64,000 nt of DNA from Candidatus Woesearchaeota archaeon (GTDB lineage: Archaea; Nanobdellota; Nanobdellia; Woesearchaeales; UBA10216), in NCBI GenBank assembly GCA_002688315.1, contig NZCN01000002.1, positions 38,979 through 102,978 of the forward strand. The letters run 5' to 3'. The notes beneath the pieces were generated by a model. That model made no database searches. It was not told where the DNA came from and saw only the letters and a program-made list of their open reading frames with translations. Positions 1-64,000 of this stretch are shown here, piece by piece (within the stretch, counting starts at the first letter, position 1; every line of letters starts with the position of its first letter). Made by a program: the position numbers and the translations under genes.

Positions 1-1310
1 TTCAGAATGATGTATTGGCAAATCTCATAGCTTATTTGATTGGAATAACTACTGTCATTTCAGTTTATGCTTTTACTTCTCAAATATTAAATAAGAAAAC
101 TGGCATAATAGCAAGCACTATTTTTTATTCTACTCCAATGGTTATTCTTTATGCCACTTCTGCGCTTATTGATATTAGCACGACCTTATTTGCAGTTCTT
201 GGTTTGTTTGCGTTTTATCTATGGATAGAGAAAAAGGAAATGCGCTGGCTTGCTTTGTCTGCGGTTGTACTGGGGTTAAGCGCATCTACAAAAATGATAG
301 GCTTGATTAACATTTTTATTGTTGGCTTGCTGGTTTTGTATGCTTCCAGGAATAATCAGCTGGTTAAGCATGCAGCTATATTTGGTCTTATCTCGATTTT
401 AGTAGCTTCTCCTTTTTACATTAATAATTACGTAAACACAGGCAACCCTGTTTACCCTTTGTTCTATAATTATTTTGGGGGAACGCATTGGTCAAGTTAT
501 GAGCAGGACAAATGGAACGATATTGCTGCTCAGAGTTATCCTTATTCAGGCTTTTCTAATTTTTTGCTTCTGCCTTGGAACCTCACCATGCACAGCTCTC
601 AAATAAGCAGGCTTTTGGGAATAGGCCCTTTATTTCTTGCATTTATACCTCTTTACATATTTCTTAAGAAAAAACAGTCAATTAATTACCTTTTAGCTTT
701 TCTTTTATTGTTCTCAATCCTTTGGTATGTTGTTGTTCCTTCTGTTAACATTCGCCATTTTATGGTTGGTGTTGCTTTACTTAGCATAGTTGCAGCTTAT
801 TCAATAAAGGAAACAATGAAAACTCCTGTTAAATATGTTACAGCTGCAGTAATAGTGACTTTTCTACTTTTTGGCTTTGTCCTTTGGTATGGAACCACTT
901 CAAAAAATGTTCCTGTTGCTCTTGGCTTGGAATCTGAAGGTGAATTTTATGATAAATTAATAGATAAAAATCCATACAGGGCATGCCAGCACCTGAATGA
1001 TAATTTTCCTGATTCTAAAACATTGTTATTTTCAGAATCCCGAGGATTTTTCTGTGATACAGAATATGTTTGGGGCCAGCCTGGAGTTCAAGGATATGTT
1101 GCTTACGGAACTATGGAAACTTATGAAGACCTGTATTTGCGTTTGAGCGAAATCGGAATAACCCATGTAATGTTAAATCCTGGATTGCTGCCCAAAATAA
1201 GTTTAAATGAAAAAGAGTTCAACCTCATGGATGGCTTGCTTGCGAAATACGGTGAAAAAGTTTACGAAGATAAAAGCATTATTTTGTACAAATTGCTGGA
1301 TAAACAATAA
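1..1310 (+). CDS. GT-C fold membrane glycosyltransferase, PMT_2/ArnT-like (5' end probably truncated by the window edge; the ORF track uses TTG at 15)
   Basis: Polytopic membrane protein. The TM-loop region reads '...ALIDISTTLFAVLGLFAFYLWIEKKEMRWLALSAVVLGLSASTKMIGL', which is typical of the dolichyl-P-sugar dependent GT39/83-like family. The reading frame stays open upstream of position 15. Confidence 0.55.
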   Translation, partial: QNDVLANLIAYLIGITTVISVYAFTSQILNKKTGIIASTIFYSTPMVILYATSALIDISTTLFAVLGLFAFYLWIEKKEMRWLALSAVVLGLSASTKMIGLINIFIVGLLVLYASRNNQLVKHAAIFGLISILVASPFYINNYVNTGNPVYPLFYNYFGGTHWSSYEQDKWNDIAAQSYPYSGFSNFLLLPWNLTMHSSQISRLLGIGPLFLAFIPLYIFLKKKQSINYLLAFLLLFSILWYVVVPSVNIRHFMVGVALLSIVAAYSIKETMKTPVKYVTAAVIVTFLLFGFVLWYGTTSKNVPVALGLESEGEFYDKLIDKNPYRACQHLNDNFPDSKTLLFSESRGFFCDTEYVWGQPGVQGYVAYGTMETYEDLYLRLSEIGITHVMLNPGLLPKISLNEKEFNLMDGLLAKYGEKVYEDKSIILYKLLDKQ

Positions 1311-1343
1311 AATTTATAATATGAACTTTGATTGTGAGTTCTG

Positions 1344-1835
1344 ATGAATCTTATAATACCAATTACAAAGAGAATCAGAGCTCACCACGCAAAAAAGCAC
1401 ATTCAGGATTTAGAAGGTAAAACAATCCTTGACATTGGTTGTGCTGACGGTTATTTTGGGCGTTCATTGAAAAAAGCAAAAGTGACTGGAATAGACATAA
1501 CATTGGGTCAGGATGCTGAAAAAGGCTTGAAATTTCCTGATAATTCTTTTGATTATGTAGTTATGCTTGCAGTCATAGAGCATTTCAAAGACCACACAAA
1601 AGTTTTGAAAGAAGTAAAGCGTGTGCTTAAAGATGGAGGAGTTTTAGTTGTAACAACTCCTTTCCACAAAGCTGAAAAGTTCATAAACTTGTATGCTTCT
1701 AGGCATGAAGAAGGCATGCAGCATACCAGAAATTTTGTAAAACAGGATTTTGAAAACTTTGAAGGTTTTAATCTTACCCATCATTCTACTTTTGAATTCG
1801 GACTAAATCAAGTAGCTGTTTTACGAAAAAAGTAA
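1344..1835 (+). CDS. Small class I SAM-dependent methyltransferase
   Basis: Motif I 'ILDIGCADGYFG' and post-I acidic 'TGIDI'. 'LKDGGVLVVTTP' is typical of motif III/IV. Confidence 0.6.
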   Translation: MNLIIPITKRIRAHHAKKHIQDLEGKTILDIGCADGYFGRSLKKAKVTGIDITLGQDAEKGLKFPDNSFDYVVMLAVIEHFKDHTKVLKEVKRVLKDGGVLVVTTPFHKAEKFINLYASRHEEGMQHTRNFVKQDFENFEGFNLTHHSTFEFGLNQVAVLRKK

Positions 1836-1889
1836 CGAGTTCTTCTCACCTAGAAAGCTTTTTAAATTATCCATTACTCACTTCTTTTT

Positions 1890-2747
1890 ATGAAAATCAA
1901 ATTACTTTCCATTGTTATCCCAGTATACAATGAAGAGCGTTCTATTGATGAAACCATTAAGCAAATCAGAAAAGTAATGGCCAGCACCTCTGTTACTTAT
2001 GAAATTATAGCAGTGAATGACGGCTCTGAAGACAAGAGCAAAGAAATCTTGGATAACGTAAAAAACATAAATGTTGTTCATAATGCTTATAATCTTGGCT
2101 ATGGTGCATCGTTAAAACGCGGAATTCTTGCCAGCAAAGGAGACTGGATACTAATAACTGATGCAGACGGCACATACCCTTTGGAAGATATTCCTAAGCT
2201 TCTTTCTTATGATAATTATGACATGGTTGTTGGTGCGAGAACAGGTAAGAGCGTAAAAACTCCTTTTTTAAGAAAGCCAGCTAAGTTTATTATTGGAACT
2301 TTCGCAAATTTAATTGTAGGCCAAAGAATTCCTGATGTTAACTCTGGTTTTCGTGTTTTCCGCAAAGAAATTGCTATGCGTTTCTTTAATCTTTTCCCTC
2401 AAGGTTTTTCTTTCACTATCACAATTACGCTTGCATGCCTTACAAATGCTTACCTTGTCAAATACGTTCCTATCAATTATCTTTCCCGTACTGGTAAATC
2501 TTCAATACACCCGATTAAGGATTTCATTGGATTCATGATTCTTATTTTGCGCATGGCAACGCTTTTCAAGCCTGTTATGGTTTTTTCTACTATTAGCGCT
2601 TTATTGTTTGCTGCATCAGTATCTGTTTTTCTGTACAGCTTCTTTGTTCTTCAGCGCCTTCTTGATTTAACAGTGCTTATTCTTTTCCTAGGCTCACTTC
2701 AAATATTTCTTTACGGATTGCTGGCTGAAGTAATAAAAAATCGCTAA
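1890..2747 (+). CDS. GT2 glycosyltransferase, Dpm1/GtrB-like polyprenyl-phosphate sugar synthase with C-terminal TM helices
   Basis: 'LSIVIPVYNEERSI', 'AVNDGSEDKS' and 'ITDADGTYP' (DxD). Hydrophobic C-terminal ~90 aa. Confidence 0.75.
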   Translation: MKIKLLSIVIPVYNEERSIDETIKQIRKVMASTSVTYEIIAVNDGSEDKSKEILDNVKNINVVHNAYNLGYGASLKRGILASKGDWILITDADGTYPLEDIPKLLSYDNYDMVVGARTGKSVKTPFLRKPAKFIIGTFANLIVGQRIPDVNSGFRVFRKEIAMRFFNLFPQGFSFTITITLACLTNAYLVKYVPINYLSRTGKSSIHPIKDFIGFMILILRMATLFKPVMVFSTISALLFAASVSVFLYSFFVLQRLLDLTVLILFLGSLQIFLYGLLAEVIKNR

Positions 2748-3949
2748 GACAACCTTCCTGTTGAAGTGAGATAGTCAATAACACATTCTGCTATAACATC
2801 ATTTCCTAAAGAATTAGGGTGAGAAGGATAACCTACATAAATCCCTTCTGAACTATTTGTTTTGTTGTAATAATTTAAAACACATTCTTGCGTGTCTATG
2901 AAGTCTATTTGTTTCTCCTTAAGAAGTTCTATCAGTATATCTTTGTTCCAGTTATCTTCATCCATTATTTCATTTTCCCTATACAAGAGAACAAAGACAA
3001 CATCCAGCTCTTCCTGTTCTTTTAGCTCAATAACTTTGTCTAAGAGGAGTGATATAAGAGAAACTAGATGGTTGTGCATGTCTACTAAACGCGCTTTCCC
3101 TGCTTTGCTGAAAAGCAATTGCAACCCGTACAGCTTGAACTTGACTTTATATTCCCTAAAATATTGGTTTAAGTCACTTTCATTAATGTGTTCAGTATGC
3201 AATACCAGTTCATTGTCTTCTACTTTAAAATATGGTTTAGGAGAGTTGCTCTTGGCTTTTAGAAGCATCCTGTTTAAGTCATCGCTAATCCCTCCTAATA
3301 AAAATACATTTTTCGATTCGTTAAACTGCCTGTAAGTTTCATTAAATAGAAGGTATATCTGGTCCCATCCATAGCCTCCCACGCCATAATTAAGCGTGTC
3401 TATGCCTGATTTTTTCTCTATTTTAGCTGTAAGCGTATTGTTGGAGCACGCATTTGATTCTACATAAGAATCTCCGTAAAATATTAGCTTATTTTCTTTA
3501 AGACTGTATTTTTTTGTTCCTCTGGTTCCTAAGTTTGATGTTTCATGGCAGGGAGTTGTAATGTTTGATATTCTTGTGTATCCTAATAATCCGTCTGGCT
3601 CTAAACTTAGCCCCCAGTTGTCATAAAATTCGCCAGTAATCTCATCTTCAGTATATTCTTTCTCCACGTCAAATGACTTGTCAAACAAATTCTTAAAATA
3701 CCAGAAATCATCATCATTTAATTGTGCATAAATGCCTGGCTGTTTTATTGTTTCAATTGTGCAGGATTGTGAGAAAAGGCAAAACCTGACAGCAAGTTCC
3801 AAGCCCACTAGCAATATTATTATGGTTATAAGCAGCAGCAACAGCTCTGCTTTCTTTCTCCATAAGTAAGCAATAATACGTGCCATTTCTCTTTTTCTGC
3901 TTCCTCTATCATTATAAATCTTTCCACAAAAAGATATATAAACGAACAA
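2744..3949 (-). CDS. Membrane-anchored SGNH/GDSL-fold hydrolase (esterase/acyltransferase-type); true start possibly near 3886
   Basis: N-terminal TM ('LLLLLITIIILLVGL'), 'LIFYGDSYVES' (GDS block I), 'GVGGYGWDQ' (block II) and 'YPSHPNSLGND' (catalytic His block). Confidence 0.55.
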   Translation of the reverse strand: MFVYISFCGKIYNDRGSRKREMARIIAYLWRKKAELLLLLITIIILLVGLELAVRFCLFSQSCTIETIKQPGIYAQLNDDDFWYFKNLFDKSFDVEKEYTEDEITGEFYDNWGLSLEPDGLLGYTRISNITTPCHETSNLGTRGTKKYSLKENKLIFYGDSYVESNACSNNTLTAKIEKKSGIDTLNYGVGGYGWDQIYLLFNETYRQFNESKNVFLLGGISDDLNRMLLKAKSNSPKPYFKVEDNELVLHTEHINESDLNQYFREYKVKFKLYGLQLLFSKAGKARLVDMHNHLVSLISLLLDKVIELKEQEELDVVFVLLYRENEIMDEDNWNKDILIELLKEKQIDFIDTQECVLNYYNKTNSSEGIYVGYPSHPNSLGNDVIAECVIDYLTSTGRLS

Positions 3950-3955
3950 CCATTT

Positions 3956-4909
3956 TTGATTCCAATGAAGCTTAAGAAATTTCTCCCTTACCTAATTGGT
4001 TTTGGCTTGTTTTTTTTAATCCTTTCCCGCATTGACATTTCTGAAACACTTTCTATATTGAAGCAAACTAACCTTCCCCTCTTCTTAACCGCATTGTTGA
4101 TGATATTTCCTACTTTTTTCTTAAAAACTTTGCGCTGGAAGTATATCATGAAGCTGCAAAAAATAAACTATTCATTAAACAACATTTTTCTTATGTATTT
4201 AGCTCCTATACCTCTCGGCTTGGTTACTCCAGGCAGATTTGGTGAAATGCTTCGCACCTCGTATCTGAAAAATGATGGTTATTCTCTTGGCAAATCTTTC
4301 TTCAGTGTTTTTTTTGACCGTTTTTCTGACATTGTATTTCTGTTGATGTTTGGATATGTTAGCATGTTCTTTTTTGCAAAATGGTTTCAGCGAGAAATTA
4401 TAATACTGACTCTAGTTTTTTCCTTAGCTGTTCTTATCTTCCTTTTAGTGCTTGCTAAAAGACATGCAGTTAAGAAATTGACAATTTTTTTTCTGAACAA
4501 TTATGTCTTTAAGAAACACCGAGAAATGCTGAAAGGAAATCTTCATGATTTTATTGCTTCTGCACGCATTCTTGGACTAACCAATGTTTTTGTTATTGCC
4601 AGTCTTACTGCTTTGTCATTTGTCTTCCATTATTTTTATTATTACTTGCTTGCGATTAGTCTTGGCATTCAGATGGAACTGTTCTTCTTTATCTTTGCTA
4701 TAACTTTGATTATCTTTGTCAATCTTGTCCCTATTACTGTTTCTGGTATTGGAACCAGAGATTTGGTACTTGTCTTCCTCTTTTCGCTTGTTGGCATATC
4801 CCAAGAACTGGCAATTGCATACTCAGCTATTATTCTGGTTTCTGTTTCGCTTTTCTCTCTTGTTTGCATGGCTGCATGGATAAAAAAACCTGTTAAGTTA
4901 CAACATTGA
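3956..4909 (+). CDS. Polytopic membrane protein, UPF0104 / LPG-synthase-TM-region (flippase-like) family
   Basis: ~8 predicted TM helices. N-terminal 'KLKKFLPYLIGFGLFFLILSRID' pattern is typical of this family, which often accompanies GT2 genes. Confidence 0.45.
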   Translation: MIPMKLKKFLPYLIGFGLFFLILSRIDISETLSILKQTNLPLFLTALLMIFPTFFLKTLRWKYIMKLQKINYSLNNIFLMYLAPIPLGLVTPGRFGEMLRTSYLKNDGYSLGKSFFSVFFDRFSDIVFLLMFGYVSMFFFAKWFQREIIILTLVFSLAVLIFLLVLAKRHAVKKLTIFFLNNYVFKKHREMLKGNLHDFIASARILGLTNVFVIASLTALSFVFHYFYYYLLAISLGIQMELFFFIFAITLIIFVNLVPITVSGIGTRDLVLVFLFSLVGISQELAIAYSAIILVSVSLFSLVCMAAWIKKPVKLQH

Positions 4910-6203
4910 TTTGCTCACTGCTAACTTCGTTTAGAACAGCAGATGCAACATTTTCTGCAATTAACATATTGCCTTGGAATGTTGCATGTCCAAAAGAGCC
5001 TCTGCTTCTGTCTACGAACAGTTCATCGTAACTGAAGTTCTCCAAGGCTTTTCTGAAATTTTCTTCATTGCTAACAAACAATACCTTTTCATTTCCTGTG
5101 AATAACTTCTCAAATTCAGAAATTTTTTGGGTTGGATATTGCATGACCACTAATTTAATACCTTGCTTATTCAGAATTTTATAAAGCTCTTGGTAGTTAT
5201 CTCGGGTTGCCGGGCTATAATAATTCTTCCTGAGTTCAGAAATTCTTTTGAGCAATTCATCTGCTTCATTCTTATGTGCTGGGGAGCGTTCGATTACAAT
5301 GCTCAATACCTGCACAGCTTTTTCTGACCTGTTAGTCATAGTATATAAATGGCCTAGCCCTAAGTGTGTTTCGTAGTAGATTGGATCAATAGAGATTGCC
5401 TTTAGCAACGCTTCTTCTGCTTCATCATAATATCCATATCCTAGGTAACTGCTGCCTGCTTTTTGGAATATCTGGACATTATTAGGCGCTACTTTCAGCA
5501 TTTTTCCCATTGTTTCAGCCATTTTCTCAATATCACCTCGTTCTTCGTAATAAGTGACCAAATACATCCATGCTTGAATATTATCAGGCTCATCAGTTAC
5601 AACATTAATCAACTGCTTTTCAATAGCATAATCTTGTTTTTTTTGTTCAGGAGCCAGTGCACTATCTGACTTCCCGGTAAATTTGTTGTTTAAGCCCACA
5701 ATTATCAATTTGCCTAGCTTATATGTCCGAAATTTTTTGAAAATGTCGGACTTTCTTTTAACTTTAGCTCCTTGGTCATTAGTTCCCATCATTGTAATTA
5801 CCATGTGTGGATTATACCTATCCAGGTTATATTCCAAATTTTTCAAAATGTCAGTAGTTACTGTTCCAGGACGGCCTTCATTGAATACCCTATACATGCC
5901 AGGACTCTCATTGTTCAGAATCTTTTCTAATTCTGCAGGCCAAGCTCCTTGCCCGTTGTGTAAATTTGCAGTGGTAGATTCACCCAGTGCCAGAATTCTA
6001 TAGTCTTCAGATGATTCAGACAACTCATTATCAGCTTGCTGTAAAGCTAAAAAAACAAAACCGCCAATGCGTAGAAACCCTTCAATAATTACTAATGTTA
6101 AAATTATACTTCCAATCAATAGCGCTATTTTTCTTGAATCGAGTGCCATTTTCTTGTTAAAATAAAGCATATATGAATGGTGTCTCTGAACTGCTTTGGG
6201 CAA
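4893..6203 (-). CDS. Membrane-anchored SGNH-like hydrolase with C-terminal TPR repeats; likely start at ~6149 (MALDSRK...)
   Basis: TM 'IALLIGSIILTLVIIEGFL', 'ILALGESTTANL' (GDS-like block I), 'RPGTVTTD' (block II), 'GSFGHATFQGN' (His block). Central TPR-like repeats 'YYDEAEEALLKAISIDP...HLGLGHLY'. Confidence 0.5.
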   Translation of the reverse strand: MPKAVQRHHSYMLYFNKKMALDSRKIALLIGSIILTLVIIEGFLRIGGFVFLALQQADNELSESSEDYRILALGESTTANLHNGQGAWPAELEKILNNESPGMYRVFNEGRPGTVTTDILKNLEYNLDRYNPHMVITMMGTNDQGAKVKRKSDIFKKFRTYKLGKLIIVGLNNKFTGKSDSALAPEQKKQDYAIEKQLINVVTDEPDNIQAWMYLVTYYEERGDIEKMAETMGKMLKVAPNNVQIFQKAGSSYLGYGYYDEAEEALLKAISIDPIYYETHLGLGHLYTMTNRSEKAVQVLSIVIERSPAHKNEADELLKRISELRKNYYSPATRDNYQELYKILNKQGIKLVVMQYPTQKISEFEKLFTGNEKVLFVSNEENFRKALENFSYDELFVDRSRGSFGHATFQGNMLIAENVASAVLNEVSSEQINVVT

Positions 6204-6400
6204 AAATTATTAAAATACTCACCAAGATAAGCATTATCAGAATAGTAGATATCAATAACTTTTTTTTCTCTTTAATATAACTCCAAATCTCTACAATTAA
6301 CCCACGCAGAATGGCTTTGAATACAAGAATATTATATATAAAGATTTTGCACCCAATTCAATGCAAAAATATTTAATAAAACCTCTTTTAGCTTTAAGCC

Positions 6401-7828
6401 ATGAAAGCGTTTAATGTTGTATTCAAAAACACAGCTTTTTTGTTTTCTGCTGATGTTATTTCCAGGCTCCTTTCATTTTCCTTGTTCTTGGTAATTGCTC
6501 GCACGCTTGGCAAAACAGGATTAGGAGATTATTCATTCATCTTTGCTTTCACAGGCTTGTTCTGGGTTTTCAATGACCTCGGGATTTCAACTTTGTTTGT
6601 AAGGGAAGCTGCAAAAGACCTGAAAAAAGCAGATTACCTTTTTAAGAACGTTCTTTCGATAAAAATTTTGCTTGTTACACTAGTAGCTTTAGCTACTATT
6701 ATTGGTGCTAACTTTACTAGTGTTTCAGCTAATTTAGCGCTGCCTATCTACGTTGTTGCTTTGGCTGTTTTTTTCCAAAGCTTTAAGGACTTGTCTTTTT
6801 CTGTTTTCCAAGCGCATCAAAGAATGCTTTTTGTTGGGATTGCTAGGTCTCTTGAAATGCTTCTCTTGGTTGTTTTAGGAATTCTGGCTTTGCTTGCAGG
6901 CTATGGCTTGCTTGGCCTTGCATTTGCTTTTCTCATATCTTATTTTCTTATTTTTGTCTTAAGCGCTTTTGCAGTAAGAAAATTAATTACAATACGTTTT
7001 GGCTTTGACTTTGATTTCCAGAAAAAATTTGTGAAAAGCTCTATGCCTTTCTGGTTTACAGGTCTTTTTATTGCAATTTATTTCAGGATAGACACTGTTA
7101 TGATTGCTTTTTTCAGAGGCTCAGCAGAGACAGGCCTTTACAATGCTTCGTACAGGCTGCTTGACGCTCTTTATTTTGTTCCTGCTGCTGTCATAAACGC
7201 TATTTTCCCTGCTATGTCCCGGCTTTACGTGGAAAACAAAGCTGTTTTGCGCAGCCTTTACAGAAAATTCTTTTATTACCTTCTTGCAATAGCTCTTCCT
7301 ATGGGTGTAGGAGTTACATTGCTTGCTGAACGCTTGATTCTTTTCATTTATGGAAGCGAATTTTCCGGCTCTAACATTGCTTTGCAGGTGTTGATTTGGG
7401 CATTGGTTGCTGTTTTCCTCAGCTCAATAACAGGCCATCTTTTAAATGCAGTTCACAAGCAGCTTCTTTTCACTTTAACAACTGCTTTTGCAGCTGCTTT
7501 AAACATTGGCTTAAACCTTTTCTTCATTCCATATTGGGGTTACATGGGCGCAGCAGCTTCTACGCTAATAACAGAGCTGGTTGTTTTGCTAGGTTTGCTT
7601 TATTTTGCACGAAAAAACAGTTATTCATTTAACATTTTCAAATTGTTATTGAAGCCTCTTGCTGCAACTGTTGTCATGAGCTTGGTTATACTGCTAACTT
7701 TGCAATTGCATGTGCTAATAATACTTCCAGTTGCTGCAATAACTTACTTTGCTGCTTTATTCTTGATAAAAGGAATAGAAAACGAAGAAGTAATTTTGAT
7801 TAAAAGTTATCTTAAGCAGTTCATATAA
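6401..7828 (+). CDS. Wzx/MOP-superfamily oligosaccharide flippase (polysaccharide biosynthesis protein)
   Basis: 475 aa, ~12-14 TM helices. N-terminus 'NTAFLFSADVISRLLSFSLFLVIARTLGKTGLGDYS' is typical of Wzx/RfbX flippases. Confidence 0.6.
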   Translation: MKAFNVVFKNTAFLFSADVISRLLSFSLFLVIARTLGKTGLGDYSFIFAFTGLFWVFNDLGISTLFVREAAKDLKKADYLFKNVLSIKILLVTLVALATIIGANFTSVSANLALPIYVVALAVFFQSFKDLSFSVFQAHQRMLFVGIARSLEMLLLVVLGILALLAGYGLLGLAFAFLISYFLIFVLSAFAVRKLITIRFGFDFDFQKKFVKSSMPFWFTGLFIAIYFRIDTVMIAFFRGSAETGLYNASYRLLDALYFVPAAVINAIFPAMSRLYVENKAVLRSLYRKFFYYLLAIALPMGVGVTLLAERLILFIYGSEFSGSNIALQVLIWALVAVFLSSITGHLLNAVHKQLLFTLTTAFAAALNIGLNLFFIPYWGYMGAAASTLITELVVLLGLLYFARKNSYSFNIFKLLLKPLAATVVMSLVILLTLQLHVLIILPVAAITYFAALFLIKGIENEEVILIKSYLKQFI

Positions 7829-9713
7829 CATTAAACACTATTGCGCCATTTGTTTGATATGCAATTGTAAAGAGTCCTGATGTTGCTATTCCATTGACTT
7901 TATTTACTGTTATGTTTTGTCCGAACTTATTGACTTCCATTCCACCCATTATTAAGTATTCGTAGCTGTTTCTTTTCATCCATGCAGAAGTTTCTTCAGC
8001 TGTATCGTCAAATCCTGTCTGCCTGTACTCTGCTTCTGCCTCGCACCATCCGCAGCTGAACTTATCCATTCCAATAACCTGGCCGTCTGTTACAAATGAA
8101 AAAACTTTTGTGTCTGGCGGCAATGTTTTGAGCCAAACATAAGCGCCTACTTCATCAGGCGACCCCCAGAAAGCTCCTGGCGGCCAGACAGCAGTGTTTA
8201 CTTCATACTTTTGCTGCCCAGAAGTAAACCATATCCCACCTAGCACAACTAAAACTATTGCTATTTTAGCAGCTGGAATCATTTTTTTATCTATATTAAG
8301 CAAAGACAGAACTCCAAACAAGCTCCATAACCCTTCAGCAGCAATCAATGATACAGGCACTGCAAGTATCATCCATGTTCTGAACGCAAACCATCCAATT
8401 GGCAAATTAAAAGTTTGGTTGTTTACAATCAAAAAAGTAAAAACAAGCCAAATCAGTGTTATAATCAAATAATTGTTCTTCTTCAGTGTTTTCACTTTTG
8501 CAAATTTTATTAGCTTTGCAATTACAAATAAAACTCCAAGAATTGTCAGAATAGAAACAACAATGCCAAACCCTACTGGATTGTTTATTAAGTTCTGCCC
8601 TTTAGCGAAAAAGAAATCATTGAACGTGTAGGGCCTTGATGCTGTTCCTGTCCACCTTGAAAAAACTCTTAGGAACGTGTTCATTATCTTTGCAAAAATG
8701 CTTGTGCTTTGGACTACTACTGCTGCAGTGCTTGCTTTGTTTGCACTAACCACTCCTCCAAGAAATTCTTTTCCATGAAAACCCCACCAGCTCAATGACG
8801 CTATTGCTCCCATAAAACCTGCTATAAAGTATGTTGGCTTTTTTTCTGAAACAAATTTTACAAGAATGTAAACAGATATCATTGCAAATAATGTTAACGT
8901 GTGTGTTGGATGTGATACTATTAATCCTCCTATTGTGATTGCTGCAATCCATTGCCATTTTTTGTCGTGCTTTACTTTTTCCAGTGCATAAAGTGCAGGG
9001 AAAAACATTGTCATTGCAAGTGCTGGTGCCCAGATAAAATGGCTTAGGTAAGCAGGAACTGCTGCTAGCACAACTGTTGCAAATAATGCTTTATTTCTGT
9101 TGCCAACAAATTCTGCTGCAAAAAAATAAAAGAAAACTAAGCTTAGTGAGATTAGAAGCGCGTTAAAAAATTTGAGAGTCCAGTAAAGCGAGTCATTTGT
9201 TTGGTGCATCAATCCTAATATAAAATTGTAGCTTGGAGGGTAAGGATTCATGTACTGGAAAGCTTTTTGCGGGCTTGCATCAAAGGTTTTCTCAACCGCA
9301 ATGTATTTTGTTCCTTCAGCATGCCCCCATGGGTCGTCATTTTCAAGATAAGGGTAGGCAAAAGCTCCTGATGCATACATGTAAAAGCTTCCAAAAAAGA
9401 TGAGAAGCACAAAAGCAATGCTAATGTCAGATTTTTTTACCTTTAGTTTTGCCTTTCCAATGTTTTTAAAATTCTTGAACAAGTAAATAGCAGGAACTGC
9501 AACTGCTAAAACCAAAAATATTTTCCAATCCAATGGAATGTTAACAATGTTAAGAAGCATGGCTAATATTATGATGGCTGCAAGCCCTGTTCCTAAACGA
9601 GTAAGCTGCCTTTCAAGAAAACTCTCTGATTCTTTGACTCTCGCCAACTTCCCAGCTGCAAAACCAAACCCCCAAAGATACACAAAAAAGAGCGCTATTG
9701 AAGTTATTGCCAT
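7821..9713 (-). CDS. Large polytopic membrane protein, probable GT-C type glycosyltransferase
   Basis: 630 aa, >10 TM helices. Acidic extracytoplasmic loop 'PYLENDDPWGHAEG' after TM1-2, resembling the GT-C first-loop motif. Same-strand operon with the GT2 at 12004..12705. Confidence 0.4.
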   Translation of the reverse strand: MAITSIALFFVYLWGFGFAAGKLARVKESESFLERQLTRLGTGLAAIIILAMLLNIVNIPLDWKIFLVLAVAVPAIYLFKNFKNIGKAKLKVKKSDISIAFVLLIFFGSFYMYASGAFAYPYLENDDPWGHAEGTKYIAVEKTFDASPQKAFQYMNPYPPSYNFILGLMHQTNDSLYWTLKFFNALLISLSLVFFYFFAAEFVGNRNKALFATVVLAAVPAYLSHFIWAPALAMTMFFPALYALEKVKHDKKWQWIAAITIGGLIVSHPTHTLTLFAMISVYILVKFVSEKKPTYFIAGFMGAIASLSWWGFHGKEFLGGVVSANKASTAAVVVQSTSIFAKIMNTFLRVFSRWTGTASRPYTFNDFFFAKGQNLINNPVGFGIVVSILTILGVLFVIAKLIKFAKVKTLKKNNYLIITLIWLVFTFLIVNNQTFNLPIGWFAFRTWMILAVPVSLIAAEGLWSLFGVLSLLNIDKKMIPAAKIAIVLVVLGGIWFTSGQQKYEVNTAVWPPGAFWGSPDEVGAYVWLKTLPPDTKVFSFVTDGQVIGMDKFSCGWCEAEAEYRQTGFDDTAEETSAWMKRNSYEYLIMGGMEVNKFGQNITVNKVNGIATSGLFTIAYQTNGAIVFNVI

Positions 9714-9738
9714 TTTATTTTGTTTGTTCTGCGTTTAT

Positions 9739-12003
9739 TTAAATTTTCTTGAATAAATACACAATCACAATCAACCCTAATAGTGACACTAGCATGAGTT
9801 GTTTTCTCAGTGTTGATTGCTTGCCTTGTATTGTTATTGTATGCTCGCCTGGCTCTGTCTTTACTGCTATGGTGTTGATTGCTGTTTTCCAGTATTCTGT
9901 TTCTTTTCCGTCTATTTTAACTGAAAGGTATGGACTGTGGGAATAGCTTAGCTGCAGGAAAGCATCGCTGTTTATTTTGTAATCTATTTCTGCTTTGTCT
10001 ATGCGTGTTCTTGCTTCTTTAATGTCTATTTCTAAATCTTTGCTTGCTATGAACTCATTTGAGCTGTCCTTTACTAATATCTGCCCAGCCACTCTTTTTT
10101 CAGTATCCACCTGCATTAAGTTTAGTATAGAACTTACTTCGCTGAAGTCTATGTTTCTGTCTTCAAATCTTGTTCTAAGCTCCCAAGCATGTTCTTTTTC
10201 CAATTCTGGAAAACCAGCTAGTGTTTTCTGATTTGAAGCTATTATTGGAGAATGATTTAGTTCTATTGCCTGAAAATTTCTTTCCAGTCCTAAAGCATCT
10301 TTTTTCTCTGCAAAAACTTTTTTAGCATCTTTGCCTATTTGCTCTTGATGGACTATTACTTGCTTTACTCCTAAAAGATAAAGCCCTTGCAAAGTCTCTT
10401 CTGAAAAATCCTGCTGCAAATCGTAAATTTCCTGAGCAGCTTTGGTTGAGATTGAAGCAGCATATCCTGTGCTTCTTGGCGCGCTTTCTATTAGTGCTCC
10501 AAACAATGCCTCATCTTTGTTGAAAAGATAAGGCTCACCTTGCCAAAAAATCCTTCTGTTTGTTGATAAGTCCAGGATTCTCTCGCCACTTCCAGCTTTT
10601 ATTTCATTGTAAAACGATTCTTTGTAGCTAAAGTCAGGATATCCGAGCTGCAAAGTAGCAGGCACCATGTCTACAATCATTATTGCTAATATCAGGAATA
10701 GCAGTTTTCTGCTGTCAAACTTCAATTTCTTATTCAGATACATAAACCCATACCCTGCACTTAAGCTGAGCATTAGCAGCATTACTGGAGCATATCTTGT
10801 TGTTTGTATTATTAACAAAATTACTACAGTCAGTGTAGTTACTGTTATTGCGAACTTGCGTTGCTTGCTTAAGTAGTACATTCCTAAAATGCTTAATAGC
10901 AGCGAGCTAAGCCCTAGATAATACAGTTGTTTTGCTCCCCATTTTCCTGGCCATGAAACCATTTCTTTTACCACTTCAATCCTTGGAGCTTTTGGCATAA
11001 ATATTTCCAAAGTTTTGTCAGTGCCGCTTGTTTCTGCTTTTTCCACAAGCATAGGCACAGTCCAGAAAGATATCAAAACAAATGCAAGCAGCAAGCTTAT
11101 CACCATCTCAGGCGAGATTTCTTTAAGTTTGCGTTCTTCAATTGCTTTAAAGCCAGCATACAAAACAAATATTGCTACAATAAACACAGAATCAGGATGA
11201 TTAAACATTAGAAGAGCAACAATTGCCGCTATTCCAGCTACTGCTTTATTTGTGCTTAATTTTTTATTCAGCCTTAGCGAGTACACAAGGAAAAGCAATG
11301 GCGTTAAAAAGTAAGTTAGTGAGGTTATGCTTCTCCCAATCATTACTCTTGCCATGTGCTCAAAACTCAAGCCGTATACAAGCGCTGATATTATTGCTAT
11401 CTTGCTGTTGTTTGTTGTAACCTTGACGAATTTGTACATTAGCAAGGCACTGCCAAGGTGCAGTAAGAAAAACATTATTTTGTTAGTCCAGTTTATTCCG
11501 ACAAAGATGTTTACTATTGCAAATACGAAAGAATGAAGCCATCCATAAAATGCGAAAGGCGCGCTTCCCATATACCAGTAAAATGTCCAGAAAGGATATG
11601 TTAATGAAGTAAGCGCTTGCTTTACATAAACAATTAATGCAGAGAACTGCATTGCATCTCCTAAAACAACATCTCCTTTTGAAAGGTAAGCAAGTGTTGC
11701 TAAAGAAATCAGTACAGCTACTATACTCCATTCTCTTTTTTTCTTTTCTAAGCGGTCATACAGCTCAGTAAAATACCCTTGCTTTAATGCAAGCAGCATG
11801 ACAGCTGTAAGTAAGCCAAGAATTGCTATTGTTAACGACAAGCTTAAGCTAGTGCAACTTTGCAATGCACTGCTAATTGAAGAAGAAAACAATCCGTTTT
11901 CCAAAGCACAGTTTCTAACATTTGGTGCAAGAAAAAGCTGCAAGTAAGCAAACACCAAAATCCACGCTATCCCTCCAACATGGTAATACTTTGAAACTTT
12001 CAT
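9739..12003 (-). CDS. Large polytopic membrane protein with C-terminal soluble domain (YfhO/GT-C-like)
   Basis: 754 aa. N-terminal ~450 aa is multi-TM, followed by a ~300 aa hydrophilic domain and a final TM ('LMLVSLLGLIVIVYLF'). Abuts the Dpm1-like GT2 with no gap. Confidence 0.4.
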   Translation of the reverse strand: MKVSKYYHVGGIAWILVFAYLQLFLAPNVRNCALENGLFSSSISSALQSCTSLSLSLTIAILGLLTAVMLLALKQGYFTELYDRLEKKKREWSIVAVLISLATLAYLSKGDVVLGDAMQFSALIVYVKQALTSLTYPFWTFYWYMGSAPFAFYGWLHSFVFAIVNIFVGINWTNKIMFFLLHLGSALLMYKFVKVTTNNSKIAIISALVYGLSFEHMARVMIGRSITSLTYFLTPLLFLVYSLRLNKKLSTNKAVAGIAAIVALLMFNHPDSVFIVAIFVLYAGFKAIEERKLKEISPEMVISLLLAFVLISFWTVPMLVEKAETSGTDKTLEIFMPKAPRIEVVKEMVSWPGKWGAKQLYYLGLSSLLLSILGMYYLSKQRKFAITVTTLTVVILLIIQTTRYAPVMLLMLSLSAGYGFMYLNKKLKFDSRKLLFLILAIMIVDMVPATLQLGYPDFSYKESFYNEIKAGSGERILDLSTNRRIFWQGEPYLFNKDEALFGALIESAPRSTGYAASISTKAAQEIYDLQQDFSEETLQGLYLLGVKQVIVHQEQIGKDAKKVFAEKKDALGLERNFQAIELNHSPIIASNQKTLAGFPELEKEHAWELRTRFEDRNIDFSEVSSILNLMQVDTEKRVAGQILVKDSSNEFIASKDLEIDIKEARTRIDKAEIDYKINSDAFLQLSYSHSPYLSVKIDGKETEYWKTAINTIAVKTEPGEHTITIQGKQSTLRKQLMLVSLLGLIVIVYLFKKI

Positions 12004-12855
12004 TTAGACCTTTCTGAACAGCACTCTTGAAAGAACTTTAAGATAGCTTGGCGCGAGGCCCAGCACTTTGAAATCTGACTTTCCGTGTGAGCGTTGTATC
12101 CATGCAACAGGTATCTCTACTACTTTATATCCCTTAACATATGGAAAAAGCCCTGTTTCTGCATTGATTGCAAAATCATTGCTTTTCCATTTGATGCTTT
12201 TTACGATTTCTGCTTTGTAAAGCTTGAAATTATTTGTTAAGTCATGGCATTTGATTCCTAAGACATTCCTAAGCAGGATATGATACATCCTGTTTGTAAT
12301 CCTTTTCAACAGAGGATAATTAACCAGTTTTCCTTCTGGCATGTATCTTGAGCCTATCACTAAATCATAGCCTTCTTTTGTTTTTTCAATAAATCTTTGC
12401 AAGTCAGGAACATTATGGATAAAGTCAGAGTCCATTGTCAACACCCAGTCTGCTTTTTCACTTACGTTTCTAAACCCGTCTTTTAGGGCTCTTCCAACAC
12501 CGCATGGCGGCTGCCTGTTAATCAGCTTTATTTTGCTGTGCTTTTTCATTAGCTTTCTGGCAACTTCTTCTGTTTTGTCTGCGCTTGCGTCATTAACAAC
12601 CAGGATTTCAAGAATATGCTTGTTGTAGCTCTTTATTAAGCCAGGTATTAGCTTAGCTATGTTTTCTTCTTCATTATGTGCTGCCAACACGACAGAAAGC
12701 TTCATTTTAAGTGTGTAAATGACAAATTTTTTAAAAAGCTTGCTAATTCGTTTACCCATGGCTAAGGTTTTGGTTACTGGAGGAGCTGGTTTTATAGGCT
12801 CTTTTATAGTGGATGAACTTGTCAAAGAAGGCAATGAAGTTGTTATTCTTGACAA
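12004..12855 (-). CDS. GT2 glycosyltransferase, Dpm1-like dolichyl-phosphate sugar synthase; likely start ~12705 (MKLSVVLAAHNEE)
   Basis: 'LSVVLAAHNEEENI', 'VVNDASADKT' and 'LTMDSDFIHNVPDL' (DxD). The stop abuts the start of the downstream membrane protein. Confidence 0.75.
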   Translation of the reverse strand: MSRITTSLPSLTSSSTIKEPIKPAPPVTKTLAMGKRISKLFKKFVIYTLKMKLSVVLAAHNEEENIAKLIPGLIKSYNKHILEILVVNDASADKTEEVARKLMKKHSKIKLINRQPPCGVGRALKDGFRNVSEKADWVLTMDSDFIHNVPDLQRFIEKTKEGYDLVIGSRYMPEGKLVNYPLLKRITNRMYHILLRNVLGIKCHDLTNNFKLYKAEIVKSIKWKSNDFAINAETGLFPYVKGYKVVEIPVAWIQRSHGKSDFKVLGLAPSYLKVLSRVLFRKV

Positions 12856-13870
12856 TCTTGAGCCTCAAGTCCATCAAGGAAACACTCCTGACTACATAAA
12901 CAATTCAGCCAAGTTTGTTAAAGGCAGTGTTCTTGACTTTGAGCTTTTCAAAAAAACAGTGGAAGACGCTGATGTAATCTTACACCAGGCTGCTATGGTT
13001 GGCGTAGGCCAGTCAATGTACCAAGTTTCTCGTTACTCTTCTGCTAATGTTATAGGAACTGCTTACCTCCTTGACATTCTCGCAAATGAAAAGCACAATG
13101 TAAAAAAGGTTTTGGTTGCAGCTTCTATGAGCAGTTATGGCGAAGGCTCTTACAAATGCGAATCCTGCGGGATTGTATCTCCGCCATTAAGAACAGAAGA
13201 GCAGATGAAATCAAAGAAATGGGAGCTAATTTGTAGTTGCGGAAAGCAGCTCGTTCCTATTCCTACTCCCGAGTCCAAGCCATTGCATCCTAACAGTGTC
13301 TACGCAATTACCAAGCAGAATCAGGAGCAAATGGTATTAACAGTTTGCCAGGCTTACGGTATTCCTGCTGTCGCACTGCGGTATTTTAACGTTTACGGCC
13401 CAAGGCAGTCTCTTTCCAATCCTTACACTGGTGTTGCTGCTATTTTCATGAGCCGCATCAAAAATAATAATCCGCCTACTATTTTCGAAAACGGCGGTCA
13501 AAGCAGGGATTTTGTTTCTGTTCACGACATAGTCCAGGCAAATCTTTTGGCTATGAAGTCAAGTGCTGCGGATTATGAAGTTTTGAATGTTGGTTCAGGC
13601 GCTCAAACAACAATAAAAAACGTTGCCGACACTCTTATTAAGCTCTACGGAAAAGAATTTGTTCCGCAGATTACTAGCAGCTTCAGGAAAGGCGATGTAA
13701 GACATTGCTTCGCTGACATTTCAAAAATTAAAAAGCTGCTTAACTTTGAGCCTAAGGTTTCTTTCGAGCAGGGAATGCAGGAGCTTATAGATTGGGGCTC
13801 TTCGCAAAAGTCGGATGATAAAGTTGACCAAGCCACCCAGGAACTTAGGGATAAGGGCTTGATGGAATAA
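12719..13870 (+). CDS. NAD-dependent nucleotide-sugar epimerase/dehydratase (SDR) with a Cys4 zinc-ribbon-like insertion; likely start ~12758 (MAKVLVTGG)
   Basis: 'VLVTGGAGFIGS' Rossmann motif and 'YAITKQNQ' (YxxxK). Insertion 'YKCESCGIVSPP...ELICSCGKQ' (CxxC...CxC). Confidence 0.75.
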   Translation: MTNFLKSLLIRLPMAKVLVTGGAGFIGSFIVDELVKEGNEVVILDNLEPQVHQGNTPDYINNSAKFVKGSVLDFELFKKTVEDADVILHQAAMVGVGQSMYQVSRYSSANVIGTAYLLDILANEKHNVKKVLVAASMSSYGEGSYKCESCGIVSPPLRTEEQMKSKKWELICSCGKQLVPIPTPESKPLHPNSVYAITKQNQEQMVLTVCQAYGIPAVALRYFNVYGPRQSLSNPYTGVAAIFMSRIKNNNPPTIFENGGQSRDFVSVHDIVQANLLAMKSSAADYEVLNVGSGAQTTIKNVADTLIKLYGKEFVPQITSSFRKGDVRHCFADISKIKKLLNFEPKVSFEQGMQELIDWGSSQKSDDKVDQATQELRDKGLME

Positions 13871-13876
13871 GAATTC

Positions 13877-14305
13877 TTACGCTAGCTCAACAACTTTTAC
13901 CTTAAAATTAAGTGTTTTTCCTGCAAGCGGATGGTTTAAGTCTAGCGTTACTTCTGTTTCTGTAACTTCTGCCACTTTTACAGGTATTTGCTGTCCGTCA
14001 GGGCTTTGCAGTCTTAGCATCATTCCTGCTTTTACTTCTTTGTCAGGAGGAAACTGCGCTTTTGGAACCTTTTTCAGCATGCTTGGATTGTGGTCTCCGT
14101 AAGCTTCTGCTGGAGGAATTTTAACGTCTTTTTCTATTCCTTTTTCCATGCCTACGATTGCATTGTCAAGCCCTTTGATTATATTGCCTGAGCCAACTTC
14201 AAACTCAAGTGGTTTGCCGTGCTTCTCAGAACTGTCAAACACTGTTCCGTCTTCAAACGTTCCAGTATAGTCAATTTTTACTTTGTCGCCTTTCTTTACA
14301 GCCAT
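13877..14305 (-). CDS. FKBP-type peptidyl-prolyl cis-trans isomerase (short SlyD/FkpA-like)
   Basis: 'GDKVKIDYTGTFEDGTVFDSS' and 'LEFEVGSGNIIKGLDNAIVGMEKG' are classic FKBP signature blocks. Confidence 0.85.
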   Translation of the reverse strand: MAVKKGDKVKIDYTGTFEDGTVFDSSEKHGKPLEFEVGSGNIIKGLDNAIVGMEKGIEKDVKIPPAEAYGDHNPSMLKKVPKAQFPPDKEVKAGMMLRLQSPDGQQIPVKVAEVTETEVTLDLNHPLAGKTLNFKVKVVELA

Positions 14306-14404
14306 TATTATCGTTTTTTAGAGAATCTGATGTGTTATTTAAGTGTTTAGGTTAGTCCTTTTATTCAGAAACCTTTAAAAAAAGCTCTGACAACGTTTGT
14401 CCCA

Positions 14405-16075
14405 ATGACAACTGTCCTTGGTTTAACAGGGCTTGAGCCTTACAGCGAGAACACTCATGATTCCAGTGCGTGCATTACTGACAAAGCTAAGATAATTGGC
14501 GCTGTTTCTGAAGAGCGCTTTACCAGAAACAGACATCATGCTGGTTTTCCCTGGATGAGTGTTAATTACCTCTTAAAGTTGGGATACTTGTATTCTGATG
14601 TTGATGCTGTTGCAATTCCCTGGCCATTGGAGAAAAACACTTCTAAGAAATTAAAAATTGTCAAACAGCTTTATAGCGCAATTCCAAGATTTAAGGCAGA
14701 ATTCCACAGGCCTATTTTACCTTTTGAAAAGAAAAAGATAATTGGAATAGGACACCAGCGCGCTCATGCTGCTTCTGCCTACAGAACTTCTGGTTTTAAG
14801 AAAGCATTAGTTGTTTCTCTTGACCTTGGCGGTTCTGAGGAAGATGTAGTTAACGCTGAAGGCGGCATCTTTGTTGGCGAAAATGGAAACTTGAAAAGAA
14901 TAAAAGCATTTACTTCAGGTTTTGGAATGTTTTACGCTTTTGTAACTGAAGGCCTTGGTTTCAGAGCTGTTGATGGAGAAGGAAAAACTATGGGCTTGGC
15001 AGCATATGGCGACCCTCATACTGGCGCTTACAAAAGTTTAAAGAATTATGCTTCAACAGTAAGAGGAATTGATTTAATAAAGCAGAAAAGAAACTTTAAA
15101 GCAAGCTTTGCTGTAGTAAACAATTATCAACGCTTTGTTTTTAATGATTTGAACCGTATTCGCTCATTGGTTAAGCGCTTTTCTGATAAGGATGTTGCTG
15201 CTGCTGCCCAAAAAATTCTTGAGGAGCGCGTTACAGAACTGATTGAAAATGCTTTGAAAGAAACAGGAATGAACAAGCTTTGCCTTGCTGGAAGAGTTTT
15301 CCTGAATGTCAAGCTTAATAAAAAACTCAGAGAGCTTAAGAAAGTTAAAGACATTTACATTTATCCAAATCCTGGTGATGCAGGAACTGTTGTTGGAGCA
15401 GCTCTTGAAGCTCATCACAATCTTACTGGAGAAAAAACTATTCCCCAAGTTGAAAACAATGTTTACCTAGGTCCAGAATACAGTGATTCTGAAATTGAAG
15501 CAGTTTTAAAGAAGAATCGCGGTTTGTCTTACAGGAAAACTTCTGACCCTTCAGGAGATGCTGCTGAGCTTATCAGCAGAGGAAGAATTATCGGATGGTT
15601 CCAGGGAAGAATGGAATGGAGTTCCAGAGCTCTTGGTGCAAGGTCTATTCTTGCTGCCCCGCATGATGTTAAAATTAAAGAAAAGCTTAATTCCAGATTA
15701 AAACAGCAGGACTTCTCTGCTTTTGCTCCTTCAATACTTTTGAGAGATGCTCATGAATACCTGAAAAACCCGTCTGAAAGCCCTTTCATGCTTATGGCTT
15801 ATGATGTTTTGCTTAAAGCAAGAGATGATATTGCTGCTACAGTTCATACTGACAATACTGTTGTTCCGCAAACAGTAACTAAAGAGCAAAATCCTTTGTA
15901 TTATGATTTGATAAGAGAGTATGATAAGATGACTGGTGTTCCTGCTGTTCTTCACACTTCTTTAAGGAGGCATAATTGGCCTATTGTTTGCACTCCTGAA
16001 GATGCTTTGGATTATTTATTTATGAAATGCGTGGATTATCTTGTAATAGGCAATTTTATCGTTAAGCTTAAATAG
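14405..16075 (+). CDS. Carbamoyltransferase, NodU/CmcH family
   Basis: N-terminus 'VLGLTGL...HDSSACITDKAKIIGAVSEERFTRNRHHAGFP'. 556 aa length and overall pattern match NodU/CmcH O-carbamoyltransferases. Paralog at 49465..51192. Confidence 0.85.
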   Translation: MTTVLGLTGLEPYSENTHDSSACITDKAKIIGAVSEERFTRNRHHAGFPWMSVNYLLKLGYLYSDVDAVAIPWPLEKNTSKKLKIVKQLYSAIPRFKAEFHRPILPFEKKKIIGIGHQRAHAASAYRTSGFKKALVVSLDLGGSEEDVVNAEGGIFVGENGNLKRIKAFTSGFGMFYAFVTEGLGFRAVDGEGKTMGLAAYGDPHTGAYKSLKNYASTVRGIDLIKQKRNFKASFAVVNNYQRFVFNDLNRIRSLVKRFSDKDVAAAAQKILEERVTELIENALKETGMNKLCLAGRVFLNVKLNKKLRELKKVKDIYIYPNPGDAGTVVGAALEAHHNLTGEKTIPQVENNVYLGPEYSDSEIEAVLKKNRGLSYRKTSDPSGDAAELISRGRIIGWFQGRMEWSSRALGARSILAAPHDVKIKEKLNSRLKQQDFSAFAPSILLRDAHEYLKNPSESPFMLMAYDVLLKARDDIAATVHTDNTVVPQTVTKEQNPLYYDLIREYDKMTGVPAVLHTSLRRHNWPIVCTPEDALDYLFMKCVDYLVIGNFIVKLK

Positions 16076-16081
16076 CAAGAT

Positions 16082-16891
16082 TTGTTTGCTTCTTTTATGG
16101 TGAAACCAACAATAACTGTTTCAATAATAGCTTATAACGAAGAATCGAATATCAAGCGCTGCCTGGATTCTGTTTCTTCCTTAGTTGATGAGATTGTTGT
16201 TGTGCATGACGGCCCTTGTTCTGATAACACTTTAAAGATAGCAAAGAAATACACAAAAAAAGTTTTTATTCAGCCAAGAATCGGTGAAGCTGAACCTCAC
16301 AGAACATTTGCAATGGAACAGGCAACTTCTGAATGGGTTTTAACATTAGATGCTGATGAGTATCTTTCTCCTCAACTGCAAAAAAATATCAAAAGTCTTG
16401 TTAAGGATAATAGCGTTGATGGCTATGAGTTTTACTGGTCTTTTTATGACAAAGGCCATCAAATCACTTCAGGCCCGCTTTCCAAAGGCTTTCGCTTGGC
16501 TTTGTTTAGAAAAGCAAAAACTGTTGCTCCGAAAAAGTTTCATGAATGGTATAAGGTCAGAGGAAATGTCAAACGCTTGAACCTCACTCTTGAGCACACT
16601 GTTCCTTACGACAACTGGCAGTTTTCCGGCTTTAAGCGTAAGAACTGGCCTCGAGCTCGCTACGATGCCCGCCATAGAATCTTGTACGGCTATGCAAAAA
16701 TGCCTTTCTTTTTTTATCTGATTAAAGCAATGTTATGGTTTACTCTCCTAATGCCGTATAATTTTGTTTATCAAAAAAGCTTTCTTCATGGCTCTTTGGG
16801 TTTGAGAATGGCTTTCCAGGTTGCTTTTTACAATTTTCTCGTTTACTTTTACATTTTCAAATACAAAATAACAAAAAAATACCCGTTCTAA
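16082..16891 (+). CDS. GT2 glycosyltransferase with C-terminal TM segment
   Basis: 'ITVSIIAYNEESNI', 'LTLDADEYLSP' (DxD) and a hydrophobic C-terminus. Confidence 0.65.
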   Translation: MFASFMVKPTITVSIIAYNEESNIKRCLDSVSSLVDEIVVVHDGPCSDNTLKIAKKYTKKVFIQPRIGEAEPHRTFAMEQATSEWVLTLDADEYLSPQLQKNIKSLVKDNSVDGYEFYWSFYDKGHQITSGPLSKGFRLALFRKAKTVAPKKFHEWYKVRGNVKRLNLTLEHTVPYDNWQFSGFKRKNWPRARYDARHRILYGYAKMPFFFYLIKAMLWFTLLMPYNFVYQKSFLHGSLGLRMAFQVAFYNFLVYFYIFKYKITKKYPF

Positions 16892-16896
16892 AGCAT

Positions 16897-18315
16897 TTAA
16901 AATTGGAAGTAAATAAATGCCTGGCTTAAGCTTGGTGTAAACAAGAATAAAAGCAATAAAACAAACGCAACGTAAACTGTCCAGTGGCTTAATTTTAATG
17001 AATTCACCTTATAAATGATATTGTGAACTTTATATGAAAAAACATGCAAGTAAATGAATGTTATCATAAGGAGAATTGCGAACTTGTTTGCCAGCAAAAA
17101 AGGAATTATTTCAGATACGCCTGCAGAAAAAAAGTCTAAGAACAGGAATTTCTTTATGGCAAACATCAAATGATCAAAGTTTCCAACCCTGAAAATAAGC
17201 CAGCCTAAAAATATGAAATATTGAGTGATAAAGATAGAAACAACCCTGCTTTTGATTATGTTGAATCTGCCTGTAATCCATTTATGAATTACTAGCAGTG
17301 TTCCATGATAAGCTCCCCAGATAACAAAGTTCCACGCAGCGCCATGCCATAGCCCTCCTAAAAGCATTGTTATCATTAAATTAATGACAGTTCTGGATTT
17401 TCCTTTTCTATTGCCTCCAAGTGGAATGTACAGGTAGTCTCTAAGCCATGTTGAAAGAGATATATGCCATCTGCTCCAAAAATCTGAAGGATTGCGCGCA
17501 AAATAAGGCTTGTTAAAATTCTTAGGCAATCTAAATCCAAGTATTCTTGCAGCACCAATTGCAATGTCAGTATATCCTGAAAAATCACAATAAATCTGTA
17601 TTCCAAACGCCAAAGTTCCAAGTATTATGTGGAAAGAGCTTAAGCCAGTTGGGTCAGAGAAGATTGAGTCAACAAAAGGAGCAAGATTATCTGCGAAAAT
17701 AACTTTCTTAACCAAACCCCAGCTAATGTAGGTTAAGCCAAGTTTTAAATTGTCTGCAACTATTGTAACTCTATTTTCTAATTGAGGCAAAAATTCAGAA
17801 GCTCTTACAATAGGACCTGCCACAAGTTGTGGGAAGAAAGAAACGAAAAGCGCGTATTTTAAAAACGAATTTGAAGGGGTTAACTTTCTTCTGTAGATGT
17901 CAATAGTATAACTCATTGTCTGAAAAGTGAAAAAAGATATTCCTACAGGAAGAACTATGTTTAAAGCGCTTAACGAAGGGCTTGCTCCAAACAAGTTCCC
18001 TATGTCATTAGCTACTCCTATTGTAAAATTCGCGTACTTAAAAAAAGCAAGCACTCCTAAATTACCGATTACGCTTAGGATGAGAAAAAATTTTCTTTTT
18101 CGCAATGATTCATTTTCATATATCTTTCTTCCAATGTAAAAGTCTAGCACTGAAGAAAACAAAAGAAGAACAAACAGCAAACCACTGTCTGCATAGTAAA
18201 AAAAGTAGCTTGCAACAACCAAAAGAGATAATCTTAACCTGTTTTTCCTGAATAATTCAATAACCAGGAGCAGAACAATCATAAAGATTGCAAATTGTAT
18301 TGAGTTGAATAGCAT
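16897..18315 (-). CDS. MBOAT-family membrane O-acyltransferase (AlgI/DltB-like)
   Basis: 'WHISLSTWLRDYLYIPLGGNRKG' containing the conserved MBOAT His, plus 'GPIVRASEFLPQL'. ~10 TM helices. Confidence 0.8.
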   Translation of the reverse strand: MLFNSIQFAIFMIVLLLVIELFRKNRLRLSLLVVASYFFYYADSGLLFVLLLFSSVLDFYIGRKIYENESLRKRKFFLILSVIGNLGVLAFFKYANFTIGVANDIGNLFGASPSLSALNIVLPVGISFFTFQTMSYTIDIYRRKLTPSNSFLKYALFVSFFPQLVAGPIVRASEFLPQLENRVTIVADNLKLGLTYISWGLVKKVIFADNLAPFVDSIFSDPTGLSSFHIILGTLAFGIQIYCDFSGYTDIAIGAARILGFRLPKNFNKPYFARNPSDFWSRWHISLSTWLRDYLYIPLGGNRKGKSRTVINLMITMLLGGLWHGAAWNFVIWGAYHGTLLVIHKWITGRFNIIKSRVVSIFITQYFIFLGWLIFRVGNFDHLMFAIKKFLFLDFFSAGVSEIIPFLLANKFAILLMITFIYLHVFSYKVHNIIYKVNSLKLSHWTVYVAFVLLLLFLFTPSLSQAFIYFQF

Positions 18316-18316
18316 T

Positions 18317-19327
18317 TTACGGCTCTAGTGTTTTTATTACTTCTAATCCCAATTCTTTTGAAAAAACTTCTTTCCCGTTAACATTCAAATGGTGCCCGTC
18401 ATAAAAGTAGGACTCATTATACTGAAGGGTGTAATCTATCACCTCAACATCATATTGCTCAGAAACTTCATCCAAGAAAACATCAAAATTATTCTTGTAT
18501 TCTTCAGGTATTTTCTCAACCAATCCAGGATTTAAGGGTATCTTTACTATGATGACTTTTATTTTGTTTTTCAATAATTCCTTAACAATAATCTCAAAAG
18601 CAAGTTTCTCTGAATTTTCTCCTTCAGGAACACTGTATTCGTTAAAATCTTCTTTTGCTTCCAGCTTCATTGCAAATTCAGGATCTTGCAATTCCTCAAA
18701 TTGCAGTAAAATACCTTCAGATTTAAAATCTGAATTGTATTTCTTGTAGAAACCAGGCTTTTTTGCTTTGAATACTGCATGCTTAAGCAATTCAAAATTA
18801 TTATCTGTTGCAGGGTTAATGAATTTCCTCTTGTATATCAATAGCTCTAACTTGTTCTTGCCTAGCAATTCCCTGTAAGTTTCATTATACACAGTTAAGT
18901 CTCTTAAATCAACGTATTTTGATATTAGCGCGTATTGGTCGTCCGGGAAAAGCCAGTGCCCGCTTAAGCTCATGTAGCCAAGGCCTATCACTACTGCTTT
19001 TGGTTTTGATTTGATTGCAGCTTCGAGTTCTGCAATTCTTCTCAAGGGAGTTGATGCAGGGTTTCCAAGGTTATAATGCGTAAACGAGTCATCCAAATCA
19101 TCTATTATGTTAGCGTCAACATCTTCTTTTATGGAAGATGCGCCCCAATAGTAAACTTTATCAGCTTCCTTCTCTTTCTCATAGAATTCAAACAGCATCG
19201 GAGCTCTGTTTAAGTCAGAATAATTTTCTAAGTAAGGGTCAACGTAAAATTTTATTGCAAGAAAATAAATTGAGAATGAAATAAGTAGTGCAAGCAACAG
19301 AAATATAATTATTCTTATTTTTCCCAT
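18317..19327 (-). CDS. Membrane-anchored SGNH-like protein, probable partner of the MBOAT (AlgJ/AlgX/DltD-type O-acetyltransferase)
   Basis: N-terminal TM, 'DGHHLNVNGKEVFS' (SGNH Asp/His block), 'YYWGASSI'. Stop/start overlaps the MBOAT and GT4 neighbours. Confidence 0.5.
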   Translation of the reverse strand: MGKIRIIIFLLLALLISFSIYFLAIKFYVDPYLENYSDLNRAPMLFEFYEKEKEADKVYYWGASSIKEDVDANIIDDLDDSFTHYNLGNPASTPLRRIAELEAAIKSKPKAVVIGLGYMSLSGHWLFPDDQYALISKYVDLRDLTVYNETYRELLGKNKLELLIYKRKFINPATDNNFELLKHAVFKAKKPGFYKKYNSDFKSEGILLQFEELQDPEFAMKLEAKEDFNEYSVPEGENSEKLAFEIIVKELLKNKIKVIIVKIPLNPGLVEKIPEEYKNNFDVFLDEVSEQYDVEVIDYTLQYNESYFYDGHHLNVNGKEVFSKELGLEVIKTLEP

Positions 19328-20391
19328 TATAATAACAACTTCCTGAACATTTCTTCCATCTTTTTATGCACTACATTGTAATTTGCTACTTCTGAAAACT
19401 TCTTTGCTTTTTTACCGTTAGCTTTTCTTAGTTCTGGGTCTTTGTAATACTTGATTATGTCTTCTGCTAGTTTTTCTGCGTCTCCAACTTGGTGATACAA
19501 TGCAGAATCCTTGAAAACTGTGGTAAATGATTCTAAATTAGATAAGCAAAGCGGGATGCTGTTTGTTCCTGCTTCGTAAATTGTTAGGCATTGCGGCTCT
19601 ACGTTTGATGCCATGCAAAAAACATCTGTAACATCAAGTACTGCTTTGATATCCTCTCCTTCCAGAAATCCAAGGTGAATTACGTCTTTGTCCTGCGCCA
19701 TTTGTTTAATAGTTGGCTTTCCTTCTTCTGCAAGGCAGTCTTTTCCTATTAGAACAAGTTTTGCATCAACTGTTTTTTTCACTATGCTGAATGCTTTGAT
19801 TAAAACATCAACTCTCTTAATTCCTCTGAAGTTAGCTACGCATGTTATTATGAAAGGTTTCTTTTTTAATTTTAAAATTTTAAGCCCTTTTGCTTGTGAT
19901 TTTGGTTTTGAAAACAAATCAATGTTTACTGGCAGCGGAATTCTTTCAACTTTTTCACTTGGTATGCGATTTTTCCTGTAAACTTCTGTTTCATATGGTG
20001 TAAGCGCCAGTATCTTGTTGAATCTTTTTAGCAGGAATAAGGAAAGCATTGCGATTGGCTTGCTTGAACCCAATATGTATGTTACTGCTGTATGCACTTT
20101 TTTGCCTGGCAATAGCGCTGCAAAAAGCGATGCAGGATATGGTCTTAGGAAAGTATGAATCAGTAAAGGTCTTTCTTTTAGAGCATACCAAAGCAGTGTA
20201 ACAAAATTAGAAAATCTTTTTACTTTGAATCCGTCAATTACTTCTTCTTTTGCTTCATCTTTTTTCCTTACAGTTAATATTTGCACTCCTAGCCCTAACT
20301 GCTTGAGTATTTTTGCTGGTAAGTTGATGTAGTCTTCTTTTTCAGGCTGGTTTAGCGGATAAACTGGCGCTATTACTATTGCTTTTTTCAT
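19327..20391 (-). CDS. GT4 (GT-B fold) glycosyltransferase
   Basis: C-terminal EX7E-like block 'NVEPQCLTIYEAGTNSIPLC' and overall GT4 layout. Confidence 0.65.
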   Translation of the reverse strand: MKKAIVIAPVYPLNQPEKEDYINLPAKILKQLGLGVQILTVRKKDEAKEEVIDGFKVKRFSNFVTLLWYALKERPLLIHTFLRPYPASLFAALLPGKKVHTAVTYILGSSKPIAMLSLFLLKRFNKILALTPYETEVYRKNRIPSEKVERIPLPVNIDLFSKPKSQAKGLKILKLKKKPFIITCVANFRGIKRVDVLIKAFSIVKKTVDAKLVLIGKDCLAEEGKPTIKQMAQDKDVIHLGFLEGEDIKAVLDVTDVFCMASNVEPQCLTIYEAGTNSIPLCLSNLESFTTVFKDSALYHQVGDAEKLAEDIIKYYKDPELRKANGKKAKKFSEVANYNVVHKKMEEMFRKLLL

Positions 20392-20882
20392 TCTTTGACT
20401 GCTTTTAGTTTAAACTTGATTTCATTAACAACATTCAGGAGAACGTATCTTAGCAAATTTCTGAATGGAATGTAGCGGAAAGGCATTGTGTAAACCAATT
20501 TTTGGCTCACAAGCTCAAACTTAAACTTCCTGTTGTATCCATTATTTACAATGTAATGCTTGGCTGTATCGTCTGCAAAGAAATGCTTGTGTGTTGGGTC
20601 TTGGAATGCTCCGCTTGAGCTGAAGTATGGAACAATTGCTGTTAGAATTCCGTTTGGCTTTAGGATTCTGTAAAGCTCTTCCATTACTTTAAGCACATCA
20701 TCCACATGCTCCAGAAGGTGCGATGCGTGTATTTCTTCAAAATGGTTTTTAGGAAAAGGATACGGAAATTTGTTTAAGTCATGCACAACATCAACACCAT
20801 CACGTTTAATGATGTCAACATTAACATACCCTTTTCTCACATCAGTCCCACACCCTAAATTAAGCTTCGCCATTCTTTTCAC
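20388..20882 (-). CDS. Class I SAM-dependent methyltransferase (type 11-like)
   Basis: 'LNLGCGTDVRKGYVNVDI' and 'LKPNGILTAIVP'. Overlaps the GT4 start by 4 nt. Confidence 0.65.
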   Translation of the reverse strand: MKRMAKLNLGCGTDVRKGYVNVDIIKRDGVDVVHDLNKFPYPFPKNHFEEIHASHLLEHVDDVLKVMEELYRILKPNGILTAIVPYFSSSGAFQDPTHKHFFADDTAKHYIVNNGYNRKFKFELVSQKLVYTMPFRYIPFRNLLRYVLLNVVNEIKFKLKAVKE

Positions 20883-20962
20883 GAAACTTACTCCCTATAA
20901 AAATTTAATTACTGGTGGGAACGAAACATTTTAATACTTCTGTTTAAGGAACTGTTTTTGGA

Positions 20963-21133
20963 ATGGAAGAAAATACAAACAGTTCATCGCTTTCAGATGC
21001 TTGGAAGTATTTGAAAGCAAGGAAAGCATGGTGGCTTCTGCCACTTATTGTTTTGGTTGTGTTAGTTGGTGGAACATTAGTTCTTTCAACACTGTTTCCT
21101 AAAGTGATTCCCTTTCTTTATGCTGTAAGGTAA
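20963..21133 (+). CDS. Small membrane protein (56 aa), DUF5989-like; not in the supplied ORF track
   Basis: Translation 'MEENTNSSSLSDAWKYLKARKAWWLLPLIVLVVLVGGTLVLSTLFPKVIPFLYAVR'. Shares the 'K(K/A)xWLLP..LVLVGG...PF(I/L)YA' pattern with ORF 49220..49426. TATA-like 'ctataaaaattta' lies ~55 nt upstream. Confidence 0.5.
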   Translation: MEENTNSSSLSDAWKYLKARKAWWLLPLIVLVVLVGGTLVLSTLFPKVIPFLYAVR

Positions 21134-21163
21134 TTTCAAGTTAATCAAAAATTCCGACATTTA

Positions 21164-21215
21164 CTCTTTTTCCCTTATCTCCTCCCCTTAAAAATTAGGG
21201 GGAAGAGATAAGGAA
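21164..21215. terminator. Intergenic inverted-repeat hairpin (CTCCTCCCC family) between convergent genes; putative bidirectional terminator
   Basis: 'ctctttttcccttatctcctcccc-ttaaaaatta-gggggaagagataagg': ~15 bp stem with a T-rich 5' flank and an A-rich 3' flank. Confidence 0.4.
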
Positions 21216-21251
21216 TCGAGCTAAGCTAGAAAAGAGTTTGATGTTAATAAC

Positions 21252-22370
21252 TTAGCTTTCTGTTTCACTCTGCATTATTTCTTTTTCAACTATTTCTGCA
21301 GCTAAAGCATGGCCTTCCTTGTTCCAATGCGCTTCTATTGGATAGTATAGTTTCCTGCTTTTTCCTTCTTCCTTGAATTCAGGAAGCGGGTCAACAAGTT
21401 TTATTCTTTCTTTGTCTGCAAACTCTCTCATTGTTTTGCTGAACTTTCCAAAGTCATAGTCTTCAGGGTTTACTGCTGTTTTCTTGATTATGTCTTGCCA
21501 TAGTTCATTGTCAACCTGAAGCTGGTCTGGAATCATAACAATCCAGAACTGTGCGCCTTCTTTTTCCACGTCTTCTTTGAGTTTTCTTATTGCGTCAAAT
21601 GTAAGCTCAAGCCATTCATTTACATCTTCTCGTTCTGTTTTTTCAAGGTATGGAAGAACTGTTGCTTCTGCGTCTATTGTTACAGTTTTAGTTCTGATTA
21701 CAGGAGCTAGTTGGAGTGCAGTGTTTTTTGTCATGCAGTATAAGTCGCTTTTTCTGTTTAGGAAAAGTTTTGCTTTAAAAGACAAAGCTGTTTGCGCTGC
21801 TGTATAGTCATCAACAAGGTAGCCGTCTCTCACAAACCAATCGCAGCTGTCTGAAAGTTTTCTTACTACATCGTTCTGGTAAAAGCTTAGTATCACAATG
21901 TCTGGATTGTATTTTTTGCCTTCTTCGTTAAAGTATTTTTGCTGCTGGTCAAGCCCATAACCTAGAACTCCCATGTTCATTACTTCGTACTTTCCATTAG
22001 AATTCTTGTTTAAGTTCTGTTCAAGAACGTTAAGATAGACTTCTTCTCCTTCAACACCTACTCCAAACTGAAATGAATCTCCTAACCCGAGTATTCTGGT
22101 TGTGTCTGCAGGTTTTTCGTAGCTGTATTCGCTGTCTCTTAGTCCTTGGCTGTTTGTTTTGATGTTTATGCTGAATTCTGCTGTTTTTATGCTTCCTTCA
22201 TAATCTTTGCTGAGTTCGTGGCATAGCAGTTCGTCTTCAACAAACATTCCTTTTGGATAAGCATAACACTTCTGAGGCGCCATTAACTTTAACGAAAACT
22301 CTGCCACAAGAATAAAGACGACAATAGTAAAAACCAGCAACACTATCCGATCTTTGCTTATCCTCACCAT
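21252..22370 (-). CDS. Membrane-anchored SGNH/GDSL-fold hydrolase
   Basis: N-terminal TM 'LLVFTIVVFILVAEF', 'ILGLGDSFQFGVGV' (block I), 'GVLGYGLDQ' (block II), 'EAHWNKEGH' (His block). Confidence 0.6.
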   Translation of the reverse strand: MVRISKDRIVLLVFTIVVFILVAEFSLKLMAPQKCYAYPKGMFVEDELLCHELSKDYEGSIKTAEFSINIKTNSQGLRDSEYSYEKPADTTRILGLGDSFQFGVGVEGEEVYLNVLEQNLNKNSNGKYEVMNMGVLGYGLDQQQKYFNEEGKKYNPDIVILSFYQNDVVRKLSDSCDWFVRDGYLVDDYTAAQTALSFKAKLFLNRKSDLYCMTKNTALQLAPVIRTKTVTIDAEATVLPYLEKTEREDVNEWLELTFDAIRKLKEDVEKEGAQFWIVMIPDQLQVDNELWQDIIKKTAVNPEDYDFGKFSKTMREFADKERIKLVDPLPEFKEEGKSRKLYYPIEAHWNKEGHALAAEIVEKEIMQSETES

Positions 22371-22453
22371 AACCTTTTTTTCCTGCCTGCATGCTATTTA
22401 ATTGTTTTGGATTTTACCAAAATTTATATACGTATTATTAATAGCTTGTTTAG

Positions 22454-23530
22454 ATGGTTAAGAACAATCCTGTCGTATCAGTCATTCTTTTGAACTGGAA
22501 TGGAATTCGTTATACTGTTCCGTGTTTAAAGTCTTTGAAAAAGCAGTCTTACAAGAACTTTGAAATAATTGTTGTGGATAACGGCTCTACAAAAGATAAT
22601 TCTGTTGAAATACTTAAAAAAACAAAAGGAATCAAGCTTGTCTTAAATTCAAAAAACCTTGGTTTTGCTTCTGGGAACAATGTTGGTGTTAAGGCTTCCT
22701 CAGCTACAAAATACATTGCTTTCCTAAACAATGATACCACTGTTTCCAGGGATTGGCTTAAAGAGCTTGTTGGTGTCATGGAAGCAAACCCAGAGCTTGG
22801 CGAAGCAGAATCAAAAATTTATAACAAGTATTACAATAAAAAATACCAGTTTGACTATTACGGAACACCTACGCACTTGCTGTTTGTTTCTGAATATGAT
22901 TTTGATGTTTCTGAAAAAAAATACGTGCCTATGTTCAGCACAAGCGGCGCTGCAATGATTTACAGGAAAAACCTTGTTGAGATTCCTTTTGATGACGATT
23001 ACTTCATGTACAATGAAGACAGCTATCTTGGATGGCTTTTAAGATTAAAAGGCTACAAAGCTGGTGTTGTTCCTAAAGCAAAGGTTTACCATGAAGGCGA
23101 AGCAACTATCAAAAGTGTTAAAGGAATGAGCAATTTTTTCACTTATCTTGGTGAACGCAATCGTCTGATGAATCTTTTCATTTTCTACAGCCCTTTAACC
23201 TTGCTGAAGATGCTGCCGCTAATTTTGTTAACAATATTTTTCATAAATGTTTATGATTTCAAAAAGATTCCTTCAAGGCTGAAAAGTTATTTATGGCTTT
23301 TAACGCATGCATTCTCAATATTGTCAAAAAGGTTTAAAATTCAAAAGCAGAGAAAAGTTCCTGACTCTAAGATAACTCCTTACTTGTCTTCCAAACTGTT
23401 TGAAGTTAAGTATTTCAAAAACAAAAGTGCAAAACTTGTTGCAAAGCTGTTAAATGGCTTTTCTTTTGCATACTGCAAACTAATGGGAATAAAGTCTGTT
23501 GAGTTTAACAGGGAAGAAGCAGGATTCTAG
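22454..23530 (+). CDS. GT2 glycosyltransferase (rhamnosyl/galactofuranosyl-transferase-like) with C-terminal TM helices
   Basis: 'VSVILLNWNGIRYTVPCLKSL', 'IVVDNGSTKDNS' and 'FLNNDTTV'. Hydrophobic C-terminal 'LLKMLPLILLTIFFINV'. Confidence 0.65.
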   Translation: MVKNNPVVSVILLNWNGIRYTVPCLKSLKKQSYKNFEIIVVDNGSTKDNSVEILKKTKGIKLVLNSKNLGFASGNNVGVKASSATKYIAFLNNDTTVSRDWLKELVGVMEANPELGEAESKIYNKYYNKKYQFDYYGTPTHLLFVSEYDFDVSEKKYVPMFSTSGAAMIYRKNLVEIPFDDDYFMYNEDSYLGWLLRLKGYKAGVVPKAKVYHEGEATIKSVKGMSNFFTYLGERNRLMNLFIFYSPLTLLKMLPLILLTIFFINVYDFKKIPSRLKSYLWLLTHAFSILSKRFKIQKQRKVPDSKITPYLSSKLFEVKYFKNKSAKLVAKLLNGFSFAYCKLMGIKSVEFNREEAGF

Positions 23531-24555
23531 CATAATTTTTTGTAAAGTTCCAAGTGGTTTTCTGCAGTCTTTTTCCAGTTTGCTTCTTTTCTGTAAGCAG
23601 CAAGTCCTTTTTTGTATTGGTCATAGTTTTTCATTGTTTTTTTAATCCCATTTGCTACAGCCTTGGGATTTTTCTCAACTATTTCTCCAAACTTAAAGTG
23701 TTCAACCATTTCCGGCAATGCTCCGGCATTAGTAACAACAACAGGAATTCCTACTGAAACTGCATTGTGCAAAGGACCTGACTGGTATTGGGCTTGCAGG
23801 TAAGGCAAAACTAGTAAATCAGCTTCTCTGAACTGTTTCCATCGTTCTTTATTGCTTACCCATCCGAATTTGAAGCTTATGTTTGGAACATCTACCATTT
23901 TCCTTATTTGCTTTTCTTGTTTTTTGTCAACAAAACTTCCTATTATCTTAAGATGGTATTCTGGAAGCATTTTCATTGCTTTTATGAGCATTTCAAGCCC
24001 TTTTTTTCTGGATATTTTTCCAAAAAACAAAATTTTATTGCTTTTTTTATGCGAAACATCAAATAACTCAAGCCCATGGCATATGCATGTAACATTTTTT
24101 GCATCATATTTCTTTGCTAAGAAAGCTTTTTGCTGAGGTGTATGCGCAATAATCATCCTGGACTTTCTTACAATTTCTTTTTCAAGAAATGCCATTGCTT
24201 TTTTTCTTAAAAAATTATAACCTTCATAATTGTAATGCACTTCATGCATTGTGTTCACAACAGGAATTTTTTGTCCTAATGATTGCAAAAGGTTTAGGTT
24301 TAAAGTATGCCTTCCAAAATAAGCTGCTATGTATTGGATGTGCAAAACATCAAGCTGCTCTTTTTCTATTATTCTTTGCAGCTGGCTTTTCAGCCGGAAT
24401 GATTTGAAATTAACTTTGTAATCAGCAGATTCTGATTTCAAATCTCCAATCTTAACAACTTTGCATATCTTGCTTAGCTCTCTGCATAGATTTTCAGAGT
24501 ATATTGCTATTCCGTCTTTTTCAGGCATGAATTTGCTTATTATTCCTACTTTCAT
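23527..24555 (-). CDS. GT4-like (GT-B) glycosyltransferase
   Basis: C-terminal 'SGPLHNAVSVGIPVVVTNAGALPEMV' block is typical of GT1/GT4 nucleotide-sugar binding domains. Confidence 0.6.
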   Translation of the reverse strand: MKVGIISKFMPEKDGIAIYSENLCRELSKICKVVKIGDLKSESADYKVNFKSFRLKSQLQRIIEKEQLDVLHIQYIAAYFGRHTLNLNLLQSLGQKIPVVNTMHEVHYNYEGYNFLRKKAMAFLEKEIVRKSRMIIAHTPQQKAFLAKKYDAKNVTCICHGLELFDVSHKKSNKILFFGKISRKKGLEMLIKAMKMLPEYHLKIIGSFVDKKQEKQIRKMVDVPNISFKFGWVSNKERWKQFREADLLVLPYLQAQYQSGPLHNAVSVGIPVVVTNAGALPEMVEHFKFGEIVEKNPKAVANGIKKTMKNYDQYKKGLAAYRKEANWKKTAENHLELYKKLC

Positions 24556-24597
24556 TTTTCAATTCCTCTACCGATCATCATTTGCTAAGTAAATTTC

Positions 24598-24634
24598 ATT
24601 TTTCCTCCCCTTAACTTTTTAGGGAAGGGAAAAT
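24598..24634. terminator. Intergenic imperfect hairpin (CTCCTCCCC family), downstream of the 24666..25400 gene
   Basis: 'ttttcctcccc-ttaacttttta-gggaagggaaaa'. T-rich and A-rich flanks. Related to the hairpins at 21164 and 49089. Confidence 0.35.
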
Positions 24635-24665
24635 GAACTTGAGCATTGCTTAGGTGTGGCTTGTA

Positions 24666-25400
24666 TTATCTTAACCTCAACTTCAAAGCTTCAATCCAAT
24701 ACAAAATACTTGTTTTGAGCAGGTTTGTTTTGCTTTTCCCATAGCGTCTTGGCATGTAAGCAAAAGGCATTTCTTTTATTCTTAATTTTGAAGGCTTTAA
24801 TGCGTAGAGCATTCTGAAACAATAGTCCCCATAACCTCGAAAAATCTTTTCTATGTTCAGCCCTTCAAAAGCTTTTCTTTTGATTGCGAAGAATCCGCCT
24901 GTTGAATCAAGTACTTGGATTCCAAGAAACATTTTAATGATGTAATTAAATAGCTTGCTTAGGCTGTACTGAACAAAATCAGTATTCATGCTTCCTCCTT
25001 TAACATACCTGGAAGCAAAAACAGCGTCTGCGTCTTTCAACTGTCTGAGAAGCATTGGAACAAGTTCTGGTGGATGACTAAAGTCAGTGTCCATTAGTAC
25101 AATTGTTTCTCCGCTGCTTTCTTTAATTCCTCTTAGAATAGCTGTTCCTAATCCTCTTTCAGTTCTTATTATTACCTTGACTTCTTTCAACTTTTTAGCT
25201 TCTTTTCCTGTTCCATCAGGGCTGTTATCATCTACTACAATGATTTCAGGAGCATAACCAGCTGACTTGATTTTCTTAGTAAGTTCTTTACATAATTCAC
25301 TGATGTTCCCGCGCTCATTATAGGTTGGGAGTATTACAGAAACTTTTGATGCCATAAGAAAAAGCATCAAATAACATCTTTTAAAGGTTTTGTTCAGCAA
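24666..25400 (-). CDS. Dolichyl-phosphate mannose/glucose synthase (Dpm1-like GT2); likely start ~25355
   Basis: 'VSVILPTYNERGNI', 'VVDDNSPDGT' and 'LMDTDFSHPPELVP' are the canonical Dpm1 motifs. Confidence 0.8.
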   Translation of the reverse strand: MLNKTFKRCYLMLFLMASKVSVILPTYNERGNISELCKELTKKIKSAGYAPEIIVVDDNSPDGTGKEAKKLKEVKVIIRTERGLGTAILRGIKESSGETIVLMDTDFSHPPELVPMLLRQLKDADAVFASRYVKGGSMNTDFVQYSLSKLFNYIIKMFLGIQVLDSTGGFFAIKRKAFEGLNIEKIFRGYGDYCFRMLYALKPSKLRIKEMPFAYMPRRYGKSKTNLLKTSILYWIEALKLRLR

Positions 25401-25414
25401 AACCTACGAATTTA

Positions 25415-26293
25415 ATGAGTTTGGTTTTGTTGCATTATCTAAAGGTTTCAACCATAAATTTAAATATAACTCTATTCATAATTCAAAGCATGACTACTCT
25501 TTCAAAATATTTTATAGAAAGCGAAAACATTGGGATTTATGAACAAATTCTTGAAAAAGTGACTATCATTGATGCGCATACTCACATTGGTTCTGATGTT
25601 GACGGGCATAAGCTGAGTGTTCCTAGCTTGCTCAAAAGCATGAAACACAATGATATCAATAAGGCCATTATATTTCCTCCTGATGATAAGCGGGCAGGAA
25701 GAACTTTTTCACATCCTAACGAGCATATCCTTAAAGCTTACCAAAACAACCCGCAAAAATTCATACCTTTTTTCAGATTAAATCCAAAATACGACTGGAC
25801 AGAAGAGCTTGAAAAAAGAGTTTCGCAGGGATTTTTAGGTGTAAAGCTTCACCCACGCGCTCAAAAATTTTTTATGACATCACAAAAAGCAATGAGTTTA
25901 TACAAAAAGCTTGAGAAAGAAAACCTTATCCTGCTTATTCATGCTGGTTTTGGCCTTGATTCAATTGCTGAAGACCTTAACAGCATAGCAAGGACATTTC
26001 CTAAGCTTAAGATACTTGTCGGCCATGGCGGTTTTCCAGATTTGGAAAGTGTAATTCGTTTGCTGAAAGCTCGCGATAATATTATGTTTGAGATTTCCAC
26101 TATGCGCATTTTTGACTTGCTTGAATTGCTGAAGTCTGTTTCTTCAAAAAAAATTGTTTTTGGTTCAGATGTTCCTTATTACGACCAAACGCTTTCTTTG
26201 CAGGTGTTGATTGATTCAGCTACGCTTGCCAGAAAGCAACCCCATCAGATTAGAAGAATGCTTGGAGAGAACTTGGAAAAATGGCTAAAGTAA
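25415..26293 (+). CDS. Metal-dependent amidohydrolase (TIM-barrel, amidohydrolase_2-like); likely start ~25490
   Basis: 'IIDAHTHIGSD' (HxH metal site), 'LILLIHAGFG', 'VGHGGFP', 'FGSDVPY' (terminal Asp). Confidence 0.6.
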   Translation: MSLVLLHYLKVSTINLNITLFIIQSMTTLSKYFIESENIGIYEQILEKVTIIDAHTHIGSDVDGHKLSVPSLLKSMKHNDINKAIIFPPDDKRAGRTFSHPNEHILKAYQNNPQKFIPFFRLNPKYDWTEELEKRVSQGFLGVKLHPRAQKFFMTSQKAMSLYKKLEKENLILLIHAGFGLDSIAEDLNSIARTFPKLKILVGHGGFPDLESVIRLLKARDNIMFEISTMRIFDLLELLKSVSSKKIVFGSDVPYYDQTLSLQVLIDSATLARKQPHQIRRMLGENLEKWLK

Positions 26294-26664
26294 ATGTTTA
26301 CAAGACGTTTTTTGAAAAGAAGATTTTGCCTATTATGAGAGAAGAAGGCAAAAACAGGGAAAAGCTGATTTATTATCTGAAATTGTATACACATTTAATC
26401 ACAGCAATTGAGGAACTTGGTTCCCGCAGAGGTTTTGACAGGCTTAAGATAGTCTCCCAACTTACAAGAGAAAGCCATCCTGGAGAAACCCATTATATCA
26501 AGTACATCCATTCCCTTGTTCGCAGTGTTTTTTCCCATAAACGGCGCATAAAGAACATACTCAACAAAGACCCTGCTGCAGACCCTCTGCACGCCAAGAC
26601 CCAGCTATTAACAGCACAAAACATCTGCATGCTTCGCATTCTCAAGCTTAGCTCTTCTGCTTAG
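26281..26664 (+). CDS. Hypothetical protein (127 aa); start overlaps the amidohydrolase stop
   Basis: ORF only; no recognisable motif. The 13-nt overlap with the upstream gene suggests co-transcription. Confidence 0.35.
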   Translation: MAKVNVYKTFFEKKILPIMREEGKNREKLIYYLKLYTHLITAIEELGSRRGFDRLKIVSQLTRESHPGETHYIKYIHSLVRSVFSHKRRIKNILNKDPAADPLHAKTQLLTAQNICMLRILKLSSSA

Positions 26665-26774
26665 TAAAAGCAATAAAACCTATTTATTTTCAATATAGTA
26701 AATAATACATATTCCTACTATGAAGTAGTTACAAATAGAAAGATTTAAATACTAGTGGTTTCAATCTTTTTGAT

Positions 26775-27824
26775 ATGTTAAGCTACGCAAGACTTGAGAA
26801 TGGATTAGATCAAGATAAAATAGATCATCTAACTAGTCGTAATATTGAAGTGCATACAGATTCTAGTAGAGGCACTACTTTTTTAGTTAAAAATCATGGA
26901 AGCCTCCCTAATGATCTAATTGTGGCTGAAAATTTGACTGATTTTAATGACGCGTTAAACGGTGTTCATAATTTATTTTCACAAACTGTCGATACAGTTG
27001 CAGAAAACGCTTTTCTTGATGTCCTTCTATTGGATGATGAAAGAATGAAAGTTGATGGCAATGAAGTAACTGGCTTTGCAGTTGTTAAGAGACCTAATGG
27101 ACGTTTTGATGTTAGAGGCGAAAAAGCGCTTTCTGAAGACAATCCATTAATTGGTGGATATGGCAGCTTATTGCGTGTTGCTGAATTAGCTTCAACATAT
27201 GCCACTCCTGTTGGTATTGATTTCGGTAACGTATACTGGATGATTGGAGAAAGCATGGAAGTAATTCTGGATAAACTTCCAAGTAGAGGTTTCTGGGAAA
27301 AAGATCCTGAAGTTGTTGCAAGAACTGGAGTACTTAATATTAGAGAGAATCCAACTGGTAGGTTCGTTGCAATAGTTTATGATGCTAATGTTGATAACAA
27401 AGATGCTCACAGAACTTTTATGAGAGAGCAAGATTATAGGTTTGTTGAAGTACCACCAGAAGTTTCAGTAGAATATGTGAGTGATAGAGAGAATCCTCGT
27501 GATTTAAGTAGACCGATTTATGTTGTTCAAGCTCACAAGCTTAAAGTTAGAGATGGAGCAAATGGAGTTCACGATTTCCGTGATTTCCAAGCTGTGTCTG
27601 ACGCTGAACCTAGTTTAAATTATATTAAAGTTGTTGCAGAAGGTTTGGCATATGCTGCTGCAGTTGAAAACGAACCAGGAAGATTGTTAAAAACTTATAA
27701 GGAACATACTGTTATGCCTGATGGTCAAACATTGCTAGCTTCTCGTCCGGAATTTGATGAAGCTCTTGGTGTTGTTCAAGAACGTTTGCAAAAAGGTATA
27801 GACGCATTAGTTTCTGCTAGATAG
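26775..27824 (+). CDS. Hypothetical acidic protein (349 aa) of unknown function
   Basis: Long ORF with no recognisable motif. Arg codon usage (cgt-rich) differs from neighbouring genes (aga/agg). Confidence 0.4.
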   Translation: MLSYARLENGLDQDKIDHLTSRNIEVHTDSSRGTTFLVKNHGSLPNDLIVAENLTDFNDALNGVHNLFSQTVDTVAENAFLDVLLLDDERMKVDGNEVTGFAVVKRPNGRFDVRGEKALSEDNPLIGGYGSLLRVAELASTYATPVGIDFGNVYWMIGESMEVILDKLPSRGFWEKDPEVVARTGVLNIRENPTGRFVAIVYDANVDNKDAHRTFMREQDYRFVEVPPEVSVEYVSDRENPRDLSRPIYVVQAHKLKVRDGANGVHDFRDFQAVSDAEPSLNYIKVVAEGLAYAAAVENEPGRLLKTYKEHTVMPDGQTLLASRPEFDEALGVVQERLQKGIDALVSAR

Positions 27825-27868
27825 CTTTCACAGAATTTTTTACGATTTGCTTAGAACCGCATAATTAT

Positions 27869-28120
27869 CTATTGTTTGTATATATTTCTTCTATGCCCTA
27901 TTCTAACGACAAATATCGTTTTTCCTTTTATTAAGACGTCTAGTTCTGCTCTGTAAACTCCTATCCTTAATTTCCACAATTGCGTTCCTTTAAGCCTCAT
28001 TACATAATGAAACGGATCGCTCTTTATAGATTGTAATTTATTAAGAATTATTTCCGTTTGTTTCCTAGGCAATTTTTTTAGAAACTTCTGTGAAGTGGCT
28101 GATAGTTCTACATTGTACAT
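27869..28120 (-). CDS. Type II toxin, RelE/ParE family
   Basis: 83 aa with 'GVYRAELDVLIKGKTIFVVRIGHRRNIY' C-terminal RelE/ParE signature. 4-nt gap to the upstream antitoxin gene. Confidence 0.75.
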   Translation of the reverse strand: MYNVELSATSQKFLKKLPRKQTEIILNKLQSIKSDPFHYVMRLKGTQLWKLRIGVYRAELDVLIKGKTIFVVRIGHRRNIYKQ

Positions 28121-28124
28121 TATT

Positions 28125-28373
28125 CTAGCCTTTTAGTTTAACACCTAATTCTTTTGCTGCTTTCTCAAGAGAAACAGTTCGTCCAGCTCTTATATCTTCC
28201 AATCCTTGCCTTATATCATTTATATCTTCTTTTGTTAACACATCTGTATCATTTGTTTGAATTAACTTCCTAATTATGTCGTCATAAGACTGTCTATTGT
28301 AATCTTTTAACTCTTTTAGCTTTACAGCTGTATCTTTTTTTACTTGTATCATAGTTGTTTTCATTTTCATCAC
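28125..28373 (-). CDS. Antitoxin partner of the RelE-like toxin (RHH/AbrB-like N-terminus)
   Basis: 82 aa, 'MIQVKKDTAVKLKELK' and 'DINDIRQGLEDIRAGRTVSLEKAAKELG'. Position immediately upstream of the toxin. Confidence 0.55.
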   Translation of the reverse strand: MMKMKTTMIQVKKDTAVKLKELKDYNRQSYDDIIRKLIQTNDTDVLTKEDINDIRQGLEDIRAGRTVSLEKAAKELGVKLKG

Positions 28374-28476
28374 CTATTATAAACTACTTATAAAGAAGTA
28401 TTAAACTACTATATAAGCTTTTTGGTCTTTTTGTTTTAATAAACATTTATAAACCAAACTTCGTAACCTTTTTCTT

Positions 28477-29571
28477 ATGAAATCGCTTCCTGTTGCAGAG
28501 CCGGATTTGCGAGGCAATGAATCTAAATACGTAATGGAATGTCTTGAGAGCACTTGGATTTCCAGCTTAGGTAAGTACATCTCTGCTTTTGAGGAAAAGT
28601 TCAGCAGTTACTGCAGTGTTAAATATGGTGTCTCAACTTATAATGGAACAGTTGCATTACAGCTTGCTTTGGCTGCTTTGAACATAAAAGAGGGTGATGA
28701 GGTTATAGTTCCTGCCCTTACTTTTATAGCTACTGCAAACGCAGTTACTTACTTAGGCGCAAAACCTGTTTTTGTTGATGCTGACAGAAAGACATGGAAC
28801 ATGGATGTAAATAAGATTAAGGAAAAAATCACAGACAAAACTAAAGCAATAATTCCTGTTCATTTGTACGGTCATCCATGTGATATGGATCCGATTCTTG
28901 AATTAGCTCAACAGTATAATCTTTATGTTATTGAGGATGTTGCAGAAGCTCACGGAGCCGAGTATAAAGGAAAAAAGTTAGGCAGTTTAGGAACAATTGG
29001 CTGTTTCAGTTTTTACGGAAATAAAATAATCACAACAGGTGAAGGCGGAATGTGCGTTACAAATGATGAAAAGCTTGCTGAACGCATGCGTTTCCTGAAA
29101 GACCATGGCATGACTGAGCAATATTACCATCCTGAGATTGGATTTAATTTTCGCATGACAAACTTACAAGCTGCTATTGGTGTTGCGCAGTTAGAAAGAA
29201 TTAACGAGCTTATTGCAACTAAAATAAAGCATGCTAAGCTTTACAAGGAGCTGCTTAGCTCTGTGAAAGGCATTACTTTTCAGCCTGAAGAAAGCTATGC
29301 GAAAAGTGTTTTTTGGCTTCACTCAATCCTTATAGAAGATGATTTTAGATGCAACCGCGATGCTTTAATGAAAGAGCTGAAAGACGCTGGCATTGATTCA
29401 AGGCCTTTTTTCATTCCAATGAATGAGCTTCCTCCTTACAGGCAGGAAGGCTTTCCTGTAGCTTCAGAGCTTTCCAGGAAAGGCATGAATCTTCCAAGCT
29501 CAACCCTTCTTACTGATGAGGATATAAAGCGGGTTTGTTCTGTGATTGCTGGCAATCCCAAAACTTTATAA
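28477..29571 (+). CDS. DegT/DnrJ/EryC1/StrS-family PLP-dependent sugar aminotransferase
   Basis: 'FSFYGNKIITTGEGGMCVTND' (PLP Lys block) and 'VIVPALTFIATANAV'. 364 aa. Confidence 0.85.
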   Translation: MKSLPVAEPDLRGNESKYVMECLESTWISSLGKYISAFEEKFSSYCSVKYGVSTYNGTVALQLALAALNIKEGDEVIVPALTFIATANAVTYLGAKPVFVDADRKTWNMDVNKIKEKITDKTKAIIPVHLYGHPCDMDPILELAQQYNLYVIEDVAEAHGAEYKGKKLGSLGTIGCFSFYGNKIITTGEGGMCVTNDEKLAERMRFLKDHGMTEQYYHPEIGFNFRMTNLQAAIGVAQLERINELIATKIKHAKLYKELLSSVKGITFQPEESYAKSVFWLHSILIEDDFRCNRDALMKELKDAGIDSRPFFIPMNELPPYRQEGFPVASELSRKGMNLPSSTLLTDEDIKRVCSVIAGNPKTL

Positions 29572-30073
29572 ACCTCTCTTTTACTTTTCTTCTAAAATGA
29601 TTAAGCAGGCTTTAGCGCACCAGGAGCGTCTTACTGGCGACCCCCTTATGGCTACTATTAAGCGCTATTTTATTTTTATTACAGGCGGTTTTGTTGGGTG
29701 GCTGATTATTATTGGTATGCAGGCAGTTTTTCTTGCTTCGCTTGGTGAAATATTTTCGTATTGGGTTGGTTTGTTATTCGCAGATATTTTCACTTTTGTC
29801 TATCATAGGCTTATAACTTTTAAAATAAAATCTAATTGGAAAATACGGTTCGTGAAGTTTGTTATAATTGTAACTGCAATTACATTAGCTAACGGAGCCT
29901 TTTTCTCCCTGACTGCAGCAAGCTTTGATTTAGCAAAGCTTAATTTAAGCATTATTTTCTTAGAGCAAACTTTAATGATTCCTGGAAGAATAATCGCAAG
30001 CTTTTTCATAACTTTTGTGCTTTCTGTAATTAATTTTGGCATCAACCGAATATTTATATTCAGGCATCATTGA
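29546..30073 (+). CDS. GtrA-family small membrane protein (likely start ~29597, MIKQALAH)
   Basis: ~4 TM helices, 'RYFIFITGGFVGWLIIIGMQAVFL' and C-terminal 'INFGINRIFIFRHH', as in GtrA-like proteins. Confidence 0.5.
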   Translation: MLAIPKLYKPLFYFSSKMIKQALAHQERLTGDPLMATIKRYFIFITGGFVGWLIIIGMQAVFLASLGEIFSYWVGLLFADIFTFVYHRLITFKIKSNWKIRFVKFVIIVTAITLANGAFFSLTAASFDLAKLNLSIIFLEQTLMIPGRIIASFFITFVLSVINFGINRIFIFRHH

Positions 30074-30114
30074 CCACAATAACTTTTATATAATCTCCAT
30101 CTACTCTTAAATTC

Positions 30115-31752
30115 ATGAATAAAATAGACATTGCAGCTTTGGTTGTTCTTTTCATAGTTGCTTTTTCCTTGTGGACTTTGCCTTTGCAGAATGATCCCAG
30201 GCCTTTTGGTGAGGGTGATGCTGCCTGGCACTTTTCTATTGGCGATTACATTGCATCTTCTGATGAGCCTATCTGGAGGCTTCCTTTTTATATAGGGCTG
30301 TGGTATTACAGCTATAACTCTATCCTTGGCCCGTTTGCTCCTGAGTATCCTCCTCCAAACCATTACAATTATGCTTTGATGCAGGTTGCTGGTGGTGAGC
30401 GCTTTGTTCCTGTGATTATGTACCGCGCTATCGCAAGTTTTCTGGGAATTTTTGCAGTTTACTTTCTTGTTTCAAAGTTGTTTGGAACTTATGCTGCTAT
30501 TATTGCTTCTTCCAGCCTTGTTTTTTCAATTAGGGAGCAGATGATTTATCTTTGGGGCCAGCAGCCAACTCTTATATCTGTGGTTATTGCTCCTGTTACT
30601 TTTTATGCTTTTTACCGCTACCTTGATTCTTATTACAAAAACAACTCAAAACCAGTTTATCTTTATGTTACTGCTTTCCTTCTGGGTTCTCAGTATCTTT
30701 TGCACATTCAAGGCTTTGCGCTTTCTGTCCTTGTTTTATCACCTTTTACTGTTTTGATGTTTGTTAAGCACAGAAAGCTTCCGTTTATCAAAGAAAGCAA
30801 AAAACATCTTGCTGCTATCACTGCTATTGTGTTGATAATATTCCTTCCGTTTATTACAATTTATTTAGGAGCTCCTGATATTGGAGGTTCTACTCCTGAT
30901 TATAGCAGGGTTTTCAAATGGGGTATTGACCCTGGTATTATTGCAGCAAGTTACCCTTCTATGTATACGTTAGGCAAATATTCTTTTTTTGTTCTACCTT
31001 TGTTGTTGCTAGGAGCCTTGTTTGCATTATTAAGGCGCAGAAATAAAGACTTGCTAATGCTTGCATGGATCGCTGGACTTTATCTTGTTCTGCATGTTGA
31101 CCTTTACCTTGGTGTTAGCCAGGAAAGATCTGCTCGCCTGCTTATTTCAGAAGCTGCTTTGTTTTATTCCTTAATGGCTGTTGGAATAATTTCATTGCTA
31201 TCTTTTGCTCTTTCCTTTGTTAAACTGCCTTCCAATGCAAAAACCATTGCAAAGATTGGTGTTACAGCAATTTTTGTATTGATAATATTTAATGGAAACA
31301 ATGTAGATGTTTCTAAAGATACTTTATCTGCGTCATACCAAAGCCTTTTCCGTATAACTCCTGTTCAATCTGAGTTTGCTGACTGGCTGTATGAAAACAT
31401 TCCTGAAAATGCTTATCTTCATTATATTCCCGGAGGCAACGAATACAAGCTTGGCTCTTGGCAGTATCAAAAGCTTAGGTGGATTCTTGCTTCTTCCCAA
31501 AGGCACGTTGCTAGTGGTTTTTCAGGCAAATTTTCTTCCAATCCATACCTTGAAGATGATTCTTTTTATTTTATCTTTGATTATTCTGATTTAGTGCTGC
31601 TTGCATCAGCTCCTAATCAGATGCAGGAGATGGCTCGGCAAAGCGCTCAGGCTTTGCAACAATACGAGCTTGACCATTTTAATATTTCAGACGCGTTATA
31701 CAATAAAAACAATATAAGGGTGTATTCAGTTGAAACTGAAAATTTCCAATAA
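30115..31752 (+). CDS. GT-C fold polytopic membrane glycosyltransferase (PMT_2/ArnT-like)
   Basis: 545 aa, ~12 TM helices, loop-1 acidic residues 'GEGDAAWHFSIGDYIASSDEP'. Confidence 0.5.
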   Translation: MNKIDIAALVVLFIVAFSLWTLPLQNDPRPFGEGDAAWHFSIGDYIASSDEPIWRLPFYIGLWYYSYNSILGPFAPEYPPPNHYNYALMQVAGGERFVPVIMYRAIASFLGIFAVYFLVSKLFGTYAAIIASSSLVFSIREQMIYLWGQQPTLISVVIAPVTFYAFYRYLDSYYKNNSKPVYLYVTAFLLGSQYLLHIQGFALSVLVLSPFTVLMFVKHRKLPFIKESKKHLAAITAIVLIIFLPFITIYLGAPDIGGSTPDYSRVFKWGIDPGIIAASYPSMYTLGKYSFFVLPLLLLGALFALLRRRNKDLLMLAWIAGLYLVLHVDLYLGVSQERSARLLISEAALFYSLMAVGIISLLSFALSFVKLPSNAKTIAKIGVTAIFVLIIFNGNNVDVSKDTLSASYQSLFRITPVQSEFADWLYENIPENAYLHYIPGGNEYKLGSWQYQKLRWILASSQRHVASGFSGKFSSNPYLEDDSFYFIFDYSDLVLLASAPNQMQEMARQSAQALQQYELDHFNISDALYNKNNIRVYSVETENFQ

Positions 31753-32059
31753 GCATTTTGCAATAGCAGGACTTGCAGTTGTTTTAGCTACAGCCTTTTA
31801 CCATTTCCAGCTGACTGGCTTAAGAACTCTTGCAGCTATGGCTATTTTCTTTTCACTTCCATTTTATCTTATTCTCGGAAGGTTTAATATTGAAAACGAT
31901 GAAAGAATATTTTTCTCATTTTTCATTGGCCTTGGCTTGTTTTCAACAACTGTTTTCTATGTTGGACGAGTAGTTCCGTCTTACAGGCTTTCAATAGCAG
32001 CAGCTTTTATCGTATTGCTGCTGGTTTTTGTTTTTTTGAAGCGGATTAAAAAGAATTAA
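31730..32059 (+). CDS. Small membrane protein (109 aa, 3 TM)
   Basis: Hydrophobic ORF overlapping the upstream gene end by ~20 nt. Confidence 0.3.
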   Translation: MKLKISNKHFAIAGLAVVLATAFYHFQLTGLRTLAAMAIFFSLPFYLILGRFNIENDERIFFSFFIGLGLFSTTVFYVGRVVPSYRLSIAAAFIVLLLVFVFLKRIKKN

Positions 32060-32409
32060 GCTACTTTTTTCTTTTTCATTATAACAGCAGAAATTATTAG
32101 CATTGCTGCAGGCAGCACTATCCCATGATATTTTACTTGCAAGCCAATCAAGCCAAGGTAATAGCTTGCAATTGATACAACTGCTGCAGCAGCAGCTGTT
32201 CCGATTACAATTCTTTCTGCAAAGTCTAGTTTTTCTTTCCAGTAATAAAGCATTGCGTATCCTGGCAGTGCAAACATCCAGAAAAGAGCAAGTGCTGTTC
32301 TTGTTGTGCTGATTAAGTCTTGCTTGTAGAACACTATTTTCATGACTACTGCTAACACTACAAGCATTAATGACAGCTTTATGATTTCGCTCTTAAGCGC
32401 TTTGTCCAA
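32056..32409 (-). CDS. Small membrane protein (117 aa, 4 TM; GtrA/DUF2304-like size class)
   Basis: Hydrophobic ORF, immediately downstream of the GT-C gene 32393..34177 on the same strand (16-nt overlap). Confidence 0.3.
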   Translation of the reverse strand: MDKALKSEIIKLSLMLVVLAVVMKIVFYKQDLISTTRTALALFWMFALPGYAMLYYWKEKLDFAERIVIGTAAAAAVVSIASYYLGLIGLQVKYHGIVLPAAMLIISAVIMKKKKVA

Positions 32410-34177
32410 TGCAATCTCCTCCTGGGTTTGTGTTCTTTACAATGCTTGTTGCCTGGTTGCTGAATACTTCTTCCATTCCGTTTTGCACAAAAGTTTGTTT
32501 AATCAAGTTGTTATACTGTATGAAAGGAACTAGTTGCTGTATTGAAGTTCCTTTGTCAAAAACATAGTACTCAAATCTGCATATGTCAAAGTCTGGCTTT
32601 GCATAATCCGGGTCTTCAAGGTGGTGTCCAAAGCTCAGAAGCCCTGTTCTGTATGGAAGCCCTGTTCCATAATCTATGTTTCTTGAGTGCTTGTACTCTC
32701 GTTTTATTGTTTGCTTGTTCAACCCGTCTGCATAGTCTTCCATTTGTATTAGGAAGTTTGACCTGCCGGAATTGTACAGAATTGAAGTTTGTTCGTATCC
32801 GTCTCCGTAAAAGAACATTACTTCAGAACCGTGCTCTGTGTTTTCCTGCAGCCACTTAAACATATCCCATCTTTCCTTGTACATTGAGCCAGATGTGGAA
32901 ACAGGGTCATAGTTCATTCCTAAAATAACAATTGTTAGAATAATTGTTATTCCCATTGTGTAAGCAGTGTTCCATTTCATTCCTCTGCTTTTTGCCAGCA
33001 TTATGAGCTTGTAAGCTGCAATTCCAAATAACGGCGCTAATGTTACCGGCCACATAAATCTTGTTTGGAATGCTCTTGCCCTGAATCCTACCAGGCCTGA
33101 AAAGCCTATTAAAAGCATGTAAGGAGCAAAGGTTTCCACAAAATCCGGTTTTCTTTTCCAGATTACGAAAAGAAATGCTATTGAAAATGCAGCAAATATT
33201 CCAACAACAACCACATCAGAAGTTAATTTTGGAGAAATATTGAAAAGCTTCATTATTGCAACGTAAAGTATTGCTGCAGCAAAGGCAATTATTGTTTTTC
33301 TGTAATAAATTCCTATAATTCCTGCTGCCATGAAAACTATTATCCAAAGCTGAAAGTCCTGAAAAATTTTTACGTTAGGAAAACTCCCGCTGGATTGCGC
33401 TACGTTAAAGCTGTATGCAAATCTCGGCCCCCATGAATAGCTGAATATTATCAGGTAATATACGCTTGCAATTGCTGTTATTATTCCTGCTCCTATTAAT
33501 GTTTTAATTCCACTCCAGTCTTTTTTCATTACAGAAAGCAAGAACGCTATTCCGGTTAGTCCTACTACAAATATTAGTTCAGAAGTGTGTGTTAGCGCAA
33601 CAGAACTAACAAACAAAGCAATTAGCCATATTGACTTTGGCCATTTTAGTTTTGTCAATGCCCAGAACGAACCTAGTAAGAAAACTGTTCCAAAAGCAAA
33701 AGGCCATTGGCCTAAAAGTATTCCTGCATAGAATGTTTTTGCAAATGTTAAAGTTGTTATTGGAAGCGCTAGCAATGCCACGTGCTTGTTATAGCCTTTT
33801 AATCCGTAATACATTACAAGCGCTGCCATTACTGAAAAAAAGTATACAAGAAAATATAATGAATCATAGCTTTCAAGACCGCTTACGTGCGAGAAAACTC
33901 CTACTAATTGAAAAGAGCCTGGCATGTAGTAGCCAACAACGTCTTCATAGCCTCCAACGATTTCAGGCGCTTCATTTGCATAACCATTATTTTTAACCCA
34001 TTCTGCCCTTACTTGGTGCTGGTAAGCGTCTGCTGCAGAATATCCATAAGGAAAATCATGCTTTAATGTATGGCCCCAGAACGTGCCTATGCCTATCCAC
34101 AGCATTAAAACAAAGAATGCCAGCAATAACACTTTCTCAATGTCAAGCTTCATCTGTAAATGGCACGAGCATGACAT
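32393..34177 (-). CDS. GT-C fold polytopic membrane glycosyltransferase (PMT_2/ArnT-like)
   Basis: 594 aa, multi-TM N-terminal domain with 'KLKWPKSIWLIALFVSSVALTHTSEL' and a C-terminal soluble domain. Confidence 0.5.
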   Translation of the reverse strand: MSCSCHLQMKLDIEKVLLLAFFVLMLWIGIGTFWGHTLKHDFPYGYSAADAYQHQVRAEWVKNNGYANEAPEIVGGYEDVVGYYMPGSFQLVGVFSHVSGLESYDSLYFLVYFFSVMAALVMYYGLKGYNKHVALLALPITTLTFAKTFYAGILLGQWPFAFGTVFLLGSFWALTKLKWPKSIWLIALFVSSVALTHTSELIFVVGLTGIAFLLSVMKKDWSGIKTLIGAGIITAIASVYYLIIFSYSWGPRFAYSFNVAQSSGSFPNVKIFQDFQLWIIVFMAAGIIGIYYRKTIIAFAAAILYVAIMKLFNISPKLTSDVVVVGIFAAFSIAFLFVIWKRKPDFVETFAPYMLLIGFSGLVGFRARAFQTRFMWPVTLAPLFGIAAYKLIMLAKSRGMKWNTAYTMGITIILTIVILGMNYDPVSTSGSMYKERWDMFKWLQENTEHGSEVMFFYGDGYEQTSILYNSGRSNFLIQMEDYADGLNKQTIKREYKHSRNIDYGTGLPYRTGLLSFGHHLEDPDYAKPDFDICRFEYYVFDKGTSIQQLVPFIQYNNLIKQTFVQNGMEEVFSNQATSIVKNTNPGGDCIGQSA

Positions 34178-34231
34178 TTAAAAAATTATTCATAGAAAGC
34201 TTTTTAAATCTTGATTTAAGCACGTTTTAAT

Positions 34232-35164
34232 ATGTTCTGGGATGATAAAAATGTGCTCGTAACCGGCGGGCATGGTTTTTTAGGCAAGCAACTTATTGAT
34301 TTGCTTAAAGAAAAAAACCCTAAAAAATTGTTTGTACCTTCTCATGAAGAGCTTGACTTGACAAAGTTAGAAAACTGCAAGAAAGCAGTTGAAGGAATGG
34401 ATATTGTCATTCATTTGGCTGGAAAAGTAGGCGGTATTGGCTTTAATCAGGGAAAGCCTGCAGAAGTCTTCTATGATAACCTTGTTATGGGTGTTCAGTT
34501 AATGGAAGAAGCGCGTAAAGCTAATGTAAAAAAGTTTGTTGCCTTAGCTACTGTTTGCTCATATCCTAAAATCACACCAGCTCCGTTTAAGGAAGAAGAC
34601 TTATGGAACGGTTATCCAGAAGAAACAAATGCTCCTTACGGTTTGGCAAAGAAAATGCTAATTGTTCAGGCTCAGGCATATAGGCAGCAATACGACTACA
34701 GCGCTATCTCTCTTTTGCCAGCCAATCTTTACGGTCCTCGCGATAATTTTGATCTTAACAGTTCCCATGCTATTCCTGCAATTATCAGAAAAGTGCTTGA
34801 GGCAAAGAAAAAAGGAGAAAACAAAATTACCTTATGGGGAGATGGCTCTGCAACAAGAGACTTTTTGTATGTTAAAGATGCAGCTAATGGTATTCTTCTT
34901 GCAACTGAAAAATACGATAAGCCAGACCCTGTTAACATTGGAACAGGCAGAGAAATTTCTATTAAGGAACTAGCGGAGCTTATCTGCAAACTTTGTGATT
35001 TTAACGGAACAATAGAGTGGGATACCAGCAAGCCTAATGGCCAGATGAAGCGTCATCTTAATATTGAAAAAGCTAAAGCTGAGTTTGGCTTTCAGCCAGA
35101 AGTGCCGCTTGAAGAAGGGCTAAAAAATACAATTGACTGGTATAGAAATCAAAGTGGAATCTAA
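34232..35164 (+). CDS. fcl: GDP-L-fucose synthase (GDP-4-keto-6-deoxymannose 3,5-epimerase/4-reductase)
   Basis: 'VLVTGGHGFLGKQL', 'ANLYGPRDNFDLNSSHAIPAIIRK' and 'YGLAKKM' (YxxxK) are classic Fcl/GMER signatures. Confidence 0.8.
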   Translation: MFWDDKNVLVTGGHGFLGKQLIDLLKEKNPKKLFVPSHEELDLTKLENCKKAVEGMDIVIHLAGKVGGIGFNQGKPAEVFYDNLVMGVQLMEEARKANVKKFVALATVCSYPKITPAPFKEEDLWNGYPEETNAPYGLAKKMLIVQAQAYRQQYDYSAISLLPANLYGPRDNFDLNSSHAIPAIIRKVLEAKKKGENKITLWGDGSATRDFLYVKDAANGILLATEKYDKPDPVNIGTGREISIKELAELICKLCDFNGTIEWDTSKPNGQMKRHLNIEKAKAEFGFQPEVPLEEGLKNTIDWYRNQSGI

Positions 35165-36104
35165 TCAAAAATTCTTGGAAAGGAAAAACGTTTTAGTTAC
35201 AGGAGGCGCAGGCTTTATTGGCAGCCACCTTATTGAATCCATTCAGAGTGCAGGTTCAATTACAGTTGTTGATGATTTTTCTTCAGGCAGAAAAGAAAAC
35301 ATAGACACTTCTAAGATAAAACTTATTGAACAGGATGTAAACAGCTTTCCTGAAGACATCTTAAAAGATATTGATGTTGTTTTTCATCTTGCTGCGATTG
35401 CGTCAGTGCCTAAAAGCAATGAAGACCCGCTTACAGATTTTAAAGTAAACGCGCATGCAACCTTAAGGCTCCTCGAGCTTATAAGAAAAAATAAGGCTGA
35501 CATAACTTTCTTTTACCCATCTACTGCTCTTGTTCATGGCGAATCAAATCAGGAAAAAATATCTGAGGAAACAGATGTCAAACCGATTTCATTTTACGGC
35601 TTAAGCAAATATGCAGGAGAACATTACGTAAAGCTTTACTCAGATATTTATGGTCTGAAGACAAAGATTGCAAGATTCTTTAATGTTTACGGGCCTAGGC
35701 AGCATACTCATGTTATTTTTGACACTCTTCAGAAGATTGCAAGCAATCCTAAGCATTTAAGCATGCTTGGAACTGGCAAAGAAACCAGGGATTTTGTTTT
35801 TGTGAAAGATGTTGTTTCTGCTACTTTAGCTTTTCTTGATTCACCAAGCTCAGAGAAAATCATCAATGTAGGCAGTGGTGATGCAATACCTATCGAGCAA
35901 TTAGTTTCTTCTATTTTGCGCTTATGCAATATCACTGACTGTAAGGTTGATTTCAGCCAGAAATCATGGAAAGGCGATGTAATGAAATACAGGGCAGACA
36001 ATTCTAAGCTAAATGCTTTCTTTAAGCCAGCATACTCGCTTGATGAAGGCCTTAGAGAAACAATTCAATGGTTTGAGAATTCTTACCAAAAAATTACGCG
36101 TTAG
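35133..36104 (+). CDS. NAD-dependent nucleotide-sugar epimerase/dehydratase (SDR family)
   Basis: 'VLVTGGAGFIGSHLIE' and 'YGLSKYAGEHY' (YxxxK). Overlaps the fcl 3' end. Confidence 0.75.
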   Translation: MTGIEIKVESNQKFLERKNVLVTGGAGFIGSHLIESIQSAGSITVVDDFSSGRKENIDTSKIKLIEQDVNSFPEDILKDIDVVFHLAAIASVPKSNEDPLTDFKVNAHATLRLLELIRKNKADITFFYPSTALVHGESNQEKISEETDVKPISFYGLSKYAGEHYVKLYSDIYGLKTKIARFFNVYGPRQHTHVIFDTLQKIASNPKHLSMLGTGKETRDFVFVKDVVSATLAFLDSPSSEKIINVGSGDAIPIEQLVSSILRLCNITDCKVDFSQKSWKGDVMKYRADNSKLNAFFKPAYSLDEGLRETIQWFENSYQKITR

Positions 36105-36811
36105 TCTTTAAGAAGTTCTTTTCTCAATTTAAACAAGTCTCTTATTTGGCCTAAAACGATTGAAGGCAGCTTTAAGATTGGAAACATGCTTGTGCCTCCA
36201 TATTTTCTTGGCTTGTGCCTGATAGGAACTTCTAGTATGTTAAAGCCTTTGTAAAATGTTCTTATGTTAAATTCAGCTGTAAATCCGTATTTTAAATGCT
36301 TAATCTCTCCTATTACATCATCCACTACTTCTTTTCTCATTAACCTAAATCCGCTGTCCAGGTCATGATAAGGCATTTTAAACATAATGCGTATTATGAA
36401 GTTAAATCCTCCTGCTAAGAATTTTCTGTAAAAAGGGTCTTTTCTGTTAATTTTACGCCCGTAAATAACATCATAGTTTTTCATGTTTCTGTATAGTTTC
36501 CAAAAGTCTTGCGGAACATACTGTCCATCAGAGTCAGTAAAGAATATCCAAGGTGTTCTTGCAGCGCTATACGCATCAATGCAGGCTTGCTTAAACCCTT
36601 TCTTTTTGTCTCCCATGATTAGCCTCATTGGCATTTTTTTCTTCATTCTCAGAAGTATTTCTTTGGTTCCATCAGTGCTTCCATCTTCTGCAATCAAAAT
36701 CTCACAGGGAATTTTTTTGCAAATTTCGTTGTAATAAGAAGTTATAACATCCTCAATAATTCCTGCTTCGTTATGTGCAGTCATCACTATTGACAGTTTT
36801 GGTGTTTTCAT
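36101..36811 (-). CDS. GT2 glycosyltransferase
   Basis: 'LSIVMTAHNEAGII', 'IAEDGSTDGT' and 'FTDSDGQYVPQDF' (DxD). Confidence 0.7.
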   Translation of the reverse strand: MKTPKLSIVMTAHNEAGIIEDVITSYYNEICKKIPCEILIAEDGSTDGTKEILLRMKKKMPMRLIMGDKKKGFKQACIDAYSAARTPWIFFTDSDGQYVPQDFWKLYRNMKNYDVIYGRKINRKDPFYRKFLAGGFNFIIRIMFKMPYHDLDSGFRLMRKEVVDDVIGEIKHLKYGFTAEFNIRTFYKGFNILEVPIRHKPRKYGGTSMFPILKLPSIVLGQIRDLFKLRKELLKD

Positions 36812-36874
36812 GATTTCAGAGAGTCTTTAGCTTTTACTTATAAAGTTTCCTAAATCTTTATAAAATCAATTCTA

Positions 36875-38794
36875 GTGTCTGAAAGCAGTATGGGATTTGG
36901 TTTTATAGTGCTGTTTTACGCATTGCTTGCCTTATTTGGATTTTTATTTCTGAAGTTTTGGAAAAACCTAGATGATTTTGAACGTGCTGTTCTTTCATTT
37001 CCTTTTGGCAGCGCGCTTTACGCGATGACAGCATTTGTTTTGAGTGAATTTATAGGAATTAAACTAAATGTTTCTGTGCTTTCACTTTTACTTGCTGCAA
37101 TGCTAATCATAGTAATTGCATTTAATTTATTTCTAAAAAACTTAAAAATTCCAAGACCAAAGCTGCAGTTTAAGTTTTCTTTTGTTACAGTTTTATTAAC
37201 GCTTTTTATTATAGCAATGTCTTTGCATGCTTTGGCTGTTCCGATATATAAGCAGGACGCTTACATGTATCACCTTCCGTTTGCAGAAAAAATATACGAA
37301 ACAGGTCATTTGCCAGATATTAATCCTAGCGTAATTCGTTTTGAATACGCTTACCCTCCTTATCAGTATATGATGTATGCGTTTACCAGTTTCTTTAATG
37401 GTTCAATGACTGCTGTTCCTGCAAAAATTCTTCCATTAATATTCGGGCTTTTGTTGCTTGCTTTGCTTTACCGCACTACAAGAACTTTTGCTGACAGAGA
37501 AACATCTTTATTTGCTGTGCTGCTTTTCACAGCAGCTTATTATTATTCTAACATGATATTTTATTCAAATACAGACATAACTACTGCTTTTTATGTGGTA
37601 GCAGCCATTTACATTCTTCTGAAGATAGTAAAGCAGCCGCTTGCCCATAACTATTTGCTTTTTTCAATGCTTACTGCAATGGCATACTGGACTAAATATA
37701 CTGCAATTGCTCCATTGATTATAGCATGGGTTATTCTTGCAGCTTATTCTTTTGCATCACACAAGAAAAAGTTCCTGATTTCAGTTGCAGTGGTTTTACT
37801 CTTTATTTCTCCTTATTTTATTCGCAATATATTAGAAACTGGAAACCCGCTTTATCCTGGGTTAAGCTCATTGTTTGGTGGAAAAGGCTTATCTCCATGG
37901 TATGAAGCAAATATTTTATCATCTTACCTGCCAAAACCATTTTCCACTTTTAATCCAGTGTTTTTCTTTAAGTTAAGCTATCTTTTGCTTCCTTTAACTG
38001 CAGTGTCATTGTTCATGAGAAAGAAGCTCTCTCAAAGAATCTTGCTTATCTTTGCCATAAGCTATATCGCATTATGGTTTCTTTTTTTAAGAAATCCTGC
38101 AATGCCAAACACTTACAGATATCTTACACCAGCAATTATTTCCTTTTCTGCTGTTGCTGCTCCTGCATTTGTTTTGTTCCTAAAGCAAGAGCTTAATGCT
38201 AAAATGAAAAAAGTATTTTTCATAACATCTTCCTCCATAATAGCTTACTTGCTTTATCTAATATTAATCAGAAAAGATGTTGCAGAAAACATAGTGTTGA
38301 TTGCGGTTGTCTTTATTGCAATAGCATTTTCTTTAACAAAAATTAATTTAAAATTTGCTTCAGCTGCAATGCTGCTTGTTTTCCTTGCTCCTTCTGCATT
38401 AAGTCTCCATGTACAACCCTTAAATTTTTCAGAAGAGCTTTTTTCTGATGTAACTTACCAAAGCTCAGGAAAAATTCCCTTGTGGATAGATTCAAATCTG
38501 CCTGACGATGCTAAGATATTGTATTTTTTTGAATATCCTTACCTTGTTCCACGCACAATAATTCCAGCTGATGATCCTTCTGTTCAAAAAATGTATGTAA
38601 GTTCAAAAGAAGAAACTTACGAACTTTTGAAAGAGCTCGAGATAACGCACGTTTACTCTCTGGATGATGGCAAAGGAGCATTCAGGTTCTTTTCCAAGTC
38701 TGCTCCTAACATAAACCTTGCTGAACCAGAGTTCACACTTCTTTATAATGAGACATTTAAAGGGAAAATACGCGGCTTGTACAGGGTAAATTAA
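36875..38794 (+). CDS. GT-C fold membrane glycosyltransferase, PMT_2 (ArnT/PMT-like)
   Basis: 639 aa, 'AMAYWTKYTAIAPLIIAWVIL' (the TKYTA block typical of PMT_2) and a loop-1 'PIYKQDAYMYHLPFAEKIYETGHLPD'. Confidence 0.6.
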   Translation: MSESSMGFGFIVLFYALLALFGFLFLKFWKNLDDFERAVLSFPFGSALYAMTAFVLSEFIGIKLNVSVLSLLLAAMLIIVIAFNLFLKNLKIPRPKLQFKFSFVTVLLTLFIIAMSLHALAVPIYKQDAYMYHLPFAEKIYETGHLPDINPSVIRFEYAYPPYQYMMYAFTSFFNGSMTAVPAKILPLIFGLLLLALLYRTTRTFADRETSLFAVLLFTAAYYYSNMIFYSNTDITTAFYVVAAIYILLKIVKQPLAHNYLLFSMLTAMAYWTKYTAIAPLIIAWVILAAYSFASHKKKFLISVAVVLLFISPYFIRNILETGNPLYPGLSSLFGGKGLSPWYEANILSSYLPKPFSTFNPVFFFKLSYLLLPLTAVSLFMRKKLSQRILLIFAISYIALWFLFLRNPAMPNTYRYLTPAIISFSAVAAPAFVLFLKQELNAKMKKVFFITSSSIIAYLLYLILIRKDVAENIVLIAVVFIAIAFSLTKINLKFASAAMLLVFLAPSALSLHVQPLNFSEELFSDVTYQSSGKIPLWIDSNLPDDAKILYFFEYPYLVPRTIIPADDPSVQKMYVSSKEETYELLKELEITHVYSLDDGKGAFRFFSKSAPNINLAEPEFTLLYNETFKGKIRGLYRVN

Positions 38795-39810
38795 CTCTTT
38801 AACATTCTTTTAACAGCGTCTGCAAATCCTTTCACATCTCCATCTTTAACAAGAATTCCTTTCTTTACAACTTCTGGATGGCTTCCTACATCAAATGCAA
38901 CAACTTTCTTGCCGCACATCTGCGCTTGCACAGTAGGAATGTCAAACCCTTCCCATAATGTTGCTGTTGCATACAAATCGCAGGCTCCGAAATAGTAAGG
39001 CAAATCTTCATCACTTACAAAGCCTGTAAATACCACACTGTCTCTATGATTTTTACTCAGCTTCATCAGTTTCTTTGAATATTTGTCAAATGTTGGTTTT
39101 CCTACAATAACTAATGTTGCATCTATTTCTTTTTTAATTATGTTAAATGCTTTTAACAGCAAATGCACTCCTTTGTGCGGTGATAGTCTTCCAACAAAAA
39201 GAATTACTGGTTTCTTTAGCTTGTGTTTCTTAACAATTGCCTGTATTTTTTTCTTATCCAGATTTGTATTATACTCTTTGCTGTCAACTTTAACATGTTT
39301 TACTGTGCTGTCAAGCCCTGTTTCTCTCAATAATTCTTTTCTGAGAAAATCACTTATTGAAATAGCTGAGTCCGCATTCTTAACACTAAGATTAGTTAAT
39401 ATATTAAAAAAATTCATGTAAGTTCTTTCAAATAAATTAAACAGTTTTGGATAAGCTACTCCAACGTTATAATAAACATATTTTTTCTTGTAATACTTTC
39501 TTGCAGTAGATGCTATTATTGTCATTGGGTAAAGAAAGCTGACAACTTCATCGTACTCCTTAAGCATTTTCGCAGTTTTTATAATTTTAAAAAAGTCCAG
39601 AAAGAAGAGAAGCCTGTAAATCCTTTCCAAAGTTGCGTTTGAAGGCATCCAAAGCTCAACAACATTGTAATTCTTGGCTTTTATGTCTCCTTTGAAAGTA
39701 AACACTGTTACTTTGTTTCCTTTGGCAACGTGTTCTTCTGCCTCATTCTTCACAACCCTATCAGGCCCGGAAAACCGGAAAAAAGTCGGAGTAAGTATGG
39801 CTATTCTCAT
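38791..39810 (-). CDS. GT4 (GT-B) glycosyltransferase
   Basis: 'LYATATLWEGFDIPTVQAQMCGKKVVAFDVGSHPEVV' (EX7E-type block). Confidence 0.7.
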   Translation of the reverse strand: MRIAILTPTFFRFSGPDRVVKNEAEEHVAKGNKVTVFTFKGDIKAKNYNVVELWMPSNATLERIYRLLFFLDFFKIIKTAKMLKEYDEVVSFLYPMTIIASTARKYYKKKYVYYNVGVAYPKLFNLFERTYMNFFNILTNLSVKNADSAISISDFLRKELLRETGLDSTVKHVKVDSKEYNTNLDKKKIQAIVKKHKLKKPVILFVGRLSPHKGVHLLLKAFNIIKKEIDATLVIVGKPTFDKYSKKLMKLSKNHRDSVVFTGFVSDEDLPYYFGACDLYATATLWEGFDIPTVQAQMCGKKVVAFDVGSHPEVVKKGILVKDGDVKGFADAVKRMLKS

Positions 39811-39880
39811 ATTGTTTCACAACTTATCGCTATTTTAAAACGTTTTCTATACTAACAGAAACTATTTAAATCGTCCTCAG

Positions 39881-40621
39881 TTGCTTTTTTTTATGGAAAA
39901 ATTGTCTGTTGTTATTCCTGCTTATAACGAGGAGCGTTATATTGAGGAAATCATTACCAGAGTTAAAAAAGTAAACTTGAAATTCCTGAACTTGCAGAAA
40001 GAAATAGTTGTGGTTGATGACGGTTCAACAGACAAAACAGCTTCTATTGCTTCAAAAATTAAGGGAGTTAAGCTTATTCGCCACATAAAAAATTCTGGAA
40101 AAGGCGCTGCCATACGAACAGGTCTTAAGCATGCAACTGGCTCAATTATTTTAATTCAGGATGCTGATCTGGAATATAATCCAAATGAAATGCCAAAGGT
40201 TGTTCGTCCTATTGTTGAGCGCAAAGCAGATGTTGTTTACGGCTCCCGTTATCTTGACCCAAATCAGAAAGCGAGAAACAAAACTTATCTGAAAAAAGTG
40301 CATAAAAATGCTTACCAGCTTTTCTATATGGGGGGCAGAGGACTTACTTTGATAGCAAACTTTCTTTACAATGCTAAAATTACTGATGAAGCAACCTGTT
40401 ACAAAGCTTTCCGCGCAAAAATAATCAAGAGCCTTAACTTAAGATGCACTCGTTTTGAGTTTTGCCCTGAAGTAACTGCTAAAGTCGCAAAGCGAGGCAT
40501 AAAAATAATGGAAGTTCCTATCAGCTACACTCCCCGCTCTTTCGAAGAAGGCAAAAAGATAAAAATGCGAGACGGCATAGAAGCCTTCTGGACACTTCTC
40601 AAGTATAGGTTTTTTGATTGA
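39881..40621 (+). CDS. GT2 glycosyltransferase (Dpm1/GtrB-like catalytic domain; likely start ~39893)
   Basis: 'LSVVIPAYNEERYI', 'VVDDGSTDKT' and 'IQDADLEYNPNEM'. Confidence 0.75.
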   Translation: MLFFMEKLSVVIPAYNEERYIEEIITRVKKVNLKFLNLQKEIVVVDDGSTDKTASIASKIKGVKLIRHIKNSGKGAAIRTGLKHATGSIILIQDADLEYNPNEMPKVVRPIVERKADVVYGSRYLDPNQKARNKTYLKKVHKNAYQLFYMGGRGLTLIANFLYNAKITDEATCYKAFRAKIIKSLNLRCTRFEFCPEVTAKVAKRGIKIMEVPISYTPRSFEEGKKIKMRDGIEAFWTLLKYRFFD

Positions 40622-40657
40622 TAAACATTAAATACAACTTCTTCATCACTAAATTGT

Positions 40658-41722
40658 ATGGAAGAAAGTCGTCAAATTTTTATTGAAAAAGAAACTCCAA
40701 GTACTACTCCTGCAGCGCCAACGCAGACAACTACGCCAACTTCGCCAGTTACTCCAGCGTCACCTACTCCTGCTCCTTCATCTACCCCTGAACCAGTTCC
40801 TGAACCTCTTCCTCCTAACATGGAAAATGTAAGATGTGATTTATGCGGCAAGGATGATAATGTTGTTATTTACAAAGGCGCTTTAAAATCTGAAGAAGGC
40901 GGTTCTACGAAGGAAGAAGAAACTTACAAATCTTCTGGAAACAAGCCAACTGAAGATACCATAGTTAAGTGCAACAATTGCGATTTAATTTACGTTAATC
41001 CAAGGTTAAAAGCAGAAAAGATTGTTCATGGCTATTCTGAAGGCGCTGATGAAAGCTTTGTAAGCCAGGTTAAAGGGCGCGAAACAACGTCTGTTGCAGG
41101 GCTTAAGTTCATAGAAAAGTTTGCCAAGCCAGGAAAGATTCTTGATATTGGAACTGCTTCTGCAAGCTTTCTCCATGTTGCTAAAAATCGCGGCTGGCAG
41201 GTTTACGGAGTTGAGCCAAACAAATGGCTTTGCAATTGGGCGCAGAAAAATTACGGCCTTTACATACAGCCTGGAACTATTGACAGCTTAAATTACCCTG
41301 ACAATTTTTTTGATGTTATTACTTTGTGGGATGTTTTAGAGCATGTTCCTAATCCAACTGAAGTTTTAAAGAAATGCCATCGCCTTATTAAGCCAGGCGG
41401 CTACATATACCTTAATTATCCTGATTATGAAAGCTACGCGTCCAAGATTATGAAAAGCAAGTGGATATTCCTGCTTTCAGTCCACATCTACTATTTTACC
41501 AGAGAAACAATTGCCAAAACACTTGAAAAAACAGGGTTCCAAACCTTAAAATATAGAACTCACTGGCAAACACTAAACTTTGGCTACCTTATTTTCAGGA
41601 TGCAGCCTTACAGCATGCTTCTCTACAAACTTGGCAACTTTTTCGCAGGTCTGCTCCACGTAAAAAACTTCCCGTTAAAATACCAGCTAGGTCAAACCGG
41701 AGTTATTGCTAGGAAGAAATGA
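40658..41722 (+). CDS. SAM-dependent methyltransferase with N-terminal Pro/Thr-rich low-complexity region and a Cys4 zinc ribbon
   Basis: 'TPSTTPAAPTQTTTPTSPVTPASPTPAPSSTPEPVPEPLPP', then 'CDLCGKDD...CNNCDLIYVNP', then 'ILDIGTASASF' (motif I) and 'IKPGGYIYLNYP'. Confidence 0.6.
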   Translation: MEESRQIFIEKETPSTTPAAPTQTTTPTSPVTPASPTPAPSSTPEPVPEPLPPNMENVRCDLCGKDDNVVIYKGALKSEEGGSTKEEETYKSSGNKPTEDTIVKCNNCDLIYVNPRLKAEKIVHGYSEGADESFVSQVKGRETTSVAGLKFIEKFAKPGKILDIGTASASFLHVAKNRGWQVYGVEPNKWLCNWAQKNYGLYIQPGTIDSLNYPDNFFDVITLWDVLEHVPNPTEVLKKCHRLIKPGGYIYLNYPDYESYASKIMKSKWIFLLSVHIYYFTRETIAKTLEKTGFQTLKYRTHWQTLNFGYLIFRMQPYSMLLYKLGNFFAGLLHVKNFPLKYQLGQTGVIARKK

Positions 41723-41725
41723 GAC

Positions 41726-41953
41726 TCATAAGTGTTTTACGAATTCTTCTCTCTTTATTTTCAAATCCTGTTTAATTATTTTGTTCAGTAGACCTCTATC
41801 AACTTCTTCTCCTGGATGATTAGGTACTACGGTAGTTCTTCCATCAGGATGATCGAAGAACATATGACTTCCTTTTTGTCGCTTAAACTCAAACCCAAGC
41901 TTTTTCAGAACTTTAGCAATTTCTTTAGCTTCAAGTAAAGGCAGCTTTGTCAT
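41726..41953 (-). CDS. hicA: HicA-family toxin (mRNA interferase, YcfA-like)
   Basis: 75 aa with 'AKVLKKLGFEFKRQKGSHMFFDHPDGRTTVVPNHPG'. Confidence 0.8.
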   Translation of the reverse strand: MTKLPLLEAKEIAKVLKKLGFEFKRQKGSHMFFDHPDGRTTVVPNHPGEEVDRGLLNKIIKQDLKIKREEFVKHL

Positions 41954-42168
41954 TAAACTTCAACTTCTATTTGTTCTACACCTAAGAATTTAGTTTTTGT
42001 TTCAATCTGCTTATTCTCGTCTATATACAACGAAATAGCCTCTTTAGTTCTTTTAATCAGTTCATCACGTGTTTTTGCTTGAGTATGACAGCCAGGAAGT
42101 CCAACTACTTCAGAAATCAAATACCCATCTTCACCTTGTTCAACTATTATCGTAAATTTTTCAACCAT
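41953..42168 (-). CDS. hicB: HicB-family antitoxin (UPF0150-like)
   Basis: 71 aa with 'FTIIVEQGEDGYLISEVVGLPGCHTQAKTRDELIKRTKEAISLYI'. Stop overlaps the hicA start. Confidence 0.7.
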   Translation of the reverse strand: MVEKFTIIVEQGEDGYLISEVVGLPGCHTQAKTRDELIKRTKEAISLYIDENKQIETKTKFLGVEQIEVEV

Positions 42169-42250
42169 TTTTATCTAATCATAACTGTTGTTTCTGCGTT
42201 TATATACTTTTTGGCTGGTCTAAAGAAAAACATTTTAAAATCATCTCTCA

Positions 42251-43744
42251 TTGCTTTCGTACATGATAACTCTTATTAATCCAAATATTGTCATGCAGAA
42301 GGATGACTTGTTTGGAACTGGTATTCCTTACATGCCTGTAGAGCTTGCTTATGTTGCAGCAACGCTTAGGGCAAAAAATATTGAATTCAAGCTCATCGAT
42401 TCTTTTGGATTAAATCCAAAACAAATCACCAGGCTGGACAGCCAGTTTGTTCAGGGCCTAACCACTGATCAAATTCTCGCTCAAATACCTTCTAGTTCAA
42501 AATATATTGTTGTTTATTGCGGTCTTGTTGTTACGTTCAGAGTAATTACGCAAATTATTTCAGCTGTAAAAGAAAAATTCCCGAATATTCCTGTTATTTG
42601 CATTGAAAACACTCAGCAGGTAACTTCTTTCTCAATCAAAGAAGCTTCTCCAAAATTGTTTAAAGCAGGCGCAGACATTATTATGATTGGAGATCCTGAA
42701 GCGCGAATAGTTGATGTTGTTTCAGGGAAAGACTTGAAAAAAATCAAAGGATTGATGTTTAAGAAAAACAATAAGATTGTGAAGACAGAGCTTTCAGACA
42801 TTTTTATAAAAGAAGTTGATGACCTTCCTTTCCCTGCATGGGATTTGTTTCCATTAAAAAATTACTGGAAGCTTGGATATGCGCATGCGCCTTTAAAATC
42901 AAAAAAATACATTTCTATTCTAACTTCCAGAGGCTGTCCTTTTGGATGCCATTTTTGCGTTATTCCTGCAACTAACATTAGAAGATGGACTCCACGCTCC
43001 GCAAAGAATGTTGTAGATGAGATGGAGCACTGGATTAAAACTTTTGGAGTGCATGAATTCCATGTTGAAGACTTAAATCCTACAGTTAAGAAGGAAAGAA
43101 TGGTTGAGATTTCAAAGGAAATCCTTGAAAGAAAATTAAAAGTTTCGTTTAAGTTTGGCGCTGGAACTAAAATAGAAACCATGGATGAGGAAACTATTGA
43201 CTGGATGGCTAAGGCTGGTTTAACTTACTTGTCCTGCTCGCCAGAGTCAGGCTCTCCCCGCATACTAAAAGCAATGGACAAGCCGTTTAGCCACCAATTA
43301 GCATTGCAACTCATAAAGCGTCTTAACAAAGACAAAGTAACAACTCAAGCCTGCTTTGTTCTTGGCTATCTTAATGAGACTGATGATGACCGCAAGCTAA
43401 CTCAGAACTATGTTAAAGAGCTTACAAAAGCAGGTGTTGATGAAATAGCATTGTTCATAATGACTCCGATACCAGGAACTTATACTTTTGACAAGGTAGA
43501 GGGCTATGATGATTATTCTCAGCTTACTTTTTCTCCAAAATGGAGGAAAGAATATAAAAAGCTGTCATCTTTTAGAATTCATACGTACATGAAATTCCTT
43601 TTATGGAAACTGCGTTACCATCCCATAAAACTTTTTAAGCAACCTATCAGTTTCCTTACTGGAAGGTTTAACACAAAAATGGAAATGACAGCTTTCAGAT
43701 GGCTTAAAATTAATATATTATCAAGAATTCCTTTTATTGGTTAA
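42251..43744 (+). CDS. B12-binding domain radical SAM enzyme (class B rSAM)
   Basis: N-terminal cobalamin-binding-like Rossmann region, then 'LTSRGCPFGCHFCV' (CxxxCxxC) and 'CSPESGSPRILKAM'. Confidence 0.75.
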   Translation: MLSYMITLINPNIVMQKDDLFGTGIPYMPVELAYVAATLRAKNIEFKLIDSFGLNPKQITRLDSQFVQGLTTDQILAQIPSSSKYIVVYCGLVVTFRVITQIISAVKEKFPNIPVICIENTQQVTSFSIKEASPKLFKAGADIIMIGDPEARIVDVVSGKDLKKIKGLMFKKNNKIVKTELSDIFIKEVDDLPFPAWDLFPLKNYWKLGYAHAPLKSKKYISILTSRGCPFGCHFCVIPATNIRRWTPRSAKNVVDEMEHWIKTFGVHEFHVEDLNPTVKKERMVEISKEILERKLKVSFKFGAGTKIETMDEETIDWMAKAGLTYLSCSPESGSPRILKAMDKPFSHQLALQLIKRLNKDKVTTQACFVLGYLNETDDDRKLTQNYVKELTKAGVDEIALFIMTPIPGTYTFDKVEGYDDYSQLTFSPKWRKEYKKLSSFRIHTYMKFLLWKLRYHPIKLFKQPISFLTGRFNTKMEMTAFRWLKINILSRIPFIG

Positions 43745-45131
43745 AATGAGAATCATCATAATAGGAGCAGGTGTAACTGGCTTGGCTGTTGCATGGAAGC
43801 TGGCTAAAGACCATGAGGTTGTTATTCTTGAAAAGCGCAAAGTTATTGGTGGTATAGCAACTACTTTTAAGCATCAGGACTTTTTGCTTGACTTCGGTCC
43901 GCACAAAATCTATTCTTTAATTCCAGGAATACTCGATGAAATGAAAGCATTGCTTGGCGATGAAGCAACAGTAATTCCAAAAACATCCGGAGTTATTATT
44001 GATGGAAAGCGCTTAGATTATCCGATTAAGTTTACTGACTTGTTCCTTAAGCTTAGCCCTTTAACCAGCTTTAAGCTAATGTTTGGCTTTGGCATAGCGT
44101 TTCTATTATCTTTTGTAAACCGCAAAACTCCAGTGTCTTATGCTGATTATTTCAGAAAAAATTTCGGAGTTCCTGCTTATAATTTAGTTTTCAAGCCAAT
44201 AGCAGATAAATCCTGGGGAAATCCTGAAAATTTGACTGCTGAGCTTGCTCAAAAGCGTGTTCCTTTCGACGGTATATTTAAGCTTATCAAATCAATGGTT
44301 ATGAAAGACAACAAACTGAGCGCAGAAAACTTTTACTATCCTCGTCAAGGATTTATCAGAATGTCAGAGATTATGCTCGATCATGTAACTAATAATAAAG
44401 GCCACTTAATGCTGGATGCTGAAGTAAAAAATTTCAGCATAGAAAATAACAAAATAACTTCTGTTGAATTCCAGCATGAAGGAAAGCTTAAGAAACTCAA
44501 TGCAGATTATGTTGTGTCTTCTGCGCCTATTACTGCAATGCCGGCTATGTTTAATGCTCCTCCTGAAGTAATGAATGCTGCTTCAGAGCTTAAGTTTCGC
44601 TCTTTGCTGTTAGTTTACGTTTTAGTGAACAAGCCTAAAGTAATGCAGGATGTGTGGACTTTTGTTCCTGATAAGAATTTTATTTTCCAGCGTGTTTCAG
44701 AGCAGAAAAACTTTAGCCAGCAAATGGGTCCTGAAAACCAGACTGTTCTTATTGCAGAAATAATGTGCGATTATAATGATGGTTTGTGGAATGCGCCTGA
44801 TGCAGAGCTGTACAGCAAGGTAATATCTGATTTAACTAAAGGAAAATTTGTAAATGAAGGAGAAGCATCTGGCTTCTATATTTTAAAGGTAAAAAACATT
44901 TATCCTGTTTACGAAATTGGCTATAAGGAACGGCTTTCTAAAGTCTTAGGATTTACAGACAAATTTGAAAACTTTATAACGCTTGGCAGGCTTGGCTTGT
45001 TCAACTACAACAACACTGACCATTGTGTTGACATGGCAATCTGGGCTTCAAACCACATCCGCTCCAAGAAGCCAATAAGCGACTGGCTGGAAACAAGAAA
45101 AAGATTCGATGAGTATGTTATTGTTGATTAG
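43737..45131 (+). CDS. FAD-dependent oxidoreductase (amine-oxidase / UDP-galactopyranose-mutase-like fold)
   Basis: 'IIIIGAGVTGLAVAWKLAKDHEVVILEKRKVIGG' (GxGxxG dinucleotide fold) and 'DFGPHKIYS'. Start overlaps the rSAM stop by 8 nt. Confidence 0.6.
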   Translation: MVKMRIIIIGAGVTGLAVAWKLAKDHEVVILEKRKVIGGIATTFKHQDFLLDFGPHKIYSLIPGILDEMKALLGDEATVIPKTSGVIIDGKRLDYPIKFTDLFLKLSPLTSFKLMFGFGIAFLLSFVNRKTPVSYADYFRKNFGVPAYNLVFKPIADKSWGNPENLTAELAQKRVPFDGIFKLIKSMVMKDNKLSAENFYYPRQGFIRMSEIMLDHVTNNKGHLMLDAEVKNFSIENNKITSVEFQHEGKLKKLNADYVVSSAPITAMPAMFNAPPEVMNAASELKFRSLLLVYVLVNKPKVMQDVWTFVPDKNFIFQRVSEQKNFSQQMGPENQTVLIAEIMCDYNDGLWNAPDAELYSKVISDLTKGKFVNEGEASGFYILKVKNIYPVYEIGYKERLSKVLGFTDKFENFITLGRLGLFNYNNTDHCVDMAIWASNHIRSKKPISDWLETRKRFDEYVIVD

Positions 45132-45377
45132 CTATTTCTTCCTGTTCATTCTAAACATCCTAGCTTCTCTTTTGATGTCTACTATGTCAAATATTTTTAT
45201 TTTTGGGATTAATGGAAGTGTCATTAGAACAAATATCATTGCAACCAGATAGCGTGTAAAGAATCCTGAATCTAAAGGATAAAGCTTGAATGCGTGTATT
45301 ATCAGCAATATCAGCAGAAAAACAAGCAAGACAAAGTATAGCGCAATAGCTGTCTTTTTACCTCTTTTTTTTGCCAT
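45132..45377 (-). CDS. Small membrane protein (81 aa, 2 TM) downstream of the processive GT2
   Basis: Hydrophobic ORF with a basic N-terminus 'MAKKRGKKTAIALYFVLLVFLLILLII'. Confidence 0.3.
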   Translation of the reverse strand: MAKKRGKKTAIALYFVLLVFLLILLIIHAFKLYPLDSGFFTRYLVAMIFVLMTLPLIPKIKIFDIVDIKREARMFRMNRKK

Positions 45378-45434
45378 AGTATTTATTTCTTATTGTCTTT
45401 ATTTAAATCTTTCCAAGTAACTAATTGTTGTTGT

Positions 45435-46661
45435 TTACCTGAACGTCATATATAACGAATTTGCCAGTGCTGTTGCTGCCTTTTTTGAAACGGGAAGAAC
45501 ATGTCCAGCTATATTTTTAACCGTTTTTGTTACTCCACCAACAATATCTGGTTGATTTACGTAAGCGTATAAAAGAGCATCATTTATGCTGTTCTTAGTA
45601 TGATTGTAAATGGCGCGTGATCTCGAAGGATATATTGTTGCAGCTCTGTAGAGAGGCATTAAAGGCATTGTTGCAAAAAATTGAGCATCTTTTTTAATTT
45701 CTTTACGTGCCATAACCGCCATGGCGCTAAGGAATGCAAGATCAGTACCGTAATAAAGTGCAAAATATTTCCAACTTTTATCTATGCCACTTGATACGCC
45801 TGTGTATTCAGTGATTGGTAAAGCAGCGAATACTCCCATCTGGATAGCTGTTAATATCCCAAACCTTTTTAATTTCAGTGCTGATAATGCAGTTTTGGCA
45901 AAGAAACCTCGTTCTTTAGTGTATGTTTCTAAAGCACCGAGTTCCCACCTTACTCTTTGCTTATGCAAAGTCATTATATCTTCAGGCGTTTTAGTATTGA
46001 TTACAAATTGAGAAAAATTTGTTAAACCATATCCGTGACGCATGGCCATTGTTGTAAGCTCCATATCATCTCCATTATGCCTGCCGCTGTGCTCTGGAAA
46101 TATTTCTTCCAACACATCCCTTTTCCAAATTCCTCCAGCTCCGGCTATACATCGTGTTTTTCTTTCTTTTCTAGCTATACCATCAAAGGCTCGTCCAAGA
46201 GTATACTCTAGATTTTGAATATAACCAAGCAATGTATCTGTGTTCTCTCCATCAACTCTTAATGCAAAACCACCTAACCCTGAATCAGAATTTAAAGAAT
46301 CAACCATATCATCAAAATGCGCCATGCTTTCTTCAGGAATAGAGGAATCAAAATCAGTGAGTAATACGGTGTCTATATAATCAGGTGCAGTGTCGACAGC
46401 TTTCTCGATAGCTCCGATTTTATTGCCATTCTTAGACATAAACACTGCCTTAAAAGCAGGAGTGTTTCTTTCTACATAGTCTGAAAGCTCTTCTTTTGAG
46501 CCATCTGTTGAGGCATCATCAATTATAATAACATCTAAAAAGTCTTTATAAGTATCTGCTAACCAAGCAAAATAATCCAGCCTACCCTCTAAGTTGGAAC
46601 GACTCTTCTCGTTATATTCAGGAACTACTACTGCTGTTCGTTTCATATTCCAAAAGCCCAT
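45435..46661 (-). CDS. Processive GT2 beta-glycosyltransferase (cellulose/chitin/hyaluronan-synthase-like)
   Basis: 'IIIDDASTDGS', 'LLTDFDSSIPEE' and 'KQRVRWELG' (Q(R/Q)xRW processivity motif). Hydrophobic C-terminal region. Confidence 0.7.
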   Translation of the reverse strand: MGFWNMKRTAVVVPEYNEKSRSNLEGRLDYFAWLADTYKDFLDVIIIDDASTDGSKEELSDYVERNTPAFKAVFMSKNGNKIGAIEKAVDTAPDYIDTVLLTDFDSSIPEESMAHFDDMVDSLNSDSGLGGFALRVDGENTDTLLGYIQNLEYTLGRAFDGIARKERKTRCIAGAGGIWKRDVLEEIFPEHSGRHNGDDMELTTMAMRHGYGLTNFSQFVINTKTPEDIMTLHKQRVRWELGALETYTKERGFFAKTALSALKLKRFGILTAIQMGVFAALPITEYTGVSSGIDKSWKYFALYYGTDLAFLSAMAVMARKEIKKDAQFFATMPLMPLYRAATIYPSRSRAIYNHTKNSINDALLYAYVNQPDIVGGVTKTVKNIAGHVLPVSKKAATALANSLYMTFR

Positions 46662-46742
46662 ATTTCTCCCTTTATAAACCTTTCTATTTGTTACTACTTG
46701 ACAGTTATTATAACTGTAAAGAAACTTCGGAGTTTTTGGGCT

Positions 46743-47867
46743 TTAAACTTCAGAATTAATCAGTTCTCTATAAACTTTCAGGTAACCGCTTATGTTTTTT
46801 TCCAGCAGGAACTTTTTGAGTGGTGCTTTATTGTATTTTTTGTGGTAAACGCGTTCAACTGCGGTTGCTATTTCTTCACTGCTTCTTGGATTTACAAGCA
46901 AATATTTTCCAGATACAACTTCTGGAAGCGATGTTGTGTTTGTTGCAACTACTGGAACGCCTAGCGCGCATGCTTCTGCTGCTGTATACCCAAAACCTTC
47001 TGAAAGGCTCGGTACAACCACACAGTCTGCTGCTTTTATGTGTTTTGGCAGCATTTTATAAGGAACAGGCTCGAGCAGAATTACTTTATTTTCTATTCTT
47101 AATTTTCTTATCAATGCTTTTAGCTTTTTCAGTTTTAGATTGTACTGCTTGTCTTTGCTTAGTATGAACAAGTATTTGAGTTTTGGAACATCTATCAAAG
47201 GTATGGCTTTTATTGCGTATTCGATTCCTTTGCTTGGTCCAGGTCTTCCATAAGTCAGGCAGACAAATTTGTTTTCCAGCTCATAGTCCTGCCTTATTTT
47301 TTTCCCGCTGTGCTTTTTAGGGTCAAAATGCTTGTAATCAACTGCATTGTAAACAGTTAAAGCTTTTCCAGGGCTTTTCCCTATATCTAACAATTGCTTT
47401 CTTGTTGAATTAGAGACTGCTGTGTATTTGTCAAATGGAAGAAGGTAAATTAGTTTTTCAAGGAAATTATGCAGAAACGCTGTTAGCGTGCTCATTGTTG
47501 TGTATTCTTTCCATTTTCCTATCCAGACTTCATGAACTGTTATCAAGCATTTTTTTCTGGAAAGTTTAGAGACAATCCATGCAGGAAACGCTCCATTGAA
47601 AGTTGTTGTGTGGATTATATCTGCTTTCTTTGCCTCTTTTAGTGCTTTTGGTATTGCCAAAAAGCTAAACAAGTACCTGCTTTGCAGGCAGTTAATGCGA
47701 TGAATCTTCACTCCATTAAGCTCTTCATATTTTCTTGTATTCTTAGGTCTATGCGTAATAATTGTAATGTCATGCTTCTTGGCAAGTCCTTCTGCAAGGT
47801 TTTTGAAAACTATCTCTACCCCACCAATATGAGGAAGATAGTTCTCAATAACAAATAAAATTTTCAT
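46743..47867 (-). CDS. GT4 (GT-B) glycosyltransferase
   Basis: 'VVVPSLSEGFGYTAAEACALGVPVVATNTTSLPEVV' is the classic GT4 EX7E block. Confidence 0.7.
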   Translation of the reverse strand: MKILFVIENYLPHIGGVEIVFKNLAEGLAKKHDITIITHRPKNTRKYEELNGVKIHRINCLQSRYLFSFLAIPKALKEAKKADIIHTTTFNGAFPAWIVSKLSRKKCLITVHEVWIGKWKEYTTMSTLTAFLHNFLEKLIYLLPFDKYTAVSNSTRKQLLDIGKSPGKALTVYNAVDYKHFDPKKHSGKKIRQDYELENKFVCLTYGRPGPSKGIEYAIKAIPLIDVPKLKYLFILSKDKQYNLKLKKLKALIRKLRIENKVILLEPVPYKMLPKHIKAADCVVVPSLSEGFGYTAAEACALGVPVVATNTTSLPEVVSGKYLLVNPRSSEEIATAVERVYHKKYNKAPLKKFLLEKNISGYLKVYRELINSEV

Positions 47868-47894
47868 CTTAATCTGAGAAACTTTTAATCCCTT

Positions 47895-49007
47895 TTAAGG
47901 TTTACTGAAAACAACAGCATCATATACAAACTCGCTAAAAACAGTCTCTCCGTTTTCATTAAAATGAAAATCATCTGGATAGTAAACATCGCCATCTTTT
48001 GCTCCCTCAATCAGGGCTTGGCTTGGGTCAAAGAAATTTATTCCCAGCTCTTCTGCGATTTCTCCAAGCTTTTCAGCGTAGGAAGTTATGCTGACATTTT
48101 CAGCTTTCAAATTGTTCTGCTGCAAAAACAAATCAAAGTCTGTTTTCTGGATTTCCAGTTTAGCTGGAACGTAAACAATGCTAAAGCTAACGTTTTTTTC
48201 GTCAAGAGTTTCTTTCATATCCCTGAGAATCAAAGCAGTGTTTCTCCATGCAAGCTCAACAGCTTCATTAGACTCTTTTGTGTAAGGGTCTACTCCAAAA
48301 TTCACGCTTTTCTGGGAAATTTTCGGTTTAGCGCCTACACCTATTAATCTTACAAACCTTCCGAGCTTGTCATTGTGTGCAGCATAAAACCTGACTGTCC
48401 AATGGCACGTGTTTAAGAATCTCGCGCAGTTAAGCAACGTTTTCTTTATAAATGGAATTTTTACAGGTGTTAAATCAATCACTTTGTCATCTTTAAATGC
48501 AAGCAAAAATGTGCTGGCAACGTTTTCAAGGTCATTATTGTAATAAGGCATTATCAATTGGTCTGGGTTGTATTTCAAGGCATTTTCAAGATATTTGAAC
48601 TGGTTTGCTGTTCCCCATGAGCCTGCGCCGTATGAAAGAACTTCGTAGCTTTCTTCAAACTCGTTGTTAAGTTTTTTCTCAACTAACCTTGAAAAGCGTT
48701 TTTCCGGTTCAATGTACAGTCCCATGGCAAACGAATCTCCTAATATGAAAATTCTTTTGTCAGTGCTTCTTTCTATTTGCGGGTTTTGGTAGACAAAGCC
48801 TGCGTCATTTGTTACTACATGCCCAATCCTGGCTCCCTCATGAGGCATATCCAGATTTTCTCCCATTCTATAAACTAGATTTTCATCAGGAATGTATGTT
48901 GCATAGTACGGAAACAAAAAGAAATGGAACAGAACTTCAGTAAAAACTAAAAGTATTGAGACTGTTATCATAAGTAATAATAAGTTTTTCAGGATGTTTT
49001 TAACCAT
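47895..49007 (-). CDS. Membrane-anchored SGNH/GDSL-fold hydrolase
   Basis: N-terminal TM, 'IFILGDSFAMGLY' (block I), 'SYGAGSWG' (block II), 'DDFHFNENGETV' (DxxH block). Confidence 0.6.
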   Translation of the reverse strand: MVKNILKNLLLLMITVSILLVFTEVLFHFFLFPYYATYIPDENLVYRMGENLDMPHEGARIGHVVTNDAGFVYQNPQIERSTDKRIFILGDSFAMGLYIEPEKRFSRLVEKKLNNEFEESYEVLSYGAGSWGTANQFKYLENALKYNPDQLIMPYYNNDLENVASTFLLAFKDDKVIDLTPVKIPFIKKTLLNCARFLNTCHWTVRFYAAHNDKLGRFVRLIGVGAKPKISQKSVNFGVDPYTKESNEAVELAWRNTALILRDMKETLDEKNVSFSIVYVPAKLEIQKTDFDLFLQQNNLKAENVSITSYAEKLGEIAEELGINFFDPSQALIEGAKDGDVYYPDDFHFNENGETVFSEFVYDAVVFSKP

Positions 49008-49088
49008 TCCAATCTAGCACAACTCTTTGTTTTTAAGCTTTACTGATAAAGAGGCTTAGTAGAAAATCTCGCTTCACTCACTTATGCT

Positions 49089-49141
49089 GCGCTTATTTTC
49101 TCTCCTCCCTAACTAAGGTAAGGAGGAGGAAAATAAGCGCG
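49089..49141. terminator. Long near-perfect intergenic inverted repeat (CTCCTCC family hairpin), downstream of 49220..49426
   Basis: 'gcgcttattttctctcctcc-ctaactaaggta-aggaggaggaaaataagcgc': ~20 bp stem. Confidence 0.4.
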
Positions 49142-49219
49142 TGACAATAACTTTCTAGAGAGGAGAAGAAAAGGGAAAACAAGCAAAAGAACAGTAGCGA
49201 GTAGAGTATGACAAATGTT

Positions 49220-49426
49220 CTAGAACAACGCGTAGATGAATGGGCTTAGTCCTGTGCTTTGCCCGAATATTATTAAGCCGCCTACCAAAACAAGCATTAG
49301 TATTGTTGGAAGCAGCCAGAATTTCTTGCGAATTCTCATAAAATTCCATAAGTCTGAAAGAACTGAAAAATGTCTCTGAACGAAACTCTTTTCTTTTTGT
49401 TCAGGCGCTATTGGCTCTGGTTCCAT
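49220..49426 (-). CDS. DUF5989-like small membrane protein (SxtK-like companion of carbamoyltransferases)
   Basis: 'LSDLWNFMRIRKKFWLLPTILMLVLVGGLIIFGQSTGLSPFIYALF'. Directly downstream of the carbamoyltransferase on the same strand. Paralog at 20963..21133. Confidence 0.5.
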   Translation of the reverse strand: MEPEPIAPEQKEKSFVQRHFSVLSDLWNFMRIRKKFWLLPTILMLVLVGGLIIFGQSTGLSPFIYALF

Positions 49427-49464
49427 AAACTCTCCAATTTATTCCTACTTTAAAAATTTTTTCA

Positions 49465-51192
49465 TTAGTCTTTCGCCAGGCTCTCAGAGTCCCACAAGTC
49501 TTTTTTGTTTTCGTTTCTGTCTATTAGGCAGTTTCCAACAACTAAATAGTCAATGCCTGTTCCTGTGAAGCAGCGGTAAGCGTGCTGGGGTGTCATTACT
49601 ATTGGCTCGCCTCTTATGTTAAATGACGTGTTTACCAATACAGGAACTCCGCTGTGTTTCTTGAACTCTTTTATTAGCTTGTAATACATGGGATTTTGTT
49701 TTTCTGTTATTGTTTGCAGCCTTCCGGTTCCGTCAACATGTGTTATTGCAGTGAGTATTAGCCTCATTTCTTCTCTTACAGGATAAACAAATGACATGAA
49801 CGGCACTTCCAAGTCAACTTCAAAGTATTTTTTTGCGTCTTCTAAAGGAACAACTGGCGCAAAAGGCCTGAATTGTTCGCGGTGTTTGACTTTCAAATTT
49901 AATATGTCTTTCATTTTAGGATTGCATGGGTTAGCGAGTATGCTTCTGTTTCCTAATGCACGCTCTCCAAATTCCATTCTTCCTTGGAACCATCCTATTA
50001 CATTGTTTTCCCACAAAAGTTTTGCTACTGTTTTAATCAATTCAGAATTTTTCAGTCTTTTGTATTTTACTTTCTTTTCATTCAGAAAGTTTTCAATGTA
50101 TGCTTCGTCATATCCTGGCCCGAAAAAAGTGTCAGTTATTTCATATCTTTTTTTGCTTCCTAATGCCATGTTCCAGACTGCCATGGCTGCTCCCTGGCTT
50201 GAGCCTGCATCACTTGGCGCTGGAGGCACGTAAACATTTTTGAATTTTGTATTCTTGGTTATTTTTCCGTTTGCAACGCTGTTCAATGAAACTCCTCCTG
50301 ACAAACAAAGGTTTTCTGACCCGCTAATTTTCTGTAAATGGTTGAGCATTTTGAAGTAAACTTCTTCAACTACTTTTTGAACCGAAGCTGCCAGGTCTTT
50401 ATGGTATTGCTCTACTTCAGATTCTTTTTCTCTTTCAGGCCCAAACTCTTCAACGAATTTTTTGCTGTGCATTTTAGCTTTGTAATGAAATACAAAGTAG
50501 CTCATGTCAAGCCTGTAGCTTCCGTCTTCTTTGATGTCTATAAGTTTCTTGACTTTGTCATAATATATTGGCTTTCCGTAAGGAGCAAGCCCCATTACTT
50601 TATACTCGTCATTGTTTACTTTGAATCCAAGATAACCTGTTACTGTGCTGTAGAGCAATCCCAATGAGTGTGGAAAATTTATTTCTTTAAGCAGTTTTAT
50701 GTTGTTGTCTTTTCCTGTTCCAAGAGTTGTTGTTGCCCATTCTCCAACACCGTCTGTTGTCATTATTGCTGCTTCTTTGAATGGTGAGGCAAAGAATGAG
50801 CCTGCTGCATGCGTTAAGTGGTGCTCAACATAGTAAATCTCTCCTCTGTAGCCGCATTTTTTGCTCATCAAGGAAGGTATTCTTAATTTTTCCATGGCCC
50901 ATGAAGGCAAAGCTTGAACAAAAGTTAATAATGATCTTGGAAACATTTCTAAGTGTGAGTTAAGAAGCCTTTCAAACTTCAGCATAGGTTTTTCGTAAAA
51001 CGCAACATAACTTACGTCTTTTATTGTAATTCCTGCTTCCCGCAGGCAGTATTTTATTGAGTTTATTGGAAAGTCTGTGTCATGCTTTTTCCTGCTCCAT
51101 CTTTCTTCCTGAGCTGCAGCTATTAGCTTTCCGTCTTTTATTATTGATGCTGAAGAGTCGTGGTAAAAGCAGGCAACTCCAAGTATGTACAT
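49465..51192 (-). CDS. Carbamoyltransferase, NodU/CmcH family (second copy)
   Basis: 'MYILGVACFYHDSSASIIKDGKLIAAAQEERWSRKKHDTDFP', 575 aa. Confidence 0.85.
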   Translation of the reverse strand: MYILGVACFYHDSSASIIKDGKLIAAAQEERWSRKKHDTDFPINSIKYCLREAGITIKDVSYVAFYEKPMLKFERLLNSHLEMFPRSLLTFVQALPSWAMEKLRIPSLMSKKCGYRGEIYYVEHHLTHAAGSFFASPFKEAAIMTTDGVGEWATTTLGTGKDNNIKLLKEINFPHSLGLLYSTVTGYLGFKVNNDEYKVMGLAPYGKPIYYDKVKKLIDIKEDGSYRLDMSYFVFHYKAKMHSKKFVEEFGPEREKESEVEQYHKDLAASVQKVVEEVYFKMLNHLQKISGSENLCLSGGVSLNSVANGKITKNTKFKNVYVPPAPSDAGSSQGAAMAVWNMALGSKKRYEITDTFFGPGYDEAYIENFLNEKKVKYKRLKNSELIKTVAKLLWENNVIGWFQGRMEFGERALGNRSILANPCNPKMKDILNLKVKHREQFRPFAPVVPLEDAKKYFEVDLEVPFMSFVYPVREEMRLILTAITHVDGTGRLQTITEKQNPMYYKLIKEFKKHSGVPVLVNTSFNIRGEPIVMTPQHAYRCFTGTGIDYLVVGNCLIDRNENKKDLWDSESLAKD

Positions 51193-51428
51193 TAGAAACT
51201 CCTCTTAAAATCTTCCAAGCTTATTTCCTTTCTTTCTGCCCAGTAGCTTTCTTTTTCAGGCTCAAGTTTTAGCTCAAGAAAATGTTTTCTGAAAGTTTTT
51301 GCAATCAAAGCAGAAAATCCTATTCCTAGAATGTAAACTACTGAAAGCAATACTCTGCTGTTAAATTCCCCTATTTTTTTCCCTACTTTGAGGAAGCCGT
51401 TCCAGAAGCTTTTGATTATTTTAATCAT
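51192..51428 (-). CDS. SxtJ-like small membrane protein (78 aa); stop overlaps the carbamoyltransferase start
   Basis: 'MIKIIKSFWNGFLKVGKKIGEFNSRVLLSVVYILGIGFSALIAK...'. Gene order SxtJ-like, carbamoyltransferase, DUF5989-like resembles the sxtI/J/K-type trio seen with carbamoyltransferases. Confidence 0.4.
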   Translation of the reverse strand: MIKIIKSFWNGFLKVGKKIGEFNSRVLLSVVYILGIGFSALIAKTFRKHFLELKLEPEKESYWAERKEISLEDFKRSF

Positions 51429-51429
51429 G

Positions 51430-51774
51430 CTAATCTTTCTTTTTCTTTTTTTCTTTTTCTATTGCCATGTTTCTTACTAGTTCTTCAACTCTTTTGTCTG
51501 TATTTCTGGCAACACGATAAGTGTAGAATGTGGTTGCTATCAGAAACATGAATCCCAGTATTATGAATAAGTCTAGTTTTCTTCCGAGGTTAAGGCTTCT
51601 TACTATTGGGTCAAGCACTTGCGGAAATACTGATAGGGTTGCAAACAAAATTGCAAACAATGCCCAAAAGCTCCATTCTGTCAAGGTAAATTCTTTTTTC
51701 TTGTAGTACAGAAATGACATGTAAAGTATGAATGCGCTAAATACTAATCCAAATACTTGTATTCCCAATGGCAT
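51430..51774 (-). CDS. Small membrane protein (114 aa, 3-4 TM), DUF2304-like GT2 companion
   Basis: Hydrophobic ORF with a K-rich C-terminus, immediately downstream of the GT2 at 51827..52486. Confidence 0.35.
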   Translation of the reverse strand: MPLGIQVFGLVFSAFILYMSFLYYKKKEFTLTEWSFWALFAILFATLSVFPQVLDPIVRSLNLGRKLDLFIILGFMFLIATTFYTYRVARNTDKRVEELVRNMAIEKEKKKKKD

Positions 51775-51826
51775 TTTTTGTTATCCCTCTGTTTTTTTGA
51801 AATTACCGCTGTTTTTTAAATTTATT

Positions 51827-52486
51827 TCATTTGCTTAGCTTCCACCATAGCATTCTCATGGCTATGTTTATTCCGTCAAACACAGTAGTTCCTTTATATT
51901 TGTCATTGTAAACAGTTTCTATTGGAAGTTGTTTGAATTTTAATTTGTGTTTTCCTGTTTTTGCAGCTATCTCAGATTCTATATTGTAGTCGCTTGATAT
52001 CAAGCCAAGCTTTTTGTAAGCATCTGTGGTCATTGCTTTGAAACCGCATTGAGTGTCTTTTATTCTTATGTTAAACAGGATGCTCAGAAGCGTATTCAGT
52101 ACAAAGTTTCCTATTTTTTTAATTAAAGGCATGTTCATGCTTTTGAGGTTTCTGTAAGTGAAAACAACATCAATGTTTTTAAGCTCATTTAGCAGTCTTG
52201 GAAGGTCTTTTGGGTTGTGCTGTCCGTCGCTGTCAATGAAAATAATTGTGTCTGCTCCATGTTTGCCTGCGTATTCTATGCCTGTTTTTAGTGCAGCTCC
52301 TTTCCCGAGGTTTATTGGATGTCTTAAAACGATTACTTTTGTTTTCTTTGCTTCTTGGTATGTTTTGTCTTTTGAGCCGTCATCTACTACAACTATGTTT
52401 TTGCTGTATTTTTTTATTTCATTCACTACTTTTGCTATGTGCTTCTCTTCGTTAAACGCAGGTATTATTACAAACGGTTTTTTCAT
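51827..52486 (-). CDS. GT2 glycosyltransferase, Dpm1-like catalytic subunit (no TM)
   Basis: 'FVIIPAFNEEKHI', 'VVDDGSKDKT' and 'FIDSDGQHNPKDL'. 10 nt downstream of aglB. Confidence 0.75.
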   Translation of the reverse strand: MKKPFVIIPAFNEEKHIAKVVNEIKKYSKNIVVVDDGSKDKTYQEAKKTKVIVLRHPINLGKGAALKTGIEYAGKHGADTIIFIDSDGQHNPKDLPRLLNELKNIDVVFTYRNLKSMNMPLIKKIGNFVLNTLLSILFNIRIKDTQCGFKAMTTDAYKKLGLISSDYNIESEIAAKTGKHKLKFKQLPIETVYNDKYKGTTVFDGINIAMRMLWWKLSK

Positions 52487-52496
52487 TTTCTTACCT

Positions 52497-55400
52497 TTAC
52501 TTTATTTCCGCAATTTTAACTTTGAAATAAAGCGTTGTGTTGAAAAATACGTGGCTTGGATCAGTATATCCTTGCTCTGGCTCAACAGTTATTATTTTTT
52601 CTTCATTTAGCTTTGTTCCTAAGATTCCTTTTTCAAATCCAGGTATTACTGAGTTTAATCCTGTAGTGAATGCCATTGAATCATGCGGGTATTCGTCAAT
52701 GCCAGTTTCCTTAGTTACTCCTTTACCTCTGAAATCATTTATTGAGCTGTCAAACACTGTTCCATCCTCTAAATATCCTATATAGTTAACCATGACTTCA
52801 TCGCCTAAACTTACTTCGGTTTTTTCTTCTACTGGTTTAAGTTCGTTCATTATGTTTTGCTGCTTTCCTTCCCAGTCAACTTGCCATACCCATATGTTGG
52901 TTCCTGTAAAACTCTGCTGTCTTGTTAAAAGTTTGAAATATTTTAAGCTGTGTCCTTGCATGTAAAACATTTTTGCAAACATTCCATCAACTAATTCAGG
53001 GCTTCCTACAATCCTGTTATAGTTTCCTCCTGATGGAATGAGCAGTATTCCTAAATTTTGAGGCACTGTATTGTTATCAAACGTTTTCTTAATAACTTCT
53101 CCTTCAGCAGTAGGGTAGCTTATTGAAATTGGGTGCTGGTTTCCTTGTGGTGTTGGATACCATGCATTGTAGTCTGCAGGGTCAACAATTAATCCGTCTC
53201 CGCATTTTATTAGTTCATCAACAATGCTGCATCCATGCACTCCTCCTGAAAAACCGTTCCATGGTCCTATCCATGCATCTGCAGCTCCGTCATTTGAAAT
53301 TCCCTGCATTTGTTCATAAATGCTGTTTGCTTCTTCCTCGCTCATTTCATGTGTTTCTTTCATGTATTGCACTGCTTCTTCTCTTGGCTTTCCTCCAACT
53401 GCTTTCCATATGTCTGCTTTGGTGTAGTCCCAGGCTCCAAAGTGTCCCCATACTCCGGATTTGCCTATCATGTCTTCAGAAGCAATTACAAATGATTCAG
53501 GCGGGTTGCAATGTGTTAATTCCAAAATTTCATTTGCTTCCTGCTCACTCAATTCTTCTTCCAAAAGAACTTGTTTTGCTCCATCTCTGTCAAGCATTAT
53601 TATCTTTTTGGTAAGCTTAACAGCATAAACATTATCTTTTCCTGATTTTTTCTCTAATTCATGAGTTCCAAAATGCGCTCCGCAGTTAAGCATTCTTAAT
53701 ATGCCTATTGCTTCTCGCTCGTCGCTTGTGCTGAAAAATCTGCCTACCCAATGCGCTTGAGGAAATGCTTGAGTTGTTCCGTCAAAAGTTACAGCTCTGT
53801 CAGCCAAGGATTTGAAATGGTGTCCAAAGTCCCACCACGAGGTTATTATTGCGTCTTCTTTTGAGTTTTCTTTTATGCTGTTTAATGAGTTAAACCATGC
53901 GTCGTTTATTAGAGGAACATCATTGTTTACTACGTTTCGCGCAGCGTTAACTACGTCGCTGTTAAAAGTTGGTCCTGGAAACATCATGAATAACATGGCG
54001 AAGACAATAGTCATTACAATCAATTTGTTAAATTTGAATTGCTTGCTTGTCCATGCTCCCACATATCCTGTGATGAGGCCAAAGACAATGCCAAATGCTA
54101 TGCTGAATGCAGGCACTAAAAGAAGAACAAATCTAATTCCTTTTGTTACAGCATACAAAGTTGCTATGAACCATATTGTAAGCACAACCGCATAAAACAA
54201 ATCTCTTACTATTTTTTCATTGTCTCTTTCCTTTTTGTAGGCTTCAAATGCCGCTCTTGCTATTATGAGGATTATTCCAAAAACTGCAATGTAAAAAAGT
54301 GAGCTTCCAATCTGGTTTATTGCTTGCTGCGCTGTTCCTTCGTTAAGTTCTGCTACTGTTCTCAGAACGTTTGGAGCTGCACTTCCAACCACAGGTGTTT
54401 TTAGCGTCCTAAAGCCTATGGATGCTACAGGAGTTAATAAGAAAGTGCTCAACCCAGATGTTATGGTCATAGTAATGCCAGTAACTGCAAAGTACGTTGC
54501 TGTAATAGTGATTATTTTTCTGGAAACACTATTCTTAAGACTGTTTAACCCGTTTTTTATCACTGTGCCTTTTCCAGTAAAGGCTTGGTAAAGCACAAAC
54601 AATCCGAAAGTTGCTGCTGCTGAAGCTAAAATAAAGTCAAATATCCACCACCAGCCTCCCCACGTAAGGCTGTACAAAGTTGTTGCAATTCCTGAAAGAG
54701 CTGCAAACACGATTTTCAGCATTATTCTTTTTGCAGAAACTGCTTCAATGAAAAGCCACAGCACAAGCACTGCAAAAAATATGACTATTGCATCTGAATC
54801 CCCATGCCCGAACTGGGTTCTGTTGATTAAAGCTGCATGCACTCCCACCATTGTTGCTGCAAAAAATGCAGCTACGTTTCCAGCTATTCTTCTTGTTAGC
54901 AAGAACACAATTAATGTGGAAAGCGCTGATATGAAAACAGGATAAAACATTAATGCTCTTTGCAGCTCAAGGCCTGGCTTGAATATTTTTGCAACGTTGT
55001 AAAACAAAACTATGGATTGTGGATAAAAAGTATCTTTAGGAGCAATCATTCTTCCTACAGGCGCAAATTGGTGGTTATCCCATTGCATGCCATCTCTGAT
55101 TTCATCTCCTACGTGCCCTTTCTCAACTATGTTTCTGGAATATCTCCACCAGTAATAAGGGTCAATGTCAGGCATGTAGTTTTTTCCAGTTTCATCTTGG
55201 TAGAATGTTTTGAATTGCTGCGAGGCAATTTCAATCTGTTGCTGCAGGTTTATTGTTTGCCCTGCAAACTGGCTTGTTTTGAAAGTGTATGTTCCTGCCC
55301 TCTTTGCTTTATTAAGTTCTTCCGCAGCAAGCTGCTGCCTGTTGCTGTCCGGCAGATTCGGATATGTTTGGCTTACAAAACTGGCAATGTCATTGTTTAT

Positions 55401-55913
55401 TGTTTGATCAATGCTGTTTCTTGCCCAATTATCTGTAAAACCTAACTCTCCTGATTGCATTCTTAAGTTGAATCCAATTCCAACGCTAACAACTATTCCT
55501 AGAATCAAAAACAAAGTCATGTGATATTTCTTCAGAAAATTCATAACAGAACTGATATCGAAGTCTTCATCACCTTTGCTTTCTTTAGCTCCGCTTTTTG
55601 CTCCCTTAAAAATTCCTTTTATGCCGGCAATTGCTTTTCCAACATCTATTTCATCTTTGCTGTCATCGCTTTTACTGGTTTCGTGTTCAATTTTTTTATC
55701 ATTTTCTTTAACATCTTCCGCTTTATGTTCGCTTTTAGTTTCATTTTTGCTATCAACAGTAGTTGCAGAAATAGGTTCTTTTCCTTCAGAACTTTTTTTT
55801 CTCTTAAACAAGCCTGTTATCTTTCCAAAGTCAATCTCAACATCTTCATCTTTTTTATCTTCAACGACTTTTATGTTATCACCATAATCTTTCTTATCCT
55901 GAGATTCAGCCAT
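52497..55913 (-). CDS. aglB: Oligosaccharyltransferase AglB/STT3 with an N-terminal K/E/D-rich extension and a C-terminal FKBP-type PPIase domain fused in frame
   Basis: 1138-aa continuous ORF. ~13 TM helices, then 'ITSWWDFGHHF' (the WWDYG-type OST catalytic motif). The last ~110 aa, 'GDEVMVNYIGYLEDGTVFDSS...GLNSVIPGFEKGILG', align with the standalone FKBP at 13877..14305. The first ~135 aa are Lys/Glu/Asp-rich. Confidence 0.8.
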   Translation of the reverse strand: MAESQDKKDYGDNIKVVEDKKDEDVEIDFGKITGLFKRKKSSEGKEPISATTVDSKNETKSEHKAEDVKENDKKIEHETSKSDDSKDEIDVGKAIAGIKGIFKGAKSGAKESKGDEDFDISSVMNFLKKYHMTLFLILGIVVSVGIGFNLRMQSGELGFTDNWARNSIDQTINNDIASFVSQTYPNLPDSNRQQLAAEELNKAKRAGTYTFKTSQFAGQTINLQQQIEIASQQFKTFYQDETGKNYMPDIDPYYWWRYSRNIVEKGHVGDEIRDGMQWDNHQFAPVGRMIAPKDTFYPQSIVLFYNVAKIFKPGLELQRALMFYPVFISALSTLIVFLLTRRIAGNVAAFFAATMVGVHAALINRTQFGHGDSDAIVIFFAVLVLWLFIEAVSAKRIMLKIVFAALSGIATTLYSLTWGGWWWIFDFILASAAATFGLFVLYQAFTGKGTVIKNGLNSLKNSVSRKIITITATYFAVTGITMTITSGLSTFLLTPVASIGFRTLKTPVVGSAAPNVLRTVAELNEGTAQQAINQIGSSLFYIAVFGIILIIARAAFEAYKKERDNEKIVRDLFYAVVLTIWFIATLYAVTKGIRFVLLLVPAFSIAFGIVFGLITGYVGAWTSKQFKFNKLIVMTIVFAMLFMMFPGPTFNSDVVNAARNVVNNDVPLINDAWFNSLNSIKENSKEDAIITSWWDFGHHFKSLADRAVTFDGTTQAFPQAHWVGRFFSTSDEREAIGILRMLNCGAHFGTHELEKKSGKDNVYAVKLTKKIIMLDRDGAKQVLLEEELSEQEANEILELTHCNPPESFVIASEDMIGKSGVWGHFGAWDYTKADIWKAVGGKPREEAVQYMKETHEMSEEEANSIYEQMQGISNDGAADAWIGPWNGFSGGVHGCSIVDELIKCGDGLIVDPADYNAWYPTPQGNQHPISISYPTAEGEVIKKTFDNNTVPQNLGILLIPSGGNYNRIVGSPELVDGMFAKMFYMQGHSLKYFKLLTRQQSFTGTNIWVWQVDWEGKQQNIMNELKPVEEKTEVSLGDEVMVNYIGYLEDGTVFDSSINDFRGKGVTKETGIDEYPHDSMAFTTGLNSVIPGFEKGILGTKLNEEKIITVEPEQGYTDPSHVFFNTTLYFKVKIAEIK

Positions 55914-55932
55914 AAATTGAGAACATATGAAT

Positions 55933-55944
55933 TATTTATAAAGT
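55933..55944 (-). promoter_or_regulatory. Putative TATA box (archaeal) ~25-30 nt upstream of the aglB ATG
   Basis: Minus-strand 'ctttataaataattcatatgttctcaattt-ATG'. Confidence 0.3.
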
Positions 55945-55956
55945 TATTGCCCAAAA

Positions 55957-57069
55957 TCAAAACAACAATTTTCTTGACAAAAGCAGCAGTTTTGGCTCTT
56001 GCATCAGCAGTTTGAGCGCAAACTTTCTTGGTTCGTCTCTGTCAAAGGTTTCAAGGATTTTTTTATTTTTATCGCTGCTGAAAATTCTTATCAATTTGTT
56101 ATATTCGTTATCAGAAAACTTGTTCATTATCTTCCTCATCATTAGTGAAAGCCATAAATCTCTGCCAATTTTTGCTTTCCATAGCTTTTTGTAATCTTTT
56201 CCTGTTTCAATTGCTTCAGTAACAGCAGTTGCAGCTATCAGGCTCTGATTTATGCCGCCCAGTGTTGTTGACTTAATCATTGTTGCAGCATCTCCTGCAA
56301 GCAAAATTTTTCCTTTTTGTGTTTTCGCTTTTGGATTGTGAAGCGGAATAGGCCCTGCCTGGTGCGCTATTATCTTTTTCTTGTAGTCTTTTCCCACTGC
56401 TCTTGCCATAAACTCGTCAAAATATATGCTGGCTTGGTTAGAAACAGCAATCCCTGCCCTCACTATTTTATTATTTTCAGGAACAGTCCATGCTATTCCT
56501 TTCTCTGAAGGATAGAACTCTATTATATTGTCATTTTCTAAGTTCGCAGTAACTTGCAGCCCAACATAGAATTTTCTGTTTTCAAACAAGCCAGAAGATT
56601 TTGCTACTTCGCTTCTCGGTCCGTCTGCTCCAATAAGCCAGTCGCTTTCAACTTTGATAACATTTCCCAGGTTCTTGTTTTTGATGCTTGCTGTAATTTT
56701 TCCATTGCTTTGCTCTAATCCAATAAAGCGGTGGTTAACATAATACTTTGCTCCTGCTTCTTTTGCAAGCCCTGCAATGTGCTGGTCCATTCTTGCTCTG
56801 TCAACAATAATGTCGTTCTTTAGTTTTACTTCAACAGAATTTCCATCAGGAGCTATTATGCGGGCTTTTTCTATTCTATTAATAATAATGTTTTCCGGCA
56901 GTCTTATTTGTTTTGAAAGAACATCTCCTGTTATTACGCCTGTGCAGGCCCATGGTATTCCAATCACAGGCTGTTCGTCATAAACCGCAACATCATAGCC
57001 TTTTTTCGCAAGCAAGTAAGCGCTATAATTGCCTGCAGGCCCTGCTCCTATTATAGAGACTTTAGTCAT
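55957..57069 (-). CDS. Geranylgeranyl reductase-family FAD-dependent oxidoreductase (possible dolichol/polyprenol reductase)
   Basis: 'VSIIGAGPAGNYSAYLLAKKGYDVAVYDEQ' (FAD Rossmann of GGR family), 370 aa. Immediately upstream of aglB on the same strand. Confidence 0.75.
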   Translation of the reverse strand: MTKVSIIGAGPAGNYSAYLLAKKGYDVAVYDEQPVIGIPWACTGVITGDVLSKQIRLPENIIINRIEKARIIAPDGNSVEVKLKNDIIVDRARMDQHIAGLAKEAGAKYYVNHRFIGLEQSNGKITASIKNKNLGNVIKVESDWLIGADGPRSEVAKSSGLFENRKFYVGLQVTANLENDNIIEFYPSEKGIAWTVPENNKIVRAGIAVSNQASIYFDEFMARAVGKDYKKKIIAHQAGPIPLHNPKAKTQKGKILLAGDAATMIKSTTLGGINQSLIAATAVTEAIETGKDYKKLWKAKIGRDLWLSLMMRKIMNKFSDNEYNKLIRIFSSDKNKKILETFDRDEPRKFALKLLMQEPKLLLLSRKLLF

Positions 57070-57178
57070 TGCACTTAGGAAACTTCAGCAGCTTTATATT
57101 GATTTACGTTTTCAACACAAAACTCTTAATCACCCATCAAGCATTCTTTTACCCATTATCCAATAGTAACAATAGAAA

Positions 57179-57192
57179 CTTTTATATATGGG
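57179..57192 (+). promoter_or_regulatory. TATA-box-like element 'TTTTATATATGGG' upstream of the surface-protein gene cluster
   Basis: A/T-rich 'cttttatatatggg' ~55 nt upstream of the probable ATG at 57245. Nearly identical to the element at 60677. Confidence 0.35.
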
Positions 57193-57226
57193 AGTAAGAC
57201 TTCCAAATTAACCTGTTAATTAAACT

Positions 57227-58696
57227 TTGCTTGGAGATTCAAAAATGCCAAATCTGACTGATATCTTAAACAGAACTGAGGATATTGTTAAAAACACAGT
57301 CACTTTTGTTCCAACTGTTGCTGATAGATTTCTTGTTCAAAATGTAGTTAAAGGCAGTCAGAATCTTCCTGCCAGCGTTAAACAGTTCAATAGAGACCAT
57401 ATATTAAGAAACTCTCTCACTGATCGTTTGAAAGATTCAAATTCCAAGACCAGAAAAGCATTAAGCACTGTTTTGGGTTATGGTGTTCCTGTTGCTGCCT
57501 TAGCTGTTGCAGACAAGGTGTTGGGCACAGACACTGCTCCTATCAGGTCAGCTATTGACGAGATTGGGAAGTGGTATGGAAACAGCTGGCAAATCGCTAC
57601 TCCAATCACTGCTGGCGGCGCTGCCATGCTTGCTGCAACTCAAAGAAACGTAAGAGGCGCTGTTTCCACTGGCGCTAATTCTGCTGGAAGCTTTGTTTAC
57701 GATAACGCTTTACTGCCTGTTGCTCATGGTTTTAGAGGTATTTATAGAAATGCACGCGATCACCCGTTTATATGGGGCTACAGTGTATTTGGAGCAGCTC
57801 TTGGTTTAACCGTTGTTGCTGGTGCTGCTTATGCATTATTAACAAAAGACGATGCTTCTGAAGAAGCTCAAGAACCTATTGTTGCTACCGCACCTGTTAC
57901 TGAGCCTATTGATGGAAGCGTAGTCTTTAATTATTTAGAACAATATTTAGATGAGCATCTTAATGCTGCTAAGGTTTTCTTTAAAGCTTACTCGCCTGTT
58001 AGTCTTACTACAGACGATTTGAGAAGCATTGCTGATGTTATCAGTCAAATGCCAACTGCTGTTCCTGCTGATAACTTTGATGCAGGACGAGTAGTAAGAT
58101 TGATAGATGGTATTCTTGCAAGTAAAGGTTATGTTGACCAAGCTAGTTTAGATGCTGCTGTTGTAGGTGAGGTTGTAAAGAGTCTTACCGCTACTCCAAC
58201 TTATACTCATGTTCCTCCTGCTACTGAGACTCCTGTTCCTCCTACTCCTGTTCCAGCTACTCCTGTTCCAGCTACTCCTGTTCCTCCTGCTACTGGAACT
58301 CCTGTTCCTCCTGCTACTGAGACTCCTGTTCCTCCAGGCATTGCAGCATTGCAAGATGCTTTCGTGTATGGATTTTCAAAACAGCTAACAAGTGATATGT
58401 ATGACAGTAATCCTAATAGATTTTTAGACGCATTTGGTGTTGTTCCAGGCGCACGTAGCCAAATACTTAACTGGTTTGATGGAGATCTTGCTAATGCAGA
58501 AGCAGTAACTATTGATGGTGTGGCTATGGTAATTAATGGTGTTGATAACATATCAAAGATTTATTTAAGTGAACAAGGAAGAGGAGCTGAATTTTCTGAT
58601 GTTGTAGCACAAACTGCTAAGAACTTCACATTAGATTTTATGAGAGACAATCCAGAAAGAATTGAGGACGTTGTTGTAATTGAAGCAGGTAATTAA
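57227..58696 (+). CDS. Membrane-anchored protein with cytoplasmic N-domain, single TM, Pro/Thr-rich repeat linker and extracytoplasmic C-domain (probable ATG start at 57245)
   Basis: No N-terminal signal peptide. Internal TM 'FIWGYSVFGAALGLTVVAGAAYALL'. Repeat linker 'PATETPVPPTPVPATPVPATPVPPATGTPVPPATETPVPP'. GC is visibly higher than in the neighbouring genes. Confidence 0.5.
   Translation: MLGDSKMPNLTDILNRTEDIVKNTVTFVPTVADRFLVQNVVKGSQNLPASVKQFNRDHILRNSLTDRLKDSNSKTRKALSTVLGYGVPVAALAVADKVLGTDTAPIRSAIDEIGKWYGNSWQIATPITAGGAAMLAATQRNVRGAVSTGANSAGSFVYDNALLPVAHGFRGIYRNARDHPFIWGYSVFGAALGLTVVAGAAYALLTKDDASEEAQEPIVATAPVTEPIDGSVVFNYLEQYLDEHLNAAKVFFKAYSPVSLTTDDLRSIADVISQMPTAVPADNFDAGRVVRLIDGILASKGYVDQASLDAAVVGEVVKSLTATPTYTHVPPATETPVPPTPVPATPVPATPVPPATGTPVPPATETPVPPGIAALQDAFVYGFSKQLTSDMYDSNPNRFLDAFGVVPGARSQILNWFDGDLANAEAVTIDGVAMVINGVDNISKIYLSEQGRGAEFSDVVAQTAKNFTLDFMRDNPERIEDVVVIEAGN
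58209..58336 (+). repeat. In-frame tandem ~15-nt DNA repeats (ACTCCTGTTCC(A/T)(G/C)CT) encoding the Pro/Thr linker
   Basis: 'gttcctcctgctactgagactcctgttcctcctactcctgttccagctactcctgttccagctactcctgttcctcctgctactgg...'. Confidence 0.7.
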
Positions 58697-58711
58697 AGGT
58701 GAGTTTTAAAA

Positions 58712-60172
58712 ATGAGATTTTTCCTAATAATTTTTCTTTCAGCATTCTTGTTGACAGTTTTATCTACTTCTGTTAGTGCTTTTTGCGGAGATAACAAATG
58801 TATTGATAGTGAGCAAAGCTGGTGTAATCTTGATTGTTCTGATCCTGATCCAGTTGCTGAGTGTGGTAATGATGAATGTGAAGTTGGAGAAGAATCTTGG
58901 TGCACGTTGGATTGTCATGTGATTGATACTCCAGAACAAAAATCATGCACTACAAATACAAACACTTATGCTCCAAGTGATGAGCCTTACGAATTTAATG
59001 CTGATAAATATGAAACAGAGTTTAGCGGAAGTGTTAAAACTGTATGCCCTGCTCTTAATAGCAAAGCTTTTTTGATTTGTAATGATGAAGGTGAATTTGT
59101 TCTTGACGATTGCACTACTCCTTTTTACAGATGCACAACTCTTGGTTTTACTGAAGTAGCTCAAGTTTGTAATGTACCAGGCACTGCAAGCAATGATGCA
59201 GGCAGTGTTGTTAGCGAATATAGTGATTTGAATATAATTCCTCTTTACTGCAGTGATGAAGGTAAATTTGACGATATTATATTAACTTGTGGTGAAGGAG
59301 AAAACATACATCGTACTTTTTGCGAAATGGAAAAATCTTCTGTGCACGAACCTATTGTGACTTCAGAGCCTGAATGCAAAGATACAAGAATCACAATTAT
59401 AGATGCTCCACCTGCTCCTGCGCCAAGTCCTGCTCCTGATCCTAGTCCAACTCCGACTCCAGATCCAACTCCTGTTCCAAACAGCAATCCAACTATAACT
59501 GATTTTAATGTTCCTCTTACCGCTGATAAAGGTAGTCAGATAACAATCTCTGTTACTGCTACTGATTCAGACGGTACTATTGATAGGATAGAAATCTTGC
59601 AGGACTCTGATATTATAAAGAGTGAATCATGCGGCAATATTGCTACGTGCGCAAAATCGTTTGTAGTTCAAGTTCCGAATGCTTTCAGCACTGCTTACAA
59701 GTTCATTGCAAGAGCTTTTGACAATTTAGGCGCTTCTGCAACTAGAGAATCAGAAGAAGGTACAACAAACCCAGAGGTAATCCCTGATACTCCAGAAACA
59801 CCTGAACCAGAGCCTGATGAAGCTTTGGATGATGTTAAAGTAAAGCACTCAGGAGATTTGTTTGTTTCAACTGTTGCTCCTGGTGAAAGTTGTGTTTCTC
59901 CTGGTGCTGAGACTTTCTTATACGCGTCATTAAAGAATAACGGAGATAAAACAGTCAAGAATGTTAAGATAATTGCAGTAGTCTACGACCTTTCTTTAAG
60001 GGCTGTTTCAAACAATTTTAATATAAGAAGAGATGAGTCTGTTTCAAGATTCCTTAACTTTGATGTTCCTGAAGATGCAGAGGAAGGTCTTTACTACATG
60101 AAAATTTCTGTAAATTCCCAGAAAGACTCTATTGTTAAGTACAGAGTTTTCGAAGTTAATAACGTATGCTAA
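58712..60172 (+). CDS. Secreted cysteine-rich surface protein: signal peptide, two CGDxxC...E...WC.LDC repeats, P/T/S linker, Ig-like domain, C-terminal CARDB-like module
   Basis: Signal 'MRFFLIIFLSAFLLTVLSTSVSA'. 'CGDNKCIDSEQSWCNLDCS' and 'CGNDECEVGEESWCTLDCH'. 'PAPAPSPAPDPSPTPTPDPTPVP'. C-terminal 'FDVPEDAEEGLYYMKISVNSQKDSIVKYRVFEV' shared with the next two ORFs. 'aggtga' ribosome-binding site 8 nt upstream. Confidence 0.55.
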   Translation: MRFFLIIFLSAFLLTVLSTSVSAFCGDNKCIDSEQSWCNLDCSDPDPVAECGNDECEVGEESWCTLDCHVIDTPEQKSCTTNTNTYAPSDEPYEFNADKYETEFSGSVKTVCPALNSKAFLICNDEGEFVLDDCTTPFYRCTTLGFTEVAQVCNVPGTASNDAGSVVSEYSDLNIIPLYCSDEGKFDDIILTCGEGENIHRTFCEMEKSSVHEPIVTSEPECKDTRITIIDAPPAPAPSPAPDPSPTPTPDPTPVPNSNPTITDFNVPLTADKGSQITISVTATDSDGTIDRIEILQDSDIIKSESCGNIATCAKSFVVQVPNAFSTAYKFIARAFDNLGASATRESEEGTTNPEVIPDTPETPEPEPDEALDDVKVKHSGDLFVSTVAPGESCVSPGAETFLYASLKNNGDKTVKNVKIIAVVYDLSLRAVSNNFNIRRDESVSRFLNFDVPEDAEEGLYYMKISVNSQKDSIVKYRVFEVNNVC

Positions 60173-60254
60173 TTTTCTTATTGTAATCATTTTAAAATAG
60201 CGACAAAATAATAAACTTTAAATAAACAGGCTGTTACTCGAATTTTCTGGTGAG

Positions 60255-60632
60255 TTGATGAAAAAACTATTTATTTTCGCTATTGCTTTAATGATGTTAT
60301 TTTCACTTTCTTCAGTTGCTTTTGCTGAAAAGCAGCACAAAAACATTCTTTTTAACAGTGTTTTTATCATGGAAGAAAAGCCATTAATCACTTCTTTATC
60401 ACTGGAAAACCGTAATAAAGATACTGATTTAAGGAATGGCAGAGTTGTTGTTTCAATCCCTGAGCTTGGCTTAAGAGCATCAGGAAGCGTTGATATTGAC
60501 GAAGATAGCAGAAAAACAAAGAGAGTAACCTTACCAATTCCTGAAGACGTTGTTGAAGGCGAGTATTATGTGCGCATTGTAGTGTCTAATAAAGACGGAA
60601 AACAAGTAAAGTACAGATTAATCACAATATAA
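60255..60632 (+). CDS. Small secreted protein (125 aa) consisting of one CARDB-like module
   Basis: Signal peptide 'MMKKLFIFAIALMMLFSLSSVAFA'. 'VSIPELGLRASG...LPIPEDVVEGEYYVRIVVSNKDGKQVKYRLITI' matches the module of the flanking genes. Confidence 0.5.
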   Translation: MMKKLFIFAIALMMLFSLSSVAFAEKQHKNILFNSVFIMEEKPLITSLSLENRNKDTDLRNGRVVVSIPELGLRASGSVDIDEDSRKTKRVTLPIPEDVVEGEYYVRIVVSNKDGKQVKYRLITI

Positions 60633-60676
60633 TGGCTAAAGATAGTTACTACTATAGTATACTAAATAATCGAAAA

Positions 60677-60687
60677 GTTTATATATG
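60677..60687 (+). promoter_or_regulatory. TATA-box-like element 'GTTTATATATGAG' upstream of 60749
   Basis: 'aagtttatatatgagtcg' ~62 nt upstream of the ATG. 'ggggtgg' ribosome-binding site ~10 nt before the ATG. Confidence 0.35.
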
Positions 60688-60748
60688 AGTCGTATCTAAC
60701 ATAAATGAACTCAAAAATTAAAATTTTAACACTTGGGGTGGATAAAAA

Positions 60749-62071
60749 ATGAAAAGATTAATGATTGTAATGTTCGGTTTGATTATGTCTGTATTGATGG
60801 CAGTTTCTGCCTCTGCAGCTTTGCTTGATCTAGATGACACTAAAACCACAGTTAAGGTTGATGGTGAATTGCTTGAAGAAGGCGCTACAAATGCAATAAC
60901 GCAGCTTGAGCGTGGTGAAGAGTTTGATTTGAATGTTAAGCTACAAGCTTCTAACCCAGTAGGTGCTGAAGGAGACGTAGTAGAAGATGTTGAAATAAAC
61001 GTATTTATTACAGGTTTTGAACACAGTAGTTCTGAAAAGATTTCTGATTCAGTAAGACCTTTTAATCTTGGAGCAAATGAAAATGTTGTTAAGACTTTGA
61101 CATTAAAGCTTCCTGACAGAGCTGATGAAGGTAAATATCAGGTTCGTGTTATAATTTCTGACAAGAACAATGAACCTATAGTAAAGAATTACAATATTAA
61201 GGTTGAGCCTGCTGACACAAACGTTGTTATTAAGAGCTTTGAATTAAGCCCAGAATCAGAAGTTCAGGCTGGTAGACCTGTTATATCTAATGTAAGAGTT
61301 AAGAATTTGGGAGACTCAGATGAAGATGATGTACAGGTTAAGGTTAGCATCCCTGAATTGGGTGTTTCTTCATTCGGAGGTTCTATTTTCATAGATGAAC
61401 TTGAAGAAGACAAATCCACTACTGCAGGTGAGTTTTTCCTTCACATTAACAAATGTACAAGACCAGGAATTTACGAAGCAGTTGCTCAGGTAACATTTGA
61501 TGATGGAGATGAGACAGTTACTGCTACAAAAGAAATTACTGTTACAAAAGGTAACTGTGATGTTGTAACAGCAGAATCTGGACAGGTTGTTACTGGACAA
61601 ATAACAATAACTCCTAGCCCAGAAACTCAAACAATAGTTGCTGGTAGTTCAGCAGTTTCATACCCTATTACAATAACAAACTCAGGTACTTCAACAAAGG
61701 CTTTCACACTTTCTGTTGACAGTGCTGACTGGGCTAACTTTAGAGTAAGCCCAAGCAATTTGGTTACAGTAAAGGCAGGTCAAACACAGACTGTGTTTGT
61801 ATTTGCTTCTGCTAATGCAGGAACAAGCGCTGGTGATAGAGTCTTTACAGTAAGTGTAAAGAACTCAGCTGGTGACGTCTTGAAAAACCTAGCATTAAAG
61901 GCTGATGTTGCTTCTTCAGGACGCGCAGGTGTTGGAGACTTATCAAGTCTTAGAAACGCACTTACAGCTGGCCTAATCTTTGTAGTAGCAATTTTAGTTG
62001 TTATCGGCTTATTGCTTGCTTTCCGCCGTGTAAAGGGCGGAGACGAAGGCGAAAGCCAAACTTACTACTAA
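60749..62071 (+). CDS. Cell-surface protein: signal peptide, >=2 CARDB-like modules, Thr/Ser/Ala-rich stalk, C-terminal TM anchor (S-layer/adhesin-like)
   Basis: 'MKRLMIVMFGLIMSVLMAVSASA'. 'LKLPDRADEGKYQVRVIISDKNNEPIVKNYNIKVEP'. 'VKNLGDSDEDDVQVKVSIPELGVSS...'. C-terminal 'LTAGLIFVVAILVVIGLLLAFRRVKGG'. Confidence 0.55.
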   Translation: MKRLMIVMFGLIMSVLMAVSASAALLDLDDTKTTVKVDGELLEEGATNAITQLERGEEFDLNVKLQASNPVGAEGDVVEDVEINVFITGFEHSSSEKISDSVRPFNLGANENVVKTLTLKLPDRADEGKYQVRVIISDKNNEPIVKNYNIKVEPADTNVVIKSFELSPESEVQAGRPVISNVRVKNLGDSDEDDVQVKVSIPELGVSSFGGSIFIDELEEDKSTTAGEFFLHINKCTRPGIYEAVAQVTFDDGDETVTATKEITVTKGNCDVVTAESGQVVTGQITITPSPETQTIVAGSSAVSYPITITNSGTSTKAFTLSVDSADWANFRVSPSNLVTVKAGQTQTVFVFASANAGTSAGDRVFTVSVKNSAGDVLKNLALKADVASSGRAGVGDLSSLRNALTAGLIFVVAILVVIGLLLAFRRVKGGDEGESQTYY

Positions 62072-62143
62072 AACTTTTTTTTGTTTAATTGTTTTTTTCT
62101 TATTTTTCGTTTTGTCATCTTATTTTTACATTGTAGAATTATA

Positions 62144-62252
62144 CGCCGGGGACGGGACTTTCACCCGTGAGATGATTTGAACCCGCGTGAGAGCGGGTAC
62201 TCTCATCTGGATCTTAAGTCCAGCGCTTTAAGCCGAACTCAGCCACCCCGGC
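62144..62252 (-). tRNA. tRNA-Leu (anticodon UAA) with an ~18-nt insertion in the T-arm (putative non-canonical intron)
   Basis: Minus strand reads GCCGGGG-TG-GCTG-AGTTCGGCTTA-AAGC-G-CTGGA-CTTAAGA-TCCAG-(long variable arm GAGAG..CTCTC)-GCGGG-TTCAAAT-[CATCTCACGGGTGAAAGT]-CCCGT-CCCCGGC-G. 7-bp acceptor stem, perfect anticodon stem, canonical GGTTCAAAT T-loop. TATA-like 'atatataaa' ~20-28 nt upstream. Confidence 0.6.
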
Positions 62253-62562
62253 AATGTTTGGAAAAAATTTATATATTGGTCCTAATACACATTAATCTGA
62301 GCGGGTGCTTTCAATTGGAGTATTCAGCCACTCCGTTTTTCTTTATTTTTCATTTTCTTGTAAAGAACTAGTGGTTTAAATACCCTATCCCTGTATGTCC
62401 AATGCTAATGGTCAAAAAGGCTTAAACCTTTATTTTTGAAGACTTCAGGGCTTGAAAGCTTATTGCGCAAATCTTCCGGATTGTCCAGTGGTTTATTCGG
62501 AAACTTTTACCATAAAGTTTAAATAAAAGAATCTATTTTAAAGTAGTAACTGGGGATGTTAC

Positions 62563-63435
62563 ATGCCGGATTTTGCTTTTATTGCTATCATTGGACTTTT
62601 GTTGCTTGTTCCTTTGGAACTCTTTTTCATTATAATTCTTGCTGCTTTAACGCGCAAGCCTGAGACGCCAAAGATTGTTGTTCCTGAGCAGAAACCGCAG
62701 GAGCGTTATGGATGGGAAGATTACCTTAAAATTCCTTCTGAAAGAAAAAAGAAGCCTTTTCCTTTGCATATCTTTTTAGGTGTTGTAATCTTAGGAGTGC
62801 TGTCAATAGCATTGATAGCTCCTGTTTTCTTTTTTGGTGTTCCTTCATTTCAGCTTAACTTAACTAAAAACGAGACTATAAGCGAAATTCAAATAAATGA
62901 GTCGATTAGTGTTTCTGAACCTGCTCCAATTGCAAATATTAGCGCTCCTAAGCTTAATATTTCTTTTCCAACACTTAACGTATCTTTTCCAGAACTTGAT
63001 ATTTCCAAATTTTTCTCTGAAAAAATTAGTCCAAATAAAAAGTATATTTACGCTATTCTTGCAGCAGTTGTAATTGTTATTCTTGCTTTGGCAGTTTTCA
63101 TATTCTTTGTCAACAGGCGCAAGTTAGCAGTGATTAAGAAAGCGAAAAAAACCGCTGATAAGCTGATGAAGAAAGCAGATAAGGAAACTCCAAAGCTTTC
63201 TGGCATTAGGCAATATATTGCTCCTCTTGTCATTTTATTCTTGCTTACAGTAATTGCTTTACTTGTTTATTTTCTCCGAGATAAGGTAAGAACAGAGCTT
63301 GCTGATTTTGTTCTTAAATATTTAACAATAACAAAGACTTTTGCGCTTAATTACAGGCTTTACATTGCTGCTGGAATAGTAATCCTGCTTATTGCAATAA
63401 TTTTATTGAGGCGTCTAAGAAAATCTAGCTCTTAA
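62563..63435 (+). CDS. Membrane protein of unknown function (290 aa; N- and C-terminal TM helices, K-rich segments)
   Basis: ORF plus hydrophobicity only. Confidence 0.35.
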   Translation: MPDFAFIAIIGLLLLVPLELFFIIILAALTRKPETPKIVVPEQKPQERYGWEDYLKIPSERKKKPFPLHIFLGVVILGVLSIALIAPVFFFGVPSFQLNLTKNETISEIQINESISVSEPAPIANISAPKLNISFPTLNVSFPELDISKFFSEKISPNKKYIYAILAAVVIVILALAVFIFFVNRRKLAVIKKAKKTADKLMKKADKETPKLSGIRQYIAPLVILFLLTVIALLVYFLRDKVRTELADFVLKYLTITKTFALNYRLYIAAGIVILLIAIILLRRLRKSSS

Positions 63436-64000
63436 GCTGCTCATAAATTACTTCTGATACTATCTTATTCCCTTTTTCATTAAAGTGCCTGTCAAAATCA
63501 TAATAAACTTTTTCTTCTGCTTCCCTTAGTTGCGGAAGCGGGTCTATTACTGTTATGCTGCTTTCTTCTCCAAACTCTTTTATTAGCCTGTTTAGCTTTT
63601 CCATGTCAAAGTCTTTGCTTGTAATGCCATAACGTTCTGTTAGTGGTTTCCAGCTGTCTTCTTCCACTTGAAATTTATCAGGTATTATTAAGATGATGAA
63701 TTCTGAACCGCTTTCTTTGACAACTTCTGCAGTTTCTTTGAGCAGGCGTTTTGTTGTGTTCCAGTTTTCAGCGGTTTTTCCTTTATACGGCTCTTTGGTG
63801 AAATATGTTAGCAGGCTTCCTTGTATTGCAGGCTCTAGCTCGCGTTTTGTCAAGCGAGATTTTATGTTAAGGGCATTGTCTTTTAGCATGCAATAACTTT
63901 CTGCTTTTGTATTCAGAAAAATCCTTAAATTAAACAGTGGAAGTGGCATGTTTGCATAGTTGTCATTAACTAAGTACCCTTTTCTTACGTTTGACATACA
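63425..64000 (-). CDS. SGNH-like hydrolase domain protein, C-terminal part (5' end may lie beyond the window)
   Basis: C-terminal 'YDFDRHFNEKGNKIVSEVIYEQL' (DxxH block) resembles the other SGNH paralogs. The ORF runs to within 3 nt of the window edge. Confidence 0.4.
   Translation of the reverse strand, partial: CMSNVRKGYLVNDNYANMPLPLFNLRIFLNTKAESYCMLKDNALNIKSRLTKRELEPAIQGSLLTYFTKEPYKGKTAENWNTTKRLLKETAEVVKESGSEFIILIIPDKFQVEEDSWKPLTERYGITSKDFDMEKLNRLIKEFGEESSITVIDPLPQLREAEEKVYYDFDRHFNEKGNKIVSEVIYEQLKS

Follow-up and report, generated by a model that had tools for sequence, protein, structure and literature searches.

The window, i.e., the whole stretch of 64,000 nucleotides that was analysed, belongs to a contig of a marine Woesearchaeota (a DPANN archaeon), and its open reading frames lie where the original prediction had placed them. 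The two genes of main interest, both on the forward strand, encode a radical SAM enzyme (rSAM; 42263..43744, 493 aa, PF04055) and a UGM-type flavoprotein of the PRK07208 family (43746..45131, 461 aa), a putative sugar pyranose/furanose mutase. Upstream on the same strand we find genes for a GT-C type membrane glycosyltransferase (PMT_2/DUF8201; 36890..38794, 634 aa, about 14 TM helices), a small GT2 of the polyprenyl-phosphate glycosyltransferase type (DPMS/AglJ/ArnC/PpgS-like; 39893..40621, 242 aa) and a class I SAM methyltransferase (Methyltransf_23, PF13489 at 2.5e-28; 40658..41722). The reverse strand of this upstream part carries a GT4 glycosyltransferase (38791..39810; Pfam Glycos_transf_1 and Glyco_transf_4) and, according to the gene calls (PF07927 and PF15919), a HicA toxin (41726-41953) with its HicB antitoxin (41953-42168). 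Downstream, again on the reverse strand, follow an 81-aa protein with two predicted TM helices (45132..45377), whose ORF converges with the flavoprotein gene and abuts it at 45131/45132, a NodC/PgaC-like GT2 with a QRVRW motif (45435..46661; PF13632, PF13641, PF00535), a second GT4 (46743..47867) and an SGNH/AlgX-like protein (47895..49007; Pfam ALGX at 1e-7 and Lipase_GDSL_2), a putative glycan O-acetyltransferase or esterase. Near the QRVRW GT2 there is, beside this AlgX/SGNH gene, also a carbamoyltransferase gene, and the window furthermore holds an Fcl-like gene.

The predicted 8-nt overlap between the rSAM and flavoprotein genes requires the TTG at 43737, a mechanically assigned start. 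In public gene calls, as in all homologues, translation begins at the ATG at 43746 (461 aa, MRIIIIGAG), i.e., the rSAM stop codon (43742-43744) and the flavoprotein start are separated by a gap of 1 nt. This tight junction is kept in DPANN relatives, either as ATGA overlaps (survey loci L010 and L014) or with gaps of 5-11 nt (L007-L009).

With regard to the rSAM, its identity is confirmed by the PF04055 match (67.8 bits) and the CX3CX2C motif (C225/C229/C232), to which the family adds one further invariant cysteine and the invariant motifs DxFGTG, ENTQ and FPAWDLFP of its own. It belongs to an uncharacterised family with about 50% identity across archaea and bacteria; 3032 homologues were found. 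None of the curated NCBIfam families is reached, i.e., the scores (HpnJ 125, Sden_1168 125, BchE 123, AprD4 48.8 bits) are at most 125 bits versus cutoffs of 480-578. The enzyme had been predicted to bind B12. In favour of this, its AF2 model (pLDDT 93.7) shows a class-B architecture, that is, an N-terminal five-stranded Rossmann domain, the rSAM TIM barrel and C-terminal helices. On the other hand, the window protein has no match to the B12-binding family PF02310 even at E<=1, while PF02310 is detected in 29/44 family members (best 1.8e-6). The closest PDB folds are MgmA, AprD4, TsrM, TokK, CysS and OxsB, with the highest TM-scores obtained for AprD4 (0.70/0.75), which binds no cobalamin (PMC12931638). 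With such an enzyme among the closest structural neighbours, cobalamin dependence is unproven, and so, therefore, is the C-methylation that had been suggested.

The flavoprotein matches Pfam Amino_oxidase, NAD_binding_8 and, marginally, GLF, and it carries DFGPHKIYS at residues 49-57, which agrees with the Glf/amine-oxidase-like N-terminus originally described. NCBIfam PRK07208.1-4, a family labelled 'hypothetical protein', is matched at 271 bits; a moderately hydrophobic helix spans residues 99-120. As its AF2 model suggests (pLDDT 91.1), the protein shares the three-domain fold of UGMs, especially eukaryotic ones (A. fumigatus, T. cruzi), with the A. fumigatus enzyme (AfUGM) as best structural match (TM 0.81-0.83) and protoporphyrinogen oxidase (PPO, TM 0.78) as second-best fold class. 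The family profile matches AfUGM over its full length (E 2.4e-36). Furthermore, equivalents of H63, R182, R327, Y419, R447, Y453, N457, W315 and W167 are kept in 41-42 of the 42 family members, such that the G-x-H histidine loop, both diphosphate-binding arginines (R182/R327) and the catalytic Tyr/Asn residues are invariant, as in UGM. In contrast to UGM, other residues stand at the uridine and galactose contact positions (N163A, N207A, Y317F, Y334F), identity is only 18-19% and the Glf equivalog score (54 bits) stays below its cutoff of 304. From model and alignment, we classify the flavoprotein as a UDP-galactopyranose-mutase-type enzyme with a different nucleotide/sugar pocket. Given the invariant UGM residues and the AfUGM match, it does not fall among the phytoene desaturase-type proteins. 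Since it is Glf/UGM-like instead, a furanose-containing, methylated product is a reasonable guess.

To describe the genomic context, we surveyed 80 related rSAM loci (rSAMs 44-81% identical), which cover about 20 archaeal and bacterial phyla, among them DPANN archaea, Patescibacteria, Chloroflexota and Planctomycetota. Homologues no more than 6 kb away from the rSAM were counted as partners; the 38 loci whose sequence extends at least 6 kb to either side are referred to as full loci. The Methyltransf_23-like methyltransferase is the most constant partner (69/80 loci; 37/38 full loci), followed by the small polyprenyl-phosphate-type GT2 (66/80; 33/38) and the flavoprotein (57/80; 31/38). That is, the predicted pairing of rSAM and flavoprotein is real and far beyond chance. 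Typically, the genes are co-directional in the order rSAM-GT2-MT-FAD, and in 31 of the 38 full loci a large membrane protein (>=400 aa, >=7 TM segments) is encoded no more than 8 kb from the rSAM; the genes of such proteins often end 7-90 bp before it. Independent locus look-ups gave the same partner pattern.

Within the window, the partners (GT2, methyltransferase, PMT_2) are located upstream of the rSAM, and the cassette is split by the HicAB pair between methyltransferase and rSAM. The same insertion is seen in L008 while it is absent from L007, L009 and L010, where the methyltransferase abuts the rSAM. Cassettes also occur without the rSAM (L090, L091) or without the flavoprotein (L003, L036, L061); as they are separable, both enzymes need not share one intermediate. 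Sugar-activation genes beside the cassettes include UDPGP (L018), a beta-PGM-like HAD with a nucleotidyltransferase (L036) and Gmd/Fcl (Anaerolineales). No flippase was identified within the window cassette, and small EamA, DUF2304 or GtrA proteins are found in some loci only.

The window's small GT2 scores best with AglJ (112.8 bits), ArnC (79.6) and PpgS (79.4), and its top PDB sequence match is the P. furiosus Dol-P-Man synthase (5mlz, 5e-24), followed by ArnC and GtrB; no TM helix is predicted in it. The cassette GT2s of L018, L021, L033, L036 and L052 likewise all have their best matches among AglJ/PpgS/Dol-P-hexose transferases. The methyltransferase combines a Pro/Thr-rich N-terminal stretch with a CxxC...CxxC zinc ribbon (CxxC at residues 60 and 105). 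For the PMT_2 protein (Pfam PMT_2 5e-11; gene call PF13231/PF26626; 14 hydrophobic segments) we propose a role as extracytoplasmic transferase using a lipid-linked donor, and PMT_2, PMT or YfhO proteins also flank the cassettes of L005, L019, L021, L030, L044, L052, L091 and the P0199 locus. Conservation of the GT4 at 38791..39810 next to the cassette is restricted to close relatives among the Woesearchaeota (L007-L010, 259-551 bits).

Our preferred reading, to which we give an even chance, is that rSAM and flavoprotein act as tailoring enzymes in a cassette that is conserved, has spread horizontally and would provide a methylated, radical-modified furanose on polyprenyl-phosphate for transfer by GT-C enzymes. 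In this reading, the core of the cassette consists of the polyprenyl-(dolichyl-)phosphate GT2 and the class I methyltransferase, usually adjoining GT-C membrane glycosyltransferases. Points against it are the replaced UGM contacts and low Glf score, the missing PF02310 match and the cobalamin-free AprD4 as a top structural neighbour, the separability of rSAM and flavoprotein and, in the window, the lack of an assigned flippase, a GT2 devoid of TM helices and the split by HicAB. In the pathway we infer, the UGM-type flavoenzyme would convert an NDP-sugar from pyranose to furanose, maybe while the sugar is still bound to the nucleotide or, which would be less conventional, once it sits on the lipid-phosphate carrier. 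The GT2 would place the sugar onto polyprenyl/dolichyl phosphate, and the rSAM with its class-B architecture could perform a radical C-H functionalisation of the lipid-linked sugar, where C-methylation would be the first choice for a cobalamin-binding enzyme, and deoxygenation, epimerisation or ring contraction are alternatives. The Methyltransf_23 enzyme may O-methylate the sugar. Finally, the tailored donor would cross the membrane by flipping, and on the outer side the GT-C enzyme would use it to decorate a surface glycan or glycoprotein. Of all this, the gene identities, the fold-level assignments, the conserved UGM residues and the co-occurrence are observed, while the substrate, the sequence of steps, the lipid-linked stage, cobalamin use and the rSAM chemistry are deduced.

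Such a scheme resembles three-component extracytoplasmic glycosylation, which combines a polyprenyl-P-sugar synthase, a flippase and a GT-C enzyme, e.g., GtrA/B/C, CsbB/GtcA/YfhO, ArnC/E/F/T, mycobacterial decaprenyl-P-arabinofuranose with Emb/Aft, and archaeal AglD/AglR/AglS. As in these systems, a DPMS/ArnC/GtrB-like GT2 adjoins a PMT_2/YfhO-type GT-C, and they offer precedents both for auxiliary donor-tailoring enzymes (ArnD, DprE1/E2, ORF13 epimerase) and for a furanose donor of GT-C enzymes. In contrast, the cassette's tailoring set comprises a UGM-type flavin mutase, a class-B-like rSAM and a Methyltransf_23 enzyme, a set that to our knowledge none of these systems contains, and the window cassette has no assigned flippase. 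The pentofuranose PPPRS/MATE/GT136 systems (PMC11127046), in which lipid-linked furanose donors are tailored for GT-C enzymes, belong to the same group. The furanose of the cassette would arise by the flavin mutase and not from PRPP.

The best sequence and fold matches of the rSAM are class B enzymes (Sden_1168/PhpK P-methylases, BchE, HpnJ, MgmA, TsrM, TokK, OxsB), which share its Rossmann, CX3CX2C barrel and helical domains with the look-alike AprD4; the missing PF02310 match and the family-own motifs set the window protein apart from them. We know of no characterised class B member for which a context of polyprenyl-phosphate GT2, methyltransferase and GT-C has been described. The rSAM might instead catalyse an HpnJ/Cds/OxsB-like ring contraction, by which the GT2-made lipid-linked sugar would become a carbocycle, that is, a head group or donor of the cyclitol type. 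HpnJ is a tied top curated match, OxsB is among the fold matches, and in HpnI-HpnK-HpnJ (hopanoid cyclitol ether) and calditol synthase Cds a class-B rSAM remodels a lipid-linked sugar, after the GT2 HpnI in the former (PMC13459092), which is a precedent for our preferred reading as well. However, P-methyltransferase and BchE families score equally, all far below cutoff; an HpnK-like deacetylase and a hopanoid/GDGT context are absent; and, judging from the GT-C neighbours, the product would be a glycosyl donor that must retain its anomeric phosphate, presumably bound to a phosphate carrier until transfer, while the known products are permanent head groups. We thus consider a ring contraction unlikely.

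We also rate an AprD4/AprD3-like pair as improbable. Here, the rSAM would be a cobalamin-free sugar 1,2-diol dehydratase and the flavoprotein would reduce the keto-deoxy intermediate. The leading TM-scores of AprD4, the lack of PF02310 and the tight juxtaposition of the rSAM with an oxidoreductase-fold gene fit this scenario. It conflicts with the full UGM non-redox catalytic signature of the flavoprotein, which is not a reductase site, with the occurrence of each gene without the other, and with the low AprD4 NCBIfam score compared to HpnJ and Sden_1168.

In the original prediction, the processive QRVRW GT2 next door, its 81-aa partner and the GT4 build a homopolysaccharide, which both enzymes then modify. 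The genes are indeed adjacent and convergent, the GT2 has all processive-type motifs (DDAS at 48, DFD at 103, GDD at 197, QRVRW at 235; PgaC 53, NodC 32 bits), the 81-aa ORF and the Pfam-supported GT4 are as described, and the AlgX/SGNH and carbamoyltransferase genes nearby would suit a modified polymer. Synteny largely refutes such a module, to which we give very little chance. The QRVRW GT2 occurs in 0/80 related rSAM loci; a homologue with 42% identity (P0248) is surrounded by ribosomal and SepF genes, without the cassette; and it is the opposite flank of the rSAM that holds the conserved partners. The 81-aa protein (no Pfam or NCBIfam match; homologues only in the close Woesearchaeota relatives L007-L009) comes immediately after the GT4 in L008 and L009, where no such GT2 exists, and is thus not its specific partner. 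Conservation of the GT4 itself near the cassette is limited to close relatives (L008 and L009 with 664-675 bits, L025 with 478), and the SGNH/AlgX-like protein is found in 0/80 loci at >=50 bits. QRVRW GT2, 81-aa protein and GT4 are therefore other tenants of the same glycosylation island, outside the conserved cassette. Last, a lipid or cofactor pathway with a BchE/HpnP-like rSAM, a CrtI/HpnE/protoporphyrinogen-oxidase-like flavoprotein and incidental GT neighbours is barely credible: the leading NCBIfam matches include BchE and HpnJ, PPO is the second-best fold class and homologues carry the annotation 'protoporphyrinogen oxidase' or 'BchE' in some sources, but every examined locus is a glycan locus (GT2, GT4, GT-C, NDP-sugar enzymes) with no tetrapyrrole, carotenoid or hopanoid genes, and the UGM-specific residues are invariant.

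We thus return to the tailoring cassette. Its conserved polyprenyl-phosphate-type GT2 and methyltransferase partners point to an uncharacterised, widespread pathway that would yield a lipid-linked sugar donor, chemically modified and probably a furanose, with which the cell surface is glycosylated.

We located the partners of the radical SAM gene (rSAM, 42263-43744(+)) and of the flavoprotein gene that follows it (43746-45131(+)) in 80 rSAM loci from species-representative genomes, whose six-frame ORFs were searched with the window proteins. With two strict peptide patterns, we obtained matches in 340 species. Truncation affects many of the 80 loci; 38 loci reach at least 6 kb to either side (full loci). 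Within 6 kb of rSAM, a methyltransferase like that of the window is present in 69/80 loci (37/38 full loci), the small GT2 in 66/80 (33/38) and the flavoprotein in 57/80 (31/38). All three partners are found together in 26/38 full loci. The genes of this cassette are almost always co-stranded, with rSAM-GT2-methyltransferase-flavoprotein as the usual bacterial order. That is, the true rSAM partners in the window are the small GT2 (39893-40621(+)) and the Methyltransf_23 methyltransferase (40658-41722(+)) located upstream, with a HicA/HicB pair (41726-42168(-)) inserted between them and rSAM. This toxin-antitoxin insertion splits an otherwise contiguous cassette; L008, a 75%-identical relative, has it too, and the close relatives L007, L009 and L010 lack it.

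All ORFs named by the original prediction were found in the window, and its GT2 (45435-46661(-)) indeed carries processive-type motifs (DDAS 48, DFD 103, GDD 197, QRVRW 235). The proposal that rSAM and flavoprotein modify a homopolymer made by this GT2 together with an 81-aa two-TM ORF (45132-45377(-)) and a GT4 (46743-47867(-)) did not hold up. The QRVRW GT2 is near rSAM in 0/80 related loci and missing from the close relatives of the window; the 81-aa ORF and the downstream GT4 are restricted, among the 80 loci, to the closest Woesearchaeota relatives. The 81-aa gene of L008 and L009 comes directly after the GT4, and no QRVRW GT2 is present there. A 42%-identical homologue of the GT2 is encoded in another archaeon immediately upstream of SepF and among ribosomal-protein genes (L089, 6001-7490). 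The proposed module is thus not a conserved unit. The QRVRW GT2 is remote from all solved structures (best PDB match only 7e-4) and from curated families (PgaC 53 vs. 422, NodC 31.8 vs. 550), and membrane prediction yields two weakly hydrophobic C-terminal segments only. The adjacent AlgX/SGNH-like gene (47895-49007(-)) is likewise found near rSAM in 0/80 related loci. A co-directional set (45435-51192(-)) comprises the NodC/PgaC-like GT2, the GT4, the AlgX/SGNH-like gene, a DUF5989 gene (68 aa) and a NodU-like carbamoyltransferase. These genes possibly form a module of their own, whose product would be an oligo- or polysaccharide with carbamoyl or acetyl groups.

The GT2 of the cassette is, by sequence, of the polyprenyl-phosphate glycosyltransferase type. 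Its GT-A catalytic domain best matches Pyrococcus Dol-P-Man synthase (5mlz, 5e-24 over residues 3-227), followed by ArnC and GtrB. The best NCBIfam scores (AglJ 112.8, ArnC 79.6, PpgS 79.4 bits) are each below the equivalog cutoff, such that we assign it by family type only. Cassette GT2s of five other phyla show the same best-match pattern. The methyltransferase of the window starts with a Pro/Thr/Ser-rich low-complexity extension of about 50 aa (40658-40830(+)) in front of a CxxC...CxxC zinc ribbon; its bacterial homologues of about 300-315 aa are without this extension.

A large polytopic membrane protein is encoded within 8 kb in 31/38 full loci and often ends a few bases before rSAM. Every one of these proteins that is recognized by Pfam is a GT-C enzyme, i.e., PMT_2 in the window (36890-38794(+), upstream of rSAM, 5e-11) and in loci L019, L030, L044, L052 and L057, PMT in L021 and L091, and YfhO in L005 and the P0199 locus. 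A GT-C transferase lies beside the cassette in the window and in at least 8 other loci. Single-linkage clustering of the neighbouring ORFs suffered from antisense shadow ORFs and lumped GT2 and methyltransferase clusters together; it added solely Anaerolineales-specific membrane proteins of 700-890 aa. No flippase of the GtrA, EamA/ArnEF, MATE or Wzx type was identified within the window cassette; elsewhere, candidate flippase genes are found in L005 (EamA and DUF2304), L090 (GtrA) and the P0199 locus (Wzx-like). Small 3-4-TM ORFs occur in only 9/80 loci. A recurrent pair is formed by a small GT2 (about 218-249 aa) and a DUF2304 membrane protein (about 114-118 aa), encoded at 51430-52486(-) in the window, 12236-13304 in L005 (directly after the cassette flavoprotein) and 10443-11494 in L090. 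We consider DUF2304 a possible candidate for the flippase-like component that the cassette lacks.

Sugar-activation genes often adjoin the cassette, e.g., UDPGP in L018 or a beta-phosphoglucomutase-like HAD and a nucleotidyltransferase in L036. In the window, an Fcl-like (GDP-L-fucose-synthase-like) gene (34232-35164(+)) is located 7 kb upstream of the cassette. In Anaerolineales, Fcl homologues (about 400 bits) and Gmd are found 4-9 kb downstream of it (Fcl homologues in L023, L026, L048, L049, L052, L063, L068 and L069). Since this link is limited to Anaerolineales and the window, we take it only as a weak hint at a GDP-6-deoxyhexose.

Together, the genes between 28 and 56 kb make up a glycosylation island. 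Encoded in it are two PMT_2 proteins, a DegT aminotransferase, SDR epimerases (Fcl-like and others), several GT2/GT4 enzymes (among them a GT4 at 38791-39810(-)), a NodU-like carbamoyltransferase, DUF2304 and an AglB/STT3 oligosaccharyltransferase. The latter (1138 aa, 52497-55913(-)) carries an FKBP-type peptidyl-prolyl isomerase domain as a C-terminal fusion, which recurs in a second Woesearchaeota contig (L090, 11491-15165). The window, part of a marine-metagenome contig of a Candidatus Woesearchaeota (DPANN) archaeon, has a low and flat GC content of about 0.36 by composition scan, such that the region does not clearly stand out as a foreign island. The Rfam scan of the window returned no RNA family and the tRNA scan a single tRNA-Leu (62161-62253). 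A TATA-like TTTATATA (42199-42206) upstream of rSAM is not significant in a genome with 64% A+T.

For rSAM and flavoprotein, an 8-nt overlap had been reported, which turned out to be an artefact of using the first in-frame TTG (43737). We rejected this start in favour of ATG 43746, where the public gene calls and all homologues begin and from which the N-terminus reads MRIIIIGAG, i.e., the beginning of the FAD Rossmann fold. The junction is thus ...ATT GGT TAA A ATG AGA..., with a 1-nt spacer between the rSAM stop and the flavoprotein ATG. It is similarly tight in DPANN relatives in which the flavoprotein follows rSAM (ATGA stop/start overlaps in L010 and L014, gaps of 5-11 nt in L007-L009), which makes co-translation of the two genes plausible. 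Both genes have 100% database matches (rSAM CMO88_01095, flavoprotein CMO88_01100), each an NCBI 'hypothetical protein'.

The flavoprotein belongs to NCBIfam PRK07208 (271 bits), whose models are named 'hypothetical protein' too. It shows the three-domain UGM fold with an FAD Rossmann domain: its AF2 model (pLDDT 91.1) is closest to the UDP-galactopyranose mutases of Aspergillus fumigatus (AfUGM) and T. cruzi (TM 0.78-0.83), with protoporphyrinogen oxidase (PPO) as second-best fold (0.78), and AfUGM is the top Foldseek match in the PDB (E 2.5e-30, TMq 0.81-0.83). The family profile aligns to AfUGM over its full length (E 2.4e-36, residues 4-448). We therefore mapped AfUGM residues onto 42 family members, using its catalytic residues (histidine loop G61-x-H63; R182 and R327 for the diphosphate; Y419, R447, Y453, N457) and its uridine/galactose-recognition residues (N163, N207, Y317, Y334, Q107). 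The catalytic signature is conserved in 41-42/42 members throughout, i.e., for the histidine loop (G51/H53), the diphosphate arginines (R182 to R171, R327 to R316) as well as Y419 (Y386), R447 (R415), Y453 (Y421) and N457 (N423); the active-site tryptophans (W315 to W304, W167 to W157) are equally conserved. The uridine/galactose contacts are not kept (N163A, N207A, Y317F, Y334F; Q107 variable). The protein is thus Glf-like, in agreement with the original prediction, and no phytoene-desaturase-type enzyme; based on active-site conservation, we rejected carotenoid, PPO and amine-oxidase readings. Judged by its TIGR00031 score (54.2 vs. a cutoff of 303.75; PF03275 is marginal with 27.4 vs. 26.3), the protein is not a Glf orthologue, and its substrate is probably another phospho-activated sugar. 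Membrane association of the flavoprotein via helix 99-120, or of rSAM, was also considered on grounds of hydrophobicity and dropped as weakly argued (family mean KD about 1.1-1.2).

The radical SAM enzyme is a clear superfamily member (PF04055 67.8 bits vs. cutoff 29.5) with an invariant CX3CX2C motif (C225/C229/C232). There is only one further invariant Cys in the family, which gives no indication of an auxiliary cluster. We retrieved more than 3000 homologues, and at least 340 species carry this large family, whose conservation is unusual (about 50% identity between archaea and bacteria). Woesearchaeota sequences share 44-51% identity with other archaea (Aenigmatarchaeota, Micrarchaeota, Methanocellaceae) and bacteria (Chloroflexota/Anaerolineales, Planctomycetota/Brocadiaceae, Patescibacteria, Bdellovibrionota, Nitrospirota, Omnitrophota, Peptococcaceae and others). 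Its AF2 model (pLDDT 93.7) consists of an N-terminal Rossmann domain (5 strands/5 helices), the rSAM barrel and a C-terminal helical domain, and best fits the PDB folds of MgmA, AprD4, TsrM, TokK, CysS and OxsB. The 'B12-binding' label holds only in part: PF02310 is matched by 29/44 family members (best 1.8e-6), but not by the window rSAM at E<=1. Since AprD4, like ArsL, has a related domain and yet binds no cobalamin (PMC12931638), cofactor use is not readable from the fold. We call the enzyme class-B-like by architecture; it may use cobalamin.

No NCBIfam equivalog covers the rSAM family. The cutoffs of HpnJ, BchE, Sden_1168/PhpK, GenK-type, HpnP/R and AprD4 are reached by 0/44 members; for the window protein, the scores are 125.4 vs. 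577.6 (HpnJ), 124.8 vs. 575 (Sden_1168), 123.2 vs. 481 (BchE), 48.8 vs. 500 (AprD4) and 36 vs. 650 (HpnR). Nearest are the Sden_1168 methylcobalamin-dependent P-methylases (family-best E 1.3e-56), BchE and HpnJ. C-methylation is the reaction we favour. An alternative is ring contraction as in HpnJ/Cds/OxsB-like enzymes (PMC13459092); OxsB is among the best fold matches and HpnJ among the nearest families, at a score far below its cutoff. Deoxygenation as by AprD4 is another alternative, for which the fold match speaks as well. Here, the separability of rSAM and flavoprotein argues against an AprD4/AprD3-style obligate dehydratase-reductase couple.

That the two genes are not obligate partners is evident from several cassette variants. 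In the Woesearchaeota locus L090, a 66%-identical flavoprotein is surrounded by GtrA, GT4, GT2+DUF2304 and AglB-FKBP genes with no rSAM within 7 kb, and L091 encodes PMT, GT2, methyltransferase and flavoprotein without rSAM. Conversely, Brocadiaceae (L003), Bdellovibrionota (L036, L061), Nitrospina and Magnetococcales show a flavoprotein-less variant, in which rSAM and methyltransferase are followed by a HAD phosphomutase, a (sugar-1-P) nucleotidyltransferase, a CofD/YvcK-like::GT2 fusion and a second Pren-P-type GT2. The fusion of a CofD/YvcK-like domain to a Pren-P-type GT2 is encoded at 11471-13492 (L003), 13866-15932 (L036) and 14045-16147 (L061). Thus, the constant core is the Pren-P-type GT2 and the Methyltransf_23 enzyme (plus GT-C), and rSAM and mutase are modular tailoring steps.

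It is well known that a Pren-P-sugar can serve as donor for a GT-C enzyme. Three-component extracytoplasmic glycosylation of this kind is represented by Gtr, CsbB/YfhO, Arn, mycobacterial decaprenyl-P-arabinofuranose and AglD/R/S, and by recently described pentofuranose systems with auxiliary epimerases (PMC11127046). By analogy, we propose that the cassette may form a pathway building a tailored lipid-linked sugar donor; gene identities, folds, active-site conservation and synteny come directly from the analyses, and substrates, step order, the lipid-linked stage and cobalamin use are inferred. The UGM-type enzyme would generate a furanose form, which the GT2 would load onto polyprenyl or dolichyl phosphate. 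Radical C-H functionalization by rSAM and O-methylation of the sugar by the class I methyltransferase would follow, before a GT-C enzyme would transfer the product outside the membrane. More specifically, the donor might be of a new class, i.e., a Pren- or dolichyl-P hexofuranose made by the UGM-type mutase (possibly acting on the lipid-P-sugar) and C-functionalized, e.g., C-methylated, by the class-B rSAM; in this full form we consider the reading possible but rather unlikely. If it were true, this would be the first rSAM known in Pren-P-sugar/GT-C surface glycosylation, on a route common to DPANN archaea, CPR bacteria, Chloroflexota, anammox Planctomycetota and others. Flavin mutase, class-B-like rSAM and methyltransferase are not known as a tailoring set from these systems, and neither is the spread of such a set over DPANN, CPR, Chloroflexota and anammox bacteria. 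A literature search for the gene combination of the cassette found no description of it.

If the proposed model is true, the cassette defines an uncharacterized radical SAM family, and radical SAM chemistry would for the first time be assigned to sugar donors linked to a lipid carrier. The 'hypothetical' flavoproteins of PRK07208 would gain a function as non-Glf sugar mutases. With its four genes, the cassette is a compact and well-defined target for heterologous reconstitution, which has a good chance of uncovering new radical SAM carbohydrate chemistry. To our knowledge, the envelope glycans of DPANN archaea, Patescibacteria, Anaerolineae and anammox bacteria are almost unknown. The model would predict an unusual methylated or branched furanose on the surfaces of all four groups, and the host-attachment or S-layer biology of these cassette carriers may depend on such envelope glycans.

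Follow-up and report, generated by a model that had tools for sequence, protein, structure and literature searches.

In Haloferax, AglJ adds the first N-glycan sugar on Dol-P; AglJ, AglD and PfDPMS have a C-terminal membrane segment of their own. In the eukaryotic DPM1/DPM2/DPM3 system, a soluble catalytic GT2 needs small membrane subunits. Carbamoyltransferases of the NodU/NolO family modify sugars in envelope or signal glycans, and the Pseudomonas LPS-core heptose carbamoyltransferase O-carbamoylates a glycoconjugate. Two bacterial pairs, GacI/GacJ from Streptococcus pyogenes and PpgS/Rv3632 from Mycobacterium tuberculosis, synthesise polyprenyl-phosphate HexNAc, and in each a DUF2304 subunit stimulates the reaction. 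[quoted passage not shown] In both cases the product is the donor for a separate GT-C enzyme, GacL for GacI/J and Rv3779 for PpgS/Rv3632 (PMC9671496). The Haloferax volcanii "dolichol reductase" HVO_1799, which saturates the omega isoprene of dolichol phosphate, is the general GGR of that organism, and its deletion also abolishes phospholipid saturation, while reduction at the alpha position persists (PMC10821996). Finally, in the cyanobacterial saxitoxin genes, sxtL, a GDSL lipase gene, is listed in sxt gene tables as adjoining sxtI, sxtJ and sxtK.

The window analyzed here, a stretch of 64,000 nt from a marine Woesearchaeota genome, is a glycan island of about 60 kb. It contains a run of ten genes on the minus strand at 45435-57069 (Table 1), as well as three PMT_2-type GT-C enzymes, a Wzx-like flippase, an MBOAT system, a second carbamoyltransferase (CT), a GtrA-like gene and further DUF5989-like and SGNH copies. 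The run was read, with a slight preference, as two layers: a conserved four-gene N-glycosylation core (GGR, AglB, the 219-aa GT2 and DUF2304) and an accessory carbamoylation cassette. The original prediction was borne out in part. All seven genes that it named, from GGR to DUF5989, were present on the minus strand in the window gene calls, with matching lengths in the public gene calls of the identical contig, and Pfam and NCBIfam backed every family label except "SxtJ-like". The interval proposed for them, 51192-57069, holds five, with CT and DUF5989 lying outside. The tight spacing on one strand was also found, although the gaps from GGR through DUF5989 were measured as 43, 10, 52, 1, -1 and 38 nt instead of 0-45 nt, the p78 stop and the CT start overlapping by 1 nt. 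After DUF5989, a gap of 212 nt is followed by the SGNH, GT4 and 408-aa GT2 genes on the same strand. The latter has weak PgaC and NodC similarity (NCBIfam), and its position is not conserved among the loci of relatives.

Table 1. Features of the ten-gene run and their positions in the window.
Feature	Position	Strand	Basis
GGR-family FAD flavoprotein (370 aa)	55957-57069	-	TIGR02032 GG-red-SF
AglB/STT3 oligosaccharyltransferase with FKBP (1138 aa)	52497-55913	-	Pfam STT3, FKBP_C
FKBP-type prolyl isomerase domain, AglB residues 1032-1134	52512-52820	-	Pfam FKBP_C
Short soluble GT2 (219 aa)	51827-52486	-	Pfam Glycos_transf_2
DUF2304 membrane protein (114 aa, 3 TM)	51430-51774	-	Pfam DUF2304
78-aa single-TM protein (p78), divergent short SxtJ-family member	51192-51428	-	SxtJ matches among relatives
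NodU/CmcH/TobZ-type O-carbamoyltransferase (CT, 575 aa)	49465-51192	-	Carbam_trans_N, Carbam_trans_C
DUF5989 small protein (68 aa, 1 TM), SxtK position	49220-49426	-	Pfam DUF5989
22-bp near-perfect hairpin, DUF5989-SGNH gap	49089-49140	-	RNA fold of gap
SGNH/GDSL (AlgX-like) enzyme, N-terminal anchor (370 aa), SxtL position	47895-49007	-	Pfam ALGX, Lipase_GDSL_2
GT4 glycosyltransferase (374 aa)	46743-47867	-	Pfam Glycos_transf_1, Glyco_transf_4
GT2 (408 aa), final gene of the run	45435-46661	-	Pfam Glycos_transf_2, Glyco_trans_2_3

AglB matched Pfam STT3 with 148 bits over residues 232-643, and its stretches DIDP, GDSD and WWDFG align with the STT3A catalytic motifs. Since the last hydrophobic segment predicted is 631-649, residues 650-1138 are placed on one side of the membrane. 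The C-terminal FKBP domain (FKBP_C, 52.8 bits; top PDB match, archaeal FKBP 1ix5) was found in 41 of 101 AglB homologs, and in 3 the corresponding C-terminal position is taken by a parvulin domain. The presence of a prolyl isomerase, whether FKBP or parvulin, at the predicted external C-terminus of AglB across related lineages supports a link to folding: AglB would move the glycan onto Asn outside the cell, where its FKBP would isomerise prolyl bonds of the emerging substrate. The three signal-peptide proteins adjoining the cluster contain no N-x-S/T sequons, compared with about nine expected, which is odd if these proteins are the main AglB substrates.

As the original prediction had suggested, aglB neighbourhoods of related archaea were compared, using ten AglB-centred loci (window included) with AglB 35-66% identical. 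A GT2 of 218-225 aa and DUF2304 were found downstream of AglB in nine of the ten, and a GGR homolog upstream in seven of the nine loci that could be judged (adjacent in six, two genes off in one). Since the core order is kept in genomes with AglB only 35-66% identical, the arrangement is beyond chance. In addition, GT4 comes directly after DUF2304 in relatives L002, L003, L086, L087 and L172.

The 219-aa GT2 (Glycos_transf_2, 98 bits) has no predicted transmembrane segment. Its top NCBIfam match was PpgS, with 128 bits against a cut-off of 370 over the full-length 226-aa profile, and the AglJ model gave 104 bits against 325; since both scores are under the curated cut-offs, any assignment of its sugar or exact role is tentative. 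Every PDB match was a polyprenyl-P glycosyltransferase, and the alignment to PfDPMS 5mlz covers residues 24-250, ending where the membrane domain of that structure starts. The HMM search proposed for DUF2304 identified the 114-aa protein with 75.5 bits (cut-off 25.5), and three hydrophobic segments were predicted. Pfam gave no family besides DUF2304, and no DPM2 or DPM3 match, so that homology of the pair to DPM1/2/3 was rejected and the likeness regarded as functional, an analogy only. What stands of the proposed resemblance to a DPM synthase is the pairing of catalytic protein and partner, for which GacI/GacJ and PpgS/Rv3632, not named in the original prediction, are a direct homologous precedent.

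As in GacI/GacJ and PpgS/Rv3632, a short soluble GT2 immediately precedes a three-TM DUF2304 protein of about 113 aa, with a GT-C encoded nearby, but the window pair is archaeal and dolichol-based and its GT-C neighbour is AglB, not a polysaccharide-modifying enzyme. AglJ/AglD and PfDPMS share the catalytic GT2 fold and the proposed reaction (Dol-P + NDP-sugar), whereas in the window a soluble catalytic domain is accompanied by a separate DUF2304 gene. The GT2 is a candidate polyprenyl-phosphate sugar synthase of the GacI/PpgS/AglJ/DPMS type and DUF2304 is its candidate partner of the GacJ/Rv3632 type. The two would act at the membrane as a polyprenyl(dolichyl)-phosphate sugar synthase, charging Dol-P with hexose or HexNAc at the cytoplasmic face, an AglJ-like first step, and the neighbouring GT4 may extend the sugar so begun. 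That the pair instead makes a Dol-P-monosaccharide donor for an outer-face GT-C, such as the PMT_2 proteins of the island, and is no N-glycan initiator seems rather unlikely. Both characterised systems do supply a separate GT-C transferase, and three PMT_2 genes and the GtrA-like gene are at hand in the window, but PMT_2 genes are not conserved neighbours, whereas AglB, itself a GT-C, adjoins the pair in nine of the ten loci, and L004 keeps it at AglB with no other Pfam-annotated glycosyltransferase in the flanks.

The GGR homolog scored 169.6 bits with TIGR02032 GG-red-SF (cut-off 158.8) and far under the cut-offs of the NCBIfam DGGGPL-reductase equivalog models, with 3oz2 as top PDB match (E = 8e-22). 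Cys42 and the LxGD motifs are kept, and the cavity motif PxxYxWxFP is changed to IxWxVP throughout the clade, Tyr and Phe being replaced by Ile and Val. Among 61 evaluable metagenome loci centred on GGR, 27 have AglB directly downstream and 7 have it nearby; GT2 and DUF2304 come after AglB wherever the sequence is long enough. Since AglB is absent from the flanks in another 27 (about 44%), where GGR lies beside housekeeping genes, GGR is not obligatorily tied to AglB.

The original prediction took a GGR beside aglB for a dolichol saturase on halophile precedent. The adjacency is conserved and backs a functional link, but the precedent does not support the reading as stated, HVO_1799 being a general GGR; since that enzyme serves both lipid classes, the proposed test of lipid reductase against dolichol reductase is a false dichotomy. 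Both proteins are GGR-superfamily flavoproteins, and the DPANN clade differs in its cavity motif and frequent aglB adjacency; HVO_1799 is not known to be linked to aglB. A dolichol role of the window GGR is plausible: the enzyme would saturate isoprene units in the polyprenyl carrier, and perhaps in further isoprenoid lipids as well. A general isoprenoid-lipid reductase (archaeol/DGGGP, possibly scavenged lipids), whose position at aglB has no dedicated dolichol meaning, is possible although on balance doubtful. GG-red-SF membership, the retained catalytic Cys and FAD motifs, the 27 loci of the clade without nearby AglB and the single H. volcanii GGR covering both lipid classes (PMC10821996) are consistent with it, but AglB adjacency persists at 35-57% AglB identity and in varied gene orders (L041, L153), and the cavity-shaping Tyr and Phe are lost. 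Moreover, since lipid pathways are commonly incomplete in DPANN cluster 2 genomes (PMC7414124), a reductase retained beside aglB suggests a carrier-lipid role.

The cassette comprises p78, CT, DUF5989 and SGNH, the last being a member that the original prediction lacked. The identity of CT was confirmed by Carbam_trans_N (283 bits) and Carbam_trans_C (247 bits), and full-length alignments were obtained with carbamoyltransferases of known structure, namely 7xb6 at 350 bits as well as GdmN, NovN and TobZ; no transmembrane segment is predicted. DUF5989, for which an HMM search had been proposed, gave 71.9 bits (cut-off 27). The window p78 itself is sub-threshold for Pfam SxtJ, at 14 bits (E = 0.091) where the cut-off is 24.4, but SxtJ is matched by 9 of its 70 jackhmmer relatives, at best with E = 2e-5, and is the sole family that recurs among them, so the label "SxtJ-like" is supported transitively. 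SGNH matched ALGX (32.4 bits) and Lipase_GDSL_2 (32.9 bits), has one N-terminal TM segment, and 61 relatives keep its residues G90, D91, S92 and H348 with little or no variation.

The DUF5989-SGNH gap folds at -59 kcal/mol (z = -3.4), with none of 200 shuffles as stable. A T-rich tract precedes the 22-bp hairpin, whose sequence is unique within the window and has no Rfam match; it is possibly a terminator or processing site.

The cassette resembles sxtI-sxtJ-sxtK-sxtL in its CT, SxtJ-family protein, DUF5989-sized protein at the SxtK position (set against SxtK by position and size) and GDSL/SGNH enzyme. It differs in the order, J-I-K-L here instead of I-J-K-L, in an SxtJ-like protein half as long and sub-threshold, and in a glycosyltransferase context without toxin genes. 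In 80 CT-centred loci from DPANN, CPR and other bacteria, a p78 homolog was found beside CT in 70, nearly always just upstream, DUF5989 in 62 and SGNH in 49. The cassette also occurs in many CPR and other bacterial loci whose flanks yielded no AglB homolog, and the core site lacks it in every one of the other nine AglB-centred loci, the closest (66% AglB identity) among them. CT, which had been placed within the aglB unit, belongs to an accessory, mobile cassette that is not part of the conserved unit; in this lineage, the sxtI-J-K-L-like block would have entered the run between DUF2304 and GT4. p78-CT also lies 0-2.6 kb from AglB in four other DPANN loci (L016, L018, L019 and L041), adjoining AglB and DUF2304 in differing gene orders, with the CT stop running into the AglB start in L016.

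Core and cassette are at most a candidate single transcription unit, with the strong hairpin of the 212-nt gap standing between DUF5989 and SGNH. One seven-gene operon, in which a dedicated dolichol-saturating reductase, OST, DPM-like pair and CT lead to an O-carbamoylated N-glycan, is nevertheless quite improbable. The shared strand and tight spacing (-1 to 52 nt), the GGR-AglB adjacency and the four DPANN loci with p78-CT at AglB argue for it; the empty site in nine relatives, the many cassette loci in CPR and bacteria with AglB not found in the flanks, the SGNH gene beyond a hairpin-containing gap, the general nature of HVO_1799 and the DUF2304 protein without DPM2/DPM3 match argue against it.

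In the two-layer reading, the single-TM proteins p78 and DUF5989 probably keep the cytoplasmic CT at the membrane. CT would O-carbamoylate a sugar within a surface glycan, either lipid-linked or nascent, and the externally anchored SGNH may afterwards trim or re-position an acyl group. The CT shares its family with NodU/NolO, but it scores 163 against the NodU equivalog cut-off of 1000, and a 2024 review of archaeal N-glycosylation makes no mention of carbamoyl, this modification of archaeal N-glycans being unreported there. Since the window has PMT_2 GT-Cs, a flippase, an MBOAT system and a second CT, Dol-P-sugar and carbamoyl could serve other pathways. That the cassette modifies another surface glycoconjugate (Wzx-dependent polysaccharide, glycolipid or O-glycan), and lies at aglB because glycan genes cluster, falls only a little short of being probable. 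The island setting, the additional CT, DUF5989-like and SGNH copies, the occurrence of the cassette in CPR and other bacteria among GT4, GT2 and SGNH genes and its absence from the site in relatives are in agreement with this, while the four further DPANN genomes with p78-CT beside AglB and DUF2304, the frames of CT and AglB overlapping in L016, are not. The component families of the locus are known and the combination of core and cassette is undescribed; a carbamoylated N-glycan made by the window CT would be one possible outcome among several in this glycan island.

The seven genes of the original prediction, said to occupy 51192-57069, exist and lie on one strand, with intergenic gaps of 43, 10, 52, 1, -1 and 38 nt from the geranylgeranyl reductase homolog (GGR) to DUF5989. 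Their coordinates place two of the seven outside that span, and the list was incomplete, an SGNH gene further along having been missed. Pfam and NCBIfam backed every label proposed except "SxtJ-like", for which the window protein was below threshold. The window AglB is identical to protein CMO88_01150 from a marine Candidatus Woesearchaeota MAG (TARA data).

Features of the aglB run and of its divergent neighbours, in window coordinates
Feature	Position	Strand	Gene call	Place
GGR-family flavoprotein	55957-57069	minus	ORF listing and public gene calls for the same contig, in agreement	
AglB with C-terminal FKBP	52497-55913	minus	ORF listing and public gene calls	
GT2	51827-52486	minus	ORF listing and public gene calls	
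DUF2304	51430-51774	minus	ORF listing and public gene calls	
78-aa ORF (p78)	51192-51428	minus	ORF listing and public gene calls	
Carbamoyltransferase	49465-51192	minus	ORF listing and public gene calls	
DUF5989	49220-49426	minus	ORF listing and public gene calls	
SGNH/AlgX-like gene	47895-49007	minus		same run, beyond a 212-nt gap
GT4	46743-47867	minus		same run, after the SGNH gene
GT2 (second)	45435-46661	minus		same run, after GT4
Signal-peptide surface protein	58712-60172	plus		divergent from the aglB cluster
Signal-peptide surface protein	60255-60632	plus		divergent from the aglB cluster
Signal-peptide surface protein	60749-62071	plus		divergent from the aglB cluster

The short gaps are consistent with a single operon, as far as gene spacing can indicate. 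By eye, AT-rich TATA-like strings stand some 25-30 nt ahead of the starts of GGR, AglB and DUF5989, a weak signal in a genome of 36-39% GC. The gap between DUF5989 and the SGNH gene (49008-49219) contains a T-rich tract followed by a near-perfect 22-bp hairpin at 49089-49140, which folds far better than shuffled sequences (z=-3.4) and could end a transcript. The hairpin was also considered as a repeated mobile-element end, an idea dropped because the sequence is unique in the window. An Rfam scan of 45000-58000, hairpin region included, gave no match. Scans with bacterial models, wrong for an archaeon, were uninformative, yielding 29 promoter-type sites against 31.5 expected and 15 terminator-type sites against 10.3 expected.

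Gene order around AglB was compared in ten loci with AglB proteins sharing 35-66% identity with that of the window. In 9 of the 10, AglB is succeeded by a GT2 gene (218-225 aa) and this by DUF2304; the next gene is usually a GT4. A GGR homolog lies directly upstream of AglB in six of nine judgeable loci and two genes off in one; the divergent upstream neighbours are genes for secreted Ig-like surface proteins. In the reverse view, starting from GGR-clade genes in metagenomes (61 evaluable loci), 27 loci had AglB as the next gene downstream and 7 had it nearby, and GT2 and DUF2304 came after AglB wherever the contig was long enough. Another 27 of the 61 had no AglB in their flanks; there the GGR neighbours were a prepilin peptidase, eRF1 or a NOG1-type GTPase, and a search for lipid-biosynthesis genes beside GGR in these loci found none, only housekeeping genes. 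The GGR-AglB link is thus strong in the window's lineage, though not universal. Convergent to the minus-strand run, the window also encodes a B12-binding radical SAM protein of HpnJ/BchE type (42251-43744, plus) and a CrtI/UDP-galactopyranose-mutase-like flavoprotein of the PRK07208 family (43737-45131, plus). The same pair sits beside the aglB cluster of one other locus (L002) and the flavoprotein alone in a second (L003); in a third (L170), a related amine-oxidase-family flavoprotein directly follows GGR.

The GGR protein scored 169.6 bits against TIGR02032 (GG-red-SF), above the cut-off of 158.8. Against the three curated digeranylgeranylglycerophospholipid reductase equivalogs it reached only 74.9, 67.2 and 45.8 bits (cut-offs 780, 580 and 700), but these models are lineage-specific, and such scores weaken the claim of a lipid reductase while staying compatible with the activity. 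When a second GGR paralog was sought in the same genomes, the 120 GGR homologs among the matches listed were all orthologs. With motif definitions from PMC10821996, the catalytic Cys42 was found in 112 of 117 GGR-clade members and the LxGD FAD motif was invariant. The cavity motif PxxYxWxFP reads IxWxVP in the clade, with Tyr replaced by Ile in 88/117 and Phe by Val in 110/117. This alteration marks a distinct subfamily without revealing its substrate. The original prediction of a dolichol-saturating enzyme had treated "lipid reductase" and "dolichol reductase" as the deciding choice. They are not alternatives, since deletion of HVO_1799, the general GGR of Haloferax, abolishes saturation in both dolichol phosphate and diether lipids, with alpha-position reduction persisting (PMC10821996). 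Because lipid pathways are commonly incomplete in DPANN cluster 2 genomes (PMC7414124), retention of a reductase next to aglB is suggestive of a carrier-lipid role. A dedicated dolichol or polyprenol reductase is a candidate assignment, taken from gene neighbourhood.

AglB matched Pfam STT3 over residues 232-643 at 148.3 bits (cut-off 24.5). Aligned with human STT3A, it reads DIDP at the DPY region, GDSD at DNE and WWDFG at WWDYG. By sequence, its best relatives of solved structure are eukaryotic STT3A/STT3B and bacterial PglB, and none of the chains matching at E<=0.001 is named as an archaeal AglB. A crude hydropathy scan gave 9 clear segments, where the family criterion is about 13 TM helices, and none after residue 649. 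The FKBP domain occupies residues 1032-1134 (window 52512-52820; FKBP_C 52.8 bits, cut-off 21.1), with the archaeal FKBP 1ix5 as its best PDB match. Since no hydrophobic segment follows residue 649, this predicted isomerase would lie on the same membrane side as the catalytic globular domain, presumably the external side by analogy with solved oligosaccharyltransferases (OSTs).

Among 101 AglB homologs, FKBP_C is present in 41 and a parvulin-type peptidyl-prolyl isomerase (PPIase) replaces it in three, where Pfam locates the parvulin domain at the same C-terminal, presumably external, site (residues ~1000-1155). It seems that two unrelated isomerase families were fused independently, and their occurrence at one site of AglB argues for functional coupling of glycosylation and folding. 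Our literature search found no paper linking AglB with FKBP or another PPIase.

The PDB relatives of the GT2 are all polyprenyl-phosphate glycosyltransferases (PfDPMS, ArnC, GtrB). The alignment to PfDPMS stops at residue 250 of that enzyme, where its membrane domain starts; the 219-aa GT2 itself has no TM segment by hydropathy. PpgS was the best NCBIfam model, covered at positions 3-217 of 226 with 128.2 bits, below the equivalog cut-off of 370, and AglJ was second best, also below its cut-off. The DUF2304 protein (114 aa, three hydrophobic segments) scored 75.5 bits against its Pfam model (cut-off 25.5). GacJ and Rv3632 both belong to DUF2304 (bioRxiv 10.1101/180810; PMC9671496). GacJ, with 113 aa and three TM helices, co-purifies with the GT2 GacI, whose Km for undecaprenyl phosphate it brings down from 18.7 to 1.1 uM and whose Vmax it increases several hundred-fold (bioRxiv 10.1101/180810); likewise, PpgS is stimulated by Rv3632 (bioRxiv 10.1101/180810; PMC9671496). 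Given this precedent and the size and three segments of the window protein, the proposal of a catalytic subunit with a small membrane partner was right in spirit, although the homologous model is GacI/GacJ and not DPM1/2/3. Natural GT2-DUF2304 fusions are reported (bioRxiv 10.1101/180810), but none was found among 86 matches from close relatives, where every DUF2304 stands alone. The products of GacI/GacJ and PpgS/Rv3632 feed a GT-C enzyme. In the present case the GT-C enzyme constantly found beside the pair is AglB, which fits an AglJ-like priming step that the pair would perform on Dol-P.

The 575-aa carbamoyltransferase is full length, with a Kae1-like N domain (282.7 bits) and a YrdC-like C domain (246.5 bits). 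A 350-bit alignment to 7xb6 covers its residues 10-559, and it also aligns to GdmN, NovN and TobZ; by homology it is predicted to be a complete O-carbamoyltransferase of NodU/CmcH/TobZ type. It has no TM segment, while p78 and DUF5989 have one each and the SGNH protein has a single N-terminal anchor. Of the profile searches that had been proposed, those for DUF2304 and DUF5989 (71.9 bits, cut-off 27) were clearly positive. For SxtJ (PF19588), p78 itself stayed sub-threshold (14 bits against 24.4, E=0.091, profile positions 52-89 of 99), and the assignment is transitive: 9 of 70 p78 relatives match SxtJ at E<=0.01 and no other family recurs. The SGNH protein scored 32.4 bits against ALGX (cut-off 26.5) and matched nothing in the PDB by sequence at E<=1. 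G90 and H348 are invariant in 61 relatives and D91 and S92 are present in at least 90%; with catalytic Ser and His kept, it is a predicted AlgX-like SGNH/GDSL hydrolase-acyltransferase. We found no paper mentioning DUF5989.

A genome scan with the carbamoyltransferase gave 482 relatives, and cassette partners were sought by iterative profile searches in the best 80 of these loci. A p78 homolog was found in 70 of the 80, nearly always just upstream of the carbamoyltransferase; 62 loci have DUF5989 and 49 at least one SGNH gene. The archaea among these 80 are Woesearchaeota, Aenigmatarchaeota, Pacearchaeota, Nanoarchaeota and Altiarchaeota; the bacteria include many CPR/Patescibacteria, Anaerolineae, Nitrospirae, Planctomycetia and others. 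In cyanobacterial saxitoxin gene tables, sxtI (carbamoyltransferase), sxtJ and sxtK (small proteins of unknown role) and sxtL (GDSL lipase) are listed consecutively (PMC2684587, PMC2679770). The window thus carries an sxtIJKL-like four-gene cassette, with DUF5989 in the SxtK position by analogy and the overlooked SGNH gene as fourth member.

Comparison of aglB neighbourhoods upheld the core order but separated the cassette from it. Among the ten AglB-centred loci, the cassette lies between DUF2304 and GT4 in the window only; in the nine others, including the closest (L172, 66% AglB identity), GT4 directly follows DUF2304. The cassette is an accessory insertion. Its GC content (0.34-0.40) is within the range of its neighbours (0.34-0.39), so composition gives no sign of recent foreign origin. 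The p78-carbamoyltransferase pair occurs 0-2.6 kb from AglB in four more DPANN loci with differing gene orders. Three of these (L016, L018 and L041) have an adjacent DUF2304 as well, and in L016 the stop of the carbamoyltransferase gene overlaps the start of AglB. This recurrence counts against pure coincidence. Conversely, bacterial loci with no detected AglB homolog carry the same cassette among GT4, GT2 and SGNH genes, which, together with the glycan-island setting of the window, counts against N-glycan specificity. The predicted O-carbamoylated N-glycan or lipid-linked precursor is thus a reasonable hypothesis, not entailed by gene order; we consider it possible, with the odds somewhat against it.

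Nearly all of 1-64000 is a glycan-biosynthesis island of about 60 kb with many GT2 and GT4 genes. It includes three PMT_2-type GT-C enzymes, a PTPS_related membrane protein, a Wzx-like flippase, GtrA-like and LPG_synthase_TM proteins, sugar-nucleotide epimerases/dehydratases, an aminotransferase and methyltransferases. A second NodU-family carbamoyltransferase (556 aa, 14405-16075, plus) is followed by a GT2 and is divergent from a stand-alone 142-aa FKBP (13877-14305, minus), echoing the association of carbamoyltransferase, FKBP and glycosylation at the main locus. A second DUF5989-like small ORF (~20963-21133, plus) is next to a second AlgX-like SGNH gene (21252-22370, minus), and a third SGNH gene runs off the window end from ~63430. 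The island also holds an MBOAT acyltransferase (16897-18315, minus) and, from weak Pfam matches of the public gene calls, HicA/HicB-like (~41726-42168) and ParE-like (~27869-28364) toxin-antitoxin pairs.

The three divergent surface proteins lack N-x-S/T sequons altogether, where their composition would predict about 9.3; over the window as a whole, 88 were observed and 103 expected. In six further loci, homologs of these neighbours have 28 sequons in all, with 58 expected. Sequons are thus avoided next to an OST gene.

Overall, the original interpretation finds partial support. Known families make up each of the four elements, namely the conserved core, the GacI/GacJ-type pair beside AglB, the fusions of AglB with a PPIase and the sxtIJKL-like cassette. 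That they are combined in DPANN archaea appears undescribed, and N-glycosylation in these archaea is, to our knowledge, essentially unstudied. A comprehensive reading would be a stripped-down DPANN N-glycosylation in which an OST fused to an extracellular FKBP or, independently, parvulin prolyl isomerase couples transfer to folding, priming on Dol-P is by a two-subunit synthase of GacI/GacJ type and the glycan is O-carbamoylated by the cassette in some lineages, the cassette being ancient, membrane-tethered, shared with CPR and later recruited by cyanobacteria for saxitoxin. Taken as a whole, we regard this reading as unlikely. If the main findings hold, the conserved GGR/AglB-PPIase/GT2/DUF2304 module would be a compact, testable pathway model and would offer a candidate dolichol-saturating enzyme for the archaea, whose alpha-position reductase has yet to be found. 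That two unrelated PPIase families are fused to AglB at one external site would be a genetic argument for extracellular coupling of glycosylation and folding, resembling that in the eukaryotic ER. Finally, the cassette among glycan genes of ultra-small archaea and bacteria would mean that O-carbamoylated surface glycans are widespread but unseen, and its spread would hint at the origin of the saxitoxin carbamoylation genes.

What the first reader, a model, noticed from the sequence alone, without database searches (positions are those of the whole stretch)
52497..55913. AglB/STT3 oligosaccharyltransferase fused in frame to a C-terminal FKBP prolyl isomerase domain, with a long disordered N-terminal extension
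The 1138-aa ORF is uninterrupted. It has the multi-TM STT3 core with the 'WWDFG' catalytic motif. It ends in a ~110-aa domain whose signature blocks ('GDEVMVNYIGYLEDGTVFDSS', '...IPGFEKGILG') align residue-for-residue with the standalone FKBP at 13877..14305. In AglB/STT3 the C-terminal domain is extracytoplasmic. The fusion would therefore place a peptidyl-prolyl isomerase next to the sequon-binding site outside the membrane, which suggests coupled folding and N-glycosylation of exported proteins. I do not know of a described AglB-FKBP architecture. The ~135-aa Lys/Glu/Asp-rich N-terminus is also atypical for AglB.
Basis: partly seen in the sequence, partly recalled or inferred. Interest (0 to 1): 0.78.

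Follow-up and report, generated by a model that had tools for sequence, protein, structure and literature searches.

The report
Archaeal glycosylation enzyme fused to foldase
A Woesearchaeota gene encodes the membrane enzyme that attaches sugars to exported proteins (AglB/STT3), joined in one chain to an outside-facing FKBP protein-folding domain; the fusion is real, recurs in dozens of related archaea, and appears undescribed in the searchable literature.

Summary
ORF 52497..55913(-) is an uninterrupted 1138-aa protein. It has a disordered, charged N-terminus, a 13-helix STT3/AglB core with the catalytic motifs (DID, DSD, TVAE, WWDFG), an external domain, an ordered 16-aa linker and a C-terminal FKBP domain (Pfam E=5e-14). 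It is not an assembly artefact. The identical protein occurs on 4 contigs. In 38 of 38 FKBP-bearing loci from other species genomes, the FKBP lies in the same open frame as the core. Among 232 full-length relatives (Woesearchaeota/Nanoarchaeia), 66 carry FKBP. Twelve carry an unrelated parvulin-type prolyl isomerase in the same C-terminal position. FKBP pocket residues are nearly invariant. The closest free relatives of the domain are mostly secreted or lipid-anchored FKBPs. I infer a bifunctional extracellular enzyme that pairs N-glycosylation with prolyl isomerase/chaperone action on exported proteins. The coupling itself is unproven, because docking near the active site could not be measured. 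The N-terminal extension is normal for this clade. No paper describing the architecture was found. The nearest parallel is human FKBP11, which binds non-covalently beside OST-A. Verdict: new variant of a known kind, interest about 0.63.

The parts
52497..55913 (-). Complete AglB-FKBP fusion gene (1138 aa plus stop codon at 52497..52499)
   Evidence: Single ORF. The identical protein is in NCBI as hypothetical CMO88_01150, Ca. Woesearchaeota, and is seen on 4 contigs.
55524..55913 (-). Cytoplasmic N-terminal extension, aa 1-130. It is K/D/E-rich with three amphipathic motif copies: EIDFGKITGLFKRKK, EIDVGKAIAGIKGIFKG and DFDISSVMNFLKKYH.
   Evidence: Composition and motif conservation in relatives. 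AF2 gives aa 1-89 pLDDT below 50 and helices at 32-36, 91-106 and 120-129. No Pfam hit.
53958..55523 (-). 13-helix GT-C transmembrane core (STT3 N-terminal domain), aa 131-652, with a long first external loop
   Evidence: PF02516 E=6e-43. AF2 helices. Foldseek hits PglB 6gxc at E=7e-20, AfAglB 7e9s and STT3A.
55161..55169 (-). First acidic catalytic motif D249-I-D251 in external loop 1
   Evidence: D251 is invariant in 75 sequences. It aligns to the 'EFDPYF' motif of human STT3A. Coordinates verified.
54792..54800 (-). Second acidic motif D372-S-D374
   Evidence: D372 and D374 are conserved in at least 90% of sequences. The motif aligns to STT3A 'YDNE'. Coordinates verified.
54348..54359 (-). 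T519-V-A-E522, the TIXE/SVSE-type motif of external loop 5
   Evidence: T519 and E522 are invariant. Coordinates verified.
52869..53957 (-). Extracytoplasmic C-terminal AglB domain, aa 653-1015: a helical core plus a beta-rich peripheral unit ending in the conserved 'VWQVDWE'
   Evidence: AF2 pLDDT is mostly above 90. Weak PF21436 hit. The conserved end-motif occurs across the family.
53823..53837 (-). W693-W-D-F-G697 catalytic motif
   Evidence: W693, W694, D695 and G697 are invariant. Coordinates verified.
53448..53474 (-). D814-MIGKSGV-W822, a candidate DK/MI-type Ser/Thr-pocket motif (M-x-x-K-x-x-x-W)
   Evidence: D814, M815, K818 and W822 are conserved in at least 90% of sequences. Helix at 819-826 in AF2. 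The assignment rests on pattern and position only (inference).
52821..52868 (-). Linker aa 1016-1031 (GKQQNIMNELKPVEEK)
   Evidence: pLDDT is 85-95 across aa 1011-1040. Linker plus FKBP length is 130-137 aa in 31 of 41 fusions.
52500..52820 (-). FKBP-type PPIase domain, aa 1032-1138. It has an ~18-aa 'bulge' insertion, a short flap and one N-T-T sequon at 1125.
   Evidence: PF00254 E=5e-14. Foldseek hits FKBP13 2pbc at TM 0.80. Pocket residues Y1044, F1054, D1055, V1089, I1090, F1093, Y1116, H1121 and F1130 are conserved across 41 fusions.
55957..57069 (-). Upstream co-oriented FAD-dependent reductase, read as geranylgeranyl-reductase-like. It is a syntenic partner.
   Evidence: The Pfam hits are generic flavoprotein families: FAD_binding_3, DAO, NAD_binding_8 and Pyr_redox_2. 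The GGR-like label is my inference. The gene is found upstream of AglB in most related loci.
51827..52486 (-). Downstream GT2 glycosyltransferase, 10 nt after the AglB stop. It is a syntenic partner.
   Evidence: PF00535 E=6e-28. Conserved downstream of AglB in most loci.
51430..51774 (-). DUF2304 small membrane protein, a syntenic partner
   Evidence: PF10066 E=4.5e-21. Conserved in most loci.

Best explanation
The gene encodes a bifunctional, single-chain surface enzyme of a DPANN (Woesearchaeota) archaeon. The N-terminal 1015 residues form a complete AglB/STT3 oligosaccharyltransferase. Its C-terminal catalytic domain faces outward, where it transfers lipid-linked glycans to Asn-X-Ser/Thr sites of exported proteins. 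A short, ordered linker ties this domain to an FKBP-type peptidyl-prolyl isomerase. That domain has an intact binding pocket and descends from an extracytoplasmic FKBP subfamily. The most likely mechanism is as follows. Unfolded polypeptides emerging at the membrane meet the glycosylation site and a prolyl isomerase/holdase on the same molecule. Glycosylation needs a flexible chain, so it takes place beside a catalyst of the slow folding step. This matters in a small-genome cell that has no periplasmic or ER chaperone network. What is shown: the architecture, the topology by homology, conservation of the pocket, recurrence across species, and substitution by parvulin. What is inferred: PPIase activity, action on the same substrates, and any kinetic coupling.
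For: The ORF and both domains are real. All tested STT3 catalytic motifs are present and invariant or nearly so. The AF2 model has mean pLDDT 86.9 and pTM 0.81, 13 TM helices, a linker at pLDDT 85-95 and an FKBP domain at 90 or above. Foldseek matches PglB, AglB and STT3 for the body and FKBP13/FKBP12 for the tail. There is no TM segment after aa 651. The fusion is in one open frame in 38 of 38 independent genome loci. Among 232 full-length relatives, 66 carry FKBP. Of the top 150 FKBP matches among 50%-identity clusters, 35 are such fusions: 26 full-length and 9 fragments. Pocket residues across 41 fusions are Y26 40/41, F36 40/41, D37 41/41, I56 37/41, Y82 41/41 and F99 41/41. The FKBP domain is about as conserved as the catalytic core, 35-60% against 35-67% identity. 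Twelve relatives instead carry a C-terminal parvulin PPIase that keeps its His/Asp/His pattern. This points to selection for prolyl-isomerase/chaperone function as such. Of 28 close non-AglB FKBP relatives inspected, about 20 begin with a hydrophobic N-terminal segment of the signal-peptide, lipobox or signal-anchor kind. A conserved N-x-T sequon occurs inside the FKBP domain in 54 of 62 fusions, which fits an extracellular, glycosylated location.
Against: No activity data exist. About two thirds of the family (153 of 232) have no PPIase domain, so the domain is accessory and not required for AglB function. Model coordinates and PAE were unavailable, so proximity of the FKBP pocket to the WWD site is untested. 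A search for core positions that co-vary with FKBP presence gave only subfamily markers and no interface signal. In the one characterised case of an FKBP beside an OST (human FKBP11), the pocket is buried by CCDC134. The authors of that work argue for an adaptor role, not an isomerase role (PMC12804085).
Confidence: 0.6

Rival explanations
1. Anchor only. The FKBP (or parvulin) is a general extracellular foldase that uses AglB as its membrane anchor and co-expression partner, in place of the lipid anchor or signal-anchor of its free relatives. It has no substrate hand-off or kinetic coupling with glycosylation.
For: Most of the closest free relatives inspected appear membrane-tethered through lipobox-like or signal-anchor N-termini. 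The C-terminus of this AglB clade accepts varied additions: FKBP, parvulin, DUF4352 in L039, and sequon-rich tails. Domain presence is patchy, with at least 15 state changes on a rough NJ tree. No interface signature was found.
Against: Two unrelated PPIase folds were fixed repeatedly on this one protein and at the same position. The linker is short, length-conserved (31 of 41 within 130-137 aa) and confidently modelled, which suggests a defined geometry and not a loose tether. In the top 150 FKBP matches, the STT3 fusions form the only recurrent long fusion class.
Confidence: 0.27
2. Non-catalytic adaptor or regulator. The FKBP pocket binds a proline-containing segment of a partner protein or of AglB itself, in order to recruit or gate substrates. 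This would resemble FKBP11 recruiting CCDC134 at human OST-A.
For: FKBP11 provides a precedent, with its pocket buried in a protein-protein interface next to STT3A (PDB 9n9j). Pocket conservation is equally expected for a binding role.
Against: Replacement by parvulin, a different fold with a different pocket, in the same slot is hard to reconcile with a specific protein-protein adaptor. No conserved partner gene beyond glycan-synthesis genes appears in the synteny.
Confidence: 0.12
3. Artefact. A frameshift, a missed stop codon or an assembly chimera joins two separate genes.
For: None was found. It was considered only because the window is a metagenome-assembled sequence.
Against: The identical protein occurs on 4 contigs from several sources. 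In 38 of 38 related loci from different assemblies the FKBP is in the same open frame as the core. No separate FKBP gene lies next to unfused AglBs.
Confidence: 0.01

Closest known systems
Archaeal AglB / eukaryotic STT3 / bacterial PglB oligosaccharyltransferases (GT-C, family GT66), e.g. A. fulgidus AglB (PDB 3waj, 7e9s) and C. lari PglB (3rce, 6gxc)
   Same: Shared features are the 13-TM GT-C core, the DxD, DxD/E, TIXE and WWDXG motifs, an external C-terminal domain and a glycosylation gene neighbourhood.
   Different: None of the solved or described enzymes carries a folding-catalyst domain. This clade also adds a 70-330-aa cytoplasmic N-terminal extension, a long first external loop and an M-x-x-K-x-x-x-W variant of the DK/MI motif.
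Human FKBP11 at the OST-A secretory translocon (PDB 9n9j; PMC12804085; DiGuilio et al. 2024, cited there)
   Same: An FKBP domain sits on the extracytoplasmic/lumenal side beside an STT3-family catalytic subunit while secretory proteins are made.
   Different: FKBP11 is a separate single-pass protein that is recruited non-covalently and depends on the ribosome. Its pocket is buried by CCDC134, and it is proposed to act as an adaptor. Here the FKBP is covalently fused to the catalytic subunit and no CCDC134-like partner is evident.
Ost3/Ost6 (TUSC3/MagT1) thioredoxin-like subunits of eukaryotic OST (comparison from general knowledge, not tested here)
   Same: The concept is the same: a folding-related catalytic domain attached to OST that holds or delays substrates to raise site occupancy.
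   Different: The chemistry differs (disulfide exchange against prolyl isomerisation). They are separate subunits and the fold is unrelated.
Membrane-tethered extracellular PPIases of prokaryotes, such as PrsA (parvulin lipoprotein) and Mip-type FKBP lipoproteins (general knowledge); also the lipobox/signal-anchor FKBPs found
   Same: These are extracytoplasmic PPIases held at the membrane surface to fold exported proteins. The fused FKBP belongs to the same bulge-insertion subfamily as the secreted forms found here.
   Different: Their anchor is a lipid or a single helix, not an enzyme of another protein-maturation pathway.
Standalone FKBP of the same window (13877..14305)
   Same: It has an FKBP_C domain and shares 36% identity over the N-terminal half.
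   Different: It has no hydrophobic N-terminus and is longer, with extra sequence beyond the Pfam FKBP_C match at aa 3-88. I read it as a cytoplasmic SlyD-like chaperone (inference). It lacks the bulge insertion of the fused domain.

Membership tests
AglB/STT3/PglB oligosaccharyltransferase (Pfam PF02516; GT-C) | Significant match to the STT3 N-terminal (transmembrane) domain model | tested here: met
   PF02516 E=6.1e-43, 148 bits against a cutoff of 24.5, at aa 232-643.
AglB/STT3/PglB oligosaccharyltransferase (Pfam PF02516; GT-C) | 13-TM GT-C fold with an external C-terminal domain | tested here: met
   The AF2 model (pLDDT 86.9) has 13 membrane helices. Foldseek probability is 1.0 to PglB (E=7e-20), AfAglB and STT3A/B.
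AglB/STT3/PglB oligosaccharyltransferase (Pfam PF02516; GT-C) | Acidic metal/acceptor-binding motifs in EL1 (DxD) and near TM3-4 (DxD/DxE) | tested here: met
   D249-I-D251 has D251 invariant. D372-S-D374 is conserved in at least 90% of sequences. Both align to the STT3A motifs.
AglB/STT3/PglB oligosaccharyltransferase (Pfam PF02516; GT-C) | TIXE/SVSE motif in external loop 5 | tested here: met
   In T519-V-A-E522, T519 and E522 are invariant in 75 sequences.
AglB/STT3/PglB oligosaccharyltransferase (Pfam PF02516; GT-C) | WWDXG motif in the C-terminal domain | tested here: met
   In W693-W-D-F-G697, W, W, D and G are invariant.
AglB/STT3/PglB oligosaccharyltransferase (Pfam PF02516; GT-C) | DK (DxxKxxxM/I) or MI (MxxIxxxI/V/W) Ser/Thr-pocket motif | tested here: inconclusive
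   A nearly invariant D814-M815-I-G-K818-S-G-V-W822 reads as a hybrid M-x-x-K-x-x-x-W. The assignment is by pattern and position only, with no structural superposition.
AglB/STT3/PglB oligosaccharyltransferase (Pfam PF02516; GT-C) | Oligosaccharyltransferase activity on N-X-S/T | not testable with these tools
   This needs an in vitro OST assay or complementation.
NCBIfam TIGR04154 archaeo_STT3 (archaeosortase A-associated AglB subfamily) | Score above the curated cutoff | tested here: not met
   48.2 bits against a cutoff of 450. The protein is not a member of that subfamily.
FKBP-type peptidyl-prolyl isomerase (Pfam PF00254) | Significant match to the FKBP_C model and an FKBP fold | tested here: met
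   PF00254 E=5e-14, 52.8 bits against a cutoff of 21.1, at aa 1032-1134. Foldseek TM is 0.79-0.80 to FKBP13 (2pbc, 4nnr).
FKBP-type peptidyl-prolyl isomerase (Pfam PF00254) | Conserved hydrophobic pocket and polar residues (FKBP12 Y26, F36, D37, V55, I56, W59, Y82, F99) | tested here: met
   The query has Y1044, F1054, D1055, V1089, I1090, F1093 (W to F), Y1116 and F1130. Conservation is 37-41 of 41 at Y26, F36, D37, I56, Y82 and F99. V55 is kept in 25 of 41, and position 59 is Phe in 33 of 41.
FKBP-type peptidyl-prolyl isomerase (Pfam PF00254) | PPIase activity / FK506 binding | not testable with these tools
   This needs a biochemical assay.
SlyD-like / archaeal long FKBP chaperones | Insert-in-flap (IF) chaperone domain in the 80s loop | tested here: not met
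   The flap is shortened, with gaps at the FKBP12 I90/I91 columns in 41 of 41 fusions. The only insertion is ~18 aa in the bulge after FDSS.

The most novel reading that the evidence does not exclude
The PPIase domain is docked at the peptide entry/exit side of the AglB active site and acts in cis on the same translocating chain. This would make a minimal one-polypeptide 'glycosylate-then-fold' machine. It would have been assembled repeatedly in DPANN archaea from two different PPIase folds, and it would be convergent with the eukaryotic OST-A/FKBP11 arrangement. The clade-specific Lys-rich amphipathic repeats on the cytoplasmic N-terminus might additionally couple the enzyme to the translocation or translation machinery.
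Probability: 0.25. Interest if true: 0.85.

Novelty: new variant of a known kind. Interest (0 to 1): 0.63.

Why it matters
How N-glycosylation is coordinated with protein folding is an open question. Oligosaccharyltransferases need unfolded sequons, and folding competes with them. In eukaryotes the coordination relies on multi-subunit complexes, and an FKBP (FKBP11) was placed next to OST-A only in 2024-2025, with an unclear role. Here natural selection has repeatedly welded a prolyl isomerase onto the catalytic subunit itself, using either of two unrelated folds. This is a strong gene-fusion ('Rosetta stone') signal that the two activities belong together at the cell surface. It also offers a simple single-chain system, expressible with and without the domain, for testing the coupling directly. 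In addition it suggests how genome-reduced DPANN archaea may compensate for lacking an extracellular chaperone network.

Tried and rejected
1. Assembly or frameshift artefact was rejected.
2. A recent duplication of the window's standalone FKBP was rejected. Identity is only 36%, and the fused domain groups with secreted bulge-insertion FKBPs.
3. The precomputed Pfam order suggested that the parvulin domain sits at the N-terminus, which would mean a different topology. Re-scanning rejected this: the domain is C-terminal in P0030, P0088 and P0090. P0314 was dropped as a false parvulin call.
4. The search for homologous proteins with the FKBP domain alone returned only 19 small FKBPs and none of the fusions. 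This is a word-index limitation, so the result was uninformative.
5. A search for AglB-core positions specific to FKBP-bearing clades, as a proxy for a docking interface, found 9 columns. All of them track subfamily and not domain presence.
6. The afdb50 fold library was unavailable.
7. Model coordinates and PAE are not exposed, so the distance from FKBP to the active site could not be measured.
8. Literature searches used these term sets: AglB+FKBP; OST+peptidyl-prolyl+fusion+archaea; AglB+DPANN; STT3+FKBP+domain architecture; Woesearchaeota+OST; AglB+C-terminal+isomerase+fused. None found a description of the architecture.
9. TIGR04154 membership was rejected.
Full report
**Observation.** The window carries a single uninterrupted ORF of 1138 aa at 52497..55913 on the minus strand. 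Pfam finds STT3 (PF02516) at aa 232-643 with E=6e-43. It finds FKBP_C (PF00254) at aa 1032-1134 with E=5e-14. There is also a weak STT3/PglB core hit around the WWD region. NCBIfam gives only sub-threshold hits, and the protein fails the archaeosortase-associated AglB subfamily model (48 bits against a cutoff of 450). PDB sequence search matches human STT3A in two blocks, covering the DxD/EL1 region and the WWDYG region, and matches archaeal and eukaryotic FKBPs at the C-terminus. The exact protein is already in NCBI as a 'hypothetical protein' of a Tara Oceans Candidatus Woesearchaeota MAG. It was seen on four contigs.

**Anatomy.** The first 131 aa are 44% K+D+E. AF2 gives aa 1-89 pLDDT below 50. 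The region is not featureless, however. It holds three copies of an amphipathic motif (EIDFGKITGLFKRKK, EIDVGKAIAGIKGIFKG, DFDISSVMNFLKKYH) that recurs throughout the clade.
- TM1 starts at aa 131, and AF2 predicts 13 membrane helices.
- In a 75-sequence alignment the invariant or nearly invariant residues are D251 (D249-I-D251), D372/D374, T519/E522 (TVAE), R594 and W693-W-D-F-G697.
- A block D814-M-I-G-K818-S-G-V-W822 is also conserved. I read it as a DK/MI-type motif variant; this is an inference.
- No hydrophobic segment follows aa ~651.
- The AglB body ends in the family-wide 'VW(K/Q)VDWEG' strand.
- A 16-aa linker follows, then the FKBP domain.
- The model is confident overall (mean pLDDT 86.9, pTM 0.81). 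This includes the linker (85-95) and the FKBP domain (90 or above).
- Foldseek matches PglB (E=7e-20), A. fulgidus AglB and STT3A/B for the body. It matches FKBP13/FKBP12 (TM 0.73-0.80) for the tail.

By homology with solved OSTs, the WWD domain and everything after it are extracytoplasmic.

**Is the fusion real?** Yes. In the protein database, 41 of 101 homologs carry the FKBP, always at the extreme C-terminus and down to 34% identity. In species-representative genomes, 80 related loci were retrieved. In 38 of them tblastn found the FKBP, and in 38 of 38 it lies in the same open reading frame as the AglB core. L071 carries a more divergent FKBP. An exhaustive HMMER scan of 1.84 billion 50%-identity cluster representatives with the FKBP domain alone returned AglB fusions for 35 of its top 150 hits. 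Of these, 26 are full-length and 9 are contig-edge fragments. Record titles name Woesearchaeota, Nanoarchaeota/Nanoarchaeia, one 'Aenigmatarchaeota', and many TPA bins labelled 'uncultured Methanosarcinales'. The last label is probably wrong, given how similar those loci are to the others.

**The key extra result.** Re-scanning three homologs whose precomputed Pfam lists named parvulin families showed that the parvulin PPIase domain is also C-terminal. It directly follows the same VWKVDW strand: P0030 aa 999-1104 of 1108, P0088 aa 980-1061 of 1062, and P0090 aa 1055-1154 of 1211. A search seeded with P0088 showed that the family is large, with at least 1436 proteins. Among 232 full-length members collected here, 66 carry FKBP, 12 carry parvulin and about 153 carry neither (one false parvulin call was removed). 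The parvulin domains keep the His/Asp/His pattern of active parvulins. On a rough NJ tree of the core, the three states interleave. There are 10 FKBP groups (two large, of 35 and 19 members) and 7 parvulin groups, with at least 15 parsimony changes. That tree has no support values, so these counts are indicative only. One locus (L039) carries a DUF4352 domain in the same slot. Unfused members end in short tails rich in N-x-S/T.

**The FKBP domain.** Across 41 fusions the FKBP12-equivalent pocket residues are almost invariant: Y26 40/41, F36 40/41, D37 41/41, I56 37/41, Y82 41/41 and F99 41/41. W59 is replaced by F in 33 of 41, and H87 is kept in 33 of 41. The flap is shortened with no IF chaperone insert, and an ~18-aa insertion follows FDSS. 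This insertion is shared by both large fusion clades and by small free relatives. Most of the free relatives inspected start with lipobox-like signal peptides or signal anchors (about 20 of 28), and some are multi-FKBP repeat proteins. An N-x-T sequon just before the last strand is present in 54 of 62 fusions (N1125-T-T in the query). A second sequon in the bulge is present in 38 of 62. Both fit an extracellular, glycosylated domain. The FKBP domain is about as conserved as the catalytic core across loci. The standalone FKBP at 13877..14305 is only 36% identical. It is not the source of the fused domain.

**Context.** The gene sits in a tight, co-directional cluster. The order is an FAD-dependent reductase (55957..57069, read as geranylgeranyl-reductase-like), then AglB-FKBP, a GT2 10 nt downstream (51827..52486), DUF2304 (51430..51774) and a carbamoyltransferase (49465..51192). 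The order reductase / AglB / GT2 / DUF2304 is conserved in most of the 80 loci, whether or not a PPIase is fused. No separate FKBP gene lies beside unfused AglBs. The window as a whole is a glycan-biosynthesis island with several GT2 paralogs and a second carbamoyltransferase.

**Mechanism.** I commit to a bifunctional surface enzyme. It is a complete AglB whose outside-facing catalytic domain is extended by an active FKBP-type PPIase/holdase, and that domain works on the same pool of freshly exported, still unfolded proteins (confidence about 0.6). The strongest argument for selection on prolyl-isomerase/chaperone function is the repeated use of two unrelated PPIase folds in one slot. A short, length-conserved, confidently modelled linker (31 of 41 tails are 130-137 aa long) hints at a defined geometry. 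Three things are not shown: enzymatic activity, proximity to the sequon-binding groove, and any kinetic coupling. The main rival (about 0.27) is that AglB merely replaces the lipid anchor of a general extracellular foldase. A second rival (about 0.12) is a non-catalytic adaptor role, as proposed for FKBP11. An artefact is effectively excluded.

**Comparison with what is known.** The protein is a member of the AglB/STT3 family. All tested defining features are met except the DK/MI motif, which is inconclusive. Its tail is a member of the FKBP family. Neither solved OST structures nor the reviews and papers reachable here mention an OST-PPIase fusion. The nearest functional parallel came from the fold search: PDB 9n9j, the human secretory translocon with FKBP11 and CCDC134 beside OST-A. 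In that structure the FKBP is a separate protein with its pocket buried, and its authors argue for an adaptor role. From general knowledge, other parallels are the Ost3/Ost6 thioredoxin subunits and bacterial membrane-anchored PPIases such as PrsA.

**Verdict.** The architecture is present but unremarked in databases, and I could not find it described in the literature, so it is a new variant of a known kind. Interest is 0.63.

Noticed in passing
window 55524..55913 (-), aa 1-130; also the heads of P0002-P0045: The cytoplasmic N-terminal extension carries 2-3 copies of a conserved amphipathic motif (consensus roughly [DE]-[IL]-[SD]-[IF]-D-F-[GS]-K-[IV]-K-x-[IF]-F-K), separated by charged low-complexity spacers. 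It is a feature of the whole Woesearchaeota AglB clade and is absent from outgroup AglBs. The local Pfam copy gives no hit. Some relatives carry a precomputed PF27869 label that could not be looked up.
   Followed up: partly
P0025-P0062 and loci L021-L054 (C-terminal tails of unfused AglBs): Unfused relatives end, right after the VWKVDWEG strand, in 30-65-aa low-complexity tails packed with N-x-S/T sequons. Many finish in ...NSS or ...NNS at the very C-terminus. These could be self-glycosylation substrates placed next to the enzyme's own active site.
   Followed up: no
L039:~9169..9642: One relative carries a DUF4352 domain (Pfam E=1.5e-20) in the C-terminal slot in place of a PPIase. The AglB C-terminus in this clade therefore appears to be a hot spot for domain accretion.
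   Followed up: partly
window 51430..57069 and loci L001-L080: The gene order FAD-dependent (GGR-like) reductase / AglB / GT2 / DUF2304 is conserved across most of the 80 loci. It may be a core lipid-carrier plus glycosylation module of Woesearchaeota. The role of the GT2+DUF2304 pair is unknown.
   Followed up: partly
window 57227..58696 (+): A 489-aa ORF with no Pfam hit lies on the opposite strand just beyond the reductase gene. It has several hydrophobic segments and a Pro/Thr-rich repeat (PATPVPATPVPPATGTPVPPATETPVPP). Weak homologs lie near the cluster in L007 and L014. It could be a proline-rich surface protein.
   Followed up: no
window 13877..14305 (-) and 12719..16075: A standalone FKBP (142 aa, read as SlyD-like) sits between an NAD-dependent epimerase-like gene and a second carbamoyltransferase paralog (34% identical to the one at 49465..51192). 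At least six GT2 paralogs are spread over the window, which makes it a large glycan-biosynthesis island.
   Followed up: partly
P0122, P0137 and other hits: Among the closest relatives of the fused FKBP are lipoprotein-like or secreted proteins with 3-6 tandem FKBP domains (P0122 has 4 Pfam stretches; P0137 has 6).
   Followed up: partly
L004, L008, L013, L016, L025-L027 and others (record titles): Many TPA metagenome bins titled 'uncultured Methanosarcinales archaeon' carry this Woesearchaeota-type AglB with the same synteny. The taxonomic label of these bins is probably wrong.
   Followed up: no
L021 and L036 (both from MAG NZDH01, ARS106): Two contigs of one MAG carry apparently identical AglB loci, with the same hit coordinates and identities. 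This points to a duplicated contig in the bin rather than true paralogs.
   Followed up: no
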